Shown here: piece by piece, positions 1 through 55,881 of the stretch
Numbering within the stretch: the stretch's first letter is position 1
How the letters are laid out: every line of letters starts with the position of its first letter
DNA from: a bacterium
Lineage (GTDB): Bacteria > Patescibacteriota > Minisyncoccia > Moranbacterales > GWC2-37-73
Assembly (NCBI GenBank): GCA_037140955.1
Contig: JBAXDL010000006.1
Span: 1 to 55,881 of the forward strand
DNA: 55,881 nucleotides
Direction of reading: 5' to 3'
Translations under genes and position numbers: made by a program
The notes under the pieces: model-generated
What the model was told of the DNA's origin: nothing
Database searches by the model: none
What the model saw: the letters and a program-made list of their open reading frames with translations, nothing else

Positions 1-3
1 TTG

Positions 4-77
4 TGCGCTCTGAGGGATTTGAACCCCCGACCCTCTGGTTCGAAGCCAGATACTCTATCCAGCTGAGCTAAGAGCGC
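4..77 (-). tRNA. tRNA-Arg (anticodon TCG)
   Basis: The reverse complement folds as a cloverleaf. Acceptor GCGCTCT/AGAGCGC, D stem GCTC/GAGT, anticodon stem TCTGG/CCAGA with loop CTTCGAA, T arm GGGGG-TTCAAAT-CCCTC. No encoded CCA. Confidence 0.9.
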
Positions 78-106
78 ATTATGTTGTTTTTAGAAATCTA
101 CACAGG

Positions 107-179
107 GGCGAGTACAGGGAATCGAACCCTAATTCTCGGTACCACAAACCGATGTCTTAACCGTTAGACGATACCCGCC
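107..179 (-). tRNA. tRNA-His (anticodon GTG) with encoded G-1
   Basis: Reverse complement: G-1, then acceptor GCGGGTA/TACTCGC. D stem GTCT/AGAC, anticodon stem TCGGT/ACCGA with loop TTGTGGT, T arm TAGGG-TTCGATT-CCCTG, discriminator C. Confidence 0.9.
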
Positions 180-217
180 ACTCTATAGACTTCACTCTTT
201 TAAATTTGCAAATCTTG

Positions 218-289
218 TACCCTCAGCAGGAATCGGACCTACATAACAAGCTTAGAAGGCTTGTGTTCTATCCATTGAACTATGAGGGC
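218..289 (-). tRNA. tRNA-Arg (anticodon TCT)
   Basis: Reverse complement: acceptor GCCCTCA/TGAGGGT, D stem GTTC/GAAC, anticodon stem CAAGC/GCTTG with loop CTTCTAA, T arm GTAGG-TCCGATT-CCTGC. Confidence 0.88.
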
Positions 290-303
290 GTCGTCACTGC
301 TAG

Positions 304-376
304 TGGGTTATGCAGGATTCGAACCTGCGACCGTCGGCTTAAGAGGCCGCTGCTCTACCAACTGAGCTAATAACCC
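304..376 (-). tRNA. tRNA-Lys (anticodon CTT)
   Basis: Reverse complement: acceptor GGGTTAT/ATAACCC, D stem GCTC/GAGC, anticodon loop CTCTTAA, T arm GCAGG-TTCGAAT-CCTGC. Confidence 0.9.
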
Positions 377-435
377 TTTTTTAATAACTAGTAAAGAATA
401 GCAACTTTTTTCGATTTAGTCAATCCTTGGCCGGA

Positions 436-1755
436 TCATTGCTTTGGATTGGCGGCAGCTTTAGCCATGTCTTTCAAAGTCTTTTTGTAATTTTTCCATT
501 CTTCATCTGACCAGTTTGCTGGTTTTGCGTTTAATGTTGGCCCTCCTGGATGAGGGTATTTGTATGGTGAGCCGTATGAACTATTGAAGACATCATTAAT
601 AAACTCTTTTCCATTGGCATCGACAACTTTTTGTGAGAAATGAGCTTTTAGTGCTCCATCTGGCTGTTTTTCTGTTATATATGGTCCATCAACTGTAGTT
701 TTTCTTCCATCATCTGTTCCATAAAATTCAAAAGTTAACACTGTTCCAACTATTTTTGTTTGAATTAGGATGTGATTAGGTGTGTTATTGATAAAGCGAA
801 GGTCTGGATTTGGAACATAAACAGTAGAATCCATGCCTTGTGGATTGTAATAGGAAACCGGATAGGCATGATTTCTGCGCGCAGTTATTTTTAGACCTGA
901 ATATATGGCTGCGCGAAAGGCCGTGGTTGAGACCTGGCAAACACCACCACCAAATTCTGGCTCGGTAACATTATTTTTGATAACCAATTCTGGCAAATAT
1001 CCGTGTTCGCCATCAACTTCTCCTAGGATTTTAACAAAAGAAAACTCTTCTCCTGGCTTAATAAGGATACCATTGAATCTTTCTGTGGCAACTTTTATAT
1101 TAAAGATTCTGTTTTTTGGAGAACCCTTAAAGTTTGATGTTCCTTGTCCGATTAGAGAAGAAATCCCAAGATTATTTGTATCGCCATAGGTCGTTAAGGC
1201 CTTTTGCGAATCGTATGCTAAGGATATTTTCTGCTCTGATTTTAGGTTGTTGCTTTTTAATGTTTCAGTTATTTGTTCAAGGCTTTTTTTTGTGTCTAGT
1301 TTTATGCCATCCGTTGATTGTGCAAAGGTAATAATCTTTCCATCTTCCGCTTTAAACTTTGCTTCTGCTGGATCTCTGTTAACTTTTCTGGCCAAATCTT
1401 CAAGATAGGAGTTTATTTCTTGTGTTTCAATTTTTGCCTGTGAAGACAGTGTTATGTTTCTTTTGTGTGTTTTTGTGATGGTTAATTCGCAAAAAATTTT
1501 GTTTACCGGACAATAATTGGTGGTATTTTCAAATTCAGTTCTGATGTTCGATGACAGGGCATAGGCTGCTTGATGAGAAACCCATTTGTCCAATAATGTG
1601 TTTGGAATTGTTTCTGAATATTGATCAACAGTTAGTGTTAGGTTGCTATTATCATTCAAAACGCCAGTTGTTGTCTGGATTTCCACTGCGTGCGCCTGAC
1701 TACTTATTGAAAGTAGGATAATAACTAAAAATGACGTGTAAAGATTTTTTTGCAT
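436..1755 (-). CDS. VanW-domain secreted protein
   Basis: 439-aa ORF with an N-terminal signal peptide (LLSISSQAHA). C-terminal VanW hallmark GGGVCQVSTTAFRAAIYSGL...RRNHAYPVSYY. Confidence 0.8.
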   Translation of the reverse strand: MQKNLYTSFLVIILLSISSQAHAVEIQTTTGVLNDNSNLTLTVDQYSETIPNTLLDKWVSHQAAYALSSNIRTEFENTTNYCPVNKIFCELTITKTHKRNITLSSQAKIETQEINSYLEDLARKVNRDPAEAKFKAEDGKIITFAQSTDGIKLDTKKSLEQITETLKSNNLKSEQKISLAYDSQKALTTYGDTNNLGISSLIGQGTSNFKGSPKNRIFNIKVATERFNGILIKPGEEFSFVKILGEVDGEHGYLPELVIKNNVTEPEFGGGVCQVSTTAFRAAIYSGLKITARRNHAYPVSYYNPQGMDSTVYVPNPDLRFINNTPNHILIQTKIVGTVLTFEFYGTDDGRKTTVDGPYITEKQPDGALKAHFSQKVVDANGKEFINDVFNSSYGSPYKYPHPGGPTLNAKPANWSDEEWKNYKKTLKDMAKAAANPKQ

Positions 1756-1835
1756 ATATCTAGCATACTTTAATTTTTTGATTTTATCAAGCGTTGCTGT
1801 GTATATTTTTTTATTAAATTTTTTGAAAAAAATAA

Positions 1836-1866
1836 CAAAAAAATACTCCCGCAGAAGTATTTTTTG
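1836..1866. terminator. Bidirectional intrinsic terminator between the hsp20 and VanW genes
   Basis: AAAAAAATACT-CCCGCAGA-AGTATTTTTT hairpin flanked by an A-run and a T-run. Confidence 0.55.
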
Positions 1867-1887
1867 TTATTTTCATTGTGGATGTCT

Positions 1888-2394
1888 TTAGAATCCTCTA
1901 ACTTGAATTCTTTTTGTTTTGGTTGTGTCTGCTTTTGGAAGGCGAATGGTCAAGATTCCATTTTTGAGTGATGCTTCAGCTTTGTCTGAAATAATATCAA
2001 CAGGCAACACCACGGAACGAGAAAAATGTCCCCAATAGCATTCCTGATAATAGTAGTTGTCAGCATTAACAACTTCTTCATTTTTGCGTTCACCTTTGAT
2101 GGTGACCATGTCGTTATTGATTGAAACATCAAGATCTTCAGGTTTGACGCCTGCTATTGTTGATTTGATAACAATTTCGTTGTCAGTTTGATAGACATCG
2201 ATTGTTAGTTGTCCTTCTGCGTCAGAAGAAAAATTTTCTTCTTCAACAAAAACTGAACGTTGTGGTTCTGAGCGCATGATCATCTCAGTTTCTTCTTCTG
2301 CATAAATTGGCATAATTTGTTCTTGTCGCATATCTGGATCAATTGAAGTTGCCCCAGTAACACGTTCGAAAAATGATTTTTTTGTTTTTAACAT
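1888..2394 (-). CDS. Hsp20/alpha-crystallin small heat-shock protein
   Basis: 168 aa with an alpha-crystallin domain: GQLTIDVYQTDNEIVIKSTIAGVKPEDLDVSINNDMVTIKGERK...ASLKNGILTIRLPK. Confidence 0.9.
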   Translation of the reverse strand: MLKTKKSFFERVTGATSIDPDMRQEQIMPIYAEEETEMIMRSEPQRSVFVEEENFSSDAEGQLTIDVYQTDNEIVIKSTIAGVKPEDLDVSINNDMVTIKGERKNEEVVNADNYYYQECYWGHFSRSVVLPVDIISDKAEASLKNGILTIRLPKADTTKTKRIQVRGF

Positions 2395-2485
2395 ATATTT
2401 ATATTTAAATTATCGACCAATACGATCGATATTTTTCCTTAATTTTGAATTTACACTTTATATAAATATTATATGATAATTCTCA

Positions 2486-3061
2486 TTACTGTGCAAGTTT
2501 TTTGTTGATGCGAATTAAGTTGATAATATTCATCATGATAACAATGAAAAGCAAAGTAAAAATAAAATAATCGAATACAAAATTTCTTTTTATTACCAGG
2601 AAATTATAGGCTCCATGTAAAAGAGAAGTTAGAAAAATTGCTTGAAAAAATGTTTTTATTTTGCTTGGATTTTTTATGGCAACAACATAACCTAAAATTC
2701 CAGCTGTTCCAATATGTATAATGGCAATTTCTATAAGTGATTTATCATAGATTGATGATCCATTGGTGAGCATGAGTCCCAATTCAACAAAGAAAAATCC
2801 AACTCCAACCATCCAAGAATTGAGCAAATAAGTCCTTTCAAGCGAAATGTCATCGACGCGTTTTGCGATGATCAAATATTTCATTGATTCCTCAATTATT
2901 ACACTTGCAATAACAAATTGCGGAATGAAAAAAAGATTGGAGAATGAAAAATTGGCAGGAAGGCTCATTGAACTTGAAATTGCTATGAAAAAAACTATTT
3001 CAACAATGATCGCTCCAAGTGAAGCAACTATTCCCCAAAAAAATGACTCTATTTGATTCAT
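2486..3061 (-). CDS. Polytopic membrane protein, PrsW/CPBP-like intramembrane protease candidate
   Basis: 191 aa with about 6 hydrophobic helices. EESMK (EExxK) and HGAYN (HxxxN) motifs are spaced as in PrsW-type proteases. Assignment rests on motifs only. Confidence 0.45.
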   Translation of the reverse strand: MNQIESFFWGIVASLGAIIVEIVFFIAISSSMSLPANFSFSNLFFIPQFVIASVIIEESMKYLIIAKRVDDISLERTYLLNSWMVGVGFFFVELGLMLTNGSSIYDKSLIEIAIIHIGTAGILGYVVAIKNPSKIKTFFQAIFLTSLLHGAYNFLVIKRNFVFDYFIFTLLFIVIMMNIINLIRINKKLAQ

Positions 3062-3067
3062 TGATGT

Positions 3068-5686
3068 TTATTTTAGTGTTTGCAAATGCTTCTTTAATTC
3101 GGATAATTCTAATTGTTTTTTTGCAAGCGTTTCTTTTTGTTGTTCAATAATTTGCGCTGGTGCATTGGAAACAAAATCTTGATTGTTGAGTCTTGAGGAT
3201 AATCCAAGAACAAATTTTTCAATGTTTTCAATTTCTTTTGTTATTTTTTCAATTTCTTTATCCTTGTCGATTGCTCCCGAAAGGTTTATTTCAAGATTTA
3301 TTGTTCCAATTGCTCTTTTGATTGAATTTTCTGTTTCTGTTTGTTTTTTATTGTATTGAATTTTTTCCACGCCAGTTTTTAATCGTTTGATGATTTCTTC
3401 TTGAAATGGTGATTGGAGCATTTGGATGGTTTCTTCTTGCTCGCAATTTATTGTTATGCTTATTTTTTTGCCAATTTCAATTTTATTTTCAGTGCGTACA
3501 TTTCTAATGATAGTGATGATGTCTTGAATTATTTCAAAATTACTTTCCTTTGTCTTGATAAGCTCTTTTGGCCAAGCCGAAATCATCAACAATTTTTCTT
3601 GTCCTGACAATTCCCAAATATGCTCAGTAATAAAGGGCATGAATGGATGCCAAAGTCGAAGAAGTTGATCAAGAACATAGCCAAGTACTGCTTGATTTTT
3701 TTCAATTTTATTTATCTCTAGATACCAATCAGCAAAATCATTCCAGGTAAAAGCCTTTAATATGTCAGCAGCCATGGCAATTTGCTTGTCTTCAATAAGT
3801 TCGGTAGTAGTCTTAATTGTTTCGTTTAGTTTCTTGATAATCCAATGATCTGCTGGCGTGATGATGTTTTCTTTGGAAATATTTTCAAGTAATTTAAAAT
3901 TTTCTTGCGATAGGCAATACTTGGAAATGTTCCAAAGCTTGTTGGCAAAGTTCCTGAAGGTTTCAATTTTTTCTTCATATAATCTCGAATCTTGTCCCGG
4001 GGCGCTGTCCATGATGAGACTCATGCGCAAGGCATCGGCTCCGAATTTATCAATCATAACAAGAGGATCGATTCCGTTGCCTTTGGATTTTGAGAATTTT
4101 TGTCCTTCTTTGTCCAGGCCAAGTCCAGTGAAAAACAAATTCTTGAAAGGAGTTTTTCCTGTTTTGTAAAATCCCATCATGATCATGCGCGCTGCCCAAA
4201 AAAACAAAAGATCTCTTCCCATAATCATCATGTCTGTGGGATAAAAATTTTCAAAATCATCCTTGTGCGCTTTTAATGTGCTATAAGGCCATTGATTGGA
4301 GGTAAACCATGTGTCGAAAGTATTTTCATCTTGCAATAATTTTTCACCCTGACAATGAGGGCAAGCGGAAGGTTTTTCAATTGAAACAATATATTTTTCT
4401 TGTCCGCAATCAGGGCAATACCATACAGGGAATTGTGGTCCCCACCAAATTTGGCGACTAATACACCAGTCACGCATGTTATCAAACCAGTCAATAAGGA
4501 TTTTTTTGAAGTTGTTGGGAAAAATTTCAACTTCACCATTTCCAATGGCTTCGATAGCCTTTTTCTTCAGTGAAAAATTTTTAGCATCAACATTAATAAA
4601 CCATTGACTCGAGGTTAGTGGTTCAATGGTTGTTTTGCATCGCTCGCAAATAGAAACACTGTGTTGTAATTCTTCTATTTTTTCCAGCAGTCCTAGTTTT
4701 TCAAGATCTGAAATTATTTGTTCTCTGGCTGCTTGCACGCCAAGTCCGGCATATTTTCCACCAAGCTCAGTGATGATGGCCTTTTCATCGATAATTTGAA
4801 TTTCAGCTAGATTATGATCTTTGCCAATTTGCCAATCAAGGGGATCATGTGCTGGTGTAATTTTCACTGCTCCTGTTCCAAAAGTAAGATCAATTCGCTC
4901 GTCTGAAATAATTGGAATGATAGTATTTTGCAAGGGAAGTGTGGTATTTTTTCCAACTAATTTGGTATAGCGTTCATCTCTTGGATTAACAGCTACTGCT
5001 GTGTCACCGAGCATTGTCTCTGGTCTGGTAGTTGCTACGGTTATAAATTCATTTGAATTTTCGATTGGATATTTGATGAAATATAATTTTCCAGCAGAAT
5101 CTTTGTGCAAAACTTCAACATCGGAAAGTGCGGTTGAGCATCGCGGACACCAATTGATAATCCTTTTGCCTTTGTATATCAATCCATCATTATGCATTGT
5201 GACAAAAGTTTCCAGGGCAGTTTTGAGAACATCAGGGTCTAGGGTAAATTTTTCACGTGACCAATCAGCTGAGATTCCAATCTTTTTTTCTTGGCTTCGC
5301 ATGTAATTTGCTCGATCAAGACAAAAGGCATAAGTTTTTTTGTAAAATTCTTCGCGTCCAAGTTCTTGTCTGGAAATTCCAAATTCAGCTTGCAATTTTT
5401 TTTCAAAAACAACTTGAGTTTGAATTCCAGCATGATCTTTGCCTGGAAGCAGTAATGTTTTTTTGCCATTCATGCGGCCATATCGTCCAAAAATATCCAT
5501 GACAGTATATCCGCTGGCATGGCCTATGTGCAATTCTCCATTGGCATTTGGTGGTGGCAAGACATTGCAATGCGTGCCTTTGGTGTTTTCTAAATTGTCA
5601 GGATTAAAAAAACCACTTTCTTCCCATCGCGCGTAAATTCCATCTTCAACTTTTTGTGGCTCGTATATTTTTGGTAATTCTTTCAT
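3068..5686 (-). CDS. valS: Valine--tRNA ligase
   Basis: 872 aa. HIGH-type motif PPPNANGELHIGHA, KMSKS-type motif KFSKSKGN, a Zn-binding CPRC/CERC editing-domain region, and a C-terminal coiled coil. Confidence 0.95.
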   Translation of the reverse strand: MKELPKIYEPQKVEDGIYARWEESGFFNPDNLENTKGTHCNVLPPPNANGELHIGHASGYTVMDIFGRYGRMNGKKTLLLPGKDHAGIQTQVVFEKKLQAEFGISRQELGREEFYKKTYAFCLDRANYMRSQEKKIGISADWSREKFTLDPDVLKTALETFVTMHNDGLIYKGKRIINWCPRCSTALSDVEVLHKDSAGKLYFIKYPIENSNEFITVATTRPETMLGDTAVAVNPRDERYTKLVGKNTTLPLQNTIIPIISDERIDLTFGTGAVKITPAHDPLDWQIGKDHNLAEIQIIDEKAIITELGGKYAGLGVQAAREQIISDLEKLGLLEKIEELQHSVSICERCKTTIEPLTSSQWFINVDAKNFSLKKKAIEAIGNGEVEIFPNNFKKILIDWFDNMRDWCISRQIWWGPQFPVWYCPDCGQEKYIVSIEKPSACPHCQGEKLLQDENTFDTWFTSNQWPYSTLKAHKDDFENFYPTDMMIMGRDLLFFWAARMIMMGFYKTGKTPFKNLFFTGLGLDKEGQKFSKSKGNGIDPLVMIDKFGADALRMSLIMDSAPGQDSRLYEEKIETFRNFANKLWNISKYCLSQENFKLLENISKENIITPADHWIIKKLNETIKTTTELIEDKQIAMAADILKAFTWNDFADWYLEINKIEKNQAVLGYVLDQLLRLWHPFMPFITEHIWELSGQEKLLMISAWPKELIKTKESNFEIIQDIITIIRNVRTENKIEIGKKISITINCEQEETIQMLQSPFQEEIIKRLKTGVEKIQYNKKQTETENSIKRAIGTINLEINLSGAIDKDKEIEKITKEIENIEKFVLGLSSRLNNQDFVSNAPAQIIEQQKETLAKKQLELSELKKHLQTLK

Positions 5687-5813
5687 GTAATTTTGTTAGT
5701 ATTATAGAGAAAAATAGTCTCACATCGCTAAATTTAAATAAATACAAAAAGCTTTCTTTTCATACTTATCTTATCAGTATAGGGGATATTTTTCAAGAAA
5801 AAGCTCCTATGGT

Positions 5814-6947
5814 CTAGTTCATCTTTAAATTCGCATTTGCTTGAAGCATTTTCCATCCAAGCAAAGCTTCTTTTTTTTGTTTGGCTGTCATTTTCTCCCA
5901 GCGAAATGCTGCTGCTGCTCCGATCATGGTAGCATTGTCACCGGTTAGTGATGTGTCAGGTATTTTGTATGATGTATTAGGTATGGATTTCTGGATGGCT
6001 TCGCCAAGTTGTTTTCGAAGTTCAGTGTTGGCACTAACCCCACCAGCCAATAGTATTGTTTTTGGATTAAACTGCTCTGCCGCTTTTAGCGTTTTGGCAA
6101 TAAGCACTTCAACGCATGCTTGTTGAAATTCATGACAAATTTCTGCAATATATTCTTTGTTTTTCAAAAGTTCGGGATGTTTTTTCGTTTCATATAGGAC
6201 AGCAGTCTTTAGGCCAGAAAAGGAGAAATTAAAATTTTTCTTATGCAACATTGGGCGAGGGAATTTAATGTTATATTTTGTATCTTGTATTGCTTTTGAC
6301 TTTTGACTTTTGACTTGCGAAGCACGAAGTGCAACGGCCGGCCCTCCCGGGTATCCAATTCCTAAAATTCTAGCAACTTTGTCAAAAGCTTCACCAACGG
6401 CATCATCCAAAGTTTGTCCAACAATTTCATATTGCAAATGATTTTTCATAAGCACAAGTTGTGTGTGACCGCCAGAAACTACCAGCGCTAAAATTGGAAA
6501 CATTATTTTGCATTTTTTTCTTTGAATCTGCGTTGAATTTTGAATTTTGAATTTTGAATTTTCGTCAACGAAGTTGGCATAAATGTGTCCTTCAATGTGA
6601 TGAATTCCAATAAGTGGTTTTTCCCAGAGATAGGAAAGTGTCTTGGCATAATTAACACCAACCAGTAGTGCAGGAATCAGGCCTGGTCCACTTGTAACAG
6701 CAATAAAGTCTATTTGATCAATTGAAACTTTTGCTTCGTCTAGTGCGAGTTTTATGAGTTTCGGAAAGTTTTTTAGATGCTCTCTGGCTGCTAGATTTGG
6801 AACAACACCGCCCCACTTGGCATGCAGTTTTATTTGCGAGGAAACTTTGCTTGTAAGGATGTTTAATTTTGATTCCTTACAAGACAAAATAGAAATCGCG
6901 GTGTCATCGCAGGATGTTTCAATTGATAGGATTATTTTATTTGACAT
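5814..6947 (-). CDS. tsaD: tRNA N6-adenosine threonylcarbamoyltransferase TsaD (Kae1/Gcp family)
   Basis: 377 aa. Motifs ILSIETSCDDTA, HHIEGH, VVSGGHTQL, DDAVGEAFDKVARILGIGYPGGP and GGVSAN. Carries two repeat-encoded loop insertions (see repeats). Confidence 0.93.
   Translation of the reverse strand: MSNKIILSIETSCDDTAISILSCKESKLNILTSKVSSQIKLHAKWGGVVPNLAAREHLKNFPKLIKLALDEAKVSIDQIDFIAVTSGPGLIPALLVGVNYAKTLSYLWEKPLIGIHHIEGHIYANFVDENSKFKIQNSTQIQRKKCKIMFPILALVVSGGHTQLVLMKNHLQYEIVGQTLDDAVGEAFDKVARILGIGYPGGPAVALRASQVKSQKSKAIQDTKYNIKFPRPMLHKKNFNFSFSGLKTAVLYETKKHPELLKNKEYIAEICHEFQQACVEVLIAKTLKAAEQFNPKTILLAGGVSANTELRKQLGEAIQKSIPNTSYKIPDTSLTGDNATMIGAAAAFRWEKMTAKQKKEALLGWKMLQANANLKMN
6294..6314. repeat. 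Perfect heptamer tandem repeat TTTTGAC x3 inside tsaD
   Basis: Read directly. Encodes the SQKSKA-type insertion (ASQVKSQKSKAIQD) on the minus strand. Confidence 0.95.
6534..6561. repeat. Perfect heptamer tandem repeat TGAATTT x4 inside tsaD
   Basis: Read directly. The minus strand reads GAAAATTCAAAATTCAAAATTCAAAATTCA, encoding ENSKFKIQNS between the HHIEGH and SGGHT motifs. Confidence 0.95.
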
Positions 6948-7173
6948 AACTATGATATTATTGTATTGTTTGTTACCAACTGAATGATTTTGCTGCGTAG
7001 TAATTTTCTTGCTTAAAATGTGTTTAATCGTTAAACGATTCTACCACATGTTAACCAAAATGAAAAGACTAAATTCCAGTATGGCTACTAGTAAGATTTT
7101 GAAAAAAAAGACCACTAAAGTTCTCTTTTTGCGTAGTTTGTTGCGGAAAAAAAAGAAAGAAGAAATTGACAAA

Positions 7174-7758
7174 ATGAGCGTGTGTTCATCGATGGATATT
7201 ACAGGCATGACAGACAACGAATTGATAAGTATTGTTGTAAAGAAAAGACCCCAACTATACGCAGAAATACTCTTGCGTTATCAAAAAAAATTATTCATCT
7301 ATATTTATCATCTTGTTGGCAACAAAGAAGAAACGGAGGATATCTTACAAAACGTTTTTCTTAAGGCCTATAAAAATATCAAACATTTTGATGTTGACAG
7401 AAAGTTTTCATCCTGGATTTATCGCATTGCTCACAATGAGACGGTAAATTTTTTAAAAAGAAAAGGTAAGCGCTATACTGTATCCTGGGAGGATATTTCT
7501 ACAAAAAAAGATAGGTTAGACATTGCCATTGATGACGAAAAATTGGAGGACAAAATGGAGCATCAGGAAATTGCAAGCAAGATGAAATTAGCAATTGCAA
7601 AGCTCCCACTAAAATATCAGCAAGTTTTGAAGATGCGTTATTTTCAAGAATATTCCTATCAAAAGATAGGGAAGCTTTTGAATAAACCTCAAAATACAGT
7701 TGGAACACTCATCAATAGGGCAAAAAAGAAGCTTTTTGAAGTTATAGATACGAAATAA
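7174..7758 (+). CDS. ECF-type RNA polymerase sigma-70 family factor
   Basis: Region 2: DILQNVFLKAYKNIKHFD...FSSWIYRIAHNETVNFLKRK. Region 4 HTH: LPLKYQQVLKMRYFQEYSYQKIGKLLNKPQNTVGTLINRAKKKL. The ORF is open from 7009, but the conserved part begins after the ATG at 7174, which gives about 194 aa as is typical for ECF sigmas. Confidence 0.85.
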   Translation: MSVCSSMDITGMTDNELISIVVKKRPQLYAEILLRYQKKLFIYIYHLVGNKEETEDILQNVFLKAYKNIKHFDVDRKFSSWIYRIAHNETVNFLKRKGKRYTVSWEDISTKKDRLDIAIDDEKLEDKMEHQEIASKMKLAIAKLPLKYQQVLKMRYFQEYSYQKIGKLLNKPQNTVGTLINRAKKKLFEVIDTK

Positions 7759-7759
7759 A

Positions 7760-7792
7760 CTTAAAAGCCATCATTACTGATGGCTTTTAAGA
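7760..7792. terminator. Bidirectional terminator (sigma gene and tRNA-Glu)
   Basis: TTAAAAGCCATCA-TTAC-TGATGGCTTTTAA hairpin, 13-bp stem. Confidence 0.7.
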
Positions 7793-7797
7793 ATTTG

Positions 7798-7869
7798 TAG
7801 CGCCAAGGAGAATCGGACTCCTGTTACCAGGATGAAAACCTGGTGTCCTAACCACTAGACGATGGCGCC
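7798..7869 (-). tRNA. tRNA-Glu (anticodon TTC), intact copy
   Basis: Reverse complement: acceptor GGCGCCA/TGGCGCT, D stem GTCT/GGAC, anticodon stem CCAGG/CCTGG with loop TTTTCAT, T arm AGGAG-TCCGATT-CTCCT. Confidence 0.9.
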
Positions 7870-7875
7870 ATATGT
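7835..7875. repeat. 41-nt direct repeat, copy 1 (tRNA-Glu positions 1-35 plus 6 nt of 5' flank)
   Basis: AAAACCTGGTGTCCTAACCACTAGACGATGGCGCCATATGT is identical to 8179-8219. Confidence 0.95.
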
Positions 7876-8123
7876 CATGAGTTGTCAATTCTGCCTAATA
7901 ATTCTTTTTTTCTGAAACTGTTCTTTTTTAAATCAATCTCTCTTTTGATGGCTAATTTTTTTGATTGATAAGCCTCATAGTACATTAATTCGAAGGGAAT
8001 TAAATGTTTTATTGATTTAGTTTTTCCTTGATTGTGCTCTTCGAAACGTCTTTTCAAATCTTCGGTACTGCCAATATAATAATATTTTTTAACTCTGCTT
8101 TTTATTATATATACATAGTGCAT
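7875..8123 (-). CDS. GIY-YIG nuclease family protein (URI-domain, about 82 aa)
   Basis: MHYVYIIKS..KKYYYIGSTEDLKRRFEEHNQGK matches the GIY...YIG...R..EHN core of GIY-YIG/URI nucleases. The stop codon lies 5 nt upstream of the tRNA-Glu 5' end. Confidence 0.8.
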   Translation of the reverse strand: MHYVYIIKSRVKKYYYIGSTEDLKRRFEEHNQGKTKSIKHLIPFELMYYEAYQSKKLAIKREIDLKKNSFRKKELLGRIDNS

Positions 8124-8178
8124 AAATTTTTGCTAGCATGTCAGGATGTCACCCGGAGGGTGATCAGCCTTTGGCTGA

Positions 8179-8213
8179 AAAACCTGGTGTCCTAACCACT
8201 AGACGATGGCGCC
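8179..8213 (-). pseudogene. Truncated tRNA-Glu (5' half only: acceptor 5' strand, D arm, 5' anticodon stem)
   Basis: The reverse complement GGCGCCATCGTCTAGTGGTTAGGACACCAGGTTTT then diverges (TCAGCCAAAGG...). No T arm or 3' acceptor strand follows. Confidence 0.85.
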
Positions 8214-8219
8214 ATATGT
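8179..8219. repeat. 41-nt direct repeat, copy 2
   Basis: Exact copy of 7835-7875. Identity ends inside the anticodon loop. Confidence 0.95.
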
Positions 8220-8295
8220 AAGCATTATGCTAAAAATTAGCATAAAACAGTAACAGTGGATAGTTTAGCATAAATAAAAAATAAATCAAGGGCTT

Positions 8296-8324
8296 CATTT
8301 GAATTATTGCCCAATTGAGCGTAT
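8296..8324 (+). promoter_or_regulatory. Sigma-70-like promoter of the DedA gene (short leader)
   Basis: TTGAAT, 17 nt, TATAAT. The -10 ends 11 nt before the ATG at 8336, implying a near-leaderless mRNA. Confidence 0.5.
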
Positions 8325-8335
8325 AATCTGGATAT

Positions 8336-8926
8336 ATGGAACATACAGGACAACTTATCTTTGCATTTTTGCGGCACTATGGCTATTGGGCAATGCTTCC
8401 TTTGATGATAATTGAAGGGCCTATTGTGACGGTCATTGCTGCAATGTTGGCTTCTTTGGGGGCTTTTACCTGGCCAGTGGTGCTACTTTTTTCTATTTTG
8501 GGAGACCTGCTTGGCGATGTGCTTTTTTATGCAGCTGGTCGCAAATGGGGAATGGGTTTTGTTTATAATATTGGAAAACACATTGGAATTACTGAAGGGG
8601 TGGTACTAAAGATGGAAAAATATTTTCAAAAACATGGTGGTAAGACCATCTTTGCAGTCAAATCTACCACGGGACTTTGTTGGGCAACTTTCACCGCAGC
8701 AGGAATTGTGAAAATGGATTTCAAAAAATTTCTGGAATATTCCTTTGTTGGCGGAGTGGTTTGGAGTGGTTTTTTGGTTGCAATGGGATATTTTTATGGT
8801 TATCTTTGGAAAAGCATTAAGCAATATATTAGTTGGGTGGGTTGGATTATTTTTTTGATCGTTATTATATCATTCATTGTAATTACAATTTATAAGAAAA
8901 AGCAGTCCCAAAAATTCTTACAATAG
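8336..8926 (+). CDS. DedA/SNARE-associated family membrane protein
   Basis: 196 aa. YGYWAMLPLMIIEGPIVTVIAAMLA and FAVKSTTGL-type DedA core, about 5 TM segments. Confidence 0.8.
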   Translation: MEHTGQLIFAFLRHYGYWAMLPLMIIEGPIVTVIAAMLASLGAFTWPVVLLFSILGDLLGDVLFYAAGRKWGMGFVYNIGKHIGITEGVVLKMEKYFQKHGGKTIFAVKSTTGLCWATFTAAGIVKMDFKKFLEYSFVGGVVWSGFLVAMGYFYGYLWKSIKQYISWVGWIIFLIVIISFIVITIYKKKQSQKFLQ

Positions 8927-9011
8927 ATTCTCTCTTTTTGTTTATTGAATTGCTTTCGATGTTTTTTTGTTGCAATAAAGCCACATTTGCTTTATTATTG
9001 ATAGATAAATT

Positions 9012-9857
9012 ATGTTAAAAAAAATTAAAAAAATTTCCATGGGTGTCGTATTGCATGCAAAAAATATTATCTTTGCAGACCCAAAGCTCATGTATGAGCA
9101 CGACAAAAAGCTGATTGACCAGTCGTTTTTTTTCAATGGTTCAAATAAAAAAGGTGTCTTGCTTGTTCATGGTTGGACTTCAACTCCATATGAAGTTCGA
9201 AGATTGGGGAAATATTTGAACGAAAATGGATATACAACAATGGGAATAAAACTTGCTGGTCACGGAACTGTTTCAAGTGATTTGGAAAAAGTGATTTGGC
9301 AAGATTGGTTGGAAAATGTTCGAGTTGGATATTTCGAATTGAAAAAAACTTGTGATCAGGTGTATATTGCAGGAACTTCTATTGGTGGTGATTTGGCACT
9401 TATTTTTGCTGAGCAACAGAGGGATGTTTCCGGATTGATTTTAATGGCGACGCCATATCAATTGAGATTTGAGAAAATCGGAATGTTGTTTGTGCAAATT
9501 CTTTTGAAAATGAAAAAAAAGTATCGCAAGAAATTTTATCCACCAACCTTTGGACTTTCAACAACAATCACAAGATTAATTTCATATCAAACTTATCCCA
9601 CAAAAAGTCTTTTACAGGCTTTTGAGGTGGTTTGTCAGATGAGAAAAAATATTAGTAATATTGTTGTTCCCGTTTTGATAATGCAATCAACACATGATCA
9701 TATTATTCAAAAAAATAGTATGGAAAATATTTTCAATAAGATTAGCTCAAAAGTGAAGAAGAAAATATATATTAAAAAGGCTTACCACACCTTTATTTCC
9801 GACATTAAAAATGAACATATTTTTGAAGACATTCTTAATTTTATTGAGAAGAATTGA
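9012..9857 (+). CDS. Alpha/beta hydrolase (YvaK/Est-like carboxylesterase)
   Basis: GVLLVHGWTSTPYEVRRLGKYLNENGY, nucleophile elbow GTSIGG, and a C-terminal HDH/AYH region. The start could be later (9039 or 9087). Confidence 0.75.
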   Translation: MLKKIKKISMGVVLHAKNIIFADPKLMYEHDKKLIDQSFFFNGSNKKGVLLVHGWTSTPYEVRRLGKYLNENGYTTMGIKLAGHGTVSSDLEKVIWQDWLENVRVGYFELKKTCDQVYIAGTSIGGDLALIFAEQQRDVSGLILMATPYQLRFEKIGMLFVQILLKMKKKYRKKFYPPTFGLSTTITRLISYQTYPTKSLLQAFEVVCQMRKNISNIVVPVLIMQSTHDHIIQKNSMENIFNKISSKVKKKIYIKKAYHTFISDIKNEHIFEDILNFIEKN

Positions 9858-9879
9858 GCTATTATAAGGTTATTTAATT

Positions 9880-11061
9880 ATGAATATTGCAATTTTTACC
9901 AATAACTATTTGCCAAACCCTTATGGTGTGGCAGCTTCAATTGAAAGTTTTCGCAAGGAATTTGAAAAAAGGGGGCACACCGTCTATATTTTTGCGCCAA
10001 GAGACAATGGATATTTCTCAGGTGACGAAGGTATTTCTCCAGGCAGAATTTTTTTCTATCCAGCGATTAATTTTAAATTCAAGGGGATTAATTTTCCCTT
10101 GGTTTTTCCATATTCCTACCGAATAAGTAGGATTTTGGAAAAAATGGAAATTGACGTCGTGCATTCTCAGCATCCAAATTTGTTGGGGTGGGTTGCTGCA
10201 CATTGGGCAAAGAAAAAAAATGTCCCATTGGTTTTCACTTGGCACACTTTGTATGATCAATATGCGCATTTTGCTCCAGCATTTGTTCCGAGAAAGTTTG
10301 CTCTTTGGTGGACCTTGAAGAATGCGGTTTCTTTTGCCAACAAAGCTTCTCAGGTGGTTGTGCCAACTTTCTCAGCAAAGAAAATTATTGAAAAATGGGG
10401 AGTGAAAAACAAAAATATTGTGACAATTCCAACTGGAATTTTGAAGCAAGATTTTTCAAAAATAGACAGGCAGTTGGCCAGAGGAGAACATGCAATAAAT
10501 GAGGATCGAATTGTGCTGGGATTGATTTGTCGAATAACTAAAGAAAAAAACGTGCTGTTTTTGGCAAAAATAGTGGCGCTGCTGCTACAAAAAAATGAAA
10601 ATTTAGTGTTTGTTTTGGCTGGAGATGGCGATGAAATTGCCACAGTGAAGAGGATATTTGCTCAAGAAAACATTGGAGACAGGTTCAAATATTTGGGAGT
10701 TGTTGGTGGAAAAGAAAAGAATGATTTTTTTGCAATGTCTGATATTTTTGTCTATGCCTCAAAATCAGAAACTCAAGGAATGGTTTTGATTGAGGCAATG
10801 CAAGCAGGGCTTCCGATTGTCGCAATTAATGCTACTGGCACTTGCGATGTTGTGGAAGATGGCAACACAGGATTCTTGGTCGATGAGAATGAAGAAGTCT
10901 TCATGGCTGCCGTTTTAAAATTAATTGAGAACAAAAATTTAAGACAAGAATTTGGAGAAAAATCCAAGATGGTCTTTGCAAAAAAATATACTAGCAGTGC
11001 ATGTGCTTATAAGATGTTGGAGATGTATCAAAAAAATATAAAGAAAGAAAAAATGTCTTAA
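9880..11061 (+). CDS. Glycosyltransferase family 4 (GT-B fold)
   Basis: 393 aa. C-terminal EX7E-type motif SETQGMVLIEAMQAGLPIVA...DGNTGFLV. Confidence 0.85.
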   Translation: MNIAIFTNNYLPNPYGVAASIESFRKEFEKRGHTVYIFAPRDNGYFSGDEGISPGRIFFYPAINFKFKGINFPLVFPYSYRISRILEKMEIDVVHSQHPNLLGWVAAHWAKKKNVPLVFTWHTLYDQYAHFAPAFVPRKFALWWTLKNAVSFANKASQVVVPTFSAKKIIEKWGVKNKNIVTIPTGILKQDFSKIDRQLARGEHAINEDRIVLGLICRITKEKNVLFLAKIVALLLQKNENLVFVLAGDGDEIATVKRIFAQENIGDRFKYLGVVGGKEKNDFFAMSDIFVYASKSETQGMVLIEAMQAGLPIVAINATGTCDVVEDGNTGFLVDENEEVFMAAVLKLIENKNLRQEFGEKSKMVFAKKYTSSACAYKMLEMYQKNIKKEKMS

Positions 11062-11109
11062 GGTTGTACTAATATTTGTGTTGTTTTTAATTATTTTATT
11101 TGAAAAAAT

Positions 11110-11715
11110 ATGCATAATGAATTTTTGCAGGATGTGGAGGAGTTTTATGATGGACCAGTGGTTGGAAGAAGGCTTCCAGAAATTGAATTAGAAGCCTTTC
11201 ATAAGGAGGAGGTAAAAAAGATTAAGTTTTCTGATTATGCTGGAAAGTGGGTTGTGTTGGTTTTTTATCCAGCTGATTTTACTTTCATTTGTCCAACGGA
11301 GCTTGCAGCTGTTGGTGCGATGTATGGTGATTTTCAAAAAGCAGGAGCTGAGGTTTTTGGCGTTAGCACGGACACTGTTTTTGCGCACAAGGCTTGGCAT
11401 GACACTTCTGCCATGATTAAGACCATAGATTTTCCAATGCTAGCTGATCCAACTGGAAAATTGTGCAAGGCTATGGGAACATATCTTTCTGAGCAAGGAT
11501 TGTCACTACGCGCCACTGTGATTGCTGATCCAGATGGAACAATAAAGGCTGTTGATATTCATGACAATAGCATTGGCAGGAGCAGTGAGGAAATTTTGCG
11601 AAAATTGCAGGCTGCAATTTTTGTCAGAGAACACAAAACGGAGGTTTGCCCAGTGAATTGGAAACCAGGAGCAAAAACATTGAAACCAGGTTTGGATTTG
11701 GTAGGAAAATTGTAA
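11110..11715 (+). CDS. Typical 2-Cys peroxiredoxin (AhpC/TSA family)
   Basis: Peroxidatic motif DFTFICPTE and resolving Cys in TEVCPVNW. 201 aa. Confidence 0.9.
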   Translation: MHNEFLQDVEEFYDGPVVGRRLPEIELEAFHKEEVKKIKFSDYAGKWVVLVFYPADFTFICPTELAAVGAMYGDFQKAGAEVFGVSTDTVFAHKAWHDTSAMIKTIDFPMLADPTGKLCKAMGTYLSEQGLSLRATVIADPDGTIKAVDIHDNSIGRSSEEILRKLQAAIFVREHKTEVCPVNWKPGAKTLKPGLDLVGKL

Positions 11716-11760
11716 TTATAATTTTTAAAATAGTTTAAGTTTGTATTTTTCAAAGCCTTA

Positions 11761-11786
11761 TGACTTTGGACTTTATGACTTTTGAC
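11761..11786. repeat. GACTTT-type heptamer repeats (TGACTTT GGACTTT ATGACTTT TGAC) in the SOD leader
   Basis: Read directly. Same heptamer family as the tsaD-internal TTTTGAC x3. Confidence 0.85.
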
Positions 11787-11796
11787 TAATATTAAT

Positions 11797-12384
11797 ATGT
11801 ACGAAGCAAAAAAATACGAAAATTTGTTGGGAATCGAAGGTCTTTCTGATGAGCTCCTGAAGAATCATTTCACATTGTATGAAGGTTATGTTGCAAATGT
11901 GAACAAGGTTACTGATTTGATTTCAAAACTTGCAACTGAGGACAAATTGGCAACACCTGAATTTGCAGAGGTAACACGTCGTTTTGGCTGGGAGTTTAAT
12001 GGAATGAGGTTGCATGAACTATACTTTGAAAACATGATGAAGGGCGGTAGCGTCCTGGAAAAGGACAGCGCTCTTTTGCAGAAGATTGTTGGAGATTTTG
12101 GTTCATTTGAAAATTGGGAAAAGCATTTCAAGGCCACTGGAACAATGCGTGGAATTGGCTGGGTTGTTCTATATCTGGACACAGAAAGTGGAAAACTGTT
12201 TAATATGTGGATAAATGAGCATGACGGTGGACATCTTGCTGGTGCTGTTCCGATTTTGGTGATGGACGTTTTTGAACATGCCTACATGGTGCAATATGGA
12301 CTAAAAAAAGCTGACTATATCGAAGCATTCATGAAAAATATTTGTTGGCACGTTGCTGGTGGACGCTACAACTTGGCGCAATAA
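11797..12384 (+). CDS. Fe/Mn superoxide dismutase family protein
   Basis: NGMRLHELYF and DVFEHAYMVQY (metal-ligand D..H) motifs. The N-terminal helix is NHFTLYEGYV instead of HHxKHHxxYV. ATG at 11797; the ORF is open from TTG 11782. Confidence 0.8.
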   Translation: MYEAKKYENLLGIEGLSDELLKNHFTLYEGYVANVNKVTDLISKLATEDKLATPEFAEVTRRFGWEFNGMRLHELYFENMMKGGSVLEKDSALLQKIVGDFGSFENWEKHFKATGTMRGIGWVVLYLDTESGKLFNMWINEHDGGHLAGAVPILVMDVFEHAYMVQYGLKKADYIEAFMKNICWHVAGGRYNLAQ

Positions 12385-12400
12385 AAATTTGGACTATAAT

Positions 12401-12435
12401 AAAAAAAGACTTCATTATTATGAAGTCTTTTTTTG
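12401..12435. terminator. Bidirectional terminator (convergent SOD and response regulator)
   Basis: AAAAAAAGACTTCA-TTATTA-TGAAGTCTTTTTTT. Confidence 0.75.
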
Positions 12436-12455
12436 TGATTTTTTTTGTTCAAATT

Positions 12456-12833
12456 CTAGTGAAGCACTTCTCGCACAACACCTGCCAATTTTTGTGGTGT
12501 AGTGAGGGCCTTGATGATATAGAAACGCGTTTCAAACTCACTCACTGTTTTGGTAGTGAGTTCATCTGAAGCATTGGTTAAAATGATGATTGGAATTCTC
12601 GACAATTCTTTGCTTGCTTTGAGCTCTTCTAGAACTTCGATGCCGTTTTTCACAGGCATTTGAAGATCTAGCAGGATAAGGTCTGGCCTAGTCTCGTTTA
12701 TGACGCGTAGTCCATCAGCACCATCAACCGCAGTTGAGACATCATAACCCTCGCTAGTGAGCTTCATTGAATATATTTCACGGATGTCGTTGTCATCTTC
12801 AACAATACAAATTTTTCTTTTTTCTTGTGGCAT
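12456..12833 (-). CDS. Single-domain response regulator (CheY-like receiver)
   Basis: KICIVEDDNDIREIY...PDLILLDLQMPVKNG...IPIIILTNA receiver motifs. ATG at 12833 preferred over TTG at 12902. Confidence 0.85.
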   Translation of the reverse strand: MPQEKRKICIVEDDNDIREIYSMKLTSEGYDVSTAVDGADGLRVINETRPDLILLDLQMPVKNGIEVLEELKASKELSRIPIIILTNASDELTTKTVSEFETRFYIIKALTTPQKLAGVVREVLH

Positions 12834-12898
12834 AAATTTTCTTGAAATTAATTGACAACTAATTATATCACAAGGTGCTGTTTTTTGAAAAGAAAGCT

Positions 12899-13435
12899 TC
12901 AATATTTGTAGATATATAGAGTTCCAAGTTTTCCTGTTTTGCTTTGGATTATTTTTATGGGTGATTTGTGTTGTAATGGAAAAGTGTTAGCAATTACAGT
13001 CGCACCTTTTTTGAGCTCGTGATTGAATTTTTGCTCCAATTCTTTCATTATATCGGGAAATAAATATGTGTACACAATATCTGCATCGTCAAGGTTAACT
13101 TTGAAGAAATTTTCTCTGCGGCAGCTGATCTTGTGTTTTGAGAAAATATTTCTAATTTTTGCTGAAAAATAGGCTGCTAAGTTGAATTCAATTCCAATGC
13201 AATTAAAGTTGGGATGAGTTGCTGCAAAGCGAAATGCGACCTTTCCATTTCCAGAGCCCAAATCATAAAACTTGCCCTTGGTTGCTAGATTGATTTCTCC
13301 CAATGCATTTTCAATTGTCTTGTCGCTCGTGGCAAGCATTGGAACCTTCAGGATTATTGTATAGAAAATATTAAGATATATATAAATCATCAGAAACAGT
13401 AGGCAAAGTGTCAGGAAAAATAATAGAAAAATCAT
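12899..13435 (-). CDS. Class I SAM-dependent methyltransferase with N-terminal TM anchor
   Basis: Motif I FYDLGSGNGKVAF, then DIVYTYLFP. 178 aa. Confidence 0.7.
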   Translation of the reverse strand: MIFLLFFLTLCLLFLMIYIYLNIFYTIILKVPMLATSDKTIENALGEINLATKGKFYDLGSGNGKVAFRFAATHPNFNCIGIEFNLAAYFSAKIRNIFSKHKISCRRENFFKVNLDDADIVYTYLFPDIMKELEQKFNHELKKGATVIANTFPLQHKSPIKIIQSKTGKLGTLYIYKY

Positions 13436-13469
13436 ATTTTTAAAAAAAAGTTGGTAGTATTGTTTTTAT

Positions 13470-13886
13470 TTATAAATCTTCTTCTGAAATAACGCTTATC
13501 CCGTTTCTTTTTAGTAGTTTTGTTGTTATTCCATCGCCATTGATAATTTTTCCAGAAAAAGTTCCATCATGAATTTTTCCGCACCCACAGGATGGGCTTT
13601 TTTGTTTGAGAATAGCCTGGGTGATGTTTTTTTCTTGGGCTATTTTCAAGATCGCTTCAGCACCAAGAAAAAAGTTTCTGGTGATATCTTTTTTGCTTTT
13701 TGTTATCACTGTTTCATTGCTTTGAATTTCAGCAGCTTCTCTTGGAGTTTCCAATCCACCCAGTTCTTCAGGGCAAATTGCAAGAAATTCTTCATTTTCT
13801 GCTAATTTCATGACCTTTTCATTTCGATTGTTGCCGCCGTCATATTTGCAATTTTTCCCAAGAAGGCAAGCGCTGCATAGTTTCAT
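13470..13886 (-). CDS. DUF523 family protein (TudS-like, Cys-rich)
   Basis: MKLCSACLLGKNCKYDGGNN...SPSCGCG is the typical DUF523 signature. Confidence 0.7.
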   Translation of the reverse strand: MKLCSACLLGKNCKYDGGNNRNEKVMKLAENEEFLAICPEELGGLETPREAAEIQSNETVITKSKKDITRNFFLGAEAILKIAQEKNITQAILKQKSPSCGCGKIHDGTFSGKIINGDGITTKLLKRNGISVISEEDL

Positions 13887-13999
13887 AATATTTTTTAGTT
13901 CATTTGACTATATCAACCATTGTAACACAGTGCTATTGTTGCTACTTGTATTATAAATCCATTGTGCAATGACGTTCGAACTTCTTTAGAGAAACTTAA

Positions 14000-14386
14000 C
14001 TAAACTTTAATTTTAACCCACAAAATTTCAATAACCGCTAAGACAGAAGCTAGTGCCATAGAAACTAATGAAATTGTCATCATAACAGGATAAAATTCAA
14101 CAAATCCAAATAAAACAATTCTAGGACCATCACCGCCATCGGGGAAAAGCAAGTTTGATACTATAAATAAAAGGCAGGTGATAAAAACAATCGTTGCCTT
14201 AGTTGTAGTAAATTTATCTTTAAATTTATCTAAAAAATAATTATTAGCAAAATAAATTAATACATAATAGACGACGATAATAGGAGAAAAAAATATTAAT
14301 ATCCAGCCAAAACTAGCAACCCGAGAAATTATAGCAATAATCATCGATACAATTAAAAAATAATAACTAATATTATATGCATTCAT
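14000..14386 (-). CDS. Hypothetical membrane protein (4 TM)
   Basis: 128-aa hydrophobic ORF with no recognisable family. Confidence 0.5.
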   Translation of the reverse strand: MNAYNISYYFLIVSMIIAIISRVASFGWILIFFSPIIVVYYVLIYFANNYFLDKFKDKFTTTKATIVFITCLLFIVSNLLFPDGGDGPRIVLFGFVEFYPVMMTISLVSMALASVLAVIEILWVKIKV

Positions 14387-14720
14387 AATTATAAATACTT
14401 TTTTACTTTATCAATTTACACTAATAGTATACCACAGTTCGATTGTACACTATTGATAGCAATGGAATTACGCGTCGTTTTTTAATGAAAACTCCTTGCC
14501 CGCAGCAGAGCTGAATGTTCGTATTCCTCATATTTATCTACGCTCGCTCATCTCACTTTCGTTCGATGCTCGCTTCTGAAGGAATGGGGAATCCTCCTCA
14601 CCCAAACTTTTTCGCGAGTACGCAGAAAAAGTTTTCCTTCGGAGCCTGGGTTTTCAAAAAAGCAAAATCGTTTGCTTTTTTGAAATACCCTTCGATTCCC
14701 ACCATATTCAAACCATAAAG

Positions 14721-14757
14721 AAAAATCCCCTGAGTCAAAAACTCAGGGGATTTTTCT
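14721..14757. terminator. Bidirectional intrinsic terminator
   Basis: AAAAATCCCCTGAGT-CAAAA-ACTCAGGGGATTTTT, a perfect 15-bp stem. Confidence 0.8.
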
Positions 14758-14896
14758 TTATGGAGAGCGACACATCTCCACCCCGAACTATTATTAAAGG
14801 AAAAACACAATCTTACTTTTATCTGCTATAATATAGATACAAAAATTCGCCGTATAGGCGTTAGTTATAAACAAATAGCATAAAGCCATTACTATT

Positions 14897-15250
14897 ATGT
14901 CAAAAACCCCGTCAAAGCCAAATAATGAGTCCGAGGAGATCAATGCGATGTTTGATAAGCTCGAAAAGGGAGATTATTCAGGTGTGGAAAATTTCATGTC
15001 AAAAGCCATGCCAAAATTAGCTAAAGTTTTCAATGATTTTGATCCTAAGCTAAATTCTTTCACTGGCTATATTAAAAAGGATGAAAATAAAGAAGTTTCA
15101 AGTGATAATATTGGCCTTCTTTCATATACCACAACCGATCCAATTGTAAACATTGGCGCTAACAAACGACCTTTGCAAGTAGGCTTCTCGTCAGTAGAGC
15201 AAGACAACGACCAACTTTTACACTTTCTTTTCAATAAATCCAAGCGTTAA
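14897..15250 (+). CDS. Hypothetical protein (117 aa, soluble, acidic N-terminus)
   Basis: ORF followed by the terminator at 15280-15304. No family recognised. Confidence 0.5.
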   Translation: MSKTPSKPNNESEEINAMFDKLEKGDYSGVENFMSKAMPKLAKVFNDFDPKLNSFTGYIKKDENKEVSSDNIGLLSYTTTDPIVNIGANKRPLQVGFSSVEQDNDQLLHFLFNKSKR

Positions 15251-15279
15251 GAAGATCAATTATAAATCATGCTTATCTG

Positions 15280-15304
15280 CCAGCACCGAAAATGCTGGTT
15301 TTTT
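15280..15304 (+). terminator. Intrinsic terminator
   Basis: CCAGCA-CCGAAAA-TGCTGG followed by TTTTTT. Confidence 0.75.
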
Positions 15305-15344
15305 CAAACTTGTGTTTTTCCCATATTTATAGTAAATTTTAGAA

Positions 15345-15518
15345 GCTATCAAATTCAAATAGATTCTAAAATAGCTCTACAAAGCTATCCTAATCGTGTT
15401 CTGTGTTGGCAACCCGATGCAAACGATTAGGATACGTTAGTATCTTTTTGAGTTTGATAGCCTTCGGGCTGCCAACTTAGAAGGCACTTTCCCGAAGACT
15501 TATTTATTAAGTCTTTTT
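15345..15518 (+). ncRNA. Candidate structured RNA / cis-regulatory leader (unclassified)
   Basis: 15-bp helix 15345-15359/15447-15461 (one G-U), extended by 4 bp. Perfect 12-bp helix 15386-15397/15423-15434. The loop GTTGGCAACCC (15405-15415) is complementary to 15466-15476 in 10 of 11 positions. A competing helix is CTTCGGG/CCCGAAG (15462-15468/15491-15497). A terminator-like hairpin GACTTA-TTTAT-TAAGTC plus TTTTT ends 4 nt before the ATG at 15522. Confidence 0.5.
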
Positions 15519-15521
15519 ATT

Positions 15522-15803
15522 ATGCCACAAATACTTTTCGCACTACTTGTAAGTCTTTTGTTTACTTGGGGTCTTGGTTTATTGTTGCCAATTCTTTTGC
15601 GCTTTGTGATTGTGAAAAAACAGATTGGACAAATTTGGGCATGGCTAGTCATATTCATGGTTTTTGGTTTTCAAACCATAGGAGCATTACTGTTGGGAAG
15701 TAGAAGCAAAGGACATCCAGCATTTGCCTTGGTGGCTTATGTTGGTTATTTGATAATGCGCAGAGAAACAAACACTAAAGAAAATAATCAAATAGCAAAA
15801 TAA
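15522..15803 (+). CDS. Hypothetical small membrane protein (3 TM, 93 aa)
   Basis: Hydrophobic ORF separated by 2 nt from the next ORF (stop 15803, next ATG 15806). Confidence 0.55.
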   Translation: MPQILFALLVSLLFTWGLGLLLPILLRFVIVKKQIGQIWAWLVIFMVFGFQTIGALLLGSRSKGHPAFALVAYVGYLIMRRETNTKENNQIAK

Positions 15804-15805
15804 GT

Positions 15806-16204
15806 ATGGCTCATATTTTTGGCGTTATTGTCGTTTATGCGTTATTTGCTTGGGCATATATATCTTTCATTATCACTGTAATTATATTAGTCACAAACTT
15901 TGAAGGCGAAGATGTTTTTGGGGTGCCAGTTAATTTCTTTCTTCTGCCAGCTTTTTGGTGCTTAGTATTTTTTTTAATGCCAGGATTTGAGAAGGCTTTA
16001 TTTTTTATTCCCGCAGATTGGATGAGTGAAGGCGATGGGGGTTGGTATTCTTCAAGGGGAACTTATGCTGGCATTCTTGCTTTTTTCGCAAGTGTTGGCA
16101 TTGCTTTATTTTTTGTGAAATATGCTGAAATGAGAAATAAGCTAGAACGAACTAAAAATGAATTAGAGGCAAAAAAGAAAAAACGAAATAAAATAAATTA
16201 CTAA
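15806..16204 (+). CDS. Hypothetical membrane protein (132 aa) with a basic coiled C-terminal tail
   Basis: 3-4 TM segments, then KLERTKNELEAKKKKRNK. Confidence 0.55.
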   Translation: MAHIFGVIVVYALFAWAYISFIITVIILVTNFEGEDVFGVPVNFFLLPAFWCLVFFLMPGFEKALFFIPADWMSEGDGGWYSSRGTYAGILAFFASVGIALFFVKYAEMRNKLERTKNELEAKKKKRNKINY

Positions 16205-16213
16205 AAAAGATAC

Positions 16214-16444
16214 ATGGCTACATTTCAAATTACAACATGCCCGACTTGCAGACAAGAGTTCGAAGAAGAAATAGATCCTCTTCCATGTTTAGTTCTTTAT
16301 GGTGACGAAGAAAAGAAAGAATGCCCACTCTGCCATGCTTTCTTTGATGAGTATGATAAGGCATTGGAATTTAGATTCAGGCGGGTGCCAAATCCTAAAA
16401 AGCTAAGCAGATTTGAAAGAATAAAAAAGTGGTTCAAGATATAA
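16214..16444 (+). CDS. Small zinc-ribbon protein (76 aa)
   Basis: CPTC...CPLC motif pair. Third gene of a tightly packed trio. Confidence 0.5.
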   Translation: MATFQITTCPTCRQEFEEEIDPLPCLVLYGDEEKKECPLCHAFFDEYDKALEFRFRRVPNPKKLSRFERIKKWFKI

Positions 16445-16452
16445 TCAACTTC

Positions 16453-16486
16453 AAAAAAGGATTGCCCTGAAGAGCAATCCTTTTTT
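16453..16486. terminator. Bidirectional terminator
   Basis: AAAAAAGGATTGC-CCTGAAGA-GCAATCCTTTTTT. Confidence 0.75.
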
Positions 16487-16501
16487 GTTTGGCATGACTT
16501 T

Positions 16502-18262
16502 TTATTTTATTACTTTGTTTTGAGAAAGTGAAAATGTTATTGTTTTTTCTTTTTGTTTCACACTATCCCCCCATGGATCGGTAAGTTTGAAGATAACTGT
16601 ACCATTATCCAAGTCACATGTAATTGATTGGTAATTTTTACTTGCTTCGGAATCATATTTTGAAATATCAAAGAGTGGATTATCGAAGTTGTTAGATGCG
16701 AACACAATTCCATCAAATGTACCATCAAATGCTGACGCAGCACATGTGAACACATTTTTTTCATCATCAGTAAATGTAACTTCTCTTGCAGCTCCTTGGG
16801 TAAATACTATTTTCTTTTTTGCAATATCATAAACAGAAGTACCGCCCCATTCCCAAGCGCCAACATTGTATATAACAAAATTACCCCTAGGTGAAAATTT
16901 AACATTGGAAAAAAATCTAACCTCTCCTATGTTCTTATAATCCTTGTCATATTCAGCCACGGCTTGATCAATTATCGTTTCTGATCCATCCTTTTCCAGA
17001 ACAACATAGTTTTTATTGTTTCTTTTTACTGCGCTTACTTTCGTATTACCAAATATGGAAGGCTCGGACAGTATTTCTCTTGATGACATTGTTTCAATTT
17101 TACCACCAACAACATTCATCACCACGTCATATTGAGTTGGATCTGCATTGCTTTCTTGATATTGCACAGAAAATTCGTATTGATTACCAGTAATCTTCTT
17201 AAAATCAGATGGTTTCGCAAAAAAGACATTGCCATACCATTGCTGAAAAGTATCGAAAGATATTTTATTGCTTGCATACATTGCATAAGCATCCTGCAAT
17301 TTTCCAGTTGAAATAAGCCAGTAGTATTTTCTTATTGCAGTTATATTTGAATCTTCACCAGCAATTGTTTCAAAGTCGATACTACTTTTTGCGGAAGGAG
17401 CAAAAGATTGAATACTGCTTACTAATTTGGAAAGTTGATTTTTTTGGTTTTCAATTTCATCTTTTGTTAATGCTTTATCTTGCGCACCACGTCTTTCAGA
17501 ATTGTTATAAAATTCTTCTATCGATGAAATTTTGTTTTTAATTTGAACTATTGCTCCAAAATCTGCTTCAACTAAAACTTGATTGAAATATCCATTAGAA
17601 AGGGTGTGATAGCCAAAATTCTTAAACGCATACGAATAAACGGGCTTGTTTTTATTGTCACCAAAATCAAAGACCTGCTTTTCTTCCGTTAAAATATCCT
17701 TCACACCTTGTTGGCACGTATCAACAATCTCATGAATTGTATCGCCATTTGCATTTGAATAGCCTAATTTATAGTCACAAATATTGCCCGATTTTTTAAG
17801 ATCAGAAACATTATCCATCGGATCACCATAGGGCGATTCTATTCCTGAAAATTTATCATTAAAAACAACTAACTGAATTATATTATTATTTTCAAAGCTA
17901 ATTGAAACATTGTTGTAGTATGCAGTATTTTGTTTTTCAAAATCACTTTCAATGCCTTGCAGATTCGTAATATTTGTAAGAGGTGCAGTATGTGGCTCAC
18001 CCCAAGATGCTGGATAAATAAATTCAATTCCCAAAACATCATGCTTGTACAATTTCCATCCCGCAGGAACTTCTATACTGGGAATTTCCTTGGCTATCTG
18101 CGTTGTCTGATTTTTTAACTCTTGAATTTGATTAGTTGATACCTTTTGATCGGAAGGCTGAAACTTTTTCATAAACATCCAGCCAATAACTCCCACAGTG
18201 ACAGCCACAATTACGATAATAATCGCAATCACAGCAACATTGCCTTTTGTAGTTTTTTTCAT
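16502..18262 (-). CDS. Hypothetical membrane-anchored extracytoplasmic protein (586 aa)
   Basis: N-terminal TM (VAVIAIIIVIVAVTVGVIGWMF), then a large beta-rich ectodomain. No family recognised. Confidence 0.6.
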   Translation of the reverse strand: MKKTTKGNVAVIAIIIVIVAVTVGVIGWMFMKKFQPSDQKVSTNQIQELKNQTTQIAKEIPSIEVPAGWKLYKHDVLGIEFIYPASWGEPHTAPLTNITNLQGIESDFEKQNTAYYNNVSISFENNNIIQLVVFNDKFSGIESPYGDPMDNVSDLKKSGNICDYKLGYSNANGDTIHEIVDTCQQGVKDILTEEKQVFDFGDNKNKPVYSYAFKNFGYHTLSNGYFNQVLVEADFGAIVQIKNKISSIEEFYNNSERRGAQDKALTKDEIENQKNQLSKLVSSIQSFAPSAKSSIDFETIAGEDSNITAIRKYYWLISTGKLQDAYAMYASNKISFDTFQQWYGNVFFAKPSDFKKITGNQYEFSVQYQESNADPTQYDVVMNVVGGKIETMSSREILSEPSIFGNTKVSAVKRNNKNYVVLEKDGSETIIDQAVAEYDKDYKNIGEVRFFSNVKFSPRGNFVIYNVGAWEWGGTSVYDIAKKKIVFTQGAAREVTFTDDEKNVFTCAASAFDGTFDGIVFASNNFDNPLFDISKYDSEASKNYQSITCDLDNGTVIFKLTDPWGDSVKQKEKTITFSLSQNKVIK

Positions 18263-18335
18263 TTTAATTTGTTATTTTTTTATATTGATATTTTACCATT
18301 AAATTTGTCCATTGTCGAAGTGATTTTTAACCATA

Positions 18336-19028
18336 GCAATCCCTTTTTGTTTTTTGCACGTGGGAAGTGGTTATTGGGTCCCCGACCGCAAAAGGGTACC
18401 CATGGGTGTGTATGGCTTTCTGTGCCAGCCCATCAAGGATCTTGAACAATATAACAAGTTAAGAGGCAATCCCTTTTTATGGTGGTAAGTCTGATTTATT
18501 TTGAAGTTTTTTCAGCCAGTAAAGCACTAATTAAAAGCGCAATAACCATCAAGTAGCAAGTACCCCAACTTTACCCCTTATACTCATTGCAACTTTATCC
18601 CTTATACCCACAAATAGTATTCTCTTTTTTATGGTCGGAAGTCGTAATTATTCTGAAGTTTTTTTACCCAGTAAATTACAGGTTGTAATACTAATAATCA
18701 ACAAATCGCAAGTACCTGAACTTAGGCGCTTATTCACCTTGCAACTTCATGGCTTAGCAATCTCTTTTTATGGTGTCATGTTGTATTTATTTTTAGATAT
18801 TTTTTAACTCAAAAAAGACTTTATGTAAGGCATAAATTCTCTTATAAGCAATTATAGGAAATATGGAAACATTACCGCTTATACCCCTTCAAAATATTAT
18901 GCCCTTTGCGGGCGATTTTGGGTAAAGTTGGTTTTATTATTGAGAAATTAGCTTCAAATAAGCCATAATGAGTGAAGCATGGCTAGATGTTTGAAAGATT
19001 GATACAATAACCATACAATTCTTTTTTT
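18336..19028. repeat. Degenerate tandem array, units of about 130-150 bp, anchored by GCAAT(C/T)C(C/T)CTTTTT-ATGG
   Basis: Anchor motif at 18336, 18466 (the identical 13-mer GCAATCCCTTTTT), 18618, 18757 and 19015. Units 18466-18617 and 18618-18756 align over their whole length (for example GAAGTTTTTT(T)..CCAGTAAA, GCAAGTACC, CTTAT.C.C.TTGCAACTT). Confidence 0.7.
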
Positions 19029-19075
19029 ATGCTATCCCTATTCGTACCCCTTGATCTCTAATAAAAACAAACAAA

Positions 19076-20842
19076 TTGAAAGAAGAACAAACAGAATCTG
19101 TGAGGGTTGCACTCTATGTGAGAGTATCAACCGATGATCAGGTTGAAAAATATGGCCCCGAACTACAAAAAGAAGCCTTACTGGGACTAATAAAATCAAA
19201 AGGGACCCTTGCAAATGGGAAGCCTAGATTTGTGCTTGCTGGGGATGAGCATATTTATTTTGAGGAGGGCATCAGCGGAACTATGCCAGTAGATGAAAGA
19301 CCTCAATTTTCAAGATTAAAAGAAAATATACTACTAGCATCAGAAGATCAAAAACCTTTTGACCTCGTGGCTGTTTACAAGATTGATAGGTTTGCACGTA
19401 AGCTGAAAATACTACTAGACATAATAGATTTTTTTGAATTTCATGGAATAAAGTTTATTTCAGCAAATGAAAGCATAGACACTTCAACCCCTTTTGGCAA
19501 AGCCATTCTTGGGATTATTGGCGTTATCGCTGAACTGGAAATAGAAACCACAAAAATGCGAACCCATGATGGTCGTGAGCAAGCAGCAAAAAGAGGTGTT
19601 ATTATGGGAAGCTCCTCTGTTTATGGATATGACAAGGATGAAGAAAAAAGGCACAAAATTCTTGAAGTTGAGGCCAAAATAGTAGAAATGATTTTTGATT
19701 TATTTGTGAATGAAAAAAAGTCTGCTTTCCAAATATCCAAATATCTATCCGAGCTACGAATCCCCACCAAGGGGGCTTCTGCCATAATAAATAAAAAAAG
19801 AAAAGGTCAAATAAAGCAAAAATCCAGTATTTATTTTTGGAAAGAAGGCGCAATTAGGGAAATTTTGCACGATGAAGTTTATATTGGAAATGTTTATTAC
19901 GACAAAGGCGAACGAGGCAAGACATTCCCCAAAGAGCAATGGAAGCTATCCGAGTTCAAATCTCCTGCTATTATCGATAGGCTTACTTTTGAAAAAGCGC
20001 AGAGTATTTTTGAATCATCAAAGCATGAGAATAAACAAACCCGAAGCAAACACACATATCTTTTGAGTGGACTGTTAAAATGTGATGCCTGTTATGATGA
20101 TGAGAAAGATATAACGGGTCGAATTTGCTGGACAGGAGACAGAAGAGAAATCAAAAAAGGAAATGGCAAATTTGCATATTCTTATAAATGCAATCGAAAA
20201 AATCCAGCCAAGCATGAGCATACATGCACCACAATCCCACTGCCAGCTAATGAAATAGAAAACTACATCATGGGTTTCTGCAAGAAACTCATTCAAAACC
20301 CGCTAGCAACATATAAGCATCAAGTCAGGCTCAATTCAACCAAAATAGCCATAAAGCAGCTCAAAAAAAGAGAGGAGGAATTGCTCAACGCCATCAATGG
20401 CTTCGTATTCCAAAAAGAGAGGATCAGGGAACAGCATACGCTCGGACTTCTTTCTACTGAAAAAATGCAAGAACAATTTAGCGACTTGGATACACGAAGA
20501 ATAAAACTTCAAACACAATTTACCGAGGTTCAGAGCCAAATTTCTGAAAACATCCTTTCGGAAAACTATAAAGAAACACTAGAGTTATTTTCCGCTAAAT
20601 ACAAAAAGAATATTCCCAGTGTCTTTGAAAACAGACTTGCTACACACGAACTAATTCACCAACTGATTGAAGAAATCGTGGTTTATTCCCGTCCGATAGA
20701 AAACGCTGATATTATTGCTGGCAAACGAAAAAAGGATCAAAAGATCCCTTTTCGCCTTCATATTAAATTGAAGTTACCACAAGACATTCTTACTGACCTC
20801 ACCGAGAGGTTCGGGGCAGGAAAGTCTCCTTTGAGCGGGTAG
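19076..20842 (+). CDS. Large serine recombinase (resolvase N-domain, recombinase domain, Zn ribbon, coiled coil)
   Basis: VALYVRVSTDDQ catalytic Ser motif, YKIDRFARK, ISANESIDTSTPFGKA. Recombinase domain YGYDKDE...IFDLF. Cys cluster LLKCDACY...YKCNRK...HTCTT. TTG start (or GTG at 19100). The last 9 nt overlap tRNA-Gly. Confidence 0.9.
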   Translation: MKEEQTESVRVALYVRVSTDDQVEKYGPELQKEALLGLIKSKGTLANGKPRFVLAGDEHIYFEEGISGTMPVDERPQFSRLKENILLASEDQKPFDLVAVYKIDRFARKLKILLDIIDFFEFHGIKFISANESIDTSTPFGKAILGIIGVIAELEIETTKMRTHDGREQAAKRGVIMGSSSVYGYDKDEEKRHKILEVEAKIVEMIFDLFVNEKKSAFQISKYLSELRIPTKGASAIINKKRKGQIKQKSSIYFWKEGAIREILHDEVYIGNVYYDKGERGKTFPKEQWKLSEFKSPAIIDRLTFEKAQSIFESSKHENKQTRSKHTYLLSGLLKCDACYDDEKDITGRICWTGDRREIKKGNGKFAYSYKCNRKNPAKHEHTCTTIPLPANEIENYIMGFCKKLIQNPLATYKHQVRLNSTKIAIKQLKKREEELLNAINGFVFQKERIREQHTLGLLSTEKMQEQFSDLDTRRIKLQTQFTEVQSQISENILSENYKETLELFSAKYKKNIPSVFENRLATHELIHQLIEEIVVYSRPIENADIIAGKRKKDQKIPFRLHIKLKLPQDILTDLTERFGAGKSPLSG

Positions 20843-20905
20843 GGGGAATCGAACCCCCCTCCTCAGATTGGAAGTCTGATATAATAACCACTATACGACA
20901 CCCGC
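20834..20905 (-). tRNA. tRNA-Gly (anticodon TCC)
   Basis: Reverse complement: acceptor GCGGGTG/TACCCGC, anticodon stem TCAGA/TCTGA with loop CTTCCAA, T arm GGGGG-TTCGATT-CCCCC, discriminator T. Confidence 0.88.
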
Positions 20906-20909
20906 TTGC

Positions 20910-21578
20910 TTATACTTGTGAAAGAGACTCTTCAATCCAACCCATGATTTTTCTGTGTAAATTCACTCCAAAATCAGGATTTCCATTGCTGTTAATTGTA
21001 ACATGGGCAGTGCCATGCGGCAATTTGAATTTCTTCATTTGCGATTTTTCCAGTCTGCGATCAACTTGCGTTTTGCGAAACTGAACAAGAGGAATATTAA
21101 CCTTTTTGCTCCAATATGTCAAGCTTTCGTGAATATCATTGTCTGGATATAGATGTATTGCTATTGTTATGTTGCTATTTTTGAGTTTGCATATCCTTTT
21201 GAACCACAAAATAGACATCTTTATTATTTGTGGATCTGAGTTTATGATGCGTATTATTTCATATGATTTTGTGCCTTCTCCTAGGTAAAGCCCAAGACCA
21301 AGCATCCAAAGGTCTCTCTTGGAGATTTTTCCTAGTTCTTCTCTAGCAGCTTTTTTGATGCGTGCGATGTCTGAAACCTTTTTGTTGTGCTTTATTTTTC
21401 CTGATTTGAGTGGCCCAGACTTGATGCGCTCCCACACTTTTTTATTTGGTTTGTATGGAATTTCCTTTAACCATGAGCTTAAGGTGCTTTTGCTTACGCC
21501 TAATTTCTCAACAATCATCGAGTAAGAGTCGCCTTTTTTGCGCAATTCGATAGCTTTTATTTTTGTGCTTGTTTTCAT
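20910..21578 (-). CDS. HTH plus LAGLIDADG-like homing-endonuclease-like protein
   Basis: N-terminal HTH (YSMIVEKLGVSKSTLSSWLKE). The central LWMLGLGLYLGEGTK resembles the LAGLIDADG motif (GxxxGDG/EG). The stop codon lies 4 nt upstream of the tRNA-Gly 5' end. Confidence 0.45.
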   Translation of the reverse strand: MKTSTKIKAIELRKKGDSYSMIVEKLGVSKSTLSSWLKEIPYKPNKKVWERIKSGPLKSGKIKHNKKVSDIARIKKAAREELGKISKRDLWMLGLGLYLGEGTKSYEIIRIINSDPQIIKMSILWFKRICKLKNSNITIAIHLYPDNDIHESLTYWSKKVNIPLVQFRKTQVDRRLEKSQMKKFKLPHGTAHVTINSNGNPDFGVNLHRKIMGWIEESLSQV

Positions 21579-21641
21579 GTCAACATCATAGCATATATTA
21601 TAGGTGGGTACAATATATCAAGTATTTTGATTTATCCACAG

Positions 21642-21662
21642 TCGGTGGATAAATAGGGTGTT
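21642..21662. promoter_or_regulatory. Inverted pair of DnaA-box sequences upstream of nrdA
   Basis: TTATCCACA-GTC-GGTGGATAA. The left half is the exact DnaA-box consensus TTATCCACA and the right half is TTATCCACC on the other strand. Confidence 0.45.
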
Positions 21663-21763
21663 ATTTTTGCAATTTATGAAAAATTAGCTATAACAAAGCT
21701 TAATTTTTTGGTTGGTTGAGGTGTTGGCTCATTTTTCATCTTGTGGTATCATGTACTAACAGT

Positions 21764-21779
21764 ACGCTATATGTAGTGT
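21764..21779. promoter_or_regulatory. NrdR-box-like palindrome overlapping the nrdA promoter
   Basis: ACGCTATATGTAGTGT resembles the NrdR box ACACwAtATaTwGTGT. A TATAAT -10 lies at 21793-21798. Only one good box is seen and there is no nrdR gene in the window. Confidence 0.25.
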
Positions 21780-21812
21780 ATAAGTCGTTAATATAATAAA
21801 AAACATAAAAAT

Positions 21813-24428
21813 ATGTCTATTGCTCAAGTAAAGCTGCGCAGTGGTGAGTTGGCACCGTTTGATCGAACAAAAATAGAAAGGGCAATTGAATTGGCCTGTG
21901 AGGCGGTGGGGGAATTGAACAAGGATTTTATTGTAAAAATGGCTGATGATATTATAGCGGAAATCACACTTGGCTGTGGCGATGATGCCAATGTGAACAT
22001 TCCAAGTGTTGAAAAGATTCAGGATATTACAGAAAAACACTTGATGAAAGATGGGCGCTATGAAACCGCCAAGGCTTTCATTTTGTATCGCAACAAGCAA
22101 AGTGAGAAGCGTGATGAGAAAAAAGAAAAACTTTTGGAGCAATTTGAAAAGCACTCCATGAAGGTGATCAAGAGCAATGGAAAAAAGGAACTTTTTGATA
22201 TCAAAAAAATTAAAGCGGTTTTTGAAAGAGCTGTTGATGGCTATCAAGAGACTTGTAAATTTGAGGATTTGCTTGAGGCTTTCAAGAAAAATATCGTTGA
22301 TGAGATCAAAACTTCTGACATCAACAAGTTGTTGGTCAAAACTTGCATTGACTTGGTGACGGTTGAAAATATTTCTTGGCAGGAAGTTGCTGGGCGCATT
22401 GCACTTTTTAATTTGTACAAAGAAGCAATCAGGAACAGAAAAATCAAGCACGAAGATGTGTATTCTCCGCAATCGGTGCTGGCTCTTTTTCATGAATATA
22501 TTAAAAGTGGTTTATATGCAAAGGAATTACGAGAGACTTATACTGATGAAGAAATTTTGTTGGCAGCCAAAAGTATTGATGCCAAGCTTGATTTGAGTTA
22601 TGGATACACCACTGTGCTTTCTTTGCAGAAAAGATATTTGCTAAATCCAAACAAAATTGTCAAAGAACTTCCACAAGAGATGTATTTTTTTGTGGGCTTG
22701 TTTATGGCGATGCCAGAAGCAAAAGAAACTCGTTTGGCAACAGCTATTGAAATGTATCTTGCTTGCGCTGGGCAGAAAATTTCTTTGGCAACTCCATCAC
22801 TCATGAATGCTCGCACAACTTTTCATCAACTTTCTAGCTGTTTTAAATTGAATGTGGATGATGATTTGCGTGCTATTTATCACTCAATTGAAAACATTGC
22901 GCAAATTTCAAAATTTGGTGGCGGTGTGGGTGTGTATCTTGGAAACATTCGTGCGCGCGGTTCTTCAATTCGTGGGGTGATGGGAATGTCTGGCGGTGTT
23001 AATCCTTGGGTAAAGGTGATCAATGACACTGCTATTGCAGTGAATCAACTTGGCTCAAGACTGGGAGCAATTTCAGTGACCCTTGATGTTTGGCATCATG
23101 ACATCTATGATTTCTTGGATTTGCAAACTGAAACAGGAGACATTCGCTCAAAAGCTTTTGACATCTTTCCTGCCATTTCAGTGCCAGATCTTTTCATGAA
23201 AAGATTAGACAAAAATGAGGACATCACCTTGTTTGATCCCTATGAAATTACCAAACTGCATGGCAAATCATTGCAAGACACTTTTGGTGAAGATTTTGAA
23301 AAGTTTTATTTGCTATTAGAAAAAGATGAAAACATTAAAATGAAAAAACAAGTTCCAGCCAAGGAATTGTTCAAGAAGTTTTTAAAGACAGTAGTGGAAA
23401 CTGGCATGCCATATGTGTTTTTCCGCGACACAGTCAATCGCGCCAATCCCAACAAGCATGCGGGAAATATTTATTCTTCGCAGCTTTGCACTGAAATTTG
23501 TCAGAACACTTCAGCTTCAAAATTTGTGGAAGAAACATTGGAAGACGGAAAAATACTTATCAAATATGAGCCAGGTGACACAGTTGTTTGCAATTTGGCT
23601 TCAATTAATGTGGCTAAAGTTAACACCAAAGAAGAGATTGATAAGATTTTGCCAATTGCCATGCGCATGTTGGATAATGTCATCACTTTGAATTATTATC
23701 CAATTCAAGAGGCTAAAAGAACTGCCATGCGTTATCGCTCAGTTGGCTTGGGATATCTTGGTTTGGCAGAATATTTGGCAGTGCAGAAAATTGCCTATGA
23801 CTCACAAGAAGCTCGCAACGTCACTGATGAATTGTTTTCAAAATATGCTTTTGCGACTTATCGCGCTTCAGTTGATTTGGCAAAAGAGCGTGGAAGTTAT
23901 CCATTATATGAAGGAAGTGAATATTCTAAAGGAAAAATTCTTGGCAATGGTGTGGAATGGTTTGAGAAAAATACTAAAGATGGAAAAGACTGGAAAAAGC
24001 TTTTTGCAGACATGAAAGTTTCCGGTGTGCGTTTTGCATACAACACAGCGCCGGCGCCAAACACTTCAACTGCAGGCGTGGTTGGAACAACAGCGGCACT
24101 ACTTCCGATTTATAAGAAGTTTTTTGTGGAAACAAATTTGAGCGCGCCAACTGTGCGCGTGGCACCAAAGCTTAGCAAGGAAAATTTCTGGTATTACAAA
24201 GAATATATCAACATGGACATGAATGAGGTGATTGATATGATGGCAGTTTTGTATAAATGGATTGATCAATCAATTTCTTTTGAATGGATGATTGATCCAT
24301 CACGCGTCAGTCCTGCTCAACTGTATGCTTATTATATGAAGTCATGGTCAAGTGGAATCAAGACTGTGTATTATGTGCGAAGTCTTTCTGGGGAAGTTAA
24401 GGATGATTGTGTGAGTTGTTCTGGATGA
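21813..24428 (+). CDS. nrdA: Class I ribonucleoside-diphosphate reductase alpha subunit with N-terminal ATP-cone
   Basis: 871 aa. ATP-cone VKLRSGELAPFDRTKIERAI, catalytic region NLCTEI-like SQLCTEICQ, C-terminal redox Cys pair CVSCSG. Followed by nrdB. Confidence 0.93.
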   Translation: MSIAQVKLRSGELAPFDRTKIERAIELACEAVGELNKDFIVKMADDIIAEITLGCGDDANVNIPSVEKIQDITEKHLMKDGRYETAKAFILYRNKQSEKRDEKKEKLLEQFEKHSMKVIKSNGKKELFDIKKIKAVFERAVDGYQETCKFEDLLEAFKKNIVDEIKTSDINKLLVKTCIDLVTVENISWQEVAGRIALFNLYKEAIRNRKIKHEDVYSPQSVLALFHEYIKSGLYAKELRETYTDEEILLAAKSIDAKLDLSYGYTTVLSLQKRYLLNPNKIVKELPQEMYFFVGLFMAMPEAKETRLATAIEMYLACAGQKISLATPSLMNARTTFHQLSSCFKLNVDDDLRAIYHSIENIAQISKFGGGVGVYLGNIRARGSSIRGVMGMSGGVNPWVKVINDTAIAVNQLGSRLGAISVTLDVWHHDIYDFLDLQTETGDIRSKAFDIFPAISVPDLFMKRLDKNEDITLFDPYEITKLHGKSLQDTFGEDFEKFYLLLEKDENIKMKKQVPAKELFKKFLKTVVETGMPYVFFRDTVNRANPNKHAGNIYSSQLCTEICQNTSASKFVEETLEDGKILIKYEPGDTVVCNLASINVAKVNTKEEIDKILPIAMRMLDNVITLNYYPIQEAKRTAMRYRSVGLGYLGLAEYLAVQKIAYDSQEARNVTDELFSKYAFATYRASVDLAKERGSYPLYEGSEYSKGKILGNGVEWFEKNTKDGKDWKKLFADMKVSGVRFAYNTAPAPNTSTAGVVGTTAALLPIYKKFFVETNLSAPTVRVAPKLSKENFWYYKEYINMDMNEVIDMMAVLYKWIDQSISFEWMIDPSRVSPAQLYAYYMKSWSSGIKTVYYVRSLSGEVKDDCVSCSG

Positions 24429-24522
24429 TTTATTTTTGATTTATGATTTCTTGCTTACGTGTTCGATGATTGTTTTCTGTGCAATAATATTTTGTAAAAA
24501 ATAAAAGAGATGTTTTTGTGAA

Positions 24523-24643
24523 ATAATTTCTACTCATCTGTTTCCTTTTTCGGCACGCTCGCAATCAGGGAACTAAGATTGCTTCGCTAAGAGCTCGCTG
24601 TCGCTCACTGTTGCCTTAAAAGAAAACAGATTCGAGAAATTAT
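24523..24643 (+). repeat. Long imperfect inverted repeat (about 22 bp paired) enclosing a GC-rich 68-nt core in the nrdA-nrdB spacer
   Basis: Arms 24523-24549 and 24618-24643 pair as 9 bp, an internal loop, 8 bp, a mismatch, then 5 bp. The core continues GGCA/TGCC and GCAATC/GATTGC. Confidence 0.7.
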
Positions 24644-24772
24644 AGTAAAATTTAATCTTAAATCAGAAGTGTTTTTTTATTAAAATAAATTTAAAGAGCC
24701 ACGAGAGTAGTAATTTTAAAGTGCTTTTCACTTTATTGCCTTACGACTTTAAGGACTCTTGGCTAGTGAAAT

Positions 24773-25816
24773 ATGAAAGAAAAAATGAAAATGAATTTGA
24801 TGTTCAATCCTGATGGAGATGATGATGTTTCTGCCAGGAAGATAATCAAAGGGCAAACAACTGGTTTGTTCAATTTGAATGCAGTGAAATATCCTTGGGC
24901 AAAATCATTGTATCAGGTGATGATTGGAAACTTCTGGGTGCCGGAAAAAGTTTCAGGCCTGAAAGATGACGCGCGCATGTTTCATGGTGATCTTTCAGCG
25001 GAAGAACAAAGAGCATACAAGGGGATTTTGTCATTTTTGATTTTTTTGGATTCAATTCAAACTGTCAATTTGCCACATCTTTCTGACTACATCACGTCGC
25101 CTGAAGTGAATTTGATTTTGGCAATTCAAGCATATCAAGAGGCGATTCATTCGCAGTCATATGCAACAATTCTTGAATCAATTGTGGAAAGCAAAGAGCG
25201 CGATGAAATTTATTATTTTTGGCGCACTGACAGCATCTTGCTTGAACGCAACAAATACATAGGAAATATCTATGAAAACTTTCTCAAGGATCAAACTGAT
25301 GAAAATTTCTTTCGCGCGGTCGTGGCAAACTTCCTTTTGGAATCAATTTATTTTTATAATGGATTTGCATTTTTTGACACACTTGTGGACAAGATGAAGA
25401 TGCTTGCCACGGGCAGGGTTATTGCCTATATTCGTCGCGATGAATTGACTCATATTACAATTTTTGGAAATATCATCAGAGAGATTCACAGCGAATATCC
25501 TGAGATTTATAATGAAAAAATAGTTTTGGAAATGATGAGTGTTGCAGTTGAGCAGGAGATTGAATGGAGTAATCATATTTTGGGAGATCGTATTCCGGGA
25601 ATCAATGGTGAAACGACCAGAGAGTACACTCAATGGCTCGCCAACAATCGTTTGGCCATGCTGAACATTGGTCCGCTTTTTCCAAACAGTGTGACAAATC
25701 CTTACAAACATCTTGATCGCTTGCAGGACACAAATGGAGACAAGAGCAATTTCTTTGAAAGTACCGTGGTGAATTACACTCAATCGAGCAGTATGAATGG
25801 AAGTTGGGATTTTTAA
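24773..25816 (+). CDS. nrdB: Class I ribonucleoside-diphosphate reductase beta subunit
   Basis: Di-iron/radical motifs FLDSIQ, QEAIHSQSY, ESIYFYNGFAFF, RDELTHITIF. 347 aa. Confidence 0.93.
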   Translation: MKEKMKMNLMFNPDGDDDVSARKIIKGQTTGLFNLNAVKYPWAKSLYQVMIGNFWVPEKVSGLKDDARMFHGDLSAEEQRAYKGILSFLIFLDSIQTVNLPHLSDYITSPEVNLILAIQAYQEAIHSQSYATILESIVESKERDEIYYFWRTDSILLERNKYIGNIYENFLKDQTDENFFRAVVANFLLESIYFYNGFAFFDTLVDKMKMLATGRVIAYIRRDELTHITIFGNIIREIHSEYPEIYNEKIVLEMMSVAVEQEIEWSNHILGDRIPGINGETTREYTQWLANNRLAMLNIGPLFPNSVTNPYKHLDRLQDTNGDKSNFFESTVVNYTQSSSMNGSWDF

Positions 25817-25899
25817 TTCAAATTTATGTTTTCTTTATATTGTTTTTTTATTGCAGAATATGGTATAATAAAAAAATTAAAAAACAAAATAAAAAGTGT

Positions 25900-28800
25900 G
25901 TGAAAAAAATTAAATTATTTTTTCAAAAGAAAATAACAATTGCAAGGTGGCAGTTTAATCTTTTTGGTTTGGCTTGCTTTTTTGCTGGTCTTTCTTGGGG
26001 TGCCTATCTTTTGATGAGTGGTGCGCTATCAAAAAGTTTGGCAGCTGGTGGTTCTCCAATCCTGAAAACATCCAGCACTGATTTTTCGCAAGGTGTGCTC
26101 TCTGCTAATGTCAATGTTGATGGCACGGGAAGTGCTGGAAAAGTTGTCTTGAAAAAGGTTGTTGGACCAAACACAAATCCAAATTATCAATCAGACATCT
26201 CAGCAACGCCAGGACTTGTTTCGTATTGGAAGATGGACAATGACTTTAGTGACTCAAAGGGTAGTAATAATCCATTTGAGGAATTTACTACAGCAAAAAA
26301 TGGATCAGGTGCTGGAAATTTCAATGGAACCAGTAGGTATATTAATCTTGGAAATGATCCATCTTTGAATATTGAGCAGGATTCTTTTACTATTGAAACT
26401 TGGTTTAAGTTGAATGACAATTCTTCTGATCAAAACATCTATACATCCTCGTTGGTTGATGGTCAGGGTGCTTTTTTGACTGTAAACAGGTTTGGTGGAA
26501 ATAATATCTCACTTTCCAAGGCTGGTATTGTAGATCAAATAGTGGATTATACTTTTGATGTTGGTTCTTGGTATCACCTGGTGGTAGTGTCTAATTTTTC
26601 AGCCGGTAGTCCTTCTGATGTTGAATATTTCGTCAATGGTGTCTCCATTGGTTCATTTGCTGACAGTACTGATTTCCTTTCTTCTGATGGGGCGACTCAC
26701 GCAATTGCTGGTGCTAGGTTTTATCCAGAAAGTGGCCTGCATCCAATAAATGGAACTATTGATGAGTTTGCTTTATATAATACTGCTCTTGATGCTGACA
26801 CTATCAATAGTCATTACAATAGTTCTGATTATCAAGCAGACATTGAAAGTACTCCAGGTCTGGTTTCATATTGGAAGATGGATGGAGATTGGGCTGATGC
26901 TGTTGGTCCAAATGGTGGAACCGCCATGCCTACTGCTCCATCTTTTGGTTTGGCCAAATATGGATCAAAATCAGCACGCTTTAATGGTGTAAATGAAACC
27001 ATAATTATTCCTGGTAGCTCTAGTCTTAATTTGAGCAATCAATTATCACTTGAAGGATGGGCTAAGTTTTTGGGATCTTCAACTGGCAATGAAATGATTG
27101 TCGACAAGATTAATGGTGAAAATCTTCAATATGGACTTGGTAGATACTCAGCAGCTAATGATCCAAGTGTTGCGCATCATGCTTATTTTAGTATGAACAT
27201 TAATGGTGCTGGGTGGAATGATTATGTTGTTTCAAATGCAGTTTTGGATGATAATAAATGGTATCACATTGTTGGTACATATGATGGTAGTAAGGCAAAT
27301 CTATATATAGATGGTCAGTTGGATAATAGTGTTGATGTTTCTGGAACGCTTAATGGAAATAGTGATGGAGATGTTTGGATTGGAGCTGATGACTATAATC
27401 ATGTTGGCGGCACTGAATTTACAAATGCATTCATTGATGAAGTTGGCGTTTATAATATGGCATTGAATGATGTTGATGTTTTGAATCACTATGCTGGAAA
27501 TTATGCTGCAACTGGAACGTGGGATTCTCCGATTGATCAAAATGTGATTGACTTGCTTTGGAATGGAGGCTGGGGAGATGGCAGTGATGGTTCAGCTGCT
27601 TTTTCTGCTGATGTTGCAGGTTTGGGTGGCGCAAGTAATTCAAAAATAACATTTTCCATGAGGGTTGCTGATTCAGTTGTTAATCTTGACGCAAAAAGTT
27701 TTGTTGATATTGGGATTGCTTCAAGCAGTTCTACAAATTATGTTGTTACTAAGGCTCAAGTGGAAGCTGCTCTTGGCTCGCTTGTTTCAACTGACAGATT
27801 CGTTCAGATCAAAGCAACATTTTTGCAAAACGTCAACGCAACAACTACTCCAGAATTGAAATCATTTCAAATAAATTATGTTTCAGATGACATTCCTCCC
27901 GCAGCAAATGCTTCCAATGTTTCCATGAAAAAAGATGCTAGCGCTGTTTCAAATATAAATTCAAATGATTGGACAAACAATGTGGCACCATATTTTGCTT
28001 GGTCTGGCGGTAATGATGCTGAATCTGGAATCAAGGGATATTGTTTGTATTTGGGCTCTGATATTGCTGGAAATCCTGGTGCAACTTCTGGTGGTGGGTC
28101 AAAGGGCTTGCTTGGAACTTCACCTGTTTCGATTGCTGGAACTGGTTGTCAGTTTATTGTTGCCACTGAATTTGTTGATTTTGCAAATGTTGCGCTGCGT
28201 GGTTCAATTTGGCTAACTTCATCAGCTGATCCGTATTATTTGAACATCAAGGCTATTGATAAAAATAATAATGTGTATGGCGGAGCGCCGTTGCAATTTC
28301 AATTTAGGTTTGACAATCAAGTGCCAAGAAATGTTTCATATGTTTCACTTCCTTCTAATTTCATTTCTAATCCTGTTGGCACAACCATGTCATGGCCAAC
28401 AATTGGAATTAATGACATTGCTAAAGATAATATTTCTGGATTGCTTGGCTTGCAATACAAGATAGGGACTGATCCTGTCTGGCATGGAACTCAAATTTCA
28501 GCCGATCCTAGCATTGGAAATTATTTGTTGTTTTCTGATGGTGTTTATAATTTTACTGATCAAGATTTTGCAACAGTTCAAAATGGTGCACATTTTGTCT
28601 ATGTCAGAGCTGTTGATGTTGCTGGAAATTTTTCAACGACAGTAAGTGGAGTTGTTAAGATTAACAAAGATGCTCCTGCAACACCGAATAATTTGTCAGT
28701 AAATCCCGTTGATAACTCAAACAAAAATGAATATACTTTTTCATGGAGCGCACCAGATCTTATTGGTAGTCAAAATGCTGCTAATTTTTCTTATTGCTAT

Positions 28801-30543
28801 ACAATAAACACGCCTCCAAGTGCCACAACTTGCGACTACACTCCAAAGGCAACACTCTCAATTGGTCCAAATTCTTTTGCTTCACGTCCAGGAGAAAATA
28901 TTTTTTATGTAGTCGCTAAGGACAATGACAATGGCAATATAAACTATGAAACATTTGCACAGATTTCATTTTTCTATTCTGGTTCAGCTCCGGAAAAACC
29001 TAGAAATATTGATATTTCTGATATTTCAATCAAGGCAACTTCAAATTGGAAATTGGCACTTTCTTGGGATGAGCCATCATATCTAGGTGCGGGAATAAAT
29101 GAGTATAAAATATTCAGATCAGATAAAAAAGGTGATTGCATTATTAATCCTGACTATTTTTCTGAAATCGGATCAACGCAGGGTACATCATATGTCAGCA
29201 CTGGTCTTTCTCAGAAAGAATATTATTATTGTGTTTCAGCTTGTGATAGTGCAAACAATTGTGGATTGCAATCAAGCACTGTTTCAAAAATTCCAACTGG
29301 AAAATTCACTTCACCATCTGACATGATTGACGAGCCCAATGTTTCAATGGTGACAACAAGCAAAGCTACCATAAAATGGTCCACTAATCGCGTTTCGGAT
29401 TCGAAAATTTCATATGGCAAGGATTCCAGGGATTACTACAAAGAAGAACCATCAAATTCTGAGCAGGTCACTAGTCATGAGATTGCTCTTAATAATCTTT
29501 CACCAGGAACTCAATATTTCTATCGTGCAAAGTGGACAGATGGGGACGGAAACACTGGAACATCTTCTGAAAAAAGTTTTGAAACTGAGCCAGCACCAAA
29601 AATAAAAGACACAGTTGTCAGTGACATTGGGATCTCTTCTGCATCAATCAAATTCACATCAAAAGGTGCTAGTAAGGTGAAGATGTATTATGGAACAACA
29701 TCAGATTTTGGCTCTTTTAAGGAGGTATCTGTTTCGAAATCTGAAACATCATACAACATACTACTTAGTGGATTAAATGATGACACTAAATATTATTATC
29801 AATTAAATACCTTTGATGTTGATGGTCAGGAATACGAGGGAACAACTCTTGATTTTACGACACTTCCTCGTCCAAGAATTTTTAATGTTCAAATAGAACA
29901 AATTAAAGATTCTGTTCAGCCCGGTGTGCATGTTGTGTGGAGCTCAAACACTGAGATTTCTTCTATTGTTTCTTATAATCCAACTGATAATCCAGCTGAG
30001 AAAAAAAATGATGTTCAGGTTGATTTTGTTTCCGGTGAGCATGAAGCAACAATCATGAACTTAAAGCCAATGCTGGCATATTCCCTTGTGGTTCGAGGCA
30101 ATGATAGATCAGGAAATCAAGCTGTTTCTGACACATATAGTTTTACCACTGCCTCAGACACTAGGCCTCCAAAAATTTCAGAAATTGTGGTTGAAGGTAC
30201 TAGTACTAATAATCCTGCAGACAAGCTTTCACAATTGGCAGTTTCTTGGAACACTGATGAGGCCGCAACTTCACAGGTTGAGTTTGGCGAGGGAGTTGGG
30301 ACGTCTTACACTCAAAGAACACAAGAAGATGCTAATTTTACTAGCAATCATCTTGTTGTTATCTCAGGGCTGACACCATCGAAAGTTTATCATCTAAGAA
30401 TTGTCTCTAAGGATCCAGCTGGAAATATTGCAAATTCTCAAGACACTGTGAGCATAACCCCAAAAGCTATTGATAGTGCTTTTGAATTGGTCATTGGAAG
30501 TTTGACTGAGGTGTTTGGTTTTTTGAAAGGTTTTAGAAATTAA
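25900..30543 (+). CDS. Giant membrane-anchored surface protein: 2-3 LamG/concanavalin-like domains plus multiple FN3/Ig-like repeats
   Basis: The ORF is open from TTG 25804 (1579 aa). An extended -10 TGGTATAAT at 25861-25869 lies inside that 5' end, so GTG 25900 is the likelier start. One TM (FGLACFFAGLSWGAYLL). Duplicated TPGLVSYWKMD(N/G)D LamG signature. C-terminal repeated modules of the SKISYG...YFYRAKW...SFET type. Confidence 0.85.
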   Translation: MKKIKLFFQKKITIARWQFNLFGLACFFAGLSWGAYLLMSGALSKSLAAGGSPILKTSSTDFSQGVLSANVNVDGTGSAGKVVLKKVVGPNTNPNYQSDISATPGLVSYWKMDNDFSDSKGSNNPFEEFTTAKNGSGAGNFNGTSRYINLGNDPSLNIEQDSFTIETWFKLNDNSSDQNIYTSSLVDGQGAFLTVNRFGGNNISLSKAGIVDQIVDYTFDVGSWYHLVVVSNFSAGSPSDVEYFVNGVSIGSFADSTDFLSSDGATHAIAGARFYPESGLHPINGTIDEFALYNTALDADTINSHYNSSDYQADIESTPGLVSYWKMDGDWADAVGPNGGTAMPTAPSFGLAKYGSKSARFNGVNETIIIPGSSSLNLSNQLSLEGWAKFLGSSTGNEMIVDKINGENLQYGLGRYSAANDPSVAHHAYFSMNINGAGWNDYVVSNAVLDDNKWYHIVGTYDGSKANLYIDGQLDNSVDVSGTLNGNSDGDVWIGADDYNHVGGTEFTNAFIDEVGVYNMALNDVDVLNHYAGNYAATGTWDSPIDQNVIDLLWNGGWGDGSDGSAAFSADVAGLGGASNSKITFSMRVADSVVNLDAKSFVDIGIASSSSTNYVVTKAQVEAALGSLVSTDRFVQIKATFLQNVNATTTPELKSFQINYVSDDIPPAANASNVSMKKDASAVSNINSNDWTNNVAPYFAWSGGNDAESGIKGYCLYLGSDIAGNPGATSGGGSKGLLGTSPVSIAGTGCQFIVATEFVDFANVALRGSIWLTSSADPYYLNIKAIDKNNNVYGGAPLQFQFRFDNQVPRNVSYVSLPSNFISNPVGTTMSWPTIGINDIAKDNISGLLGLQYKIGTDPVWHGTQISADPSIGNYLLFSDGVYNFTDQDFATVQNGAHFVYVRAVDVAGNFSTTVSGVVKINKDAPATPNNLSVNPVDNSNKNEYTFSWSAPDLIGSQNAANFSYCYTINTPPSATTCDYTPKATLSIGPNSFASRPGENIFYVVAKDNDNGNINYETFAQISFFYSGSAPEKPRNIDISDISIKATSNWKLALSWDEPSYLGAGINEYKIFRSDKKGDCIINPDYFSEIGSTQGTSYVSTGLSQKEYYYCVSACDSANNCGLQSSTVSKIPTGKFTSPSDMIDEPNVSMVTTSKATIKWSTNRVSDSKISYGKDSRDYYKEEPSNSEQVTSHEIALNNLSPGTQYFYRAKWTDGDGNTGTSSEKSFETEPAPKIKDTVVSDIGISSASIKFTSKGASKVKMYYGTTSDFGSFKEVSVSKSETSYNILLSGLNDDTKYYYQLNTFDVDGQEYEGTTLDFTTLPRPRIFNVQIEQIKDSVQPGVHVVWSSNTEISSIVSYNPTDNPAEKKNDVQVDFVSGEHEATIMNLKPMLAYSLVVRGNDRSGNQAVSDTYSFTTASDTRPPKISEIVVEGTSTNNPADKLSQLAVSWNTDEAATSQVEFGEGVGTSYTQRTQEDANFTSNHLVVISGLTPSKVYHLRIVSKDPAGNIANSQDTVSITPKAIDSAFELVIGSLTEVFGFLKGFRN

Positions 30544-30577
30544 AAGATAGTCTCAAAAAATAAAAAAGAAGTATTAT

Positions 30578-31381
30578 ATGGTTACATGTTCAACTAAAAA
30601 AGAAAATACTGGCTACTGTGCTCCAGCAATCATTGAAATAAGAGATGTTTATAAAAATTTTAATGTTGGCGAGCAAACAGTAGAGGTTCTCAAAGGAATA
30701 ACATTTGATATTTGTCAGGGAGATTTTTTTATTATCTTTGGTCGCTCTGGTTGTGGAAAATCAACTTTGTTATACACAATTTTAGGGCTAGAACCTCCAA
30801 CAACTGGAAAAGTTTTTTTTCTTGGTGAAGATATTTATAAGGACAGCGAGGAGGATCGAAAAACAGAATTTCGTAGAAAGCATATTGGCATGGTGTATCA
30901 ACAATCAAATTGGATCAAGTCTCTTTCTGTGCTTGATAATGTTTCTTTGCCGCTAGTCTTGTTGGGCATCAATAAGCATGAAGCAAGGGAAAGGGGACTT
31001 AAGATGCTTGGGAAAGTTGATATGCAGCAATGGGCAAGATATAATCCTGCTGAACTTTCAAGCGGACAACAGCAAAAAGTTGCTGTTGCGCGAGCCCTTG
31101 TTACTGATCCAGAAGTGATTGTGGCTGATGAGCCAACTGGAAATTTGGACTATGAATCTGGCAGAAATTTGATGCATTTGCTTGGTGATCTGCGCTTTAT
31201 GGGAAAAACTATTATTATGGTTACTCATGATTTGGAATACTTGGAATATGCAAAAAATATTTTAAGAATGAAAGACGGCTCAATCGTGGCAATGTATGAT
31301 GAAACAAATAAAAATGAAATTTTAAGCAGTATCTCTCATAAGAAAGTATTATCAAAAGAAACAAACAAAAAAAATGAATAA
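30578..31381 (+). CDS. ABC transporter ATP-binding protein (MacB/LolD/FtsE-like)
   Basis: Walker A GRSGCGKST, Q-loop, signature LSSGQQQKVAVARAL, Walker B VIVADEPTGNLD, H-loop VTHD. Confidence 0.92.
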   Translation: MVTCSTKKENTGYCAPAIIEIRDVYKNFNVGEQTVEVLKGITFDICQGDFFIIFGRSGCGKSTLLYTILGLEPPTTGKVFFLGEDIYKDSEEDRKTEFRRKHIGMVYQQSNWIKSLSVLDNVSLPLVLLGINKHEARERGLKMLGKVDMQQWARYNPAELSSGQQQKVAVARALVTDPEVIVADEPTGNLDYESGRNLMHLLGDLRFMGKTIIMVTHDLEYLEYAKNILRMKDGSIVAMYDETNKNEILSSISHKKVLSKETNKKNE

Positions 31382-33257
31382 AATTTTTATAAATAGCATA
31401 AATGCAATAAGAGATTTGTTTGTTGTTATGTGGCAAACATTCACTTTGGCAGTTTTTTTGATAATCTTTATTTTTGTAAGGATACTAATTGCTATTTTTC
31501 GTCATATTCCAATTGTCAGTAGGTCATCAAAGATTATCAAGAAAAATTTAATTTTAATTTTGAAAAAGATTTCAAGAAAAATTACTTTTGGAAAAAAAGA
31601 CAGTATTGATCAAATTGATTTGATTGAGCTTTCTTTTGGTAACATGCGTATGCGAAAAACAAGAACATTTGTGACGATTGGTGGCATGACAATAGGAATA
31701 GCAATTATTGTTTTTTTGGTTTCAGTTGGATATGGATTGCAAAATTTGGTGGTTTCTCGTGTTGCCAAGCTTGACCAGATGAAGCAGGTTGAGGTTTCAC
31801 TTCACTCAGGAAGCAAGATGAAAATAACAGATCAAACGATATCCTCAATTCAAGGTGTTAATGGTGTGACCAATGTTTTTCCTATAATTTCTGTTGTTAG
31901 TAAAATCAACTATAACAATTCTGTTTCTGATATGGTTGCCTATGGTGTGACATCAGACTATCTTAAAAATTCAGACATAAGATTAACTCAAGGAGAAATT
32001 TTCCAAAGTAATGAACTTACTAATAATGATCTTTCAGTGATTGTTCCATCTGATGAGAGTGCTGGGGTGCAGCAGGACATCATGTTTTCAATCAAGAGTG
32101 GTGAGTGGGCCAAGGTAAGAGAAAGTAGTGATAGAGGCTCTAAATTGCTTGGTTATACAAAATCAGGCAACGACTTGTCAAAAGGAAAGGATGTTGAAGG
32201 GGGAGAATATGTTGATGAAAATGGAAGCATACAAAAAGATTGGATAGTTTCAACTTTTCAACTTTGGACCAAAAAAGATTGTTCAAAAGTTGATTGCAGT
32301 GATTCTCCATATAAGCCAGTTAGTGGTATTGATGGAAAACAATTGGAAGTGCCTGGTAGCATCGCCAGTATCGGCGTGAACATCAAAGAGGATCATGATG
32401 ATGACAATGACGCTAATTTGAATGACAAATCATTGGACTCAAATGCATCCACAAAAAAAACTAACAACAAAATCAAAGAAGCTGTTGTTAATCAGGCAAT
32501 GCTGCAAGTTCTGGGAATTGATGAGTCTCAAGCAATTGGAAAACAGTTTAGTTCTTCTTTTGTGGTTGTTGGCAATTTGTTGGGTGATGGAGCTGGCAAC
32601 AAGGAATCACAAAAGATGCAATATCAGATTAGTGGAGTTGTGGCAGAGGGAAAAAATCCAATTTTTTATGTGCCATTTATTGATGTCAGAGCATTGGGTG
32701 TGGTCAATTATTCTCAATTAAAGGTTGTTGCAAACACACAAGATGTTTTGCCAAGAATCAGAGAACAAATAAACACTGCTGGATATGCAACATCATCAGT
32801 TTCTGACACAGTTGATCAAATTAATAGTTTTTTTACTACCGCCAAAACAATTCTTGGACTGGTTGGAATGGTCGCGCTTTTCATTGCTTCATTGGGTATG
32901 TTTAATACTTTGACTGTTTCACTATTGGAACGCACAAGAGAAGTTGGATTGCTAAAGGCTATGGGAATGCGCAGTGGTGAGGTTAGAAATCTTTTTTTAA
33001 CGGAATCTATAATTATGAGTTTTATGGGTGGAGTGTTCGGTGTTGTGCTTGGAGTGTTTATGGGAAATACTTTTAGTGCTATTGCTTCAGTGTATTCTGT
33101 TTCTATGGGTTTTGATACTCTTAATATTACCTATGTACCATGGAGACTTGGTCTTGGTATTGTTGCTATCTCACTTTTCGTTGGATTTTTAACAGGTATT
33201 TATCCAGCAAGACGCGCGCAGAAAATATCCGCATTAAATGCTTTGCGCTACGAGTAA
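31374..33257 (+). CDS. MacB/FtsX-type ABC permease with a large extracytoplasmic domain and an extra N-terminal TM
   Basis: 627 aa. LSFGNMRMRKTRTFVTIGGMTIGIA start of the MacB fold, an ectodomain of about 340 aa, and a C-terminal FtsX domain (LLERTREVGLLKAMGMRSGEV...). Overlaps the ATPase gene by 8 nt. Confidence 0.88.
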   Translation: MNKIFINSINAIRDLFVVMWQTFTLAVFLIIFIFVRILIAIFRHIPIVSRSSKIIKKNLILILKKISRKITFGKKDSIDQIDLIELSFGNMRMRKTRTFVTIGGMTIGIAIIVFLVSVGYGLQNLVVSRVAKLDQMKQVEVSLHSGSKMKITDQTISSIQGVNGVTNVFPIISVVSKINYNNSVSDMVAYGVTSDYLKNSDIRLTQGEIFQSNELTNNDLSVIVPSDESAGVQQDIMFSIKSGEWAKVRESSDRGSKLLGYTKSGNDLSKGKDVEGGEYVDENGSIQKDWIVSTFQLWTKKDCSKVDCSDSPYKPVSGIDGKQLEVPGSIASIGVNIKEDHDDDNDANLNDKSLDSNASTKKTNNKIKEAVVNQAMLQVLGIDESQAIGKQFSSSFVVVGNLLGDGAGNKESQKMQYQISGVVAEGKNPIFYVPFIDVRALGVVNYSQLKVVANTQDVLPRIREQINTAGYATSSVSDTVDQINSFFTTAKTILGLVGMVALFIASLGMFNTLTVSLLERTREVGLLKAMGMRSGEVRNLFLTESIIMSFMGGVFGVVLGVFMGNTFSAIASVYSVSMGFDTLNITYVPWRLGLGIVAISLFVGFLTGIYPARRAQKISALNALRYE

Positions 33258-33340
33258 TAATTTGGCACATAGACAGTTTTTTATCTCCATGCTAAGATTT
33301 TATACGTTGAGGTTTAATAACTTTTAAAAATAAAAAATAT

Positions 33341-33886
33341 ATGAATAAAGTTCTTGTTGGTGGCATTGTTGCTGCCGTAGTAGTTTTGGGATATGTTTTG
33401 CTTACCCCCAAATCAGCAAACGCACCAGTTGAAAAAAAACAAGCAGCAAAAAGTGAAACCACTGAAGTGAAAAAGCAAGATGCTGTAGCACTAACAGAAG
33501 CAAGACCCGAGGTCAAATCTCAGTCAGTAATAAGTAATTCAACTAATGAAAAAAAACCTATGGAATTGGAAATTAAAACAACAAAAGAGGGAACTGGTGA
33601 TCGCGTGGTGAAAAATGGAGACACAATTTCAGTGCACTACACTGGAAAGCTTACCGATGGGACAGTGTTTGATTCAAGTGTTAGCCGTGGTGTGCCCTTT
33701 GATTTTACTGTTGGACAAGGAATGGTGATCCAGGGATGGGAAAAAGGATTTATTGGTGCTAAAGTTGGAGAGAAAAGAACACTAACAATTCCTTCAGAAA
33801 TGGGTTATGGTGCTCGTGGAGCAGGAGCTTCTATTCCACCAAATGCAACTTTGATCTTTGATGTTGAATTGGTTGCGATCAAATAG
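33341..33886 (+). CDS. FKBP-type peptidyl-prolyl cis-trans isomerase, membrane-anchored/secreted
   Basis: GDTISVHYTGKLTDGTVFDSS...FTVGQGMVIQGWEKG..GAKVGEKRTLTIPSEMGYG...LIFDVELV. Confidence 0.92.
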   Translation: MNKVLVGGIVAAVVVLGYVLLTPKSANAPVEKKQAAKSETTEVKKQDAVALTEARPEVKSQSVISNSTNEKKPMELEIKTTKEGTGDRVVKNGDTISVHYTGKLTDGTVFDSSVSRGVPFDFTVGQGMVIQGWEKGFIGAKVGEKRTLTIPSEMGYGARGAGASIPPNATLIFDVELVAIK

Positions 33887-33988
33887 TTTTTAAAAAAATA
33901 CCATTAAAACCCTCTTTACAAAGAGGGTTTTTTCTTTTTTAAAATTTGTGTATAATGTCTAAGTAATATTTTATTTTAAACTAAATAT

Positions 33989-34336
33989 ATGCAAATTATT
34001 GATCAAGAAATTAAAAAAACAATTGCCATTTTTGCCGAGTTGGAATTTTCTGAAAAAATGGTAAAAGAGCATGTTGAGAAATTAAAAAAAGCACTCTTGA
34101 TGGACATGGTGGCTGAGGCTTTTGCCGAAAAGGGCCAAATGATTGAAAATGCTGAATTCACGCAGGAAGACGTGGAAGATTTTTTGACTGACAACTATGA
34201 GGAAGATGAATTGGAAGAAATCTTGGCAAGAGTTTCGCGCGATGTGATTGTGGAATATTTTTCAAAAATCTTAAAAGGAGCTCCTGAGGACAAGATTGCC
34301 AAAGTTAATGATATTTTAACCTCAAGCTTTGAATAA
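33989..34336 (+). CDS. Hypothetical acidic protein (115 aa)
   Basis: ORF with its own promoter-like TATAAT and the upstream terminator hairpin AAACCCTCTTT..AAAGAGGGTTT. No family recognised. Confidence 0.45.
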   Translation: MQIIDQEIKKTIAIFAELEFSEKMVKEHVEKLKKALLMDMVAEAFAEKGQMIENAEFTQEDVEDFLTDNYEEDELEEILARVSRDVIVEYFSKILKGAPEDKIAKVNDILTSSFE

Positions 34337-34488
34337 AATTACTTCTTTAAATTGCTTTTAAATGGCATTTTTTTCGTGAAAGAATGTTTGACATTTTGAC
34401 GTATAAATGTCTATGATACCCACAGAGGGTATTATTTGATAAAAAATGAGATGTTTACTCTAGTTCTTTAATAAAAAAGGAGGATGTT

Positions 34489-35970
34489 ATGGAAAAAAAG
34501 ATAACAAAACTGTTCCTGAACCCAAATGAGATGGCTTTTCGCAAGATTTATTGGCCCTTATTAGAAAATGAGACTCTAACAACTGTTTTTAGGCCTGGTA
34601 AGCGTCTTGCTACTGATGAACGTGGATATCGTGAGCAACAACTGGTGATGGCACGTGTAATTGACTCTATTGGTGCTGATTGGGCAGGTGTTCCTCCAGA
34701 ATTTGATGCTAAACTCTCAAAGCTCATTAGAATTGGATCAGTATATGCCAAATGCATAAAAGATCTTGATGAAAATGATTTTAGGGGTGCTAGTGTCGAC
34801 ATTCAAAGCAAAGAAATGTTGCAATATCATCTCGGTGTTGTTTACAATCTTTATCCTAAAGAAATAGGTGAAGATTCACTGGTAACAATTATTAAATTTT
34901 CCTATGAACAAGAGGAGAAAATAAACAATATGAAAAAAATACAAACAATTGAAGAACTTGTTGGCTCCGGTGTGATGCATCAAGCATTGCAACCCACTGA
35001 TAATGCACACCATTTCTATCTTGCACCAAAATATACACTGACATTGGTTGAAGATGATTATCCGGCAAGAACTCCTGCTATGTGGAATGCTGTGTATCGG
35101 ACTTTTGAAATTGATGCTGTGCAAAACATGTTTGTTGCCGAAACTAATGATTCAACCAAGATCTTAGAATCATTTAAAAATGATCCAAAATATCTGGGCG
35201 GAGGATTTGGAGTTGGCTTCAAGGATGAAGCAATTGCATATCTTGATGAAGTTGATCCTATTGCCAGAAAGATTGGAGCAGTGAACATCGTTGTGAAAAA
35301 TGATGCTGGAAAACTTGTTGGTCACAACACTGATGGTTTGGGATATGCTGAAAGTTTGGCGAATCTCTTTGCTAAACATGGAAATCACTGCACTCATCGA
35401 AAAGTTGTTATTCTTGGTTCTGGTGGCACTGGCAGCGCAATTGCTTTTGCTCTTGCACAACGACAAATGAAAGTTGTCATTTTGAACAGAACGGTTGCAA
35501 AGGCTGAAACATTGGCAAAACGCATCAATATTCACTTTAATCTTGATGAGAAGCTGGCTGTGCGTTGGGGTGGGGAAGAATTGATTGCGACTGAAATTTT
35601 GGATGCCGATGTTATTATTAATGTTTCAACAAAAGGTTCTGCTGGACCAATGGCTGAATATATGCCACTTGCTTCAGTTGAAATGCCTGCAAATGTTGAA
35701 AGCATTGAAAAAAATAACAAAGAGTCTCTTGATTTGCTTTCACTTGTTCCAAAAACAACAATCATTAGTGATGTTGTGTTGCGTGATGGGGACACTCCTT
35801 TTATTGCAACGGCCAAAATGCTTGGATTTAACACGCTTGATGGAATTCCGATGGTTGTTAATCAGGGTGTTGAAGCAATGTGGCTTGTGCATGGAAAAGA
35901 ATTTGAAGAAAAAGGTCTTTCTAAAATTGATATTTTCAATGTCATGAAGAGAGCTGCTGGCTTCAAATGA
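34489..35970 (+). CDS. Shikimate/quinate dehydrogenase (AroE-like) fused to an unassigned N-terminal domain of about 170 aa
   Basis: C-terminal two thirds: PAMWNAVYRTFEID, GAVNIVVKNDAGKLVGHNTDGLGY, Rossmann VVILGSGGTGSAIAFAL. The N-terminal 1-170 has no AroE counterpart. Strong SD AAGGAGGA lies upstream. Confidence 0.75.
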   Translation: MEKKITKLFLNPNEMAFRKIYWPLLENETLTTVFRPGKRLATDERGYREQQLVMARVIDSIGADWAGVPPEFDAKLSKLIRIGSVYAKCIKDLDENDFRGASVDIQSKEMLQYHLGVVYNLYPKEIGEDSLVTIIKFSYEQEEKINNMKKIQTIEELVGSGVMHQALQPTDNAHHFYLAPKYTLTLVEDDYPARTPAMWNAVYRTFEIDAVQNMFVAETNDSTKILESFKNDPKYLGGGFGVGFKDEAIAYLDEVDPIARKIGAVNIVVKNDAGKLVGHNTDGLGYAESLANLFAKHGNHCTHRKVVILGSGGTGSAIAFALAQRQMKVVILNRTVAKAETLAKRINIHFNLDEKLAVRWGGEELIATEILDADVIINVSTKGSAGPMAEYMPLASVEMPANVESIEKNNKESLDLLSLVPKTTIISDVVLRDGDTPFIATAKMLGFNTLDGIPMVVNQGVEAMWLVHGKEFEEKGLSKIDIFNVMKRAAGFK

Positions 35971-36077
35971 AAGTAGTTATTTATTTGTTGAATGTTATAG
36001 GGGATGCATGAAATTGCGCATCCTCTTTTTTTGTGAAAAATAAGAGGCTCAAGCGCGTTGCGCAAGAGCCTCTCGTT

Positions 36078-36407
36078 TCATTTTTTTTCAGAGAAAATTT
36101 TTTCAATTTTCTCCTTGTATTCCTGATGATGCATATCATCAGGAATTGTTCCAAATTTTTTTACTAAAAATAAGAAAAACTTTTCCATATGATCTACCTC
36201 CTTTTTGGTTTTTGACTCTTCTTTTTTTTCGAGCCATTTGTAAAGCTTGATGCATTCAGGGCAAAGTATCATGCTCACAAAGCAGAGCACGATAACATCT
36301 TGTTGGGTTGGAAAAAAGTCTTCGATACTGTACCAGAAATTTCCGGTATTCTCAAGGTGCTTTGCAACACCTTCCAAAAATTCAATGAATTTTTCAAACA
36401 TGTGCAT
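36078..36407 (-). CDS. Hypothetical protein (109 aa)
   Basis: ORF with a strong GC hairpin terminator downstream (36040-36075). No family recognised. Confidence 0.45.
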   Translation of the reverse strand: MHMFEKFIEFLEGVAKHLENTGNFWYSIEDFFPTQQDVIVLCFVSMILCPECIKLYKWLEKKEESKTKKEVDHMEKFFLFLVKKFGTIPDDMHHQEYKEKIEKIFSEKK

Positions 36408-36508
36408 CCTCCTTGGATTTTATAGATCATATATTAAACAACTTCATGACATATTACTATATTTTTTTATATTTGTCAAGTTGGCGTGGTTTGTGCTAGT
36501 GTTTATAT

Positions 36509-37321
36509 ATGAAAATAAAAAAAGCAGCTATAATATTGCTAGTTTGTCATCTTGTTGGTTTCGGCATTGTTTTTGGTGTGCGAAAATTTCGTGATAACAG
36601 AAAAGAAGAAAAAATGAGTGTAACAAGTCTTTCTGAACAAAAAAATGTGCAGCCAGCACGGGAATTGGAAAGTGAGAATGATAATGTTCAGGTTGTGCAG
36701 GATGAATTGCTGGTGCCTGCTCAGGGGACTGAGACAACTGCTTTGGATACGGAAAAAAAAATTGCTAGTGATGTTAAAAATGAATCACAAAAAAAAGATA
36801 TCGCAAAAAAAACTGAAACTGTTCCAGTAGAAACAACGAGTGAGAGCAAGAAATCAAGCGGTGATATCAAAAATGACTTGGTCTCTTGGGGATTTCAAAA
36901 GGCGACTAATCGAAAAATAAAAGCGATCATTGTGCATACTTCATATAATGCACTTGGTGGAGATGTGTTTGATTTTGACAAAGTTTTGCAAGAATGGAAG
37001 GATGCCGGTGTTGCCCCACATTATGCAATAGAAAAAGATGGAACCATCCATCAACTGGTGGCTGACAATAACATTGCTTGGCATGCCGGTGTGAGCAAGT
37101 TGCCGGACGGAACAACTGATGTTAATGGTGCGTCGATTGGAGTGGAAGTTGTTAATTCAAAGGATGCAAAGTTTAGTACTGAGCAATATAGTGCGCTTAA
37201 TGGTCTAATTTCAACTCTCAAGAAAAAATATCAAATTAAATATATCTTAGGGCATGATGAGATTGCTGCAGGAAGAAAGACTGATCCATGGGGAATAGAT
37301 TGGAATAAGGTGAATCGGTAG
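36509..37321 (+). CDS. N-acetylmuramoyl-L-alanine amidase (Amidase_2/PGRP fold), membrane-anchored
   Basis: IIVHTSYN, APHYAIEKDGTIHQLV..NIAWHAG, SIGVEVVN, LGHDEIAAGRKTDPW. Confidence 0.88.
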   Translation: MKIKKAAIILLVCHLVGFGIVFGVRKFRDNRKEEKMSVTSLSEQKNVQPARELESENDNVQVVQDELLVPAQGTETTALDTEKKIASDVKNESQKKDIAKKTETVPVETTSESKKSSGDIKNDLVSWGFQKATNRKIKAIIVHTSYNALGGDVFDFDKVLQEWKDAGVAPHYAIEKDGTIHQLVADNNIAWHAGVSKLPDGTTDVNGASIGVEVVNSKDAKFSTEQYSALNGLISTLKKKYQIKYILGHDEIAAGRKTDPWGIDWNKVNR

Positions 37322-37465
37322 TGTTTATTATGTGTACAGTATAAATTTCTAGACTTACGTTTTAAATTTAGCTCCCAAATTTTTAATTTTAAATTAAATA
37401 CTAATGATTAAATTTTTAAAGCATTGAAAATCAAAATATTATTTAAAACTTAAAATTAATTTGAT

Positions 37466-37732
37466 ATGATTTTACAAATATCCCTAGATGTAAACAACAT
37501 CAGTCTCACTTTAAAAGATGGCCACAAGGTGATTGACACACTTGCTTGGAATGATGAATACACCCTAAGTGAAAAACTTTTGCCAAACATTCATCAGTTG
37601 CTTGAAAAAAATAATGTTTCTAAAAACAAGGTCAAGCTTGTTGGAAAAATAACAAAAAATTCAGGAGTAACAAGTTCAAGGATTGTAAAAACAATTGTTG
37701 CTGCTTGGAAAATAGGCAATGAAGTGCTATAA
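37466..37732 (+). CDS. Small protein resembling the N-terminal half of TsaB/YeaZ (tentative)
   Basis: MILQISLDVNNISLTLKDG...LSEKLLPNIHQLL...NSGVTSSRIVKTIVAAW parallels TsaB MxILAIDTS...HSExLLPxIxxLL...GPGSFTGLRIG. The protein is truncated and divergent. Confidence 0.3.
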   Translation: MILQISLDVNNISLTLKDGHKVIDTLAWNDEYTLSEKLLPNIHQLLEKNNVSKNKVKLVGKITKNSGVTSSRIVKTIVAAWKIGNEVL

Positions 37733-37883
37733 TAATAACAACTTTCACTGACTTGAAAAATAGTTACTGGACAAGCTCTGAAATTTGTGCTATACTTGTT
37801 TTGTAATAAAGAACGGGTGTAGAAACCCCCGTTCTTTTTCTTTTTTTTAAAAACAAAAAAATAATTTTAACAAAAAAAACAAA

Positions 37884-38210
37884 ATGCCAACAATAAAAAC
37901 AACAAAAACAAAAAGAAAAGATGCCGGCACTGGTTCTGACTGGAAAAGTTTGGTGCAAGGTTTTGTGGGAAATGTGCTAGAACAAATGAGCGAAAATGTT
38001 TCGCACAAGATTCACGCTTGGCTCAAGGTGCTAAAGCGCAAAACAATTGGAGCAGTGATGATGTTCTTTGGACTGGCATATTTGCTAATTGGATTGTCGA
38101 TGTATCTCAATTCTATTTTGGCAAAAATATTGCCAGGACTTGGATATGTTACGGTTGGAATTTTGGCAGTGCTAATTGGAGTTTTAATAAGTAGTGATGA
38201 AGTTAAATAG
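37884..38210 (+). CDS. YqjE/holin-X-like small membrane protein (tentative)
   Basis: 108 aa with two TM helices after a basic N-terminus. Adjacent to a DUF883-like gene, as in yqjD-yqjE. Confidence 0.35.
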   Translation: MPTIKTTKTKRKDAGTGSDWKSLVQGFVGNVLEQMSENVSHKIHAWLKVLKRKTIGAVMMFFGLAYLLIGLSMYLNSILAKILPGLGYVTVGILAVLIGVLISSDEVK

Positions 38211-38245
38211 ATAATGTTAGTTAATTAATTTTAAATATAACAAAA

Positions 38246-38548
38246 ATGGACAAGAAACAAATCAAAAAAGTGATCAACAAGAATTTGAAGATTGCCGAAA
38301 AAAAAGGAGTTGAAATCAAAAAAGTTGCCATTGAAAAAGGCGGCGAGCTTGAAAAAATTGCACTCAAAGAAATTGCAAAGATTCAAAAAGAAATGGATGC
38401 AACATCCAAGAAAGTTCAAGATTATGTCAAAAAAAATCCTCATCGTGCAGCCTTGATTTCTGCTGGCATCGGTGCAGCGCTTGGAACAGCTGCAGCTCTT
38501 TTGCTTACATATAGTGACAACAAGGGAGAAAAGAAAAGAAAAAAATAA
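38246..38548 (+). CDS. ElaB/YqjD/DUF883-like tail-anchored protein
   Basis: Charged helical N-terminal part, then KKNPHRAALISAGIGAALGTAAALLL as a C-terminal anchor. Confidence 0.5.
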   Translation: MDKKQIKKVINKNLKIAEKKGVEIKKVAIEKGGELEKIALKEIAKIQKEMDATSKKVQDYVKKNPHRAALISAGIGAALGTAAALLLTYSDNKGEKKRKK

Positions 38549-38676
38549 ATTTTAGCTTATCTTCTTTTTATTCAAATCCTACCATTTTGGGTGGGATTTG
38601 TTTTTTTGTATAAACATATTTTCAAAATAAACTTTCCATGCTAAAATAAAAACATAAAAATATTAACCAAATCAAA

Positions 38677-40062
38677 ATGAAAATAAAAAAGTCTCTTCCA
38701 ATCTTTCTGGCTATTGCCATCCTCTCAGGAGCAACTTTCAAATTTGCCAAGGCTTGGACTGAGCCAACAACAGCACCACCTTCTTCAAACATCGGAGCAC
38801 CAATCACAACAGGAAGTCAAGGACAAACAAAGTCTGGTGCCATTGGAATAAGTGCTTGGGATTCTCAACTTTGGCAAGGTAATGGAACAACCAAAAGAAG
38901 TATTGGCGGAGCCTATGGTTGGGATCCTAATCAACTATACATCAATGGTTGGGGAGAATGGACAAATGGAGTAACAATTGGTGGAGGTGGAGGAAACAGT
39001 GATCTGAGTGTTACTGGTGGTGTTTTTTCAAATGCAAGATCACGTTTTTCTGGGGGACAATATGGTCCAGCAAATGGAATAACCATCGGTGATGATCAAT
39101 ATCAAATCTATAGTATTGGAGGAAATATATATATGAACAGTACGATTGGAAACACCGTTCTTCAACCTAATGGTGGTGGTGTTAATGTTGGACTTGGTGG
39201 GACAAGCGATCTTACTGTTACTGGTAGAATTTATGCGAATGATTGGTTTCGTCCGCGCAATAATTCGGGATTGTATTTTCAAGATCATGGTATGGGTCTG
39301 AATATGGTAGATAATACCTGGATTAGAATCTATAGCGATTGGGGAACACCAGGCAATCTTTATGCTCCAGGAGAGTTGCAAGCAACCACAGTAAAAGCAA
39401 ATTCAAATCTTTGCATTGGAGGTGATTGTCGCAATGCTTGGCCAAGTTTCAGTGGTCTCCAGCTCAATACCTGGCAAGGTAGTCACTACTCAGGTTCTGA
39501 TGGTGCTGAATATGCAACTATTTTTTATGATTCTAATGATGGTAGTTATTACGTTAATCCTAATGGTGGTTCACAATTTAACGCAGTCTATGCAAACAAT
39601 TGGATTCGTCCACAAGGAGATACTGGAATATATTTTCAAGACCATGGCGGTGGACTTAATATGACAGACAATACCTGGGTTAGAACTTATGGTGTGGGAA
39701 ATTTCTATGCCTATGGAGAGTCTCAAGCTACAACAGTACGAGCTAATTCAAATTTGGTTACACCGAAAATTAGTTTTACTGATGGAACTGTGCAGACGAG
39801 TGCAGCTGTTGGATCAGCTGGCGTTAATTGTAATTGGTCAGGTTCTAATATGCTGCCAGGACAAATCCCAGGAGAGTCTGGTAGTGGTGGTGGTGGCTCT
39901 TCTCATCTTACTGCTGGTTGTGGATATGGTCTTCCCGCTTCTTCTACTACTTGTGGTGATATATGTGTTCCACAACCTAAAGTGATGGAAATTTATTGTT
40001 CTGGTGGTAAAATAACTGATATAGTTGCTCATGACTGGTATGTTTTAATGGGTAGTTGTTAG
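38677..40062 (+). CDS. Secreted PilV-like/WTEPT-motif surface protein with an internal duplication of about 100 aa
   Basis: Signal peptide ...FKFAKA|WTEPTTAPPSSNIGAPITTGS. Repeats: NDWFRPRNNSGLYFQDHGMGLNMVDNTWIRIY...GELQATTVKANSNL and NNWIRPQGDTGIYFQDHGGGLNMTDNTWVRTY...GESQATTVRANSNL. YDSNDGSYYVNPNG motif and a Cys-rich C-terminus. Confidence 0.75.
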   Translation: MKIKKSLPIFLAIAILSGATFKFAKAWTEPTTAPPSSNIGAPITTGSQGQTKSGAIGISAWDSQLWQGNGTTKRSIGGAYGWDPNQLYINGWGEWTNGVTIGGGGGNSDLSVTGGVFSNARSRFSGGQYGPANGITIGDDQYQIYSIGGNIYMNSTIGNTVLQPNGGGVNVGLGGTSDLTVTGRIYANDWFRPRNNSGLYFQDHGMGLNMVDNTWIRIYSDWGTPGNLYAPGELQATTVKANSNLCIGGDCRNAWPSFSGLQLNTWQGSHYSGSDGAEYATIFYDSNDGSYYVNPNGGSQFNAVYANNWIRPQGDTGIYFQDHGGGLNMTDNTWVRTYGVGNFYAYGESQATTVRANSNLVTPKISFTDGTVQTSAAVGSAGVNCNWSGSNMLPGQIPGESGSGGGGSSHLTAGCGYGLPASSTTCGDICVPQPKVMEIYCSGGKITDIVAHDWYVLMGSC

Positions 40063-40415
40063 TTGGTTATGATTATTATGTCTTATTTTTGATCTAAAAA
40101 TGGCTCTCTTGACACTTTTTCATATTCATGTTAACCTGTTTGTACATTCACGATTTAGGAAAGAACTTCTATTTTTTGCATTGTTTTTGGGTGAAAACAG
40201 CGCACAAACTTTTTGTCAAACTGGAGCTATAAAGCGCTCTGTTTGACTCGTTATCGCTTGGCAAATTGCTGAGCAAAAGGGAAAAAATTCTCAAGACATT
40301 TGAGAAGAAAAAACACAACTAAATATTATAAATAGCCTTAATTTAAACTCATTTTGGCTCTTTGTTTTTTGAAATCATTTTCGAAAATCAGAGAGAATTT
40401 ATGAGGGTTGTTTTT

Positions 40416-43400
40416 ATGGTCAAAGAAAAGAAAGCCTTAAAGGTGAAGGAGACATATGCCTCTACTTCATCTCTGTCGAAGAGAAAGTTTTTCAAAAAGC
40501 AATTGATGGTGTCATTGCCAAACCTTATTGAAGGTCAAATCGATGCATATCAATGGTTTTTGGATCGAGGTCTTCGCGAACTGTTTGATGAGATCAATCC
40601 TATCAGTGATTTCACTGGAAAAGATTTAGAGCTTTCTCTGACTGACTATTACTTGGACGAACCAAAGACTGATGAATTGGTTGCCAAGAACAAAAATGTT
40701 TCCTATGAAGCGCCTCTTCGAGCAAAGGCTCGTTTAACGATCAAAAAAACTGGAGAAATCAAAGAACAAGAGATTTATCTTGGAGATTTTCCAGTGATGA
40801 CACCGCGCGGAACATTCATCATTAATGGTGTTGAGCGTGTGGTTGTTTCTCAGTTGATTCGATCTTCTGGAGTCTTTTTCACGATGGAATATTCAAAAGG
40901 CAAAAAACTTTTTGGAGCAAAATTGATTCCAAATCGTGGAGCGTGGCTTGAAATTGACACTGACTTGTCAGGTGTTTTGAACGTGCGTATTGATCGCAAA
41001 AGAAAAATTCCAGTGACTGCGCTGCTTCGCGCTTTTGGAATGGAAAAAAATGAGGATATTTTGAAAGCTTTTGATGGTTTTGACAATGGGGAAGTGAAAT
41101 TTATTGAAGAATCACTTGCAAAGGATATTACCAAAAGTCAGGCTGAAGGATACAAGGAAATTTACAAAAGAATTCGTCCAGGAGATTTGGCAACCGCTGA
41201 AAATGCCAAGCAATTAGTCAATGGAATGTTTTTTAATTTTGAAAAATATGATTTCGGATCAGTTGGACGTTATCGCTTGAATCAGCGTTTGAACATTGAC
41301 CTTGAAGACAAAGAAGAAAACAGAATTTTGTTGGTTTCTGATTTGCTTTTGATCATCAACGAAATTATTCGCCTCAACAATGACCCACATGCAATTGCTG
41401 ATGATATTGATCATCTTGGAAACAGACGTGTGCGAGGTGTGGGCGAGTTGGTGCAAAACAAACTTCGCATTGGTATGGCCAGAATGGCTCGCAACATTAA
41501 AGACCGCATGAGTACTTGCGATCTTGAAGCTGTGGTGCCGGGACAATTGATCAATTCCCGTCCTGTGGCTGCTGCTATCAAAGAATTTTTCTCAAGTTCA
41601 CAACTTTCACAATTCATGGATCAAGTGAATCCTTTGGCTGAGCTTGAACACAAAAGACGTTTGTCAGCGATGGGTCCAGGAGGACTCACTCGAGAACGAG
41701 CGGGCTTTGAAGTTCGAGATGTGCATCATTCACATTATGGACGTATTTGTCCAATTGAAACTCCTGAAGGTCCAAACATTGGTTTGGTAGGACACATGGC
41801 AACATATGCTCGTATTAATGATTTTGGATTTTTGGAAACACCTTATATTAAACTTTACAAAGAAGTTCCAAATACTATTGAAGCTTTGACAAACAGAGTT
41901 TTGAATGAAGATGTGGCTGGTGGAGTTTCTGGTCAGTTTATTGATGAAGAATTGGCAAAAAAGATTGCCAAGACTGCTGCCAAAACCATTCAAATCAAGC
42001 CTTATGTTTCAGATGAGATTGAATATGTAAATGCAACAGTAGAAGATCGCTGCATCATTACACATGCTCGTGTTAATACTGATGAACATAGAAATATTGT
42101 TGACAAAACTGTGGAAGCTCGTGTTAAAGGACATCCTGAAATGATTGAAACTGAACACTTGGATTATATGGACGTTAGTGCTAAGCAATGCATCTCAGTT
42201 GCAACCTCTCTTATTCCATTTTTGGAACATGATGATGCAAACCGTGCATTGATGGGTTCAAACATGCAACGACAAGCTGTGCCTTGCATCGTGCCACAAG
42301 CTCCTTTTGTTGGAACTGGTATTGAAGACAAGGCGGCTGCTGATTCTGGTCAGGTTGTTTTGGCACTTGGTGATGGAGAAGTTGTTGAAGTTGATGGAGC
42401 GCACATTACCGTCAAAGAAACTGCACCAATCGGAGCAAAGAAAGACAATTTCAAACGTGAATATATTTTGCAAAGCTTCCAAAAATCAAATGCCTTCACT
42501 TCCATGAGTCAACTTCCACGTGTGGAAAAAGGACAAATAGTGAAAAAAGGTGATCTTTTGGCCGATGGCGCTGCGACTGAAAATGGAGAATTGGCACTTG
42601 GTCAAAATCCATTGGTGGCCTTTATCCCATGGGATGGATATAACTTTGAAGATGCGATTATTCTTTCAGAAAGATTATTAAAAGAAGATTGGTATAGTTC
42701 GATTCATATTGAGGATTTCTCAATTGATGTTCGTGACACAAAGCTTGGGCCGGAAGTTGTGACTCGTGACATTCCAAATATTGGAGAAGAAAGATTGAAG
42801 AATTTGGATGAAACAGGAATTATCCGTATCGGAGCAGAAATTTCTTCAGGGGACATTCTTTGTGGAAAAATCACTCCAAAGGGTGAAGGTGATTTGACTC
42901 CAGAAGAAAGATTGCTTCGGGCGATTTTTGGAGAAAAATCAAAAGATGTTAAAGACTCATCATTGTATCTTCCACATGGAGAACATGGAAAAGTTGTAGA
43001 CATTAAAATTTTGTCACGAGAACAAGGTGACAAGCTTTCAACTGGTGTGATCAAACAAATTCAAGTTTCTATTGCTCAACTTCGCAAAGTTTCAGTTGGA
43101 GACAAATTGGCTGGACGACATGGAAACAAGGGTGTTATTTCACGTATTGCTCCTGTTGAAGACATGCCATACCTTCCAGATGGAACTCCTATTGATGTGA
43201 TCTTGAATCCATTGGGTGTTATTTCTCGTATGAATATTGGACAGATTTTGGAAACACATCTTGGATGGGCAGCGCTTAAACTTGGATACAAAGCTGCAAC
43301 TCCTGCGCTTGATGGAATTACTGAAGAAGATATCAAAGGAGAGCTCAAAAAAGCTGGTCTTCCAGAGAGTGGAAAAATTCGTTTGATTGATGGAAAGACT

Positions 43401-43850
43401 GGTGAATATTTTGACAACGAAACAACTGTTGGTGTGATGTATGTCATGAAGCTGAACCATTTGGTGGAAGACAAATTGCACATGCGTTCAATTGGACCAT
43501 ACTCACTTATTACTCAGCAACCTCTTGGTGGTAAGGCACAATTCGGAGGACAACGCTTTGGAGAAATGGAAGTATGGGCGCTTGAAGGATATGGCGCAGC
43601 ATACACTTTGCAAGAAATGCTTACGATTAAATCTGATGACGTTCTTGGAAGATCAAAAGCATATGAATCAATTATCAAAGGTGAGAAGATAAAGAGTCCA
43701 AACATTCCAGCATCATTCCATGTGCTCGTAAATGAGCTTAAGGGACTATGTCTAGATGTTGAACTTGTTGATTCTAAATTAAAAGAAGATGATCATGACG
43801 ATGAAATCGGTGGATATGACATCCCCGAACAAGACGCTATGCAAATTTAG
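40416..43850 (+). CDS. rpoB: DNA-directed RNA polymerase subunit beta
   Basis: Conserved RpoB blocks (GTFIINGVERVVVSQL, RLSAMGPGGL, GRICPIETPEGPNIGL, NMQRQAVP, GRHGNKGVISRI, GGQRFGEMEVWALE). The ORF is open from 40362; ATGs at 40401 and 40416. Confidence 0.97.
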   Translation: MVKEKKALKVKETYASTSSLSKRKFFKKQLMVSLPNLIEGQIDAYQWFLDRGLRELFDEINPISDFTGKDLELSLTDYYLDEPKTDELVAKNKNVSYEAPLRAKARLTIKKTGEIKEQEIYLGDFPVMTPRGTFIINGVERVVVSQLIRSSGVFFTMEYSKGKKLFGAKLIPNRGAWLEIDTDLSGVLNVRIDRKRKIPVTALLRAFGMEKNEDILKAFDGFDNGEVKFIEESLAKDITKSQAEGYKEIYKRIRPGDLATAENAKQLVNGMFFNFEKYDFGSVGRYRLNQRLNIDLEDKEENRILLVSDLLLIINEIIRLNNDPHAIADDIDHLGNRRVRGVGELVQNKLRIGMARMARNIKDRMSTCDLEAVVPGQLINSRPVAAAIKEFFSSSQLSQFMDQVNPLAELEHKRRLSAMGPGGLTRERAGFEVRDVHHSHYGRICPIETPEGPNIGLVGHMATYARINDFGFLETPYIKLYKEVPNTIEALTNRVLNEDVAGGVSGQFIDEELAKKIAKTAAKTIQIKPYVSDEIEYVNATVEDRCIITHARVNTDEHRNIVDKTVEARVKGHPEMIETEHLDYMDVSAKQCISVATSLIPFLEHDDANRALMGSNMQRQAVPCIVPQAPFVGTGIEDKAAADSGQVVLALGDGEVVEVDGAHITVKETAPIGAKKDNFKREYILQSFQKSNAFTSMSQLPRVEKGQIVKKGDLLADGAATENGELALGQNPLVAFIPWDGYNFEDAIILSERLLKEDWYSSIHIEDFSIDVRDTKLGPEVVTRDIPNIGEERLKNLDETGIIRIGAEISSGDILCGKITPKGEGDLTPEERLLRAIFGEKSKDVKDSSLYLPHGEHGKVVDIKILSREQGDKLSTGVIKQIQVSIAQLRKVSVGDKLAGRHGNKGVISRIAPVEDMPYLPDGTPIDVILNPLGVISRMNIGQILETHLGWAALKLGYKAATPALDGITEEDIKGELKKAGLPESGKIRLIDGKTGEYFDNETTVGVMYVMKLNHLVEDKLHMRSIGPYSLITQQPLGGKAQFGGQRFGEMEVWALEGYGAAYTLQEMLTIKSDDVLGRSKAYESIIKGEKIKSPNIPASFHVLVNELKGLCLDVELVDSKLKEDDHDDEIGGYDIPEQDAMQI

Positions 43851-43885
43851 TCATTAAAACTTTGTAATAAACCTCAAAAAAAATT

Positions 43886-47464
<3,579 letters not shown>

Positions 47465-47523
47465 GTTTCAGGTTGTTGGGATATAAAACAAAATTCGTCA
47501 TTTTTGACGGTATGGAAAGAAAA

Positions 47524-47553
47524 AACGCTTCACCTTGGTGGGGCGTTTTTTTT
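47524..47553 (+). terminator. rpoC intrinsic terminator
   Basis: ACGCTTCAC-CTTG-GTGGGGCGT (9 bp including two G-U pairs) followed by TTTTTTTT. Confidence 0.8.
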
Positions 47554-47589
47554 GTTGAAAAAATCTTTTCATTAAGCCAAAATAAACAC

Positions 47590-47598
47590 TTATCCACA
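47590..47598 (+). promoter_or_regulatory. Consensus DnaA box upstream of the lexA promoter
   Basis: Exact TTATCCACA. Confidence 0.35.
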
Positions 47599-47606
47599 GT
47601 AGTAGC

Positions 47607-47635
47607 TTGCAGTGATAAAGCATCAGTGATAGAAT
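47607..47635 (+). promoter_or_regulatory. lexA promoter with embedded direct repeat CAGTGATA x2 (candidate operator)
   Basis: TTGCAG, 17 nt, TAGAAT. CAGTGATA occurs at 47610-47617 and 47624-47631, overlapping the -35 and the -10. Confidence 0.5.
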
Positions 47636-47768
47636 AGCATTATAATAAATTTTAAATATTAAATTTAAGATTTTAAATAAAAATAAAATGAAATCATAAA
47701 TAATTTAAAATTTAATTATTTTGATTTTAATAAAAATTTAAAATTTCAAATTTAAGAGTAGTCTCATT

Positions 47769-48428
47769 ATGAAACTAACCTCAAAACAAAAAACAATTCT
47801 CGACACAATTCGAGAGCTCACTATGCAAAAAGGTGAAAAGCCCACTAGCTATCGTGTTTGCAAGCACCTGACAACTCAGGGTGCCAATGAAAGCATGAAG
47901 TCGGTGATGCAAGTGATTGAGTCACTGGAGAAAAAAGAATTGATCACGCGCGACGAAAACAAAAAGATCTATTTGGTGGAAAATGAAAGCTATGGAGACG
48001 CGCAAAATGTTTTTTCTATTCCACTATACGGTCTTGCATCATGCGGAGAAGCTCTTGCTTATGCTGATGATAGTAGTGATGACTTCTTGCAGCTCTCGCG
48101 CAGTCTTTTTCATCGGGTTGAGCCGGCAAAACTTTTTGCAGTCAAGGCATTGGGCGACTCGATGAATAAGGAAGGAATTGGCGATGGCGATTATGTTATT
48201 TTTGAAAAAACCGAAGGACAAGCGGATTTTGAAGGAAAAATAGTGGTGGCAGTAATAAATGGAATGGCCACGATCAAGCGCTACAAGAACGTTGGCAAGG
48301 GGATCATTGGGCTTTTTCCAAACTCCACCAATGACACACATCATCCTATTTATTTGTCAGAGGTTGATGTTATTTTTGTGGCAGGGGTTTTCAAGAAAGT
48401 GTTGCCAGTGAAATTTGTGAGTCTTTGA
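47769..48428 (+). CDS. lexA: LexA repressor (wHTH plus S24 peptidase)
   Basis: LTSKQKTILDTIRE winged helix. Cleavage/catalytic elements CGEALAY (the AG-type site is not obvious), GDSM (Ser) and ATIKRY (Lys). Confidence 0.88.
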   Translation: MKLTSKQKTILDTIRELTMQKGEKPTSYRVCKHLTTQGANESMKSVMQVIESLEKKELITRDENKKIYLVENESYGDAQNVFSIPLYGLASCGEALAYADDSSDDFLQLSRSLFHRVEPAKLFAVKALGDSMNKEGIGDGDYVIFEKTEGQADFEGKIVVAVINGMATIKRYKNVGKGIIGLFPNSTNDTHHPIYLSEVDVIFVAGVFKKVLPVKFVSL

Positions 48429-48665
48429 AAGTAATAACTGATAATTGTTGAAAAATAGCCCTCTTTGCTGGATAAAGAGAGGGAAGCACCTTAAAAATAA
48501 AATATGGAAATAAGTTAATTTATGTGCTAGAATAAGTGTAATACTGCTAGTTATGGATAATGCTAATGATTATTTAACTAGCGTTATTGAAAGAAATAAT
48601 ATAAATTACATTTATTTGGTGAAATTATTTGAGTAAAAACTCATTTAATTTTTTCACTAATCGAC

Positions 48666-51047
48666 ATGGGAAGAAGAAAAAAACAACAAGAAAATGAAAC
48701 AGAAACAGAAGAAGAAAAAAAACCAATCATACATGGAGATGCGAAACGTAGTGCGGTGGCAATACTTTTGTTTGCTTTGGCCTTACTTTTTATTCTAGGA
48801 TTTTTGTCAGACAAAAAGATTCTCGATGCTGGAATTTTGGGATCATTTTTAAACTCAATGGCTGGGATGATGTTTGGTGTTGGAAAATATATTTCACCAT
48901 TGGTTTTGATTGCTGCTGGAATTGTTTTGCTTTTTCGCAAGGAAACAATGTTCTATGTCTCAAAATTACTTGGAATCTCATTGGCCTTTTCTAGTATTCT
49001 CGGCTTGATTCATATTCTTGCTTATGATCAAAAGAAAATGTTGGGGATTGCTAAGCTTGGAGAAGGTGGAGGATTTTTGGGATATGCTTTTGCTTTTTTG
49101 TTCTTGAAACTTGGTGGCATTGTTGGTGGTTCTATTATCTTGGTTGCCTTGATTTTAACAGGCGTGATTATTGCTTTCAACTTTTCTTTGGCACCATTAT
49201 TTGAAAGATTTTTCAAGAAAAAAGAGATAAATACTGATGAGCAACAAGAGCAGCAAGATGAAGAGTTGCAAGAGGAAGATGAAGATGGTGAAGATGAAAT
49301 AGAGAAAAATCCAATTATTGAAGTGGAAACATCATCTGATGCTTCAGAGGAGGAGACTGATGCTGAGGAAAAAAGTGAATTAGAAAATCGGATGAAGAGT
49401 ATTTTGCAAAAAGCAGCTGCTTGGAAACCAAAAGAAAAAGAAAAAAAATCAAACAAGGAAAAGGCAGAAAAAGAAAAATCATTGTTGGATTGGGAATTGC
49501 CACCAGTTTCATTGCTAGACAGTGTCATTGAAAAAGCTCAAGGTGGAGATGTGCACAAGAATGCTAAGATAATCCAGGAAACTTTGCACAACTTTGGCAT
49601 CGAAGTTGAATTGGGTGAGATCAAAACGGGACCAACTGTGACTCAGTATAGTTTTCGTCCAGCTGTTGGTGTTAAATTGACCAGAATAACTGGTCTTAGT
49701 AGTGATTTGGCCTTGCGTTTAGCGGCCAGACAAGTTCGCATTGAAGCTCCAATACCAGGAAAATCATTGGTTGGAATTGAGGTTCCAAACAAGAGCAATG
49801 CCACAATACGTTTGCCAGAATTATTGCAAGCACTTGAATTTGAAAACAGAAAATCAAATTTGTTGCTAGCACTAGGAAAAGATGTAAGTGGAAATTATAT
49901 TTTTGGTGATTTGAAAAAGATGCCACATTTGCTTATTGCTGGTTCAACCGGTAGTGGAAAAAGTGTGTGCATAAACACAATCCTGCTTTCAATGCTATAT
50001 CAAAATTCTCCAGAAGACTTGAAGCTTATTTTGGTTGACCCTAAGCGCGTTGAATTGACACCATATAATGGTATTCCGCATTTATTAACTGATGTTATTG
50101 TTGAAAATGGAAAAGTTCTTAGCGCACTGAAATGGGCTATAGGTGAAATGGAGCGTCGTTACAAGCTTTTGCAAAGAGTTGGCTCAAAGGATATTGCTTC
50201 ATTCAACAAGAAGGCAGAGAGTTGCGAAGTTTTCAAAAATGTTGACACGGCAACTGGAGAAATAACAGAAGAGTGTGTTGAAAAATTGCCATTTATTGTT
50301 ATTGTAATTGATGAATTGGCGGATTTGATGGCATCACACGGAAAAGAAGTTGAAGGTGTGATTATTCGGCTGGCGCAAATGGCGCGCGCAGTTGGAATCC
50401 ATTTGATTTTGAGCACACAAAAACCAATTGTTACTGTCATTACAAGTTTAATCAAATCCAACATTCCAACAAGAATCGCATTTCGTGTGCCATCTTTGAT
50501 GGATTCGCGCACAATTTTGGATGCTAGTGGTGCAGAAAAATTACTTGGAAATGGTGACATGCTTTTTTCAGCTGCAGAAGCAGTTGATCTTCGCAGGGTG
50601 CAGGGAGTTTTTGTTTCAGAAGAGGAAATAAAAAGAGTTGTTGATTTTATTAAGAATCAAAAATTTGAAAAAATAGAAGATGACCTTGGCGATGAAATCG
50701 TTGTTGAAGACAAAGCACAGGGAAACAAAAATGGTGAAGTAAAAACAATTCAATATGCCGACAAAATAGATTTTGACTCAGTGGAAGCCAATGATCAGGA
50801 GGATGCTCGCTATGATGAAGCAAAACAAATCGTTATTCAATCAGGAAAAGCTTCTTCATCTTTGCTGCAAAGAAGAATGAGAATTGGTTATTCGCGTGCA
50901 GCAAGCTTGATTGATATGCTCGAAGACAATGGTGTGATTGGAGCTGCTGATGGAGCTAAGCCGCGAGAAATTTTGGTTGGAGCGCAGCAGGTAGAATATC
51001 AAGATTCAACTTCCGATCAGGTAGCTAGAGACAAATGGCAAATGTAA
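48666..51047 (+). CDS. ftsK: DNA translocase FtsK/SpoIIIE
   Basis: 4 N-terminal TM segments, an acidic linker, motor domain with Walker A GSTGSGKSV and Walker B VIVIDELADL, and a C-terminal gamma wHTH (SSLLQRRMRIGYSRAASLIDMLE). Confidence 0.95.
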   Translation: MGRRKKQQENETETEEEKKPIIHGDAKRSAVAILLFALALLFILGFLSDKKILDAGILGSFLNSMAGMMFGVGKYISPLVLIAAGIVLLFRKETMFYVSKLLGISLAFSSILGLIHILAYDQKKMLGIAKLGEGGGFLGYAFAFLFLKLGGIVGGSIILVALILTGVIIAFNFSLAPLFERFFKKKEINTDEQQEQQDEELQEEDEDGEDEIEKNPIIEVETSSDASEEETDAEEKSELENRMKSILQKAAAWKPKEKEKKSNKEKAEKEKSLLDWELPPVSLLDSVIEKAQGGDVHKNAKIIQETLHNFGIEVELGEIKTGPTVTQYSFRPAVGVKLTRITGLSSDLALRLAARQVRIEAPIPGKSLVGIEVPNKSNATIRLPELLQALEFENRKSNLLLALGKDVSGNYIFGDLKKMPHLLIAGSTGSGKSVCINTILLSMLYQNSPEDLKLILVDPKRVELTPYNGIPHLLTDVIVENGKVLSALKWAIGEMERRYKLLQRVGSKDIASFNKKAESCEVFKNVDTATGEITEECVEKLPFIVIVIDELADLMASHGKEVEGVIIRLAQMARAVGIHLILSTQKPIVTVITSLIKSNIPTRIAFRVPSLMDSRTILDASGAEKLLGNGDMLFSAAEAVDLRRVQGVFVSEEEIKRVVDFIKNQKFEKIEDDLGDEIVVEDKAQGNKNGEVKTIQYADKIDFDSVEANDQEDARYDEAKQIVIQSGKASSSLLQRRMRIGYSRAASLIDMLEDNGVIGAADGAKPREILVGAQQVEYQDSTSDQVARDKWQM

Positions 51048-51085
51048 GACAGGTATTAGTCTGAGTAATTAAGCACTATAAAAGT

Positions 51086-51838
51086 ATGGTCCAATTTACT
51101 ACCAAAAAGATTGACTCACTGACTTTGGGTGAGAAGATGAAAAAAATCAGAGATGAGCGCAGATTAAGCTTGAATGAAATTTCAAAGGGAACTAAAATTC
51201 AAGTTAAATATTTGCAGCATATCGAAGAGAGTGAATATCAGAAATTGCCAGCAGATGTCTATACGAGAGGATTTTTGCGTAGCTATGCTATTTTTATGGG
51301 GCTAAATGAAACAGCGCTCATCAAACAATTTGAAAGGGAAAAAAATATTCATAAGAATATAAAAAAGGTTGTTGATGAAGATCATCATCATAAAGCGCGC
51401 CCAGTAAAATTTTCCAGTTTAGTTATAACTCCAAAAGCAATTATAATCTCAGTTATTTTGTTGGTAGTAGTTTTAAGTTTTGCCTATCTTTATATTGAGG
51501 TTAATAACTTTGTTTCAAAGCCAAGACTTAGCATTTTGACACCATTTGATGGTGCGATGATAAATGGAAGCTCAACACACGTTTCAGGCATTGCTGAAAA
51601 AGATGCACTTGTTTTCATCAATGATCAGCCGGTGCTTGTCAGTGAAAAAGGTGAGTTTAGTGAGGACATTGGACTTAAGTTGGGTGTTAATATTATTAGC
51701 GTCAAGGCTCGCAGTAAGTTTGACAAAGAAGATACAAAAGTTGTCACTGTTAATGCTGAATTTCAAAACACGGCCCCATCTGAGCAAGGTGCTACAATGG
51801 AAAATTCTGAAACACAATCAAATCAAAACAATAATTAA
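51086..51838 (+). CDS. RodZ-like protein (XRE HTH, TM, beta-rich C-domain)
   Basis: LGEKMKKIRDERRLSLNEISKGTKIQVKYLQHIEESEY..LPADVYTRGFLRSYA, followed by a TM segment. Confidence 0.65.
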   Translation: MVQFTTKKIDSLTLGEKMKKIRDERRLSLNEISKGTKIQVKYLQHIEESEYQKLPADVYTRGFLRSYAIFMGLNETALIKQFEREKNIHKNIKKVVDEDHHHKARPVKFSSLVITPKAIIISVILLVVVLSFAYLYIEVNNFVSKPRLSILTPFDGAMINGSSTHVSGIAEKDALVFINDQPVLVSEKGEFSEDIGLKLGVNIISVKARSKFDKEDTKVVTVNAEFQNTAPSEQGATMENSETQSNQNNN

Positions 51839-51912
51839 AATATCTTAAAATAAATTAAATTATTTATTTAGTTTTAAAAATAAGCTAAATAAAAATAAAA
51901 TTAAAAAATCTT

Positions 51913-52950
51913 ATGGCAAAAGAAAAGAAGCCACCAAAGGAAGCGGTTGAGCAAAATAAACATGTAGAGAAAAAGGACATTGATAAATTGGTTGATGATA
52001 TGCAGGAGAAGTTTGGAGAGGGGATGTTGATGAAGCTGGGGGATGTGAAAAGAGTTGACATTGAAGCTATTCCTACGGGGTCAATTTCTTTGGATATTGC
52101 AACTGGAATCGGTGGTATGCCTCGTGGAAGAATTGTTGAGATATATGGACCAGAGTCTTCTGGCAAAACAACATTGACTTTGCATGTTGTTGCTAATGCT
52201 CAAAAAAATGGAGGAACGGCTGCTTTTGTTGATGCTGAACATGCATTGGACCCCGAATATGCCAAAAAAATTGGAGTGGACATTAAGAATCTTTTGGTTT
52301 CTCAGCCGGACAACGGAGAGCAGGCCTTAGATATTGTGGAATCCCTAGTTCGCTCTGGAGTGGTTGATGTTGTTATTGTTGACTCTGTTGCCGCGCTTGT
52401 GCCTAAGGCTGAAATTGAAGGGGAGATGGGCGATCAACATGTTGGTAGGCAAGCTCGTCTCATGTCTCAGGCACTTCGAAAGCTAACAGCTATTATTGCT
52501 CGTTCAAACACTACGGTGATCTTTATCAATCAAATTCGTATGAAAATTGGGGTAATGTTTGGCAACCCAGAAACAACAACTGGAGGACAAGCGCTCAAAT
52601 TTTATTCCTCAGTTCGTGTTGAGGTTCGCAGGGCTGCTCAGATCAAGAAGGGTGATGATGTGGTTGGTAATAGGGTTAAAGTTAAGATTGTGAAAAACAA
52701 GGTAGCACCACCATTCAAAACAGCTGAATTTGATATCATGTACAATGAGGGCATTTCTTTGGCTGGTGATTTGCTTGATGCTGGGGTGAAGTTTGAGGTT
52801 GTAAAGAAATCTGGAAATTCACTTTCTTATGGTGAGACCAAGCTTGGAGCTGGAAGAGAAAGTGCAAAAGCATTTTTGCGTGAAGACAAAAAGACAGCTG
52901 AAAAGATCTTCAAAGAAATTGCAGAGAAGGCGAAATTGGTTGTGTTGTAG
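51913..52950 (+). CDS. recA: Recombinase A
   Basis: [17 protein letters not shown] Walker [20 protein letters not shown]1/L2 loops. 345 aa. Confidence 0.97.
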
Positions 52951-53050
52951 AAAGAGAAAAGCATCACGCATGTTGCTTTATTTGGAATTTGAAAAATGAT
53001 TTTTTTTGTGGTATTATTTTGGTATAAGATATTTTCTTTTAAAAGAGGTG

Positions 53051-53079
53051 TTGACAAAGTCGCCATTTGGGTGTATACT
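53051..53079 (+). promoter_or_regulatory. Near-consensus sigma-70 promoter downstream of recA
   Basis: TTGACA, 17 nt, TATACT. Confidence 0.6.
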
Positions 53080-53093
53080 GTATACATAGAGAT

Positions 53094-53128
53094 GAGAACC
53101 GGGTGATTTATCGCCACGGTTCTTTTTC
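53094..53128 (+). terminator. Intrinsic terminator about 10 nt downstream of the predicted TSS (recA terminator and/or attenuator)
   Basis: GAGAACCG-(GGTG..CGCC inner stem)-CGGTTCT followed by TTTTT. Confidence 0.7.
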
Positions 53129-53189
53129 TATATTAATAAGTAAGTAATTAATTTAATTTTGCTCGGGGGAGCAACAAAAACAAAAAAAT

Positions 53190-53330
53190 ATGGCTACAAA
53201 AACAAATTGTACTCATTGTCAAAAAAGAGCCAAATATGAAGAGCAGTCAGAAGAATTTAACCTAGCAGTGCTTATTGCACTCTTTCCACTTATGGTCTTC
53301 ACCTTATTTGGACAAGTTGGACTCTTCTAG
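53190..53330 (+). CDS. Candidate small tail-anchored membrane peptide (46 aa; below the ORF-track cutoff)
   Basis: MATKTNCTHCQKRAKYEEQSEEFNLAVLIALFPLMVFTLFGQVGLF. Preceded by the hairpin TTGCTC-GGGG-GAGCAA and followed by the terminator at 53342-53372. Confidence 0.35.
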   Translation: MATKTNCTHCQKRAKYEEQSEEFNLAVLIALFPLMVFTLFGQVGLF

Positions 53331-53341
53331 ATAATAAATTG

Positions 53342-53372
53342 AAACTCTACTTCTTTGGTAGAGTTTTCTTTT
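53342..53372 (+). terminator. Intrinsic terminator after the small ORF
   Basis: AAACTCTAC-TTCTTTG-GTAGAGTTT followed by TCTTTT. Confidence 0.65.
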
Positions 53373-53379
53373 ATATATT

Positions 53380-53406
53380 AAAAACCATCCTTGTGGATGG
53401 TTTTTA
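53380..53406. terminator. Bidirectional terminator (efp)
   Basis: AAAAACCATCC-TTGT-GGATGGTTTTT. Confidence 0.75.
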
Positions 53407-53449
53407 ATATTGTCTATTTTTCTAAAAACTAATTTATATAGGCTGAAAA

Positions 53450-54007
53450 TTAAGCCCTAGAGACATAAGCCCCTTTTTCTGTGTTGACGATGATTTTGTC
53501 ACCTTCATTAACAAATAGAGGAGTTGTAACTTTGAGACCTGTTTCAAGTACAACAACCTTGTCTCCGCCTGAAGATGTGTCGCCTTTGACTCCTGGTGGA
53601 GCTTCAACGACTGTCAAAGTCACCTTGATCGGAAGTTCAATGTTTACAGGAACTTCATTGAAGTTGAGCACGCTCACTTCAGTTCCTTCTAGCAAAAACA
53701 GATAGGCATTTCCAATAACATCCTTGGCTAATGAAAATTGGTCATAGGTGCTGTTGTCCATAAAGACAAATCCATCTTGTTCGGCATATAGATATTGAGC
53801 CTTTGATTTTGACATGTCAGCTTCATCAGCCTTGTCTGATCCATTGAAGGTTTTCTCAAGTACACTTCCATTGAGCAAGTTTTTGAGCTTTGTGCGAAGC
53901 ACTGCGCCAGCTCTTCCTGTCTTGGAGTGTTCAGCTGAAAGAACAACATAGGGAGATCCTTCCCACAAAATGTTTTTTCCAGCCTTGATATCACTTATTC
54001 CTAACAT
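53450..54007 (-). CDS. efp: Elongation factor P
   Basis: 185 aa. DIKAGKNILWEGSPYVVL..HSKTGRAGAVLRTKLKNL and three OB/KOW domains. Confidence 0.95.
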   Translation of the reverse strand: MLGISDIKAGKNILWEGSPYVVLSAEHSKTGRAGAVLRTKLKNLLNGSVLEKTFNGSDKADEADMSKSKAQYLYAEQDGFVFMDNSTYDQFSLAKDVIGNAYLFLLEGTEVSVLNFNEVPVNIELPIKVTLTVVEAPPGVKGDTSSGGDKVVVLETGLKVTTPLFVNEGDKIIVNTEKGAYVSRA

Positions 54008-54011
54008 ATTG

Positions 54012-54108
54012 ATAAGTCTATAAAGTCTATAAAGTCTTAAAGTCTTAAAACAAAAAAGAAAAATTCAAAAATGCTTTATGGGCTTTTAGCTTTATGGGCT
54101 TTTAGCTA
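54012..54108. repeat. Tandem repeats in the efp-rpsR spacer: (A)TAAAGTCT x4 and a 16-mer CTTTATGGGCTTTTAG x2
   Basis: Read directly at 54012-54047 and 54074-54105. Confidence 0.9.
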
Positions 54109-54112
54109 ATTT

Positions 54113-54319
54113 TTATTTAACTACAAACGGTGCAAGTGCCATTACGCGAGCTCTTTTTATTGCTTGTGCAAGTGTTCGTTGATGCTTTGTGCAAATGCCG
54201 TGTCTTTTTGGTGGGTAGATTTTTCCTTGTGAGTTCATAAAACGACGAATCAAATAAGCATCCTTATAGTCGATTTTGTCCATTTTTTGTTCACAGAAAT
54301 AACATTGTTTTCTTTCCAT
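54113..54319 (-). CDS. rpsR: 30S ribosomal protein S18
   Basis: YFCEQKMDKIDYKDAYLIRRFMNSQGKIYPPKRHGICTKHQRTLAQAIKRARVMALAPF. Confidence 0.95.
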   Translation of the reverse strand: MERKQCYFCEQKMDKIDYKDAYLIRRFMNSQGKIYPPKRHGICTKHQRTLAQAIKRARVMALAPFVVK

Positions 54320-54330
54320 AATAGGGTAAA

Positions 54331-54459
54331 TAATTCTTAATTCTTAATTCTTAATTCTTAATTTTTAATTTTGAATCAATTTCTAATTTCTTAATGCTTT
54401 AATGTTTTAAACATTTAGTCATTAAGATTTCATTCGAAATTCGAAATTCAAAATTCGTA
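54331..54459. repeat. Heptamer tandem repeats in the rpsR-ssb spacer: TAATTCT x4 and ATTCGAA/ATTCAAA x4
   Basis: 54331-54358 has four perfect copies. 54432-54459 reads ATTCGAA ATTCGAA ATTCAAA ATTCGTA. Confidence 0.9.
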
Positions 54460-54484
54460 ATTATTTTAATTTATTGAAAATAAA

Positions 54485-54982
54485 TTAAAAAGGTACGTCC
54501 TCAAGTCTCACTTCATCTTGTTCTTCATCAAGATTGATAGTTGGAATTTCTTCAACTGGCGCTTGACGCTGAGGTGCTGGGCGAGAAGCTGGAACAGCTC
54601 CTATGTTCATTGGCTGTGCAGGTCGACTGTTTGACTGAGAAGCTCCTTGTGCGCGTGATCCCATTTGCATGTTTTCAGCAACAACTTCAGTTGTTCTTCT
54701 TTCAACTCCATCCTTGCCTGTGTATGCGCGTGTTTCAAGTCTTCCTTCGAAATATGCCTCTTGTCCCTTGGTTAGATATTGACCAGCGATTTCAGCAAGT
54801 CGTCCCCAGATCACAATGTTGTGAAATTCTGATTTTTCTTGCTTCTGGCCAGCTTTGTCATTCCAGGTTCTGTTGGTAGCAATTGCAATTGTTGCAACTG
54901 TTTGTCCAGATGGCGTGGTGCGAATTTCTGGATCTCTTGTTAGGCGACCAATGAGTTGAACTTTGTTAAGATTCATATTCAT
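54485..54982 (-). CDS. ssb: Single-stranded DNA-binding protein
   Basis: OB fold NKVQLIGRLTRDPEIRTTPSGQTVATIAIATNR..W, Gly/Pro/Gln-rich tail, and an acidic C-terminal tip EDVPF. Confidence 0.93.
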   Translation of the reverse strand: MNMNLNKVQLIGRLTRDPEIRTTPSGQTVATIAIATNRTWNDKAGQKQEKSEFHNIVIWGRLAEIAGQYLTKGQEAYFEGRLETRAYTGKDGVERRTTEVVAENMQMGSRAQGASQSNSRPAQPMNIGAVPASRPAPQRQAPVEEIPTINLDEEQDEVRLEDVPF

Positions 54983-55062
54983 TTAAACATTTAATCATTT
55001 AAACATTTAAGCAAAAAATATTCTGCATTGTGTTTATATGTTTATATGTTTGTATGTTTATA
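54980..55062. repeat. Octamer tandem repeats in the ssb-rpsF spacer: CATTTAAN x4 and TGTTTATA x4
   Basis: 54980-55011 (the first unit contains the ssb start codon) and 55031-55062. Confidence 0.9.
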
Positions 55063-55068
55063 TTTTTA

Positions 55069-55635
55069 TTAGATGTTCAATAGTTCATCAAGTTGCTTGT
55101 CAATATTTTTTGACTCCTCCTTTGAAGGCTCAACTTTTTTTGCGATTGTTGCGGTTGGTGCTGTTGGGCGTTGAGCGGGTCTTTGCGCAGGACGTTGCAT
55201 TGGGCGTTGGTTGTTGTCTCTCCTGTCAGTTCTTTGTTGTGGTCGTTGCGGTGAACGTCCTTGATTGGCTGCAAGTTCTTGAGCTTTTCTTCTGTCTTTT
55301 GCTCCAAGTGCAGGGAGATCCTCAGTTTTTACAATCAAGAAACGCAAAACATCATTGCTAAGGTTTAACTTGTTTGTGATAGCTGCGATTCCAAATTCTT
55401 TTTCTCCATTTGTTTCGTCAGCCCAGAAATCAATTTCTGGCAATTCAAAACGACGAGTGATGTAGGTTCCTTTGTTCTGGTGCTTGATTTCATAAGCAAG
55501 TTTTCTTTTCTCGCTCAATTCTTCTCCGACCAAAGTTGCTTGTTCTAATGCAAGAATTGCATTAACTCCTTCTTTGATGGTGGGCAGGTTTGCTTCTTGT
55601 CGTTCTCCAACAAGATAGAACAGTTCGTATTGCAT
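55069..55635 (-). CDS. rpsF: 30S ribosomal protein S6 with a long basic/Pro-Gln-Arg-rich C-terminal extension
   Basis: MQYELFYLV...LSEKRKLAYEIKHQNKGTYI S6 core (about 100 aa), then about 85 aa containing RPAQRPAQRP repeats. Confidence 0.9.
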   Translation of the reverse strand: MQYELFYLVGERQEANLPTIKEGVNAILALEQATLVGEELSEKRKLAYEIKHQNKGTYITRRFELPEIDFWADETNGEKEFGIAAITNKLNLSNDVLRFLIVKTEDLPALGAKDRRKAQELAANQGRSPQRPQQRTDRRDNNQRPMQRPAQRPAQRPTAPTATIAKKVEPSKEESKNIDKQLDELLNI

Positions 55636-55881
55636 ACTTATTTTGCTTAATTAATTAAATGTTGATTAATGAGGTTGTGGAAATTATTGTGATATTCATT
55701 TCGAATTTCCAATTTTGAATTTCGAATAAAATTAGAATGACTTAATGTTTAAGATATTAAATCATTAAAAAATTAAAAATTGATTCAAAATTCGATTTTC
55801 AAAATTCAAAATTTCTGCAAAAAAATCCACCAAACAAGAAAATCCTTGCTTTTAGTGGAGCATTCCAGCCTATCCACTTTT

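Follow-up and report, generated by a model that had tools for sequence, protein, structure and literature searches.

In mitochondria, free-standing homing genes such as the Allomyces atp6 element arrive with a partial copy of their target and leave the native part behind as a pseudo-fragment. In collaborative homing, an ORF-less intron is associated with a neighbouring free-standing endonuclease. The REPIN/RAYT pair, the Rickettsia palindromic elements and the double-hairpin elements of fungal mitochondria are small palindromic repeats, and Slx1 is a nuclease with branched and hairpin DNA as its substrates. The phage enzyme SegB is a free-standing GIY-YIG nuclease from a tRNA gene cluster that cuts tRNA-containing DNA, and the resulting break-induced recombination yields tandem tRNA-Tyr/segB repeats (PMC13096335). 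Here we analyse a tRNA-Glu gene in a window of 55,881 nucleotides (the whole stretch of DNA under analysis), which is preceded by a small GIY-YIG gene, a pair of hairpins and a second, incomplete tRNA copy. A full-text search of the literature found no description of such a pseudo-tRNA/hairpin/GIY-YIG/tRNA arrangement.

Anatomy of the tRNA-Glu locus and its nuclease

Two stretches of 41 nt, 7835–7875 and 8179–8219, are 100% identical and lie 344 nt apart; each consists of the 6-nt leader ACATAT and tRNA positions 1–35. Judged by its length and exactness, such a repeat within 2 kb cannot be attributed to chance. The GIY-YIG gene is the sole ORF between the two repeats, with no integrase, and 5 nt separate its stop codon from the tRNA-Glu (Table 1). 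A preliminary description, made from the letters without database searches, had placed the repeat, the 82-aa ORF, the intact tRNA-Glu and the two hairpins at coordinates that we confirmed. It had also proposed that a small GIY-YIG element sits at the anticodon loop of tRNA-Glu, with the native upstream region still joined to the dead 5′ copy and the intact tRNA directly 3′ of the ORF, and the present analysis supports each of these points. However, it was wrong to regard the upstream copy as a half-tRNA ending at position 35: the motif CATCCTG resumes positions 36–42 past the hairpins, and the copy in the window comprises positions 1–42, cleanly interrupted by 30 nt at the boundary of positions 35 and 36 (35|36). 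The hairpins that it treated as an incidental spacer do exist, but they form a conserved, covarying 30-nt insert at this point. The CATAAT hexamer that it noted near 8219 is likewise present, although a scan for sigma-70 consensus promoters made no call on the minus strand, including at this hexamer.

Table 1 Features of the tRNA-Glu locus in the order in which they would be read on the minus strand
Feature	Position	Strand	Basis or remark
Native −10-like hexamer CATAAT, putative	8224–8229	minus	Sequence reading; 4 nt ahead of the repeat
Native 5′ leader ACATAT, first copy	8214–8219	minus	Belongs to the 41-nt exact repeat
tRNA-Glu 5′ pseudo-copy, tRNA positions 1–35	8179–8213	minus	100% identical to 7835–7869
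30-nt double hairpin between tRNA positions 35 and 36	8149–8178	minus	TCAGCC-AAA-GGCTGA + TCACCC-TCC-GGGTGA
CATCCTG, pseudo-copy continuation (tRNA positions 36–42), then truncation	8142–8148	minus	Sequence reading
AT-rich spacer ahead of the start codon	8124–8141	minus	Sequence reading
GIY-YIG ORF, 82 aa, catalytic domain only, UPF0213/Slx1-like	7875–8123	minus	Pfam, 1zg2, AlphaFold2, Foldseek
Leader ACATAT, second copy	7870–7875	minus	Starts on the final base of the ORF stop codon
Intact tRNA-Glu(UUC), functional copy; sole tRNA-Glu in the window	7797–7869	minus	ARAGORN, tRNA-Glu(ttc), 7797–7869; Rfam tRNA model, 7798–7869, 61.6 bits
Terminator: 14-bp hairpin, then T-run, directly after tRNA-Glu	7760–7791	minus	Inverted repeat

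A ribozyme, of group I or any other class, was rejected for the 344-nt unit, as Rfam finds tRNA only, both at the gathering threshold and at E ≤ 10. With no Rfam ribozyme and no integrase, the earlier statement that the locus differs from group I introns and from 3′-end integrase islands is upheld. A hammerhead-like reading of GGCUGAUCACCC was also discarded, since its core does not fit and inspection by eye of related loci revealed no conservation. Splicing of the interrupted copy into a tRNA is precluded because its 3′ part is missing beyond position 42.

The profile search that the preliminary description had called for matched the 82-aa ORF to the Pfam GIY-YIG domain (PF01541, E = 2.3e-17, 63.5 bits against a cut-off of 22.6), and the nearest solved structure by sequence is 1zg2 (E = 8.7e-8). 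The AlphaFold2 model (pLDDT 93; order strand-strand-helix-strand-helix-helix) contains the GIY-YIG fold, a three-stranded sheet flanked by helices. Foldseek matched this model to 1zg2 first, then to Slx1 (TM 0.64–0.67), with I-TevI (TM 0.49) and UvrC also among the matches. By its closest relatives in sequence and predicted structure, the protein groups with the UPF0213/Slx1-like branch of GIY-YIG proteins, the branch of structure-specific nucleases. Tyr5, Tyr16-Ile17-Gly18, His30, Asn31, Glu50 and Glu62 are invariant in 30 aligned sequences, and Arg26 and Asn68 are at least 90% conserved among them; we take the conserved residues to correspond to the catalytic residues of I-TevI (the Tyr of GIY, the Tyr of YIG, Arg, His, Glu and Asn). 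The GIY-YIG domain spans residues 1–70 of 82, a separate DNA-binding domain is absent, and most relatives of the ORF are 79–92 aa long. Comparison with the relatives L001–L006 gave a pN of 0.07–0.16 and a pS of 0.73–1.1 (saturated), a pattern indicating that the nuclease is maintained in functional form under strong purifying selection. The synonymous saturation against even the closest relatives further suggests that inheritance is mostly vertical and that transfers are old or rare. Database names at such loci include “Excinuclease ABC C subunit domain” and “GIY-YIG nuclease family”.

The cassette family at occupied and empty sites

Relatives of the ORF are encoded at 79 genome loci (80 with the window), the hosts of which belong to many Patescibacteria classes and to Bacteroidota. 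A same-strand tRNA-Glu lies no more than 32 nt downstream of the ORF in 54 of the 79, further downstream in 8 and upstream in 9. The preliminary description had suggested a search for other half-tRNA/GIY-YIG/tRNA layouts; the order pseudo-tRNA, double hairpin, ORF and tRNA was returned by an automated strict test for at least 49 of the 80 loci, the window included, and is recognized by eye in about 60. The hairpin pair adjoins the ORF in about 60 of the 79 GIY-YIG loci, and a pseudo-copy with the hairpin insert at 35|36 is seen in about 60 related loci, its continuation past the hairpins being specific to the host tRNA and ending at position 40 to 54. Recurrence of this architecture in many independent assemblies excludes an assembly artefact. 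Three outcomes that had been named beforehand as fatal to the original reading, namely a duplication unsupported by reads, the duplication without any nuclease in all relatives, and no GIY-YIG match, do not apply.

Across the family, the insertion sites are the anticodon loop (35|36), the D-loop and the T-loop. Two orientations occur, and in the mirror forms the hairpins follow the ORF on its 3′ side. The tRNA type carried by a cassette is always that of its host gene (Glu UUC/CUC, Ser GGA/TGA/CGA, Asn, Pro or Tyr). A strict rule of targeting to loops was abandoned, as the hairpins of a tRNA-Asn case lie in the anticodon stem (AGTT^GGCT). Tandem arrays of the pseudo-tRNA–hairpin–ORF unit are found at L006, L060 and L065, and tandem units of hairpin and 3′ half at L078 (three units), L031 and L034; nested remnants are present at L025, L032 and L044, and degenerate ORF fragments also occur. 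Carriage by phages or plasmids was considered and rejected: no relative of the ORF was found in the viral contigs of IMG/VR, and tblastn against phage records gave three distant matches only, at 38% identity.

Fuller forms of the cassette run from a double hairpin through a few nt of tRNA, a spacer, the GIY-YIG ORF, a complete tRNA-Glu with short flanks of its own and again a few nt of tRNA to a second double hairpin. The two outer halves of L029 and L037, 5′ GGCCCGT... and 3′ ...ACGGGTC or ACGGGCT, pair with each other and abut chromosomal flanks, while the acceptor stem of the complete inner tRNA is a different one (GCCGCCA/TGGCGGT). The two junctions are each at 35|36 and each carry a double hairpin. 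The full form is also present in L002, L012, L044, L050, L062 and L078, and in L002 the outer 3′ pseudo-copy is followed by a hairpin and T-run terminator comparable to that of the window, with a different stem sequence. The earlier proposal that the element carries or regenerates the tRNA 5′ half therefore needs amendment: fuller relatives carry a whole tRNA-Glu rather than merely the 5′ half, and the window represents a reduced form. In L019, L029 and L037, the outer and inner tRNAs are identical at positions 8–35 and differ at positions 1–7. Between outer and inner copies, the mismatch rate is 0.3% within 8 nt of the junction versus 21% at 29–35 nt, a gradient that is suggestive of co-conversion but was not accepted as proof, being doubly confounded by the acceptor stem, which is the most variable part of tRNA-Glu, and by misaligned loci with D-arm inserts.

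Empty sites exist among relatives, in line with the check proposed in the preliminary description. The same locus with the same tRNA lacks the cassette in L080, L081 and L087 and carries it in the window, L001, L002 and L079; DedA is 92% identical between L081 (empty) and L002 (occupied). Synteny of TsaD, a sigma factor and tRNA-Glu at the locus extends across many lineages. A metagenome search for an empty allele with the window’s own flank gave 0 matches. The leaders of empty sites (AACAT, ATCATAT, GTATAT) resemble ACATAT, and L002 has an inner leader that matches the native one of L081. The presence of ACATAT on both copies is mostly explained by this conservation of leaders among relatives, and a target-site duplication, a local duplication and a transcript-based origin were rejected as accounts of the identity. 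A flank duplication of 55 nt or longer was observed at L047.

Explanations of the arrangement

On balance, and with modest confidence, we favour the view that a free-standing nuclease cassette of the homing type, with a replacement tRNA, is resident at positions 7870–8178 of the window in reduced form. Like free-standing homing genes, the ORF has no intron or intein around it, adjoins a conserved target and is polymorphic in its presence. The sequences themselves establish the anatomy of the locus, a family of such cassettes with split native tRNAs, empty sites and tandem arrays, covarying hairpins and a conserved nuclease; the nuclease target, the protection of the junctions by the hairpin, and the mode of transcription and processing are inferred. 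In the proposed mechanism, the small Slx1-like nuclease would cleave a tRNA-Glu gene that lacks the cassette, at a loop region. An occupied copy would then serve as template for repair of the break by homologous recombination, the two tRNA halves supplying the homology arms. Hairpins, ORF and spare tRNA would be copied in during this repair, and at each junction the double hairpin would occupy the point of the former break and destroy the target. The complete cassette sits exactly at 35|36 of the chromosomal tRNA-Glu; the native gene is reduced to two dead halves, and the cassette tRNA would do the work. In the window, the 3′ dead half was probably lost through recombination between the two 3′ tRNA parts, which would leave the native promoter, tRNA positions 1–35, the hairpins, positions 36–42, the ORF, the tRNA and the native terminator. 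It is plausible that the ORF and the working tRNA are co-transcribed from the native tRNA promoter and that RNase P excises the tRNA 5 nt past the stop codon. The tandem arrays and nested remnants may be indirect signs of repeated breakage and repair at the same site. The single split point of the native halves and the identity that peaks beside the junction are further indirect signs, and the agreement in type between a cassette's tRNA and its host gene fits a homology-dependent process. The conserved linkage of ORF and tRNA-Glu, the Slx1-like fold and the precedent of SegB favour the model too.

Several observations count against homing. The protein consists of the catalytic domain, without a DNA-binding domain for sequence-specific recognition of tRNA genes, and the inner tRNA is itself an intact copy of the presumed target. 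The hairpin also occurs independently, and its role here may not be junction protection. Synonymous sites are saturated, the metagenomes yielded 0 empty alleles with the window’s flank, and no relative was found in IMG/VR viral contigs, with three distant matches only in phage records.

The behaviour of the double hairpin bears on a second explanation. Across 40 homologous copies, pairing reaches 99.6% in the first stem and 100% in the second, with compensatory changes on both sides at 4 of the 6 pairs of each stem, and the two loops tend toward complementarity. A metagenome scan for the pair yielded at least 120 matching stretches, 80 of which were analysed. The hairpin appears to have a life of its own, because most pairs among the matches listed are far from any tRNA or GIY-YIG gene; the contexts among these matches include ORFs, intergenic DNA and many tRNAs. 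Among the matches listed, 28 of 83 copies lie inside long ORFs (21 of the 28 in the SAxGGSAxGG frame), and the flanks show a preference for TT at the left side and for RAA at the right side. A hairpin pair also lies about 45–60 nt from the start of nearly all GIY-YIG genes of the family. The pair is the hallmark of the cassette junction and, at the same time, a widespread element in its own right.

Together with the strong stem covariation, these features would fit a different mobile unit. It is conceivable, if rather unlikely, that the 30-bp quasi-palindrome is the real parasite, with the GIY-YIG protein as its structure-specific mobiliser in the manner of RAYT and REPIN and the tRNA locus as the home of the master copy; the closest fold of known activity is that of Slx1, a cutter of branched and hairpin DNA. 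Such a parasite might, again tentatively, prefer tRNA loops and TT^RAA sites, and a single-copy tRNA would survive its arrival only if a duplicate tRNA came along. Extended further, and held with similar reserve, this explanation would make nuclease and double hairpin a two-part mobile system of an undescribed kind, in which a minimal Slx1-like enzyme reads DNA shape in place of a long sequence and the hairpin is the unit that spreads. The shapes could perhaps be hairpin loops extruded from tRNA genes, along with TT^RAA sites. A comparably speculative corollary is that the hairpin is tolerated in proteins as a Ser/Ala/Gly decapeptide and in tRNA genes only by virtue of the spare tRNA. However, a GIY-YIG relative was present at just 5 of 80 hairpin loci among the matches listed, counted per metagenome locus, and the dispersed hairpins of L057 (TCCGCC type) are unlike the one beside its ORF. 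Moreover, DNA hydrolysis is the known chemistry of GIY-YIG enzymes and strand joining is not, insertion of a hairpin by itself leaves the foreign tRNA between two hairpins unaccounted for, and the 55-kb window contains one hairpin pair only.

Less probable still is a domesticated host module, inherited vertically, in which pseudo-tRNA and hairpins form a structured 5′ mRNA leader that regulates or stabilises a housekeeping nuclease co-expressed with tRNA-Glu. Folding of the leader is more stable than that of shuffled controls (z = −2.7), which agrees with such a role, as do the fairly constant distance from hairpin to start codon, the strong purifying selection and old divergence of the nuclease, and the TsaD, sigma factor and tRNA-Glu synteny. 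Stem wobbles are G-U on the sense strand in 4 cells against 1 non-pair, which would accord with such a leader in numbers too small to decide between RNA and DNA, and single-sequence folding of the leader gave a minimum-energy structure without the two-hairpin fold. A host module is nonetheless hard to reconcile with patchy presence among close relatives, with tandem arrays, nested remnants and degenerate ORF fragments, and with mirror-image forms whose hairpins lie 3′ of the ORF. The same layout on other tRNAs, the foreign inner tRNA of some cassettes and the hairpins within unrelated genes argue against it as well. Finally, a plain local tandem duplication of the tRNA 5′ part, or an assembly artefact, beside an unrelated small ORF is scarcely credible: slippage can make such direct repeats, and the contigs of relatives often break at this one, but dozens of independent assemblies, drawn from different phyla, share the same ORF family, 35|36 breakpoint and 30-nt insert, with compensatory substitutions in the hairpin stems.

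Comparison with known systems

If the homing-type explanation is true, a common and unnoticed selfish cassette resides in small-genome Patescibacteria and in Bacteroidota; it would break an essential single-copy tRNA gene and yet be harmless through its own replacement. The dead tRNA halves, the nuclease annotation names and the contig breaks at these loci would then have one cause, and an 82-aa nuclease whose site in a conserved gene looks precise would be available together with a testable 30-bp structured insert. Should the nuclease be tied to a 30-bp palindromic element that lies in frame in many genes, the movement of such mini-elements would become testable. Replacement as a tactic is familiar from endonuclease genes of mitochondria and, as a mirror image, from integrase islands; to our knowledge, a spare tRNA supplied by a minimal nuclease at bacterial tRNA genes is unreported.

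Group I introns of tRNA genes share with the cassette an insertion in the anticodon loop, a nearby GIY-YIG nuclease and an insert that would destroy the presumed nuclease target. In contrast to these introns, the cassette has no ribozyme (Rfam, E ≤ 10), its 30-nt insert is far too short for one, and rescue comes from a second gene copy instead of splicing. Tyrosine-integrase islands and prophages also target tRNA genes, often at the anticodon or T loop, and keep the tRNA intact with sequence that they carry, while a partial copy marks their other end. The cassette differs from them in lacking an integrase, in its size of about 0.3–0.5 kb, in occurring in both orientations and in its 30-nt structured insert at the crossover point; furthermore, islands duplicate the 3′ part of the tRNA (attL/attR), whereas the window duplicates the 5′ part.

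The double hairpin resembles the small palindromic repeats in being short, multi-copy and hairpin-forming, with some copies in frame and possibly a single-copy helper gene. Unlike these repeats, it measures only 30 bp, consists of two 6-bp stems and ends without inverted repeats other than its own dyad; its candidate helper is a nuclease of the GIY-YIG type instead of an HUH transposase, and the double hairpin specifically favours tRNA loops.

SegB and the other free-standing GIY-YIG enzymes of T-even phages are, like the cassette nuclease, encoded outside introns, in or beside tRNA genes. The break-induced recombination that follows SegB cleavage copies the segB gene along with its neighbours, and the tandem tRNA-Tyr/segB repeats are reminiscent of the tandem units of L006, L060 and L065. 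SegB, however, comes from a phage and has several domains, including a DNA-binding part, whereas the protein described here is an 82-aa catalytic domain in cellular genomes; nor does SegB split a tRNA gene, leave dead halves marked by hairpins or bring a replacement for a disrupted target. The carried replacement and the displaced native part recall elements of the Allomyces atp6 type, in which an endonuclease gene is likewise inserted in an essential gene together with a replacement and the native part remains as a partial duplicate. There the target is an organellar protein gene, while the cassette occupies a bacterial tRNA gene, carries a copy of the whole gene and has a double hairpin at each junction.

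Anatomy of the tRNA-Glu locus

The 82-aa ORF is the sole GIY-YIG gene of its kind in the window and lies beside the only double hairpin, a 30-nt pair of hairpins, of this kind in the whole stretch. The two copies of the 41-nt repeat at the locus are exactly identical. Re-reading of the sequence, the repeat and the tRNA calls reproduced all coordinates of the preliminary description, and its assignment of the ORF to the GIY-YIG nucleases was borne out by a profile search (PF01541, E=2.3e-17). The upstream half-tRNA, which it had described as stopping within the anticodon loop, extends further. Because the heptamer after the hairpins continues the tRNA, the upstream copy is a tRNA cut off at position 42 and cleanly interrupted by 30 inserted nt between positions 35 and 36 (35/36).

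Features of the window locus, and locations of the GC-rich block in loci of relatives
Feature	Position	Strand	Basis
CATAAT hexamer, native upstream region	8224-8229	minus	read from sequence
Leader ACATAT	8214-8219	minus	read from sequence
tRNA-Glu positions 1-35, pseudo-copy	8179-8213	minus	read from sequence
Double hairpin, 30 nt	8149-8178	minus	read from sequence
CATCCTG, tRNA positions 36-42	8142-8148	minus	read from sequence
AT-rich spacer, 18 nt, between CATCCTG and ORF		minus	read from sequence
GIY-YIG ORF, 82 aa	8123-7875	minus	PF01541 match
CATAT between ORF and working tRNA		minus	read from sequence
Intact tRNA-Glu(UUC)	7869-7797	minus	ARAGORN + Rfam
Terminator hairpin, 14-bp stem	7791-7760	minus	
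GC-rich block, L080	about 2090-2210	minus	
GC-rich block, L087	first 590 nt	reverse complement	
GC-rich block, L002	about 3470-3520		
GC-rich block, L004	3300-3460		
GC-rich block, L081	1020-1100		

Elsewhere in the window, a 13-nt exact copy of tRNA-Glu positions 31-43 (GTTTTCATCCTGG) lies at 7404-7416 on the plus strand within a sigma-factor gene and also belongs to a 21-nt imperfect inverted repeat with tRNA-Glu; with an E of about 0.04, this match is probably due to chance. A four-tRNA cluster (Arg-TCG, His, Arg-TCT, Lys-CTT) occupies 3-376 on the minus strand and a tRNA-Gly 20833-20905, and no double hairpin or GIY-YIG gene was found near either.

The nuclease family and its tRNA context

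In the ORF-family alignment, Y5, Y16-I17-G18, R26, H30, N31, E50, E62 and N68 are invariant or nearly so; we take these to be the GIY-YIG catalytic residues. Non-synonymous differences between the window ORF and its relatives at six genome loci (L001-L006) amount to 7-16% and synonymous sites are saturated, indicating strong purifying selection and an old divergence. The AlphaFold2 model of the protein is confident (pLDDT 93), and the nearest matches among solved structures are UPF0213 BH0048 and Slx1 nucleases (TM 0.64-0.67), the latter being enzymes that cleave branched DNA; the I-TevI catalytic domain is farther away (TM 0.49). The protein has no DNA-binding domain. Relatives number 127 among the matches listed, chiefly from Moranbacteria, other Patescibacteria and Bacteroidota, and a profile search returned 2,827 clusters (50% identity) at E<=1e-10.

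Genomic context was surveyed at 79 fetched genome loci encoding such relatives. A tRNA-Glu follows the ORF on the same strand within 32 nt at 54 of the 79 and lies 99-376 nt downstream at eight or upstream at nine; two have tRNA-Ser in its place, and the context of six is truncated, masked or different. Where a tRNA lies downstream, the 100 nt 5' of the ORF almost always contain, in this order, the 5' part of the same tRNA, the double hairpin and a short tRNA continuation. Further half-tRNA/GIY-YIG/tRNA arrangements, which the preliminary description had proposed to seek, are thus found: the order pseudo-tRNA, double hairpin, tRNA continuation, ORF, tRNA was recovered at 49 of 80 loci including the window by a strict automated test, which overlooks copies with imperfect hairpins, and at about 60 by eye. 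Every locus comes from a metagenome assembly, and the repeat is where several contigs end. Three contigs of close relatives (L086, 929 nt; L088; L089) stop inside or beside the tRNA-Glu repeat, at what look like repeat-caused assembly breaks; L086, with a DedA gene 93% identical and the same flank as the window's, ends at tRNA position 33.

The complete cassette, its variants and the double hairpin

A second hairpin-bearing pseudo-copy, that is, a dead partial tRNA, lies 3' of the working tRNA in L002, L012, L029, L037, L044, L050, L062 and L078. It starts with a few tRNA nt preceding position 35 and continues through the double hairpin and positions 36-76 to the chromosomal terminator. In L029 and L037, the acceptor strands of the outer 5' and 3' halves match (GGCCCGT with ACGGGTC or ACGGGCT), and the inner complete tRNA has another acceptor stem (GCCGCCA/TGGCGGT). 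Since the outer halves pair and the inner stem differs, the native gene is split exactly at 35/36. Judged from these sequences, the cassette that splits a native tRNA is flanked by two double hairpins and supplies a tRNA-Glu of its own. In the window copy, the 3' dead half is missing and the hairpin-plus-T-run terminator stands directly 3' of the working tRNA, resembling the placement after the outer 3' copy in L002. This reduced form may have arisen through recombination joining the two 3' tRNA parts, with loss of the 3' dead half.

Within tRNA fragments, hairpins occupy 35/36 (n=67), the T loop at 56/57 (n=16) and the D arm at about 22/23 (n=7), and some pseudo-copies bear inserts at two sites. 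Mirror forms (working tRNA, ORF, hairpins, 3' half) occur at L026, L032, L034, L038, L040 and L041. Two tandem pseudo-tRNA-hairpin-ORF units are present in L006, L060 and L065, three tandem hairpin-3'-half units in L078, and arrays repeating about every 380 nt in L031 and L034. The architecture is also seen on tRNA-Ser(GGA, TGA, CGA), tRNA-Asn, tRNA-Pro and tRNA-Tyr, the carried copy being the cognate tRNA in each. The proposed search of relatives for empty sites was likewise successful: L080 and L087 hold an identical tRNA-Glu at the same DedA-proximal locus without the cassette, and L081 is also empty, with a DedA that matches the one in the occupied L002 at 92% identity. Together, the sites, mirror forms, arrays, other tRNAs and empty sites speak for a mobile, recombining element. 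Beside the hairpins, outer and inner tRNA copies are identical, and their differences fall mainly in the acceptor stem. This pattern fits junction-centred conversion tracts and is confounded by the acceptor stem being the most variable part of tRNA-Glu.

Several loci show further rearrangement. Three nested layers surround a single tRNA-Glu(CUC) in L044 (2700-3420): a 5' copy broken in the D arm and followed by the beginning of a degenerate GIY-YIG ORF; a copy broken at 35/36 with intact ORF and working tRNA; and a 3' copy with hairpins. At the tRNA-Ser(TGA) cassette of L047 (2860-3310, partly N-masked), the duplication takes in tRNA positions 1-35 plus 55 nt or more of the 5' flank, far longer than at other loci. 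The tRNA-Glu segment between the sigma-factor and DedA genes (window 7009-8926) is inverted among relatives: L001, L079 and L081 have it in the same orientation as DedA, and in the window, L002 and L080 it is divergent from that gene, independently of cassette presence. A GC-rich conserved block of about 110 nt (in order, ..AAGAGAGAATCGGACGG..GAGTAGGATGCGAGC..GTGCGAGCATTCTG..GAGTCGGAGCGAAGAAGA) lies 3' of tRNA-Glu and its terminator. Its first bases are the T arm in reverse complement and, where it is fully visible (L080, L087, L004), its far end coincides exactly with the start of a 3' tRNA-Glu fragment, whose first base is T-loop position 57. The L004 block directly follows tRNA position 53, which explains why no intact tRNA-Glu was called there. 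The block is another insert type at the same T-loop site.

In an alignment of 40 distinct copies, the 6-bp stems of the double hairpin are paired at 99.6% and 100%, with both-sided changes (GC, CG, AU) at four of six pairs of each stem; none of 500 shuffles reached the observed covariation, and a one-column partner shift abolished the signal. The loops also tend to be complementary (76.7% paired vs 58.9% in shuffles), so that the 30-mer approaches a unit plus its own reverse complement. The selected structure could be either RNA or single-stranded or cruciform DNA. A degenerate hairpin pattern matched at least 120 metagenome stretches, of which 80 loci were analysed. Most have no tRNA or GIY-YIG gene nearby; among the matches listed, about 15 adjoin tRNAs of many types and five a GIY-YIG relative, and 28 of 83 copies lie inside long ORFs, 21 of the 28 in the frame reading SAxGGSAxGG. 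Flanking bases are preferentially TT to the left and RAA to the right. The location of most copies away from tRNA and GIY-YIG genes, their presence in ORFs and this flank preference mark the double hairpin as an element in itself. Two metagenome loci, L103 (9575-9604) and L132 (14468-14497), carry the double hairpin at the same position of orthologous genes, with identical stems despite clearly diverged flanks.

Proposed mechanism and comparison with known systems

The element is most likely a homing-type cassette, the best-supported model. An unoccupied tRNA gene would be broken at a loop site, and an occupied copy would serve as repair template, the tRNA halves acting as homology arms; hairpins, ORF and spare tRNA, lying between the arms, would all be copied into the target, and on either side the hairpins would land precisely where the gene had been cut. 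If the inner tRNA were broken and mended off adjacent pseudo-copies, the observed tandem arrays could result. Phage SegB acts likewise at the tRNA-Tyr/segB unit, where break repair gives tandem units (PMC13096335). From the anatomy, the native tRNA promoter is predicted to drive transcription through the ORF and RNase P to free the tRNA. As the main rival, the nuclease may serve the hairpin element, as RAYT transposases do for REPIN repeats, and this may be combined with the homing-cassette model. Identity as a group I intron or an integrase island was rejected, consistent with the earlier distinction of the element from tRNA group I introns and 3'-end integrase elements.

The searchable full-text literature, outside which most subscription journals lie, holds no account of a GIY-YIG cassette splitting bacterial tRNA genes or of the 30-bp double hairpin, which is not proof of newness; as a cassette component, the double hairpin may be new in its own right. 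The element would work like a free-standing homing endonuclease gene and agreed with that class in the tests run, save for the DNA-binding domain that it is without. Mitochondrial endonuclease genes carry along a replacement for the target they disrupt and, in this, resemble the cassette with its substitute tRNA. Integrase islands do this in mirror image, at tRNA 3' ends.

Follow-up and report, generated by a model that had tools for sequence, protein, structure and literature searches.

A 6.07-kb island at the end of a tRNA-Gly gene is very probably an integrated member of a CPR-wide family of elements mobilised by a large serine recombinase

Positions 14765-20834 of the window, by which we mean the whole 55,881-nt stretch of bacterial DNA that was analysed, very probably constitute an integrated element of 6.07 kb from a CPR-wide family whose members depend on a large serine recombinase (LSR) for movement. 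The insertion point of this island is exactly at the terminal bases of a tRNA-Gly gene. Our reading of the whole element rests on an empty site in a relative (L055), on the exact geometry of attL and attR, and on a family survey covering 59 loci; the same three lines of evidence uphold an earlier note on this DNA, which had proposed an LSR-integrated element at tRNA-Gly. The features of the island and of its borders are collected in Table 1.

Table 1. Features of the island and its borders, in window coordinates
Feature	Position	Strand	Basis
Host terminator hairpin, perfect 23-bp arms	14713..14763		Inverted repeat search; outside the island
attL	14739..14788	+	Host B arm 14739-14762, central GA 14763-14764, element P' arm 14765-14788
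Severed 3' end of the recombinase gene	14765..14883	+	In-silico reading across attP
117-aa partner gene, motif SSxEQDNxxLLHFLF	14897..15250	+	Family HMM, 108.7 bits
Structured non-coding leader of the small-gene operon	15345..15521	+	Inverted repeat; homologous in L079
93-aa polytopic membrane protein, cargo	15522..15803	+	ORF call
132-aa membrane protein, basic coiled C-terminal tail, cargo	15806..16204	+	Homologue in L079
76-aa CxxC...CxxC zinc-ribbon protein, cargo	16214..16444	+	Partner of the 132-aa gene
Secondary 1.8-kb insertion with 586-aa membrane-anchored envelope protein	16491..18335	-	ORF 16502-18262
ORF-free spacer, three diverged direct repeats of 139-152 nt	18336..19075	+	Repeat families D1, D2, D4
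Large serine recombinase, integrated (short) form, 588 aa	19076..20842	+	Pfam, PHROG, PDB relatives
attR	20809..20858	+	Element P arm 20809-20832, central GA 20833-20834, host B' arm 20835-20858
tRNA-Gly(TCC), intact through C74	20833/20834..20905	-	ARAGORN; Rfam 59.8 bits

In L055 the site is empty, and tRNA-Gly is followed by a hairpin and then by 146 nt that are 80% identical to positions 14586-14729 of the window. Once joined, the flanks of the window are colinear with this empty site and free of gaps over the junction, while homology to L055 stops at attL. By this alignment the left edge, which the earlier note had placed at 14390, lies at 14763/14764, that is at the crossover GA (14763-14764). 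The structured DNA on the left, previously taken as part of the island, is host DNA: a GC-rich block (approximately 14470-14712) and the hairpin both have counterparts adjoining the empty tRNA-Gly in L055. The hairpin is located 3' of the original end of tRNA-Gly and corresponds to the B arm of the former attB, and in L055 a hairpin of other sequence occupies the same position beside the empty site. The host of the island is a tiny uncultured CPR bacterium (Moraniibacteriota).

Apart from the left edge and the left structured block, most of the initial description held. The six ORFs have the coordinates first given, tRNA-Gly(TCC) was recovered on the minus strand by ARAGORN and Rfam, and no second copy of the 3' part of the tRNA was detected in the window with up to three mismatches allowed, as had been anticipated for the left end. 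A suggested comparison of synteny in relatives did return an uninterrupted tRNA-Gly junction, the one in L055. A suggested GC profile was uninformative, since GC does not set the island apart from its flanks in the window (0.31-0.39 inside vs 0.28-0.41 outside), and the idea of a compositional island was dropped. A domain search found no tyrosine recombinase among the island proteins, which places the island outside the tyrosine-integrase tRNA islands, and Rfam returned nothing credible within the structured regions of the island.

The attL site is laid out as host-GA-N16-CCCCGAAC, with CCCCGAAC at 14781-14788; GA-N16-CCCCGAAC is found once in the window vs 0.02 expected by chance. At the other end, attR reads GTTCGGGG-N16-GA-tRNA, where GTTCGGGG (20809-20816) lies within the coding end of the recombinase gene and the B' arm is the antisense of the acceptor stem and T arm. 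The attP reconstructed from the two is a 50-bp site, GTTCGGGG-N16-GA-N16-CCCCGAAC, with perfect terminal inverted repeats, and GA is all that attL and attR necessarily have in common. By trailer comparison, the trailer of tRNA-Gly reads today ...CCCGC-U-C-AAAGG. The layout of these sites points to a crossover at U73-C74 of the tRNA that would leave the tRNA body intact. A second, degenerate P'-like site (18360-18387, GT-N18-CCCCGACC) was considered as a cassette boundary and rejected, with its wrong spacing and one mismatch.

The steps of integration can be deduced from the geometry of the sequence. In the free circle, the 50-bp attP would sit within the 3'-terminal part of the LSR gene; the enzyme would pair it with the end of the tRNA-Gly gene and exchange strands at the dinucleotide complementary to U73-C74. 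The tRNA body would remain host-derived, and the former trailer and terminator would be displaced by 6 kb, to attL. Integration would also strip approximately 37 conserved last codons from the LSR gene, giving it a new end made of two antisense-tRNA codons and a stop, and would leave the conserved tail, some 37 residues long, behind at attL, where the 117-aa gene comes next.

The recombinase displays the resolvase and recombinase domains and the zinc ribbon initially described. PF00239 (Resolvase) is matched over residues 11-175 (3.3e-30), with the RVSTDDQ motif present, and PF07508 (Recombinase) at 1.1e-19; the match to PF13408 (Zn_ribbon_recom) is weak (0.0075, 17 bits, under the cut-off of 25.3), but 27 family members all have C336, C339, C372 and C384. 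The catalytic serine, S18, is nearly invariant across the family. The protein also matches a PHROG integrase family (8e-94), and its relatives in the PDB are TP901-1, SPbeta (YokA) and gamma-delta. Its last codons, AGC GGG TAG (20834-20842), are indeed formed by the antisense tRNA, which supplies the final 8-9 nt. When the ORF is read across attP it reaches 625 aa and ends in a conserved tail, ...PELLLKEKHNLTFICYNIDTKIRRIGV..., of which the motif KHNLTFICYNIDTKIRRIG is conserved in 14 family members. The severed tail in the window still encodes the conserved motif with no stop intervening, and the stop of the tail adjoins the start of the 117-aa-like gene or overlaps it.

The recombinase family comprises 573 proteins. 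Among the 62 recombinases that could be assessed (at least 38% identity), all of them from CPR-like MAGs, 59 abut an antisense tRNA in the same geometry, with many different tRNAs and many phyla represented. In 59 loci the distance of the P8 motif to the centre is exactly 24 nt, the centre being anchored independently, on the acceptor stem. None of 19 outgroup LSRs (at most 35% identity) has a tRNA at its end. Fourteen loci, or 15 counting the window, have an exact attL, the islands measuring 3.8-11.4 kb; L111 shows a tandem array. Restriction-modification, Abi, OLD, toxin-antitoxin and metabolic genes are carried by the 16 delineated family islands, from which capsid, terminase and replication genes are absent; on sister islands we found type I and II restriction-modification, OLD, AbiV, PD-Lambda-5, AIPR and Panacea genes. 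No description of a CPR family of serine integrases at tRNA ends was found in the literature searched. Such a family would represent a main vehicle for accessory and defence genes in CPR bacteria, the genomes of which, to our knowledge, are largely without classical conjugative elements.

Target choice was approached by comparing att sites across the family. Lys-ttt, Glu-ttc and Val-gac tRNAs are occupied by LSRs with 97-99% mutual identity and one and the same P arm. As for the central dinucleotide, it is GA where the tRNA has U73 (Gly) and GT where it has A73. In the half-site logos CGAAC occupies offset 21-25 in P and P' and offset 17-21 in B', while the logo of the B arm displays no recognisable motif. 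Recognition on the tRNA side may use generic features of tRNA genes, namely the T-loop CGAAC and, via the central dinucleotide, the discriminator base, and near-identical enzymes would be found at different tRNAs because such features are recognised. The T-loop CGAAC lies 4 bp nearer the centre than its counterpart in both attP arms; in A118-type integrases the corresponding shift is 5 bp. It is possible, and we put it forward tentatively, that the attP arms of the family mimic the universal tRNA T-arm, so that one enzyme inserts after the discriminator base of many tRNAs with the choice made mainly by the 2-bp centre (GA for U73, GT for A73), and that a long enzyme and a 117-aa operon existing only in the circle form a built-in switch that selects integration or excision according to the state of the element.

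For large DNA insertions, serine integrases are the main tools, but they need a pre-placed or lucky landing site. If the conserved T-arm and the discriminator base are what is recognised, natural landing sites would be available in almost any genome, integration would leave the tRNA intact, and the family may carry its own direction switch. The older literature has tRNA genes as the preserve of tyrosine integrases, which the family contradicts.

The 117-aa gene had been assigned to the cargo, but it belongs to the conserved backbone of the family, with homologues in every complete family island examined. The family HMM of the protein detects 36 loci (window included), always on the strand of the recombinase, and the 117-aa-like gene usually starts 115-135 nt past attL and otherwise lies directly upstream of the recombinase. 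By gene position only, the protein is a candidate recombination directionality factor or regulator; its AF2 model is poor (pLDDT 51) and its profile had no match among solved structures. With attP some 37 codons short of the gene's end, the long enzyme would be made from the free circle only. More speculatively, the tail and the 117-aa gene may form an operon with the LSR in the circle alone, where they could set or regulate the direction of recombination.

As first reported, the five non-recombinase proteins are not recognisable: nothing exceeded the curated cut-offs of Pfam and NCBIfam or reached E<=0.005 in PADLOC and PHROGs, and PADLOC gave zero matches at E<=0.1 for all cargo proteins of the window. 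The 132-aa protein has one real homologue (52%) among 1.84 billion representatives. In L079, the 132-aa homologue is found in the same gene order as in the window, and the same genes are preceded there by a homologous leader containing conserved blocks. Only two clusters of homologues exist for the zinc-ribbon protein, at 95% and 71% identity, both directly following a 132-aa-like gene; the 132-aa and zinc-ribbon genes occur in just two or three other metagenome contigs, and the 93-aa protein is not conserved in the only other complete copy of the module. Our best guess, a doubtful one, is that this operon, which would be governed by its leader and encodes two small membrane proteins and a zinc-ribbon protein, acts at the membrane as a defence, exclusion or addiction module. 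With backbone, true cargo and host DNA of the window now separated, a very rare module consisting of a leader, membrane proteins and a zinc-ribbon protein is isolated as a defined object.

The 586-aa gene, likewise listed as cargo in the earlier note, is carried by the island, but it is a host-type gene that arrived by a secondary insertion. In both L235 and L079 the zinc-ribbon gene runs straight into the spacer without the 1.8-kb segment, and homologues of the 586-aa protein at 83% and 71% lie in a core murB-raiA...secA context. Judged from these sequence comparisons, the gene is a later-acquired copy of a host-type envelope protein gene whose closest relatives are core elsewhere. The AF2 model (pLDDT 79) predicts a TM helix and a beta-rich ectodomain, with a weak TolB/DPP4-like propeller match (Foldseek TM 0.17-0.23). 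The spacer lies upstream of the recombinase, and parts of it are conserved 3' of the zinc-ribbon gene in L235 and L079; promoter-like sites (18940-19019) and terminator-like sites are no commoner than in shuffled sequence.

Neither an excised circle nor an empty site of the same strain was found among the assembler contigs of the source lake sample. Contig depth is 174-179 for the island vs 190 for the flank, and the other tRNA-Gly contigs in the sample have a depth of 23-33 and derive from other strains or species. A joint 14444->20832 (depth 29.5) was considered as an excision product and discarded, as it stems from a different strain or species with a tRNA differing at 6 positions. When free attP was searched for, the IMG/VR scan gave a single match, an unrelated high-GC iteron region, and the metagenome scan gave 76 matches (median GC 0.64), none of which encodes a relative of the recombinase. 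An element that integrated once and has been immobile since, its genes drifting, would agree with the lack of a same-strain excised or empty form in these contigs, with the insertion of a foreign 1.8-kb segment, and with an island assembled on single contigs with no variant letters when the left flank is represented by two haplotype contigs. We nevertheless regard such a dead relic as unlikely: the LSR ORF is full length and retains the family-invariant residues, both att sites are the exact family consensus, the severed tail keeps its conserved motif with no stop, and rare excision would be invisible in contigs. The possible decay raised in the earlier note is at odds with the same intact recombinase, att sites and tail.

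It is improbable that the island is a prophage remnant or a phage satellite rather than autonomous. Temperate phages typically have large serine integrases and the LSR matches a PHROG integrase family (8e-94); against this, the other island proteins have no PHROG match at E<=0.005, the element measures just 6 kb, the 16 family islands hold accessory genes in place of capsid, terminase and replication genes, and the IMG/VR attP scan revealed nothing related. Finally, the overlap of gene and tRNA and the att sites might be coincidental, within a rearrangement hot spot where the recombinase is an invertase or resolvase. The whole of 12.4-21.8 kb is variable in the clade, 201-aa and 200-aa genes directly abut nrdA in most Moraniibacteriota, and the unit of HTH gene and tRNA-Gly is known in both orientations. 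In the window, the conserved neighbours of this region are a 200-aa gene (11782-12384) and nrdA at 21813. Coincidence is nonetheless hardly credible with an exact geometry repeated in 59 loci across many tRNAs and phyla, a colinear empty site, and a complete large-serine-recombinase architecture unlike that of a small invertase.

As an integrated element moved by an LSR, the island has much in common with the serine integrases of phages and ICEs (phiC31, Bxb1, A118/LI, TP901-1, SPbeta SprA): the architecture of resolvase, recombinase and zinc ribbon, att sites of approximately 50 bp with imperfect inverted arms, a 2-bp crossover without long direct repeats, and a recognition motif nearer the centre in attB than in attP. 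Unlike these, the island family targets the extreme 3' end of tRNAs (N73-C74), several tRNA species serve a single enzyme lineage, attP is contained in the recombinase ORF with a conserved tail lost on integration, the island is without phage genes, and identity to characterised enzymes is low. With Islander-type tyrosine-integrase islands it shares the tRNA landing site, an integrase beside the tRNA-proximal junction and accessory or defence cargo, whereas the enzyme here is a serine recombinase, neither a displaced tRNA fragment nor a long repeat is present, and the crossover falls after the acceptor stem and not within the gene. Prochlorococcus tycheposons are also small, cargo-carrying and located at tRNA genes; in the part of the preprint consulted (bioRxiv 10.1101/2020.12.28.424599), 27 of 937 carry a large serine recombinase, most are by contrast tyrosine-recombinase elements, often with replication modules, and that part holds no att-site detail for those with serine recombinases.

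The CcrAB and CcrC enzymes of SCCmec are likewise LSRs with a conserved housekeeping gene as landing site, the 3' end of which receives a cargo cassette, although their target is rlmH and not a tRNA. NCBIfam detects a weak likeness of the recombinase to CcrB and CcrC (79-82 bits vs a cut-off of 900); these scores are far under the cut-offs and the recombinase is therefore no member. In SSV-type archaeal integrases attP lies in the int gene, and integration splits this gene, with the result that a different protein is encoded before and after insertion. The present element, too, would encode different integrases when free and when integrated; however, the SSV-type enzymes are tyrosine recombinases whose gene is split centrally and inactivated, whereas here about 37 C-terminal residues are lost and the catalytic and DNA-binding domains remain intact.

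The left edge that the earlier note had set at 14390 did not hold up against L055, the empty site of a relative, in which the tRNA-Gly 3' end is followed by a terminator hairpin and then by 146 nt sharing 80% identity with window 14586-14729. Splicing the window up to 14764 to 20835 and onwards gives a sequence that is colinear with L055 through the joining point (TTTATGGAGCGGGTAGGGGG vs GTTTTGGAGCGGGTAGGGGG), which sets the island at 14765-20834 (6.07 kb). Two features previously counted as island, a structured block at ~14470-14712 and a perfect hairpin at 14713-14763, are host DNA. L055 also provides the uninterrupted tRNA-Gly site that a synteny check had been proposed to find, and in close relatives tRNA-Gly(tcc) stands without any recombinase at the corresponding place. 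As expected, no tRNA-derived repeat marks the left end, a second copy of the tRNA-Gly 3' part being absent from the whole window; GC composition, also proposed as a check, does not distinguish the island region from its flanks.

All ORFs named in the earlier note were found where it placed them, and we confirmed that the final codons of the recombinase, AGC GGG TAG, correspond to the tRNA-Gly 3' end read in antisense. The 588-aa protein matches a PHROG integrase family (8e-94) and has a weak domain match for the zinc ribbon, with TP901-1 integrase, SPbeta YokA and gamma-delta resolvase as distant PDB relatives. The other five island proteins had been called unrecognisable, and indeed none passes the curated cut-offs (Pfam, NCBIfam) or E ≤ 0.005 (PADLOC, PHROGs). 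Just beyond the island on its tRNA side, the stop of a 222-aa HTH gene lies 4 nt ahead of the tRNA-Gly 5' end, and the two are kept as a unit in L007, L049 and L061 (54-79% identity).

Features in and around the island (window positions)
Feature	Position	Strand	Support
201-aa and 200-aa genes	11110-12384		
Trio (93-aa and 132-aa membrane proteins, 76-aa zinc-ribbon protein)	15522-16444		
586-aa protein	16502-18262		
Recombinase, 588 aa	19076-20842	+	Resolvase 3.3e-30, Recombinase 1.1e-19
tRNA-Gly(tcc)	20833-20905	minus	ARAGORN
tRNA-Gly(tcc)	20834-20905	minus	Rfam, 59.8 bits
222-aa HTH protein	20910-21578		
nrdA	21813-24428		

Another MAG (L001) has a recombinase of 62% identity that likewise ends within tRNA-Gly(tcc), with flanks and cargo unrelated to those of the window. 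Upstream of the tRNA end every copy retrieved has GTTCGGGG, and the far junction is marked by CCCCGAAC. With the junction centre anchored independently, on the tRNA acceptor stem, the geometry is exact: the tRNA-proximal junction attR reads GTTCGGGG-N16-XX-tRNA and the distal junction attL reads host-XX-N16-CCCCGAAC, where XX, the att centre, is the complement of tRNA N73-C74. The window has the centre GA at 20833-20834 (attR) and 14763-14764 (attL), and the attL pattern occurs once in it vs 0.02 times expected by chance. The reconstructed free-circle site, attP, spans 50 bp and ends on both sides in perfect 8-bp inverted repeats, in keeping with a large serine recombinase. At the tRNA-Gly 3' trailer the empty site encodes CCA (…CCCGC-U-CCA) and the integrated form reads U-C-AAAGG, a loss that is unlikely to matter because the encoded CCA is also missing from the window's other five tRNAs.

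The protein collection holds 573 relatives of the recombinase, and we surveyed 79 genome loci and 8 metagenome loci. Of 62 assessable loci whose recombinase is at least 38% identical, 59 show an antisense tRNA where the recombinase ends, with a distance of exactly 24 nt between P motif and centre; L104, one of the three exceptions, was mis-anchored on a second copy. This locus apparently has two family recombinases (~3855-5588 and ~10001-11719), of which only the first was assessed. None of the 19 outgroup recombinases (at most 35% identity; Gracilibacteria, Omnitrophota, Firmicutes) has a tRNA at its end. The record titles of the family loci span many CPR phyla; "Gammaproteobacteria", "Bdellovibrionales" and "Micavibrio" among them are probably mislabels, because the neighbouring genes look CPR-like. 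The island is a real member of a CPR tRNA-end serine-integrase family, a variant of serine-integrase elements of which we found no description in the literature searched. The tycheposon preprint (bioRxiv 10.1101/2020.12.28.424599) gives a large serine recombinase for 27 of 937 elements.

The family occupies tRNA-Gly (tcc, gcc, ccc), Ala, Val, Lys, Glu, Leu and Phe, and the att centre is GA with discriminator U (Gly) and GT with discriminator A. A maximum-likelihood tree places the window recombinase in a Gly clade, sister to that of L001 (support 100/97), and elsewhere in the tree near-identical enzymes differ in tRNA identity: an identical P arm is common to L099 (Lys-ttt), L102 (Glu-ttc, 98.8% identical) and L106 (Val-gac, 97.1% identical). 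In half-site logos CGAAC occupies offset 21-25 of either attP arm; in the tRNA arm, where it is the T-loop, its offset is 17-21, and the second attB arm is only T-rich. What the enzyme reads would be features common to tRNA genes, along with the discriminator. The displacement of CGAAC towards the centre is similar to the attB/attP half-site difference published for A118-type integrases, which is 5 bp.

Read across the reconstructed attP, the window recombinase would have 625 aa vs 588 aa. The extra C-terminal tail (consensus PELxxxEKYNLxFxCxNIDKxIxRIG) is kept in 14 family members, well past the att arm, and its stop codon touches or overlaps the beginning of a small gene, which in the window is the 117-aa gene (tail stop ending at 14883, gene start at 14897). 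The 117-aa protein had been taken for orphan cargo, a reading at odds with its homologues in every complete island examined. Its HMM recovered 36 loci, the window among them, in all of which the gene shares the strand of the recombinase; it usually starts 115-135 nt after attL, or lies directly upstream of the recombinase in one subfamily. By this recurrence the 117-aa gene belongs to the element backbone, and its position makes the product a candidate directionality factor or regulator.

The cargo proper is rare, with one real homologue of the 132-aa membrane protein among 1.84 billion representatives and two homologue clusters of the zinc-ribbon protein. The gene order of this pair recurs in a related locus, L079, where the structured leader and a downstream element are homologous as well and the operon opens with a different gene. 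In another locus, L235 (86% identical in DNA), the zinc-ribbon gene leads straight into the repeat spacer, so that window 16491-18335 is a later insertion. The 586-aa protein that it holds, previously listed as cargo, does lie inside the island but arrived secondarily; its closest relatives (83%, 71%) stand in a core murB-raiA...secA context, and its model (pLDDT 79) is membrane-anchored with a beta-rich ectodomain and weak TolB/DPP4 propeller likeness. Sister islands carry metabolic genes (dehydrogenases, glyoxalases and others) and defence-type genes (type I and II restriction-modification, AIPR, AbiTii, AbiV, OLD, PD-Lambda-5, KAP NTPase, Panacea); the latter make a defence or exclusion role plausible for the trio, which has no direct match to defence models. 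Besides, a conserved GT-GGGAAG...TTGGGTCCCCGACC element follows the zinc-ribbon gene (window 18360-18387, L079 ~2170-2200, L235 ~390-420). It is loosely P'-arm-like, with a spacer of 18 nt, not 16 nt, and one or two mismatches, and could be either the relic of a junction or a structure with a regulatory role.

In the source sample contig depth is 174-179 over the island vs 190 over the flank, and the other tRNA-Gly contigs (depth 23-33) are hairpin-flanked empty sites of other strains or species. A free attP was not found in IMG/VR or the metagenome collection, nor a same-strain empty site in the contigs; we infer mobility from the intact parts and the comparative evidence, by which the island is probably functional. 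The left flank (14061-14460) has two haplotypes in the sample (depths 50 and 70) that differ at 18 sites in 260 nt, and the island has a single one (depth 174).

The host belongs to Candidatus Moraniibacteriota (CPR/Patescibacteria), and the nrdA gene beside the island is 80-89% identical to that of MAGs from this group. The 201-aa and 200-aa genes directly adjoin nrdA in most Moraniibacteriota (~40 relatives), which makes the 12.4-21.8 kb stretch a variable one in this clade. In the window's clade 3-9 kb separates them, holding tRNA-Gly, an HTH gene and other genes, which may lie either way round; the interval is a rearrangement hot spot larger than the island. On the host side of attL, the conserved non-coding block 14470-14712 is convergent with tRNA-Gly, shows compensatory changes (window CTTTTTCGCG/CGCAGAAAAAG vs L055 TTTTCCCGTG/CACAGGGAAAA) and has a tRNA T-arm-like motif at its 3' end (CCCTTCGATTCCCACC; GGTTCGATTCCCTCCTACC(G)CTA at the same place in relatives). 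It has no match by ARAGORN or Rfam and may represent a so far undescribed small RNA or else an old tRNA fragment in inverted orientation. Finally, in L111, a family locus, five tandem units (328-6470) precede the recombinase and tRNA-Val, each with an identical terminator hairpin, GT and a P'-arm-like site, spaced 0.7-2.1 kb; this array looks like serial, integron-like cassette accretion at one tRNA end.

What the first reader, a model, noticed from the sequence alone, without database searches (positions are those of the whole stretch)
15345..15521. Highly base-paired, pseudoknot-capable RNA element upstream of the island's membrane-protein trio
Seen in sequence. This 175-nt stretch lies between the terminator at 15280-15304 and the ATG at 15522. 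A 15-bp helix (15345-15359 with 15447-15461, one G-U) extends by 4 more bp after one mismatch. A perfect 12-bp helix pairs 15386-15397 with 15423-15434. The 25-nt loop of that helix contains GTTGGCAACCC, complementary in 10 of 11 positions to GGGCTGCCAAC at 15466-15476, which could form a pseudoknot. That same 3' segment can instead pair locally (GCC-TTCG-GGC, or CTTCGGG 15462-15468 with CCCGAAG 15491-15497). A weak terminator-like hairpin plus T-run (15497-15518) ends 4 nt before the start codon. Long perfect helices with mutually exclusive alternatives in front of a terminator and start codon are the architecture of riboswitches and attenuators, or of a stand-alone sRNA. I could not match the element to riboswitch classes I know that control small membrane proteins (fluoride/crcB, guanidine I-III).
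Basis: partly seen in the sequence, partly recalled or inferred. Interest (0 to 1): 0.65.

Follow-up and report, generated by a model that had tools for sequence, protein, structure and literature searches.

The report
New structured leader RNA on Patescibacteria islands
The 175-base stretch is a real, previously uncatalogued structured RNA with its own promoter, a pseudoknot and a terminator, and it sits on mobile islands of tiny uncultured bacteria directly in front of small membrane-protein genes, which it probably switches on and off.

Summary
The stretch folds far better than shuffled sequence (z = -7.6). It is one copy of a conserved RNA family. I found 16 distinct members in metagenomes and MAGs, mostly labelled Patescibacteria (CPR). 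None matches any of the 4227 Rfam 15 models.

Covariation is strong for the long closing helix P1 and for hairpin P3: 98% of cells are paired and 23 pairs carry compensatory changes. It is moderate for the pseudoknot between the P3 loop and the 3' tail. It is weak for hairpin P4, which competes with both the pseudoknot and the terminator.

A conserved extended -10 promoter ends 6 nt before the invariant G that opens P1. An intrinsic terminator is followed 5-10 nt later by a start codon.

The RNA lies on islands that carry a large serine recombinase integrated at tRNA genes. The genes behind it are not homologous between islands, and most encode small membrane proteins.

Best reading: a cis-acting transcription attenuator that gates the island's cargo operon. 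The signal it senses is unknown. A stand-alone or trans-acting island sRNA, like phage P4 CI RNA, is not excluded. A MITE, a DNA site and chance are rejected.

The parts
15310..15338 (+). Promoter. The -35-like hexamer TTGTGT is at 15310-15315, followed by a 17-nt spacer and the -10 hexamer TAAATT at 15333-15338. The -10 ends 6 nt before P1.
   Evidence: In 12 of the 13 members examined, a TGnTAWWTT (extended -10) motif ends exactly 6 nt before the invariant G that opens P1. The window copy has AG instead of TG (alignments). The function is inferred from conservation. The simple consensus scan did not call it.
15345..15518 (+). The RNA itself, about 174 nt, from the predicted 5' end (G15345) to the end of the terminator T-run.
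   Evidence: Fold z = -7.6. Covariance model R1 scores it 158.8 bits, E = 3e-36. There are 16 distinct homologues. No conserved ORF in any frame. No Rfam match.
15345..15369 (+). 5' strands of P1a (15345-15357) and P1b (15364-15369), separated by internal loop 15358-15363 (AAUAGA).
   Evidence: They pair with 15449-15461 and 15437-15442. In P1a, 9 of 13 pairs carry compensatory changes and 99.5% of cells are paired. In P1b, 4 of 6 pairs carry compensatory changes. Coordinates.
15371..15388 (+). P2, a variable hairpin (AUAGCU...AGCUAU) at the three-way junction.
   Evidence: Present with unrelated sequence in 8-9 members. Absent, or replaced by an alternative pairing, in the others.
15389..15431 (+). 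P3 hairpin. The stem is 15389-15396 with 15424-15431; in the window copy it extends to 15386-15397 with 15423-15434. The loop is 27 nt, 15397-15423.
   Evidence: 7 of 8 stem pairs carry compensatory changes and 100% of cells are paired. The loop holds the best-conserved unpaired letters (UGCACA, UUUAG in most members).
15405..15417 (+). Pseudoknot 5' strand, inside the P3 loop (GUUGGCAACCCGA). The extended form is 15400-15419.
   Evidence: Pairs with 15464-15476 (extended form 15462-15481). Duplex energy is -24.5 kcal/mol against -9.5 +/- 2.6 for shuffled tails, 0 of 500 as good. Across 16 members, 95.1% of cells are paired against 92.8 +/- 0.7 in shuffles (0 of 500) and 40-63% when slid.
15437..15461 (+). 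3' strands of P1b (15437-15442) and P1a (15449-15461).
15462..15481 (+). 3' tail. It is the pseudoknot 3' strand (core 15464-15476). Alternatively it is the 5' half of hairpin P4 (P4a 15462-15468, P4b 15470-15473).
15483..15497 (+). 3' half of P4: P4b at 15483-15486 and P4a at 15491-15497 (CCCGAAG). The last 3 nt are shared with the terminator stem.
   Evidence: The nascent 3' domain folds into the full P4 in all 13 members tested. P4a is 95.5% paired, with only one compensatory pair.
15495..15518 (+). Intrinsic terminator. The stem is 15495-15502 with 15508-15515, and the T-run is 15514-15518.
   Evidence: The hairpin and T-run are conserved in 16 of 16 members with 100% of cells paired. The terminator scan calls it in L053 but not in the window copy, which has only 2 G-C pairs.
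15522..16444 (+). Operon behind the RNA: a 93-aa membrane protein (15522-15803), a 132-aa membrane protein (15806-16204) and a 76-aa zinc-ribbon protein (16214-16444).
   Evidence: ORFs. The start codon lies 5-10 nt after the terminator stem in 12 of 13 members. The 93-aa protein is an orphan. The 132-aa and 76-aa proteins have few relatives.
19076..20842 (+). Large serine recombinase gene of the island.
   Evidence: Pfam Resolvase plus Recombinase domains. Homologues lie next to the RNA in L044, L050, L054 and L055-L063.
20833..20905 (-). tRNA-Gly(UCC). Its 3' end is overlapped by the 3' end of the recombinase gene, which marks the likely integration site.
   Evidence: The same arrangement occurs in L044, L050 and L054.

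Best explanation
The stretch encodes a member of a new family of structured leader RNAs, about 175 nt long. The family is carried by mobile islands that use a large serine recombinase to integrate at tRNA genes in Patescibacteria (CPR) genomes.

Transcription and fold. The RNA is transcribed from its own promoter and starts at the G that opens P1. It folds into a long closing helix (P1a and P1b), a variable hairpin P2, and a conserved hairpin P3.

Switch. The 27-nt loop of P3 can pair over 13-20 bp with the tail that follows P1, forming a pseudoknot. That same tail is also the 5' half of a local hairpin, P4. The foot of P4 uses 3 nt that the terminator stem needs.
- When the pseudoknot forms, P4 cannot form. 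The full 8-10-bp terminator then folds and transcription stops 4 nt before the start codon.
- When the pseudoknot is prevented, P4 forms first. That leaves the terminator a weak A/U-rich stem of about 6 bp (5 bp in the window copy if P4a is complete), and RNA polymerase reads into the cargo operon of small membrane proteins.

What is shown and what is inferred. Shown: the family exists, it is non-coding, P1 and P3 covary, the promoter, terminator and start-codon layout is conserved, and the RNA sits on islands. Supported but weaker: the pseudoknot. Inferred: the switching logic, the cis action and the direction of regulation. The signal that controls the pseudoknot is unknown; it could be a small ligand, an island or host protein, or another RNA.
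For: - Structure beyond chance: z = -7.6; the homologue L002 gives z = -8.3 with the same architecture.
- Family: homologues were found by two DNA pattern scans. A search not biased by RNA sequence, through recombinase homologues, also found them. R1 scores for the 16 members run from 108 to 204 bits.
- Covariation on 16 members: 98.0% of cells paired against 88.4 +/- 0.6 in shuffles; 23 pairs with changes on both sides against 12.0 +/- 1.8 (0 of 500); slid controls 33-48%.
- Strand: 69 G-U cells on the 13-member alignment would be A-C mismatches on the other strand.
- Pseudoknot: kept in five sequence versions (window; L002/L052; majority; L056; L063). Tail column 148 is C only when loop column 98 is G (A-U 8, G-C 5, G-U 3) (A6 columns; 99/148 in A3).
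- P4 against terminator: column 190 (A6 numbering; column 188 in A3) pairs with 147 in P4 and with 212 in the terminator. In the window copy all three changed together (U, A, U against G, C, G).
- Folding of the 3' domain in 13 of 13 members: the nascent RNA forms the full P4; sequestering the tail gives the full 9-10-bp terminator.
- Layout: the extended -10 motif ends 6 nt before P1 in 12 of 13; the ATG follows the terminator by 5-10 nt in 12 of 13; the first ORF has a hydrophobic segment in 11 of 13. This leaves no room for a separate promoter for the genes behind.
- Context: the RNA is always followed by same-strand ORFs and sits at the divergent junction next to recombinase or replication genes.
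Against: - No transcript data. No RNA run holds the window or L043. The one metatranscriptome hit is a single contig on a downstream ORF.
- Covariation for P4 is weak: one compensatory pair, 27 of 500 shuffles as good.
- Covariation for the pseudoknot is moderate: compensatory-pair count reached by 55 of 500 shuffles, covariation score by 1 of 500. Both regions are highly conserved in sequence.
- P4 and the terminator overlap by only 3 bp. At equilibrium a shortened P4 and a 6-8-bp terminator coexist. Any switching would therefore have to be kinetic.
- The genes behind the RNA share no function that points to a signal.
- In L043 the ATG after the terminator opens only a 4-codon ORF, and in L046 the ATG is 18 nt away.
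- A pseudoknot of 13-20 bp is unusually long for a cis sensor.
Confidence: 0.55

Rival explanations
1. Stand-alone, stable island sRNA. The terminated RNA of about 175 nt is the functional product. Its exposed P3 loop acts in trans, either on the tails of nascent leader transcripts of the same or an incoming island, or on other targets. This would resemble the way P4 CI RNA causes premature termination, or the way short IsrK acts on its own read-through form. Expression of the genes behind would be a by-product of read-through.
For: - It has its own promoter and a good terminator. A long P1 clamps both ends, as in stable sRNAs.
- The loop-tail complementarity of 13-20 bp (-21 to -26 kcal/mol) is more typical of antisense pairs than of riboswitch pseudoknots.
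- Loop and tail change together in blocks, giving at least five 'types'. This is what heteroimmune specificity groups would look like.
- It is carried by a mobile element, at the divergent control region next to recombinase and replication genes.
- The genes behind it are unrelated.
- Precedents: P4 CI RNA and Gifsy-1 IsrK (PMC4825925, read).
Against: - The terminated RNA contains both loop and tail, so it would tend to pair with itself.
- No second copy of the target sequence occurs elsewhere in the window.
- The fixed spacing between terminator and start codon, and the P4-terminator overlap, argue for coupling to the gene behind.
- No hit to Rfam models of C4 or IsrK-type RNAs.
Confidence: 0.25
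2. Classical metabolite or ion riboswitch. The P1-P2-P3 junction together with the pseudoknot forms a pocket for a small ligand, and ligand binding sets termination. This is a special case of the best explanation, listed separately because the reader proposed it.
For: - Conserved unpaired letters in the P3 loop and in the internal loop of P1.
- A variable peripheral hairpin P2.
- An aptamer-like domain followed by an expression platform.
- Membrane proteins behind it, as with many ion riboswitches. DUF805 is the first gene twice, in L053 and L063.
Against: - The downstream genes are not homologous and have no shared annotated function.
- The element belongs to mobile islands, not to metabolic or transport operons.
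- No similarity to any riboswitch class in Rfam.
- The very long pseudoknot is atypical.
Confidence: 0.15
3. A DNA-level feature or repeat element. Options are the terminal inverted repeats of a MITE, a recombinase att or arm site, or a single-strand replication origin of the island.
For: - Long inverted repeats. The minus strand also folds well (z = -6.35).
- It lies close to a serine recombinase and to replication genes.
Against: - Single copy per locus and in the 55.9-kb window.
- About 11% of paired cells are G-U, which only work on the + strand as RNA.
- Helix sequences differ completely between members while pairing is kept.
- A pseudoknotted third pairing is conserved.
- The promoter and terminator are at fixed distances.
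- Serine recombinase att sites are about 40-50 bp dyads (own knowledge), not nested helices spanning 175 nt.
- No match in phage, plasmid or viral collections.
Confidence: 0.03

Closest known systems
Riboswitches and other terminator/antiterminator leader RNAs (transcription attenuators)
   Same: - A 5' leader that starts at the transcription start.
- A conserved structured sensor-like domain with covarying helices and a pseudoknot.
- A tail that can join either the sensor or a local hairpin that competes with an intrinsic terminator placed just before the start codon.
   Different: - No match to any of the 4227 Rfam models.
- The controlled genes are unrelated small membrane proteins on a mobile island rather than one pathway.
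- The pseudoknot is 13-20 bp long.
- The ligand or factor is unknown, and the antiterminator overlaps the terminator by only 3 bp.
Satellite phage P4 CI RNA immunity (seqB pairing with seqA and seqC), and the related P1/P7 C4 RNAs
   Same: - An untranslated leader of a mobile-element operon.
- It contains a sequence complementary to another site in the same transcript.
- In P4, that pairing causes premature transcription termination (PMC4825925).
- The pairing partners change together between element types.
   Different: - Different fold and sequence, and no Rfam hit.
- One target site rather than two.
- The operon controlled encodes membrane proteins, not replication genes.
- Processing and trans action are untested here.
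- The host lineage is Patescibacteria.
Gifsy-1 prophage IsrK, a dual sRNA/mRNA
   Same: A prophage or island RNA with its own terminator. A fraction reads through into downstream genes, so the short and long forms share the same 5' part (PMC4825925).
   Different: IsrK acts on translation of the read-through form. There is no sequence or structural similarity. Nothing here shows that two isoforms exist.
Type III toxin-antitoxin loci (ToxIN layout: promoter, RNA, terminator, then the protein gene)
   Same: The order is the same: promoter, structured non-coding RNA, leaky terminator, then an ORF immediately behind.
   Different: - The RNA is not a tandem repeat array.
- The downstream proteins are diverse membrane proteins. 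None matched any Pfam family apart from DUF805, so nothing points to a conserved toxin endoribonuclease.

Membership tests
Any Rfam 15 family (riboswitches, sRNAs, ribozymes, C4, IsrK, STAXI and others) | A covariance-model match at or near the family's gathering score. | tested here: not met
   Window at gathering threshold: only tRNAs. Window 15200-15600 at E <= 10: one chance hit on the minus strand, YenS at 15.4 bits against a gathering score of 80. Twelve homologous loci: only tRNAs. L053 at E <= 10: frnS at 14.3 bits against 60.
Riboswitch / attenuator leader (as a kind) | A conserved structured domain whose helices are kept through compensatory changes. | tested here: met
   23 of 49 pairs carry changes on both sides. 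98% of cells are paired, 0 of 500 shuffles reach this, and slid controls give 33-48%.
Riboswitch / attenuator leader (as a kind) | Mutually exclusive pairings that link the sensor to an intrinsic terminator. | tested here: inconclusive
   The pseudoknot, P4 and the terminator share strands. Each is at least 95% paired across members, and the folding behaves as expected in 13 of 13. However, covariation for P4 is weak and the overlap with the terminator is only 3 bp.
Riboswitch / attenuator leader (as a kind) | Position in the 5' UTR of the regulated gene, on the same strand. | tested here: met
   In all 13 members checked in detail, same-strand ORFs follow the RNA. The ATG is 5-10 nt after the terminator stem in 12 of 13. 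In L055, L056, L061 and L063 the RNA again has same-strand genes downstream.
Metabolite riboswitch (strict sense) | Association with genes of one coherent function that point to the ligand. | tested here: not met
   The first genes behind the RNA are not homologous to each other apart from weak BLASTP links among three of them (W, L044, L051; E < 1e-4). Only DUF805 recurs as a Pfam family, twice.
Metabolite riboswitch (strict sense) | Direct, selective ligand binding by the RNA. | not testable with these tools
   Needs in-line probing, ITC or SHAPE with candidate ligands.
Intrinsic (Rho-independent) terminator | A G+C-containing stem-loop directly followed by a U-run. | tested here: met
   L053: 10-pair stem plus T-run, called by the scan. 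The hairpin and T-run are present in 16 of 16 members. The window copy is weaker (8 pairs, 2 G-C, T5) and falls below the scan's G-C rule.
MITE or other multi-copy repeat with terminal inverted repeats | Many near-identical copies per genome, with terminal inverted repeats conserved in sequence. | tested here: not met
   One copy in the 55.9-kb window and one per locus. Arm sequences differ between members while pairing is kept. Whole genomes could not be searched.
P4 CI / P1 C4-type immunity RNA | A processed stable RNA that acts in trans on complementary sites to terminate transcription or block translation. | not testable with these tools
   Intramolecular complementarity is present. Processing and trans action need experiments. 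There is no sequence or model similarity.
Type III toxin-antitoxin RNA | Tandem direct repeats in the RNA that are cut by the adjacent toxin endoribonuclease. | tested here: not met
   No tandem repeats within 15200-15600. No toxin-like Pfam family in the downstream proteins.

The most novel reading that the evidence does not exclude
The RNA is a protein-free immunity or self-control switch of Patescibacteria mobile islands. The short terminated RNA presents its 27-nt loop and pairs in trans with the tail of nascent leaders from islands of the same loop/tail type. That pairing forces termination before the cargo operon. The five or more co-varying loop/tail versions would then be heteroimmunity (specificity) groups. 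This would be functionally parallel to P4 CI RNA but would use an unrelated fold, and in these islands it would take the place that a small HTH regulator holds in RNA-less relatives.
Probability: 0.15. Interest if true: 0.8.

Novelty: new variant of a known kind. Interest (0 to 1): 0.66.

Why it matters
Almost nothing is known about gene regulation, non-coding RNAs or mobile elements in Patescibacteria (CPR). These are abundant bacteria that are mostly uncultured.

This finding provides a well-supported new RNA family with a clear fold, a defined promoter and terminator, and a testable switching model. The family sits at the control region of a widespread group of serine-recombinase islands. 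Some of these islands carry defence-like cargo (AIPR, Panacea-type antitoxin domain, nuclease).

It gives a concrete handle for in vitro work (termination assays, structure probing, ligand or partner hunting) that does not require cultivating the host. If the sensor turns out to be a new ligand or an RNA-RNA specificity system, it would add a new regulatory class.

Tried and rejected
**Protein routes**
- Looking for relatives through the downstream proteins mostly failed. The 93-aa protein has no relatives among 5.8 billion proteins. The zinc-ribbon protein has two, and their contigs do not reach the RNA. The 132-aa protein has one close relative, which led to L002, the first homologue.
- An exact look-up of the 117-aa upstream protein only returned the same organism.

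**Read and run searches**
- Laying DNA runs on the region gave no variants in the element. It did reveal a fragment of a third homologue in run X2.
- RNA-seq: none for the window or L043. One uninformative contig for L044.

**Collection scans**
- Viral contigs (two patterns), the phage collection and the plasmid collection gave no match.
- Two genome-scan hits, L047 (Acrocarpospora) and L049 (a gammaproteobacterium), are chance matches in G+C-rich DNA. Thirty-eight of the 40 metagenome pattern hits were only the A/T-rich hairpin.

**Readings considered and rejected**
- 6S, SRP or Y-RNA-like housekeeping RNA: no Rfam hit, and it is borne on an island.
- Integron attC site: the pseudoknot, promoter and terminator do not fit.
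- Leader-peptide attenuation: no conserved ORF.
- A local hairpin within the P3 loop (P3a) as the only partner of GGGCG: it is kept at 93.8%, but mostly through G-U pairs, so it is probably the alternative to the pseudoknot.

**Literature**
- Searches found no description of this RNA.
Full report
**1. Observation**

As RNA, the + strand of 15340-15525 folds to -66.5 kcal/mol. Dinucleotide shuffles give -35.3 +/- 4.1 (z = -7.61, none of 200 as good). The minus strand folds less well (z = -6.35).

The element occurs once in the window. Rfam 15 finds only tRNAs in the window at gathering thresholds. At E <= 10 around the element it finds nothing meaningful.

**2. Finding relatives**

The 93-aa protein encoded behind the element is an orphan. 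The 132-aa protein has one close relative (52% identity). That relative lies on a 2.3-kb ENA contig, L002.

The intergenic region in front of the L002 operon is homologous to the window element. Its closing helix has a completely different sequence but still pairs, and it folds into the same architecture (z = -8.3).

A scan of metagenome contigs with the conserved terminator hairpin gave two more members, L033 and L043.

A degenerate two-block pattern scanned over one genome per GTDB species gave nine more (L044-L046, L048, L050-L054) and two chance hits. The MAG titles of the nine are:
- Moraniibacteriota: 2
- Parcubacteria: 1
- Patescibacteria: 1
- 'uncultured Bdellovibrionales': 4
- 'Micavibrio sp.': 1

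The last five contigs have 34-39% G+C, and two of them (L050, L051) encode a 586-595-aa IF-2. Their labels therefore need checking.

I also sampled in a way not biased by RNA sequence. Eight homologues of the window's recombinase (48-62% identity) were looked up on their contigs. Four of them (P0025, P0027, P0029, P0031) have the RNA directly upstream and divergent, and four do not.

This route added the divergent members L056 and L063. It brought the set to 16 distinct sequences, which score 108-204 bits with covariance model R1. None of the loci has an Rfam hit other than tRNAs.

**3. Structure**

On the 16-member alignment A6 I tested a model of P1a (13 bp), P1b (6 bp), P3 (8 bp), the pseudoknot (14 pairs) and the terminator (8 bp). 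Results:

| Measure | Observed | Control |
|---|---|---|
| Cells paired | 98.0% | 88.4 +/- 0.6 when partners are shuffled |
| Pairs changed on both sides | 23 | 12.0 +/- 1.8 (0 of 500 shuffles) |
| Cells paired, partners slid 1-3 columns | - | 33-48% |

Compensatory changes per helix are 9 of 13 pairs in P1a, 4 of 6 in P1b and 7 of 8 in P3.

About 11% of paired cells are G-U (69 of 623 on the 13-member alignment). This places the functional strand on +, the strand of the downstream genes.

P2 is variable and sometimes absent. No reading frame is conserved on either strand.

*Pseudoknot.* It joins the P3 loop to the tail that follows P1.
- As a free duplex it is 13-20 bp and -21 to -26 kcal/mol in every member. 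This is better than 500 shuffled tails in all or nearly all cases.
- It exists in at least five sequence versions: the window (GUUGGCA-A-CCCGA with UCGGG-C-UGCCAAC), L002/L052, the majority type, L056 and L063.
- Counted alone, it is 95.1% paired against 92.8 +/- 0.7 for shuffles (0 of 500) and 40-63% when slid. Only three pairs carry double changes (55 of 500 shuffles reach this). The covariation score is reached by 1 of 500.
- The fixed-column count understates the support, because L002/L052 pair one column out of register.
- Overall I rate the pseudoknot as supported, but less firmly than P1 and P3.

*P4.* The tail can instead form a local hairpin, P4 (P4a 7 bp plus a short P4b). It is 95.5% paired, with a single compensatory pair.
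- That single event is informative. In the window copy, the base that pairs in both P4 and the terminator (column 190 of A6) changed together with both of its partners: U147, A190 and U212, against G, C and G elsewhere.
- L043 has a wobble at both positions.

*P3a.* A small hairpin within the P3 loop competes with the pseudoknot's 5' strand. It is 93.8% paired, largely through G-U pairs.

**4. Transcription signals**

- A TGnTAWWTT motif (extended -10) ends exactly 6 nt before the invariant G that opens P1 in 12 of 13 members. The window has TAAATT without the TG, plus a TTGTGT 17 nt upstream.
- The terminator hairpin and T-run are present in all members. The simple scan calls it in L053.
- An ATG follows the terminator stem by 5-10 nt in 12 of 13 members. 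In 11 of 13 the ORF it opens has a hydrophobic segment.
- Sequence similarity between loci stops at the promoter on one side and at the start codon on the other.

**5. Context**

*In the window.* A large serine recombinase gene (Resolvase plus Recombinase domains) lies at 19076-20842. Its 3' end overlaps the 3' end of tRNA-Gly(UCC) at 20833-20905.

*In other loci.*
- The same recombinase-tRNA-Gly arrangement, with the RNA divergent and directly upstream of the recombinase, occurs in L044, L050 and L054.
- In L055-L063 the recombinase and the divergent RNA are arranged the same way; the tRNA was not checked there.
- A second family of large serine recombinases abuts tRNA-Asn in L045 and a cut tRNA in L048. 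It is also present in L052.
- Replication genes lie between recombinase and RNA in some loci: a RepO-like initiator in L045 and L053, and a primase-helicase in L048.

*General layout.* Recombinase and replication genes point one way. The RNA, followed by small, mostly membrane proteins, points the other way. In the window the RNA operon instead points towards the recombinase, 3.6 kb away.

*Genes behind the RNA.*
- They are not homologous between islands, apart from weak BLASTP links among the first ORFs of the window, L044 and L051. The exceptions are the 132-aa protein (window and L002), the zinc-ribbon protein (window, L002, L053) and DUF805 as first gene (L053, L063).
- Further cargo includes AIPR, a SocA/Panacea domain and an SNase-like nuclease.

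*Islands without the RNA.* Islands with a related recombinase but no RNA have a 64-67-aa HTH_17/MerR-type gene at the equivalent position.

*Other collections.* The element was not found in viral contigs, phage genomes or plasmids.

**6. Mechanism (inferred)**

The pairings form a chain of mutually exclusive helices: P3a or the pseudoknot; the pseudoknot or P4; the foot of P4 or the foot of the terminator.

Folding the 3' domain of 13 members shows three things:
- Before the terminator's 3' strand exists, the full P4 forms.
- With the tail sequestered, as in the pseudoknot, the full 9-10-bp terminator forms.
- With the tail free, P4 persists and the terminator is cut to about 6-7 A/U-rich pairs set back from the U-run.

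During transcription the tail emerges while the P3 loop is already available. The default is therefore probably pseudoknot, then terminator, then stop. Anything that blocks the pseudoknot would allow read-through.

The start codon sits 4 nt after the T-run and there is no visible Shine-Dalgarno sequence. The hairpin could therefore also hinder translation initiation.

None of this is shown experimentally. No usable transcript data exist.

**7. Rivals**

- *Stand-alone or trans-acting island sRNA.* This fits the long antisense-like pairing, the block-wise co-variation of loop and tail, and the control-region position. Precedents are P4 CI RNA and Gifsy-1 IsrK (PMC4825925). I give it 0.25.
- *Strict metabolite riboswitch.* Possible, but the gene context gives no support. 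I give it 0.15, as a special case of the cis model.
- *DNA-level explanations* (MITE, att site, single-strand origin). These are contradicted by single-copy occurrence, G-U pairs, complete sequence turnover of the helices with pairing kept, and the fixed promoter and terminator. I give them 0.03.

**8. Comparison with known families and novelty**

The RNA works like a terminator/antiterminator leader. It is not a member of any family in Rfam 15, and literature searches found no description of it.

I file it as a new family, and so as a new variant of a known kind of regulator. It is carried by serine-recombinase islands of Patescibacteria.

**9. Verdict**

| Claim | Rating |
|---|---|
| Observation | confirmed |
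| Structured RNA family | about 0.95 |
| Cis attenuator of the island cargo operon | 0.55 |
| Interest | 0.66 |

Noticed in passing
window 18337-18803: Three to four direct repeats of about 140-150 nt (GCAATCCCTTTTTATGGTG...GAAGTTTTTT...CCAGTAAA). They lie in the 800-nt gap between the 586-aa gene and the serine recombinase gene. They could be iterons, recombinase arm sites or another RNA.
   Followed up: partly
window 14387-14896 (especially 14416-14521): A 510-nt stretch with no long ORF. In run X1, positions 14416-14521 have about twice the contig depth of the flanks and several variant contigs. This suggests a repeated or polymorphic segment, possibly the far border of the island. A bidirectional terminator-like hairpin lies at 14725-14760.
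   Followed up: no
window 19076-20905; L044 5149-6976; L050; L054; L045 2303-3946: The 3' end of the large serine recombinase gene overlaps the 3' end of a tRNA gene. The tRNA is tRNA-Gly(UCC) in four loci and tRNA-Asn in L045. This points to tRNA genes as the integration target of these islands.
   Followed up: partly
L064-L067 (3684-3878) and L070-L071 (3673-3876): Islands with a related recombinase (49-55% identity) but without the RNA have a 64-67-aa HTH_17/MerR-type gene at the position the RNA occupies elsewhere, divergent from the recombinase.
   Followed up: partly
L048, L050, L051, L053, L054 (record titles): Contigs labelled 'uncultured Bdellovibrionales' or 'Micavibrio sp.' carry the same island RNA as Patescibacteria MAGs. 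They have 34-39% G+C, and L050 and L051 encode a short (586-595 aa) IF-2. This suggests mis-binning, mislabelling or horizontal transfer.
   Followed up: no
L055 3382-4575; L056 3010-3477; L061 3159-4094; L052 4510-7212: Cargo behind the RNA includes defence-like or toxin-antitoxin-like genes. These are AIPR, a SocA_Panacea domain, an SNase-like nuclease and a 900-aa protein of unknown function (no family search was run on it).
   Followed up: no
L053 6905-6935 and 7000-7012; L033 2505-2535: In some members the sequence UUUCGGU occurs twice. ACCGAAA can therefore pair either locally (a P2-like hairpin) or with the 3' strand (a long P1b). This is a possible further alternative pairing.
   Followed up: no
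L043 748-763: In this member the ATG after the terminator opens only a 4-codon ORF. The next gene, a 204-aa secreted or membrane protein, starts about 65 nt further on. No recombinase is in view.
   Followed up: no
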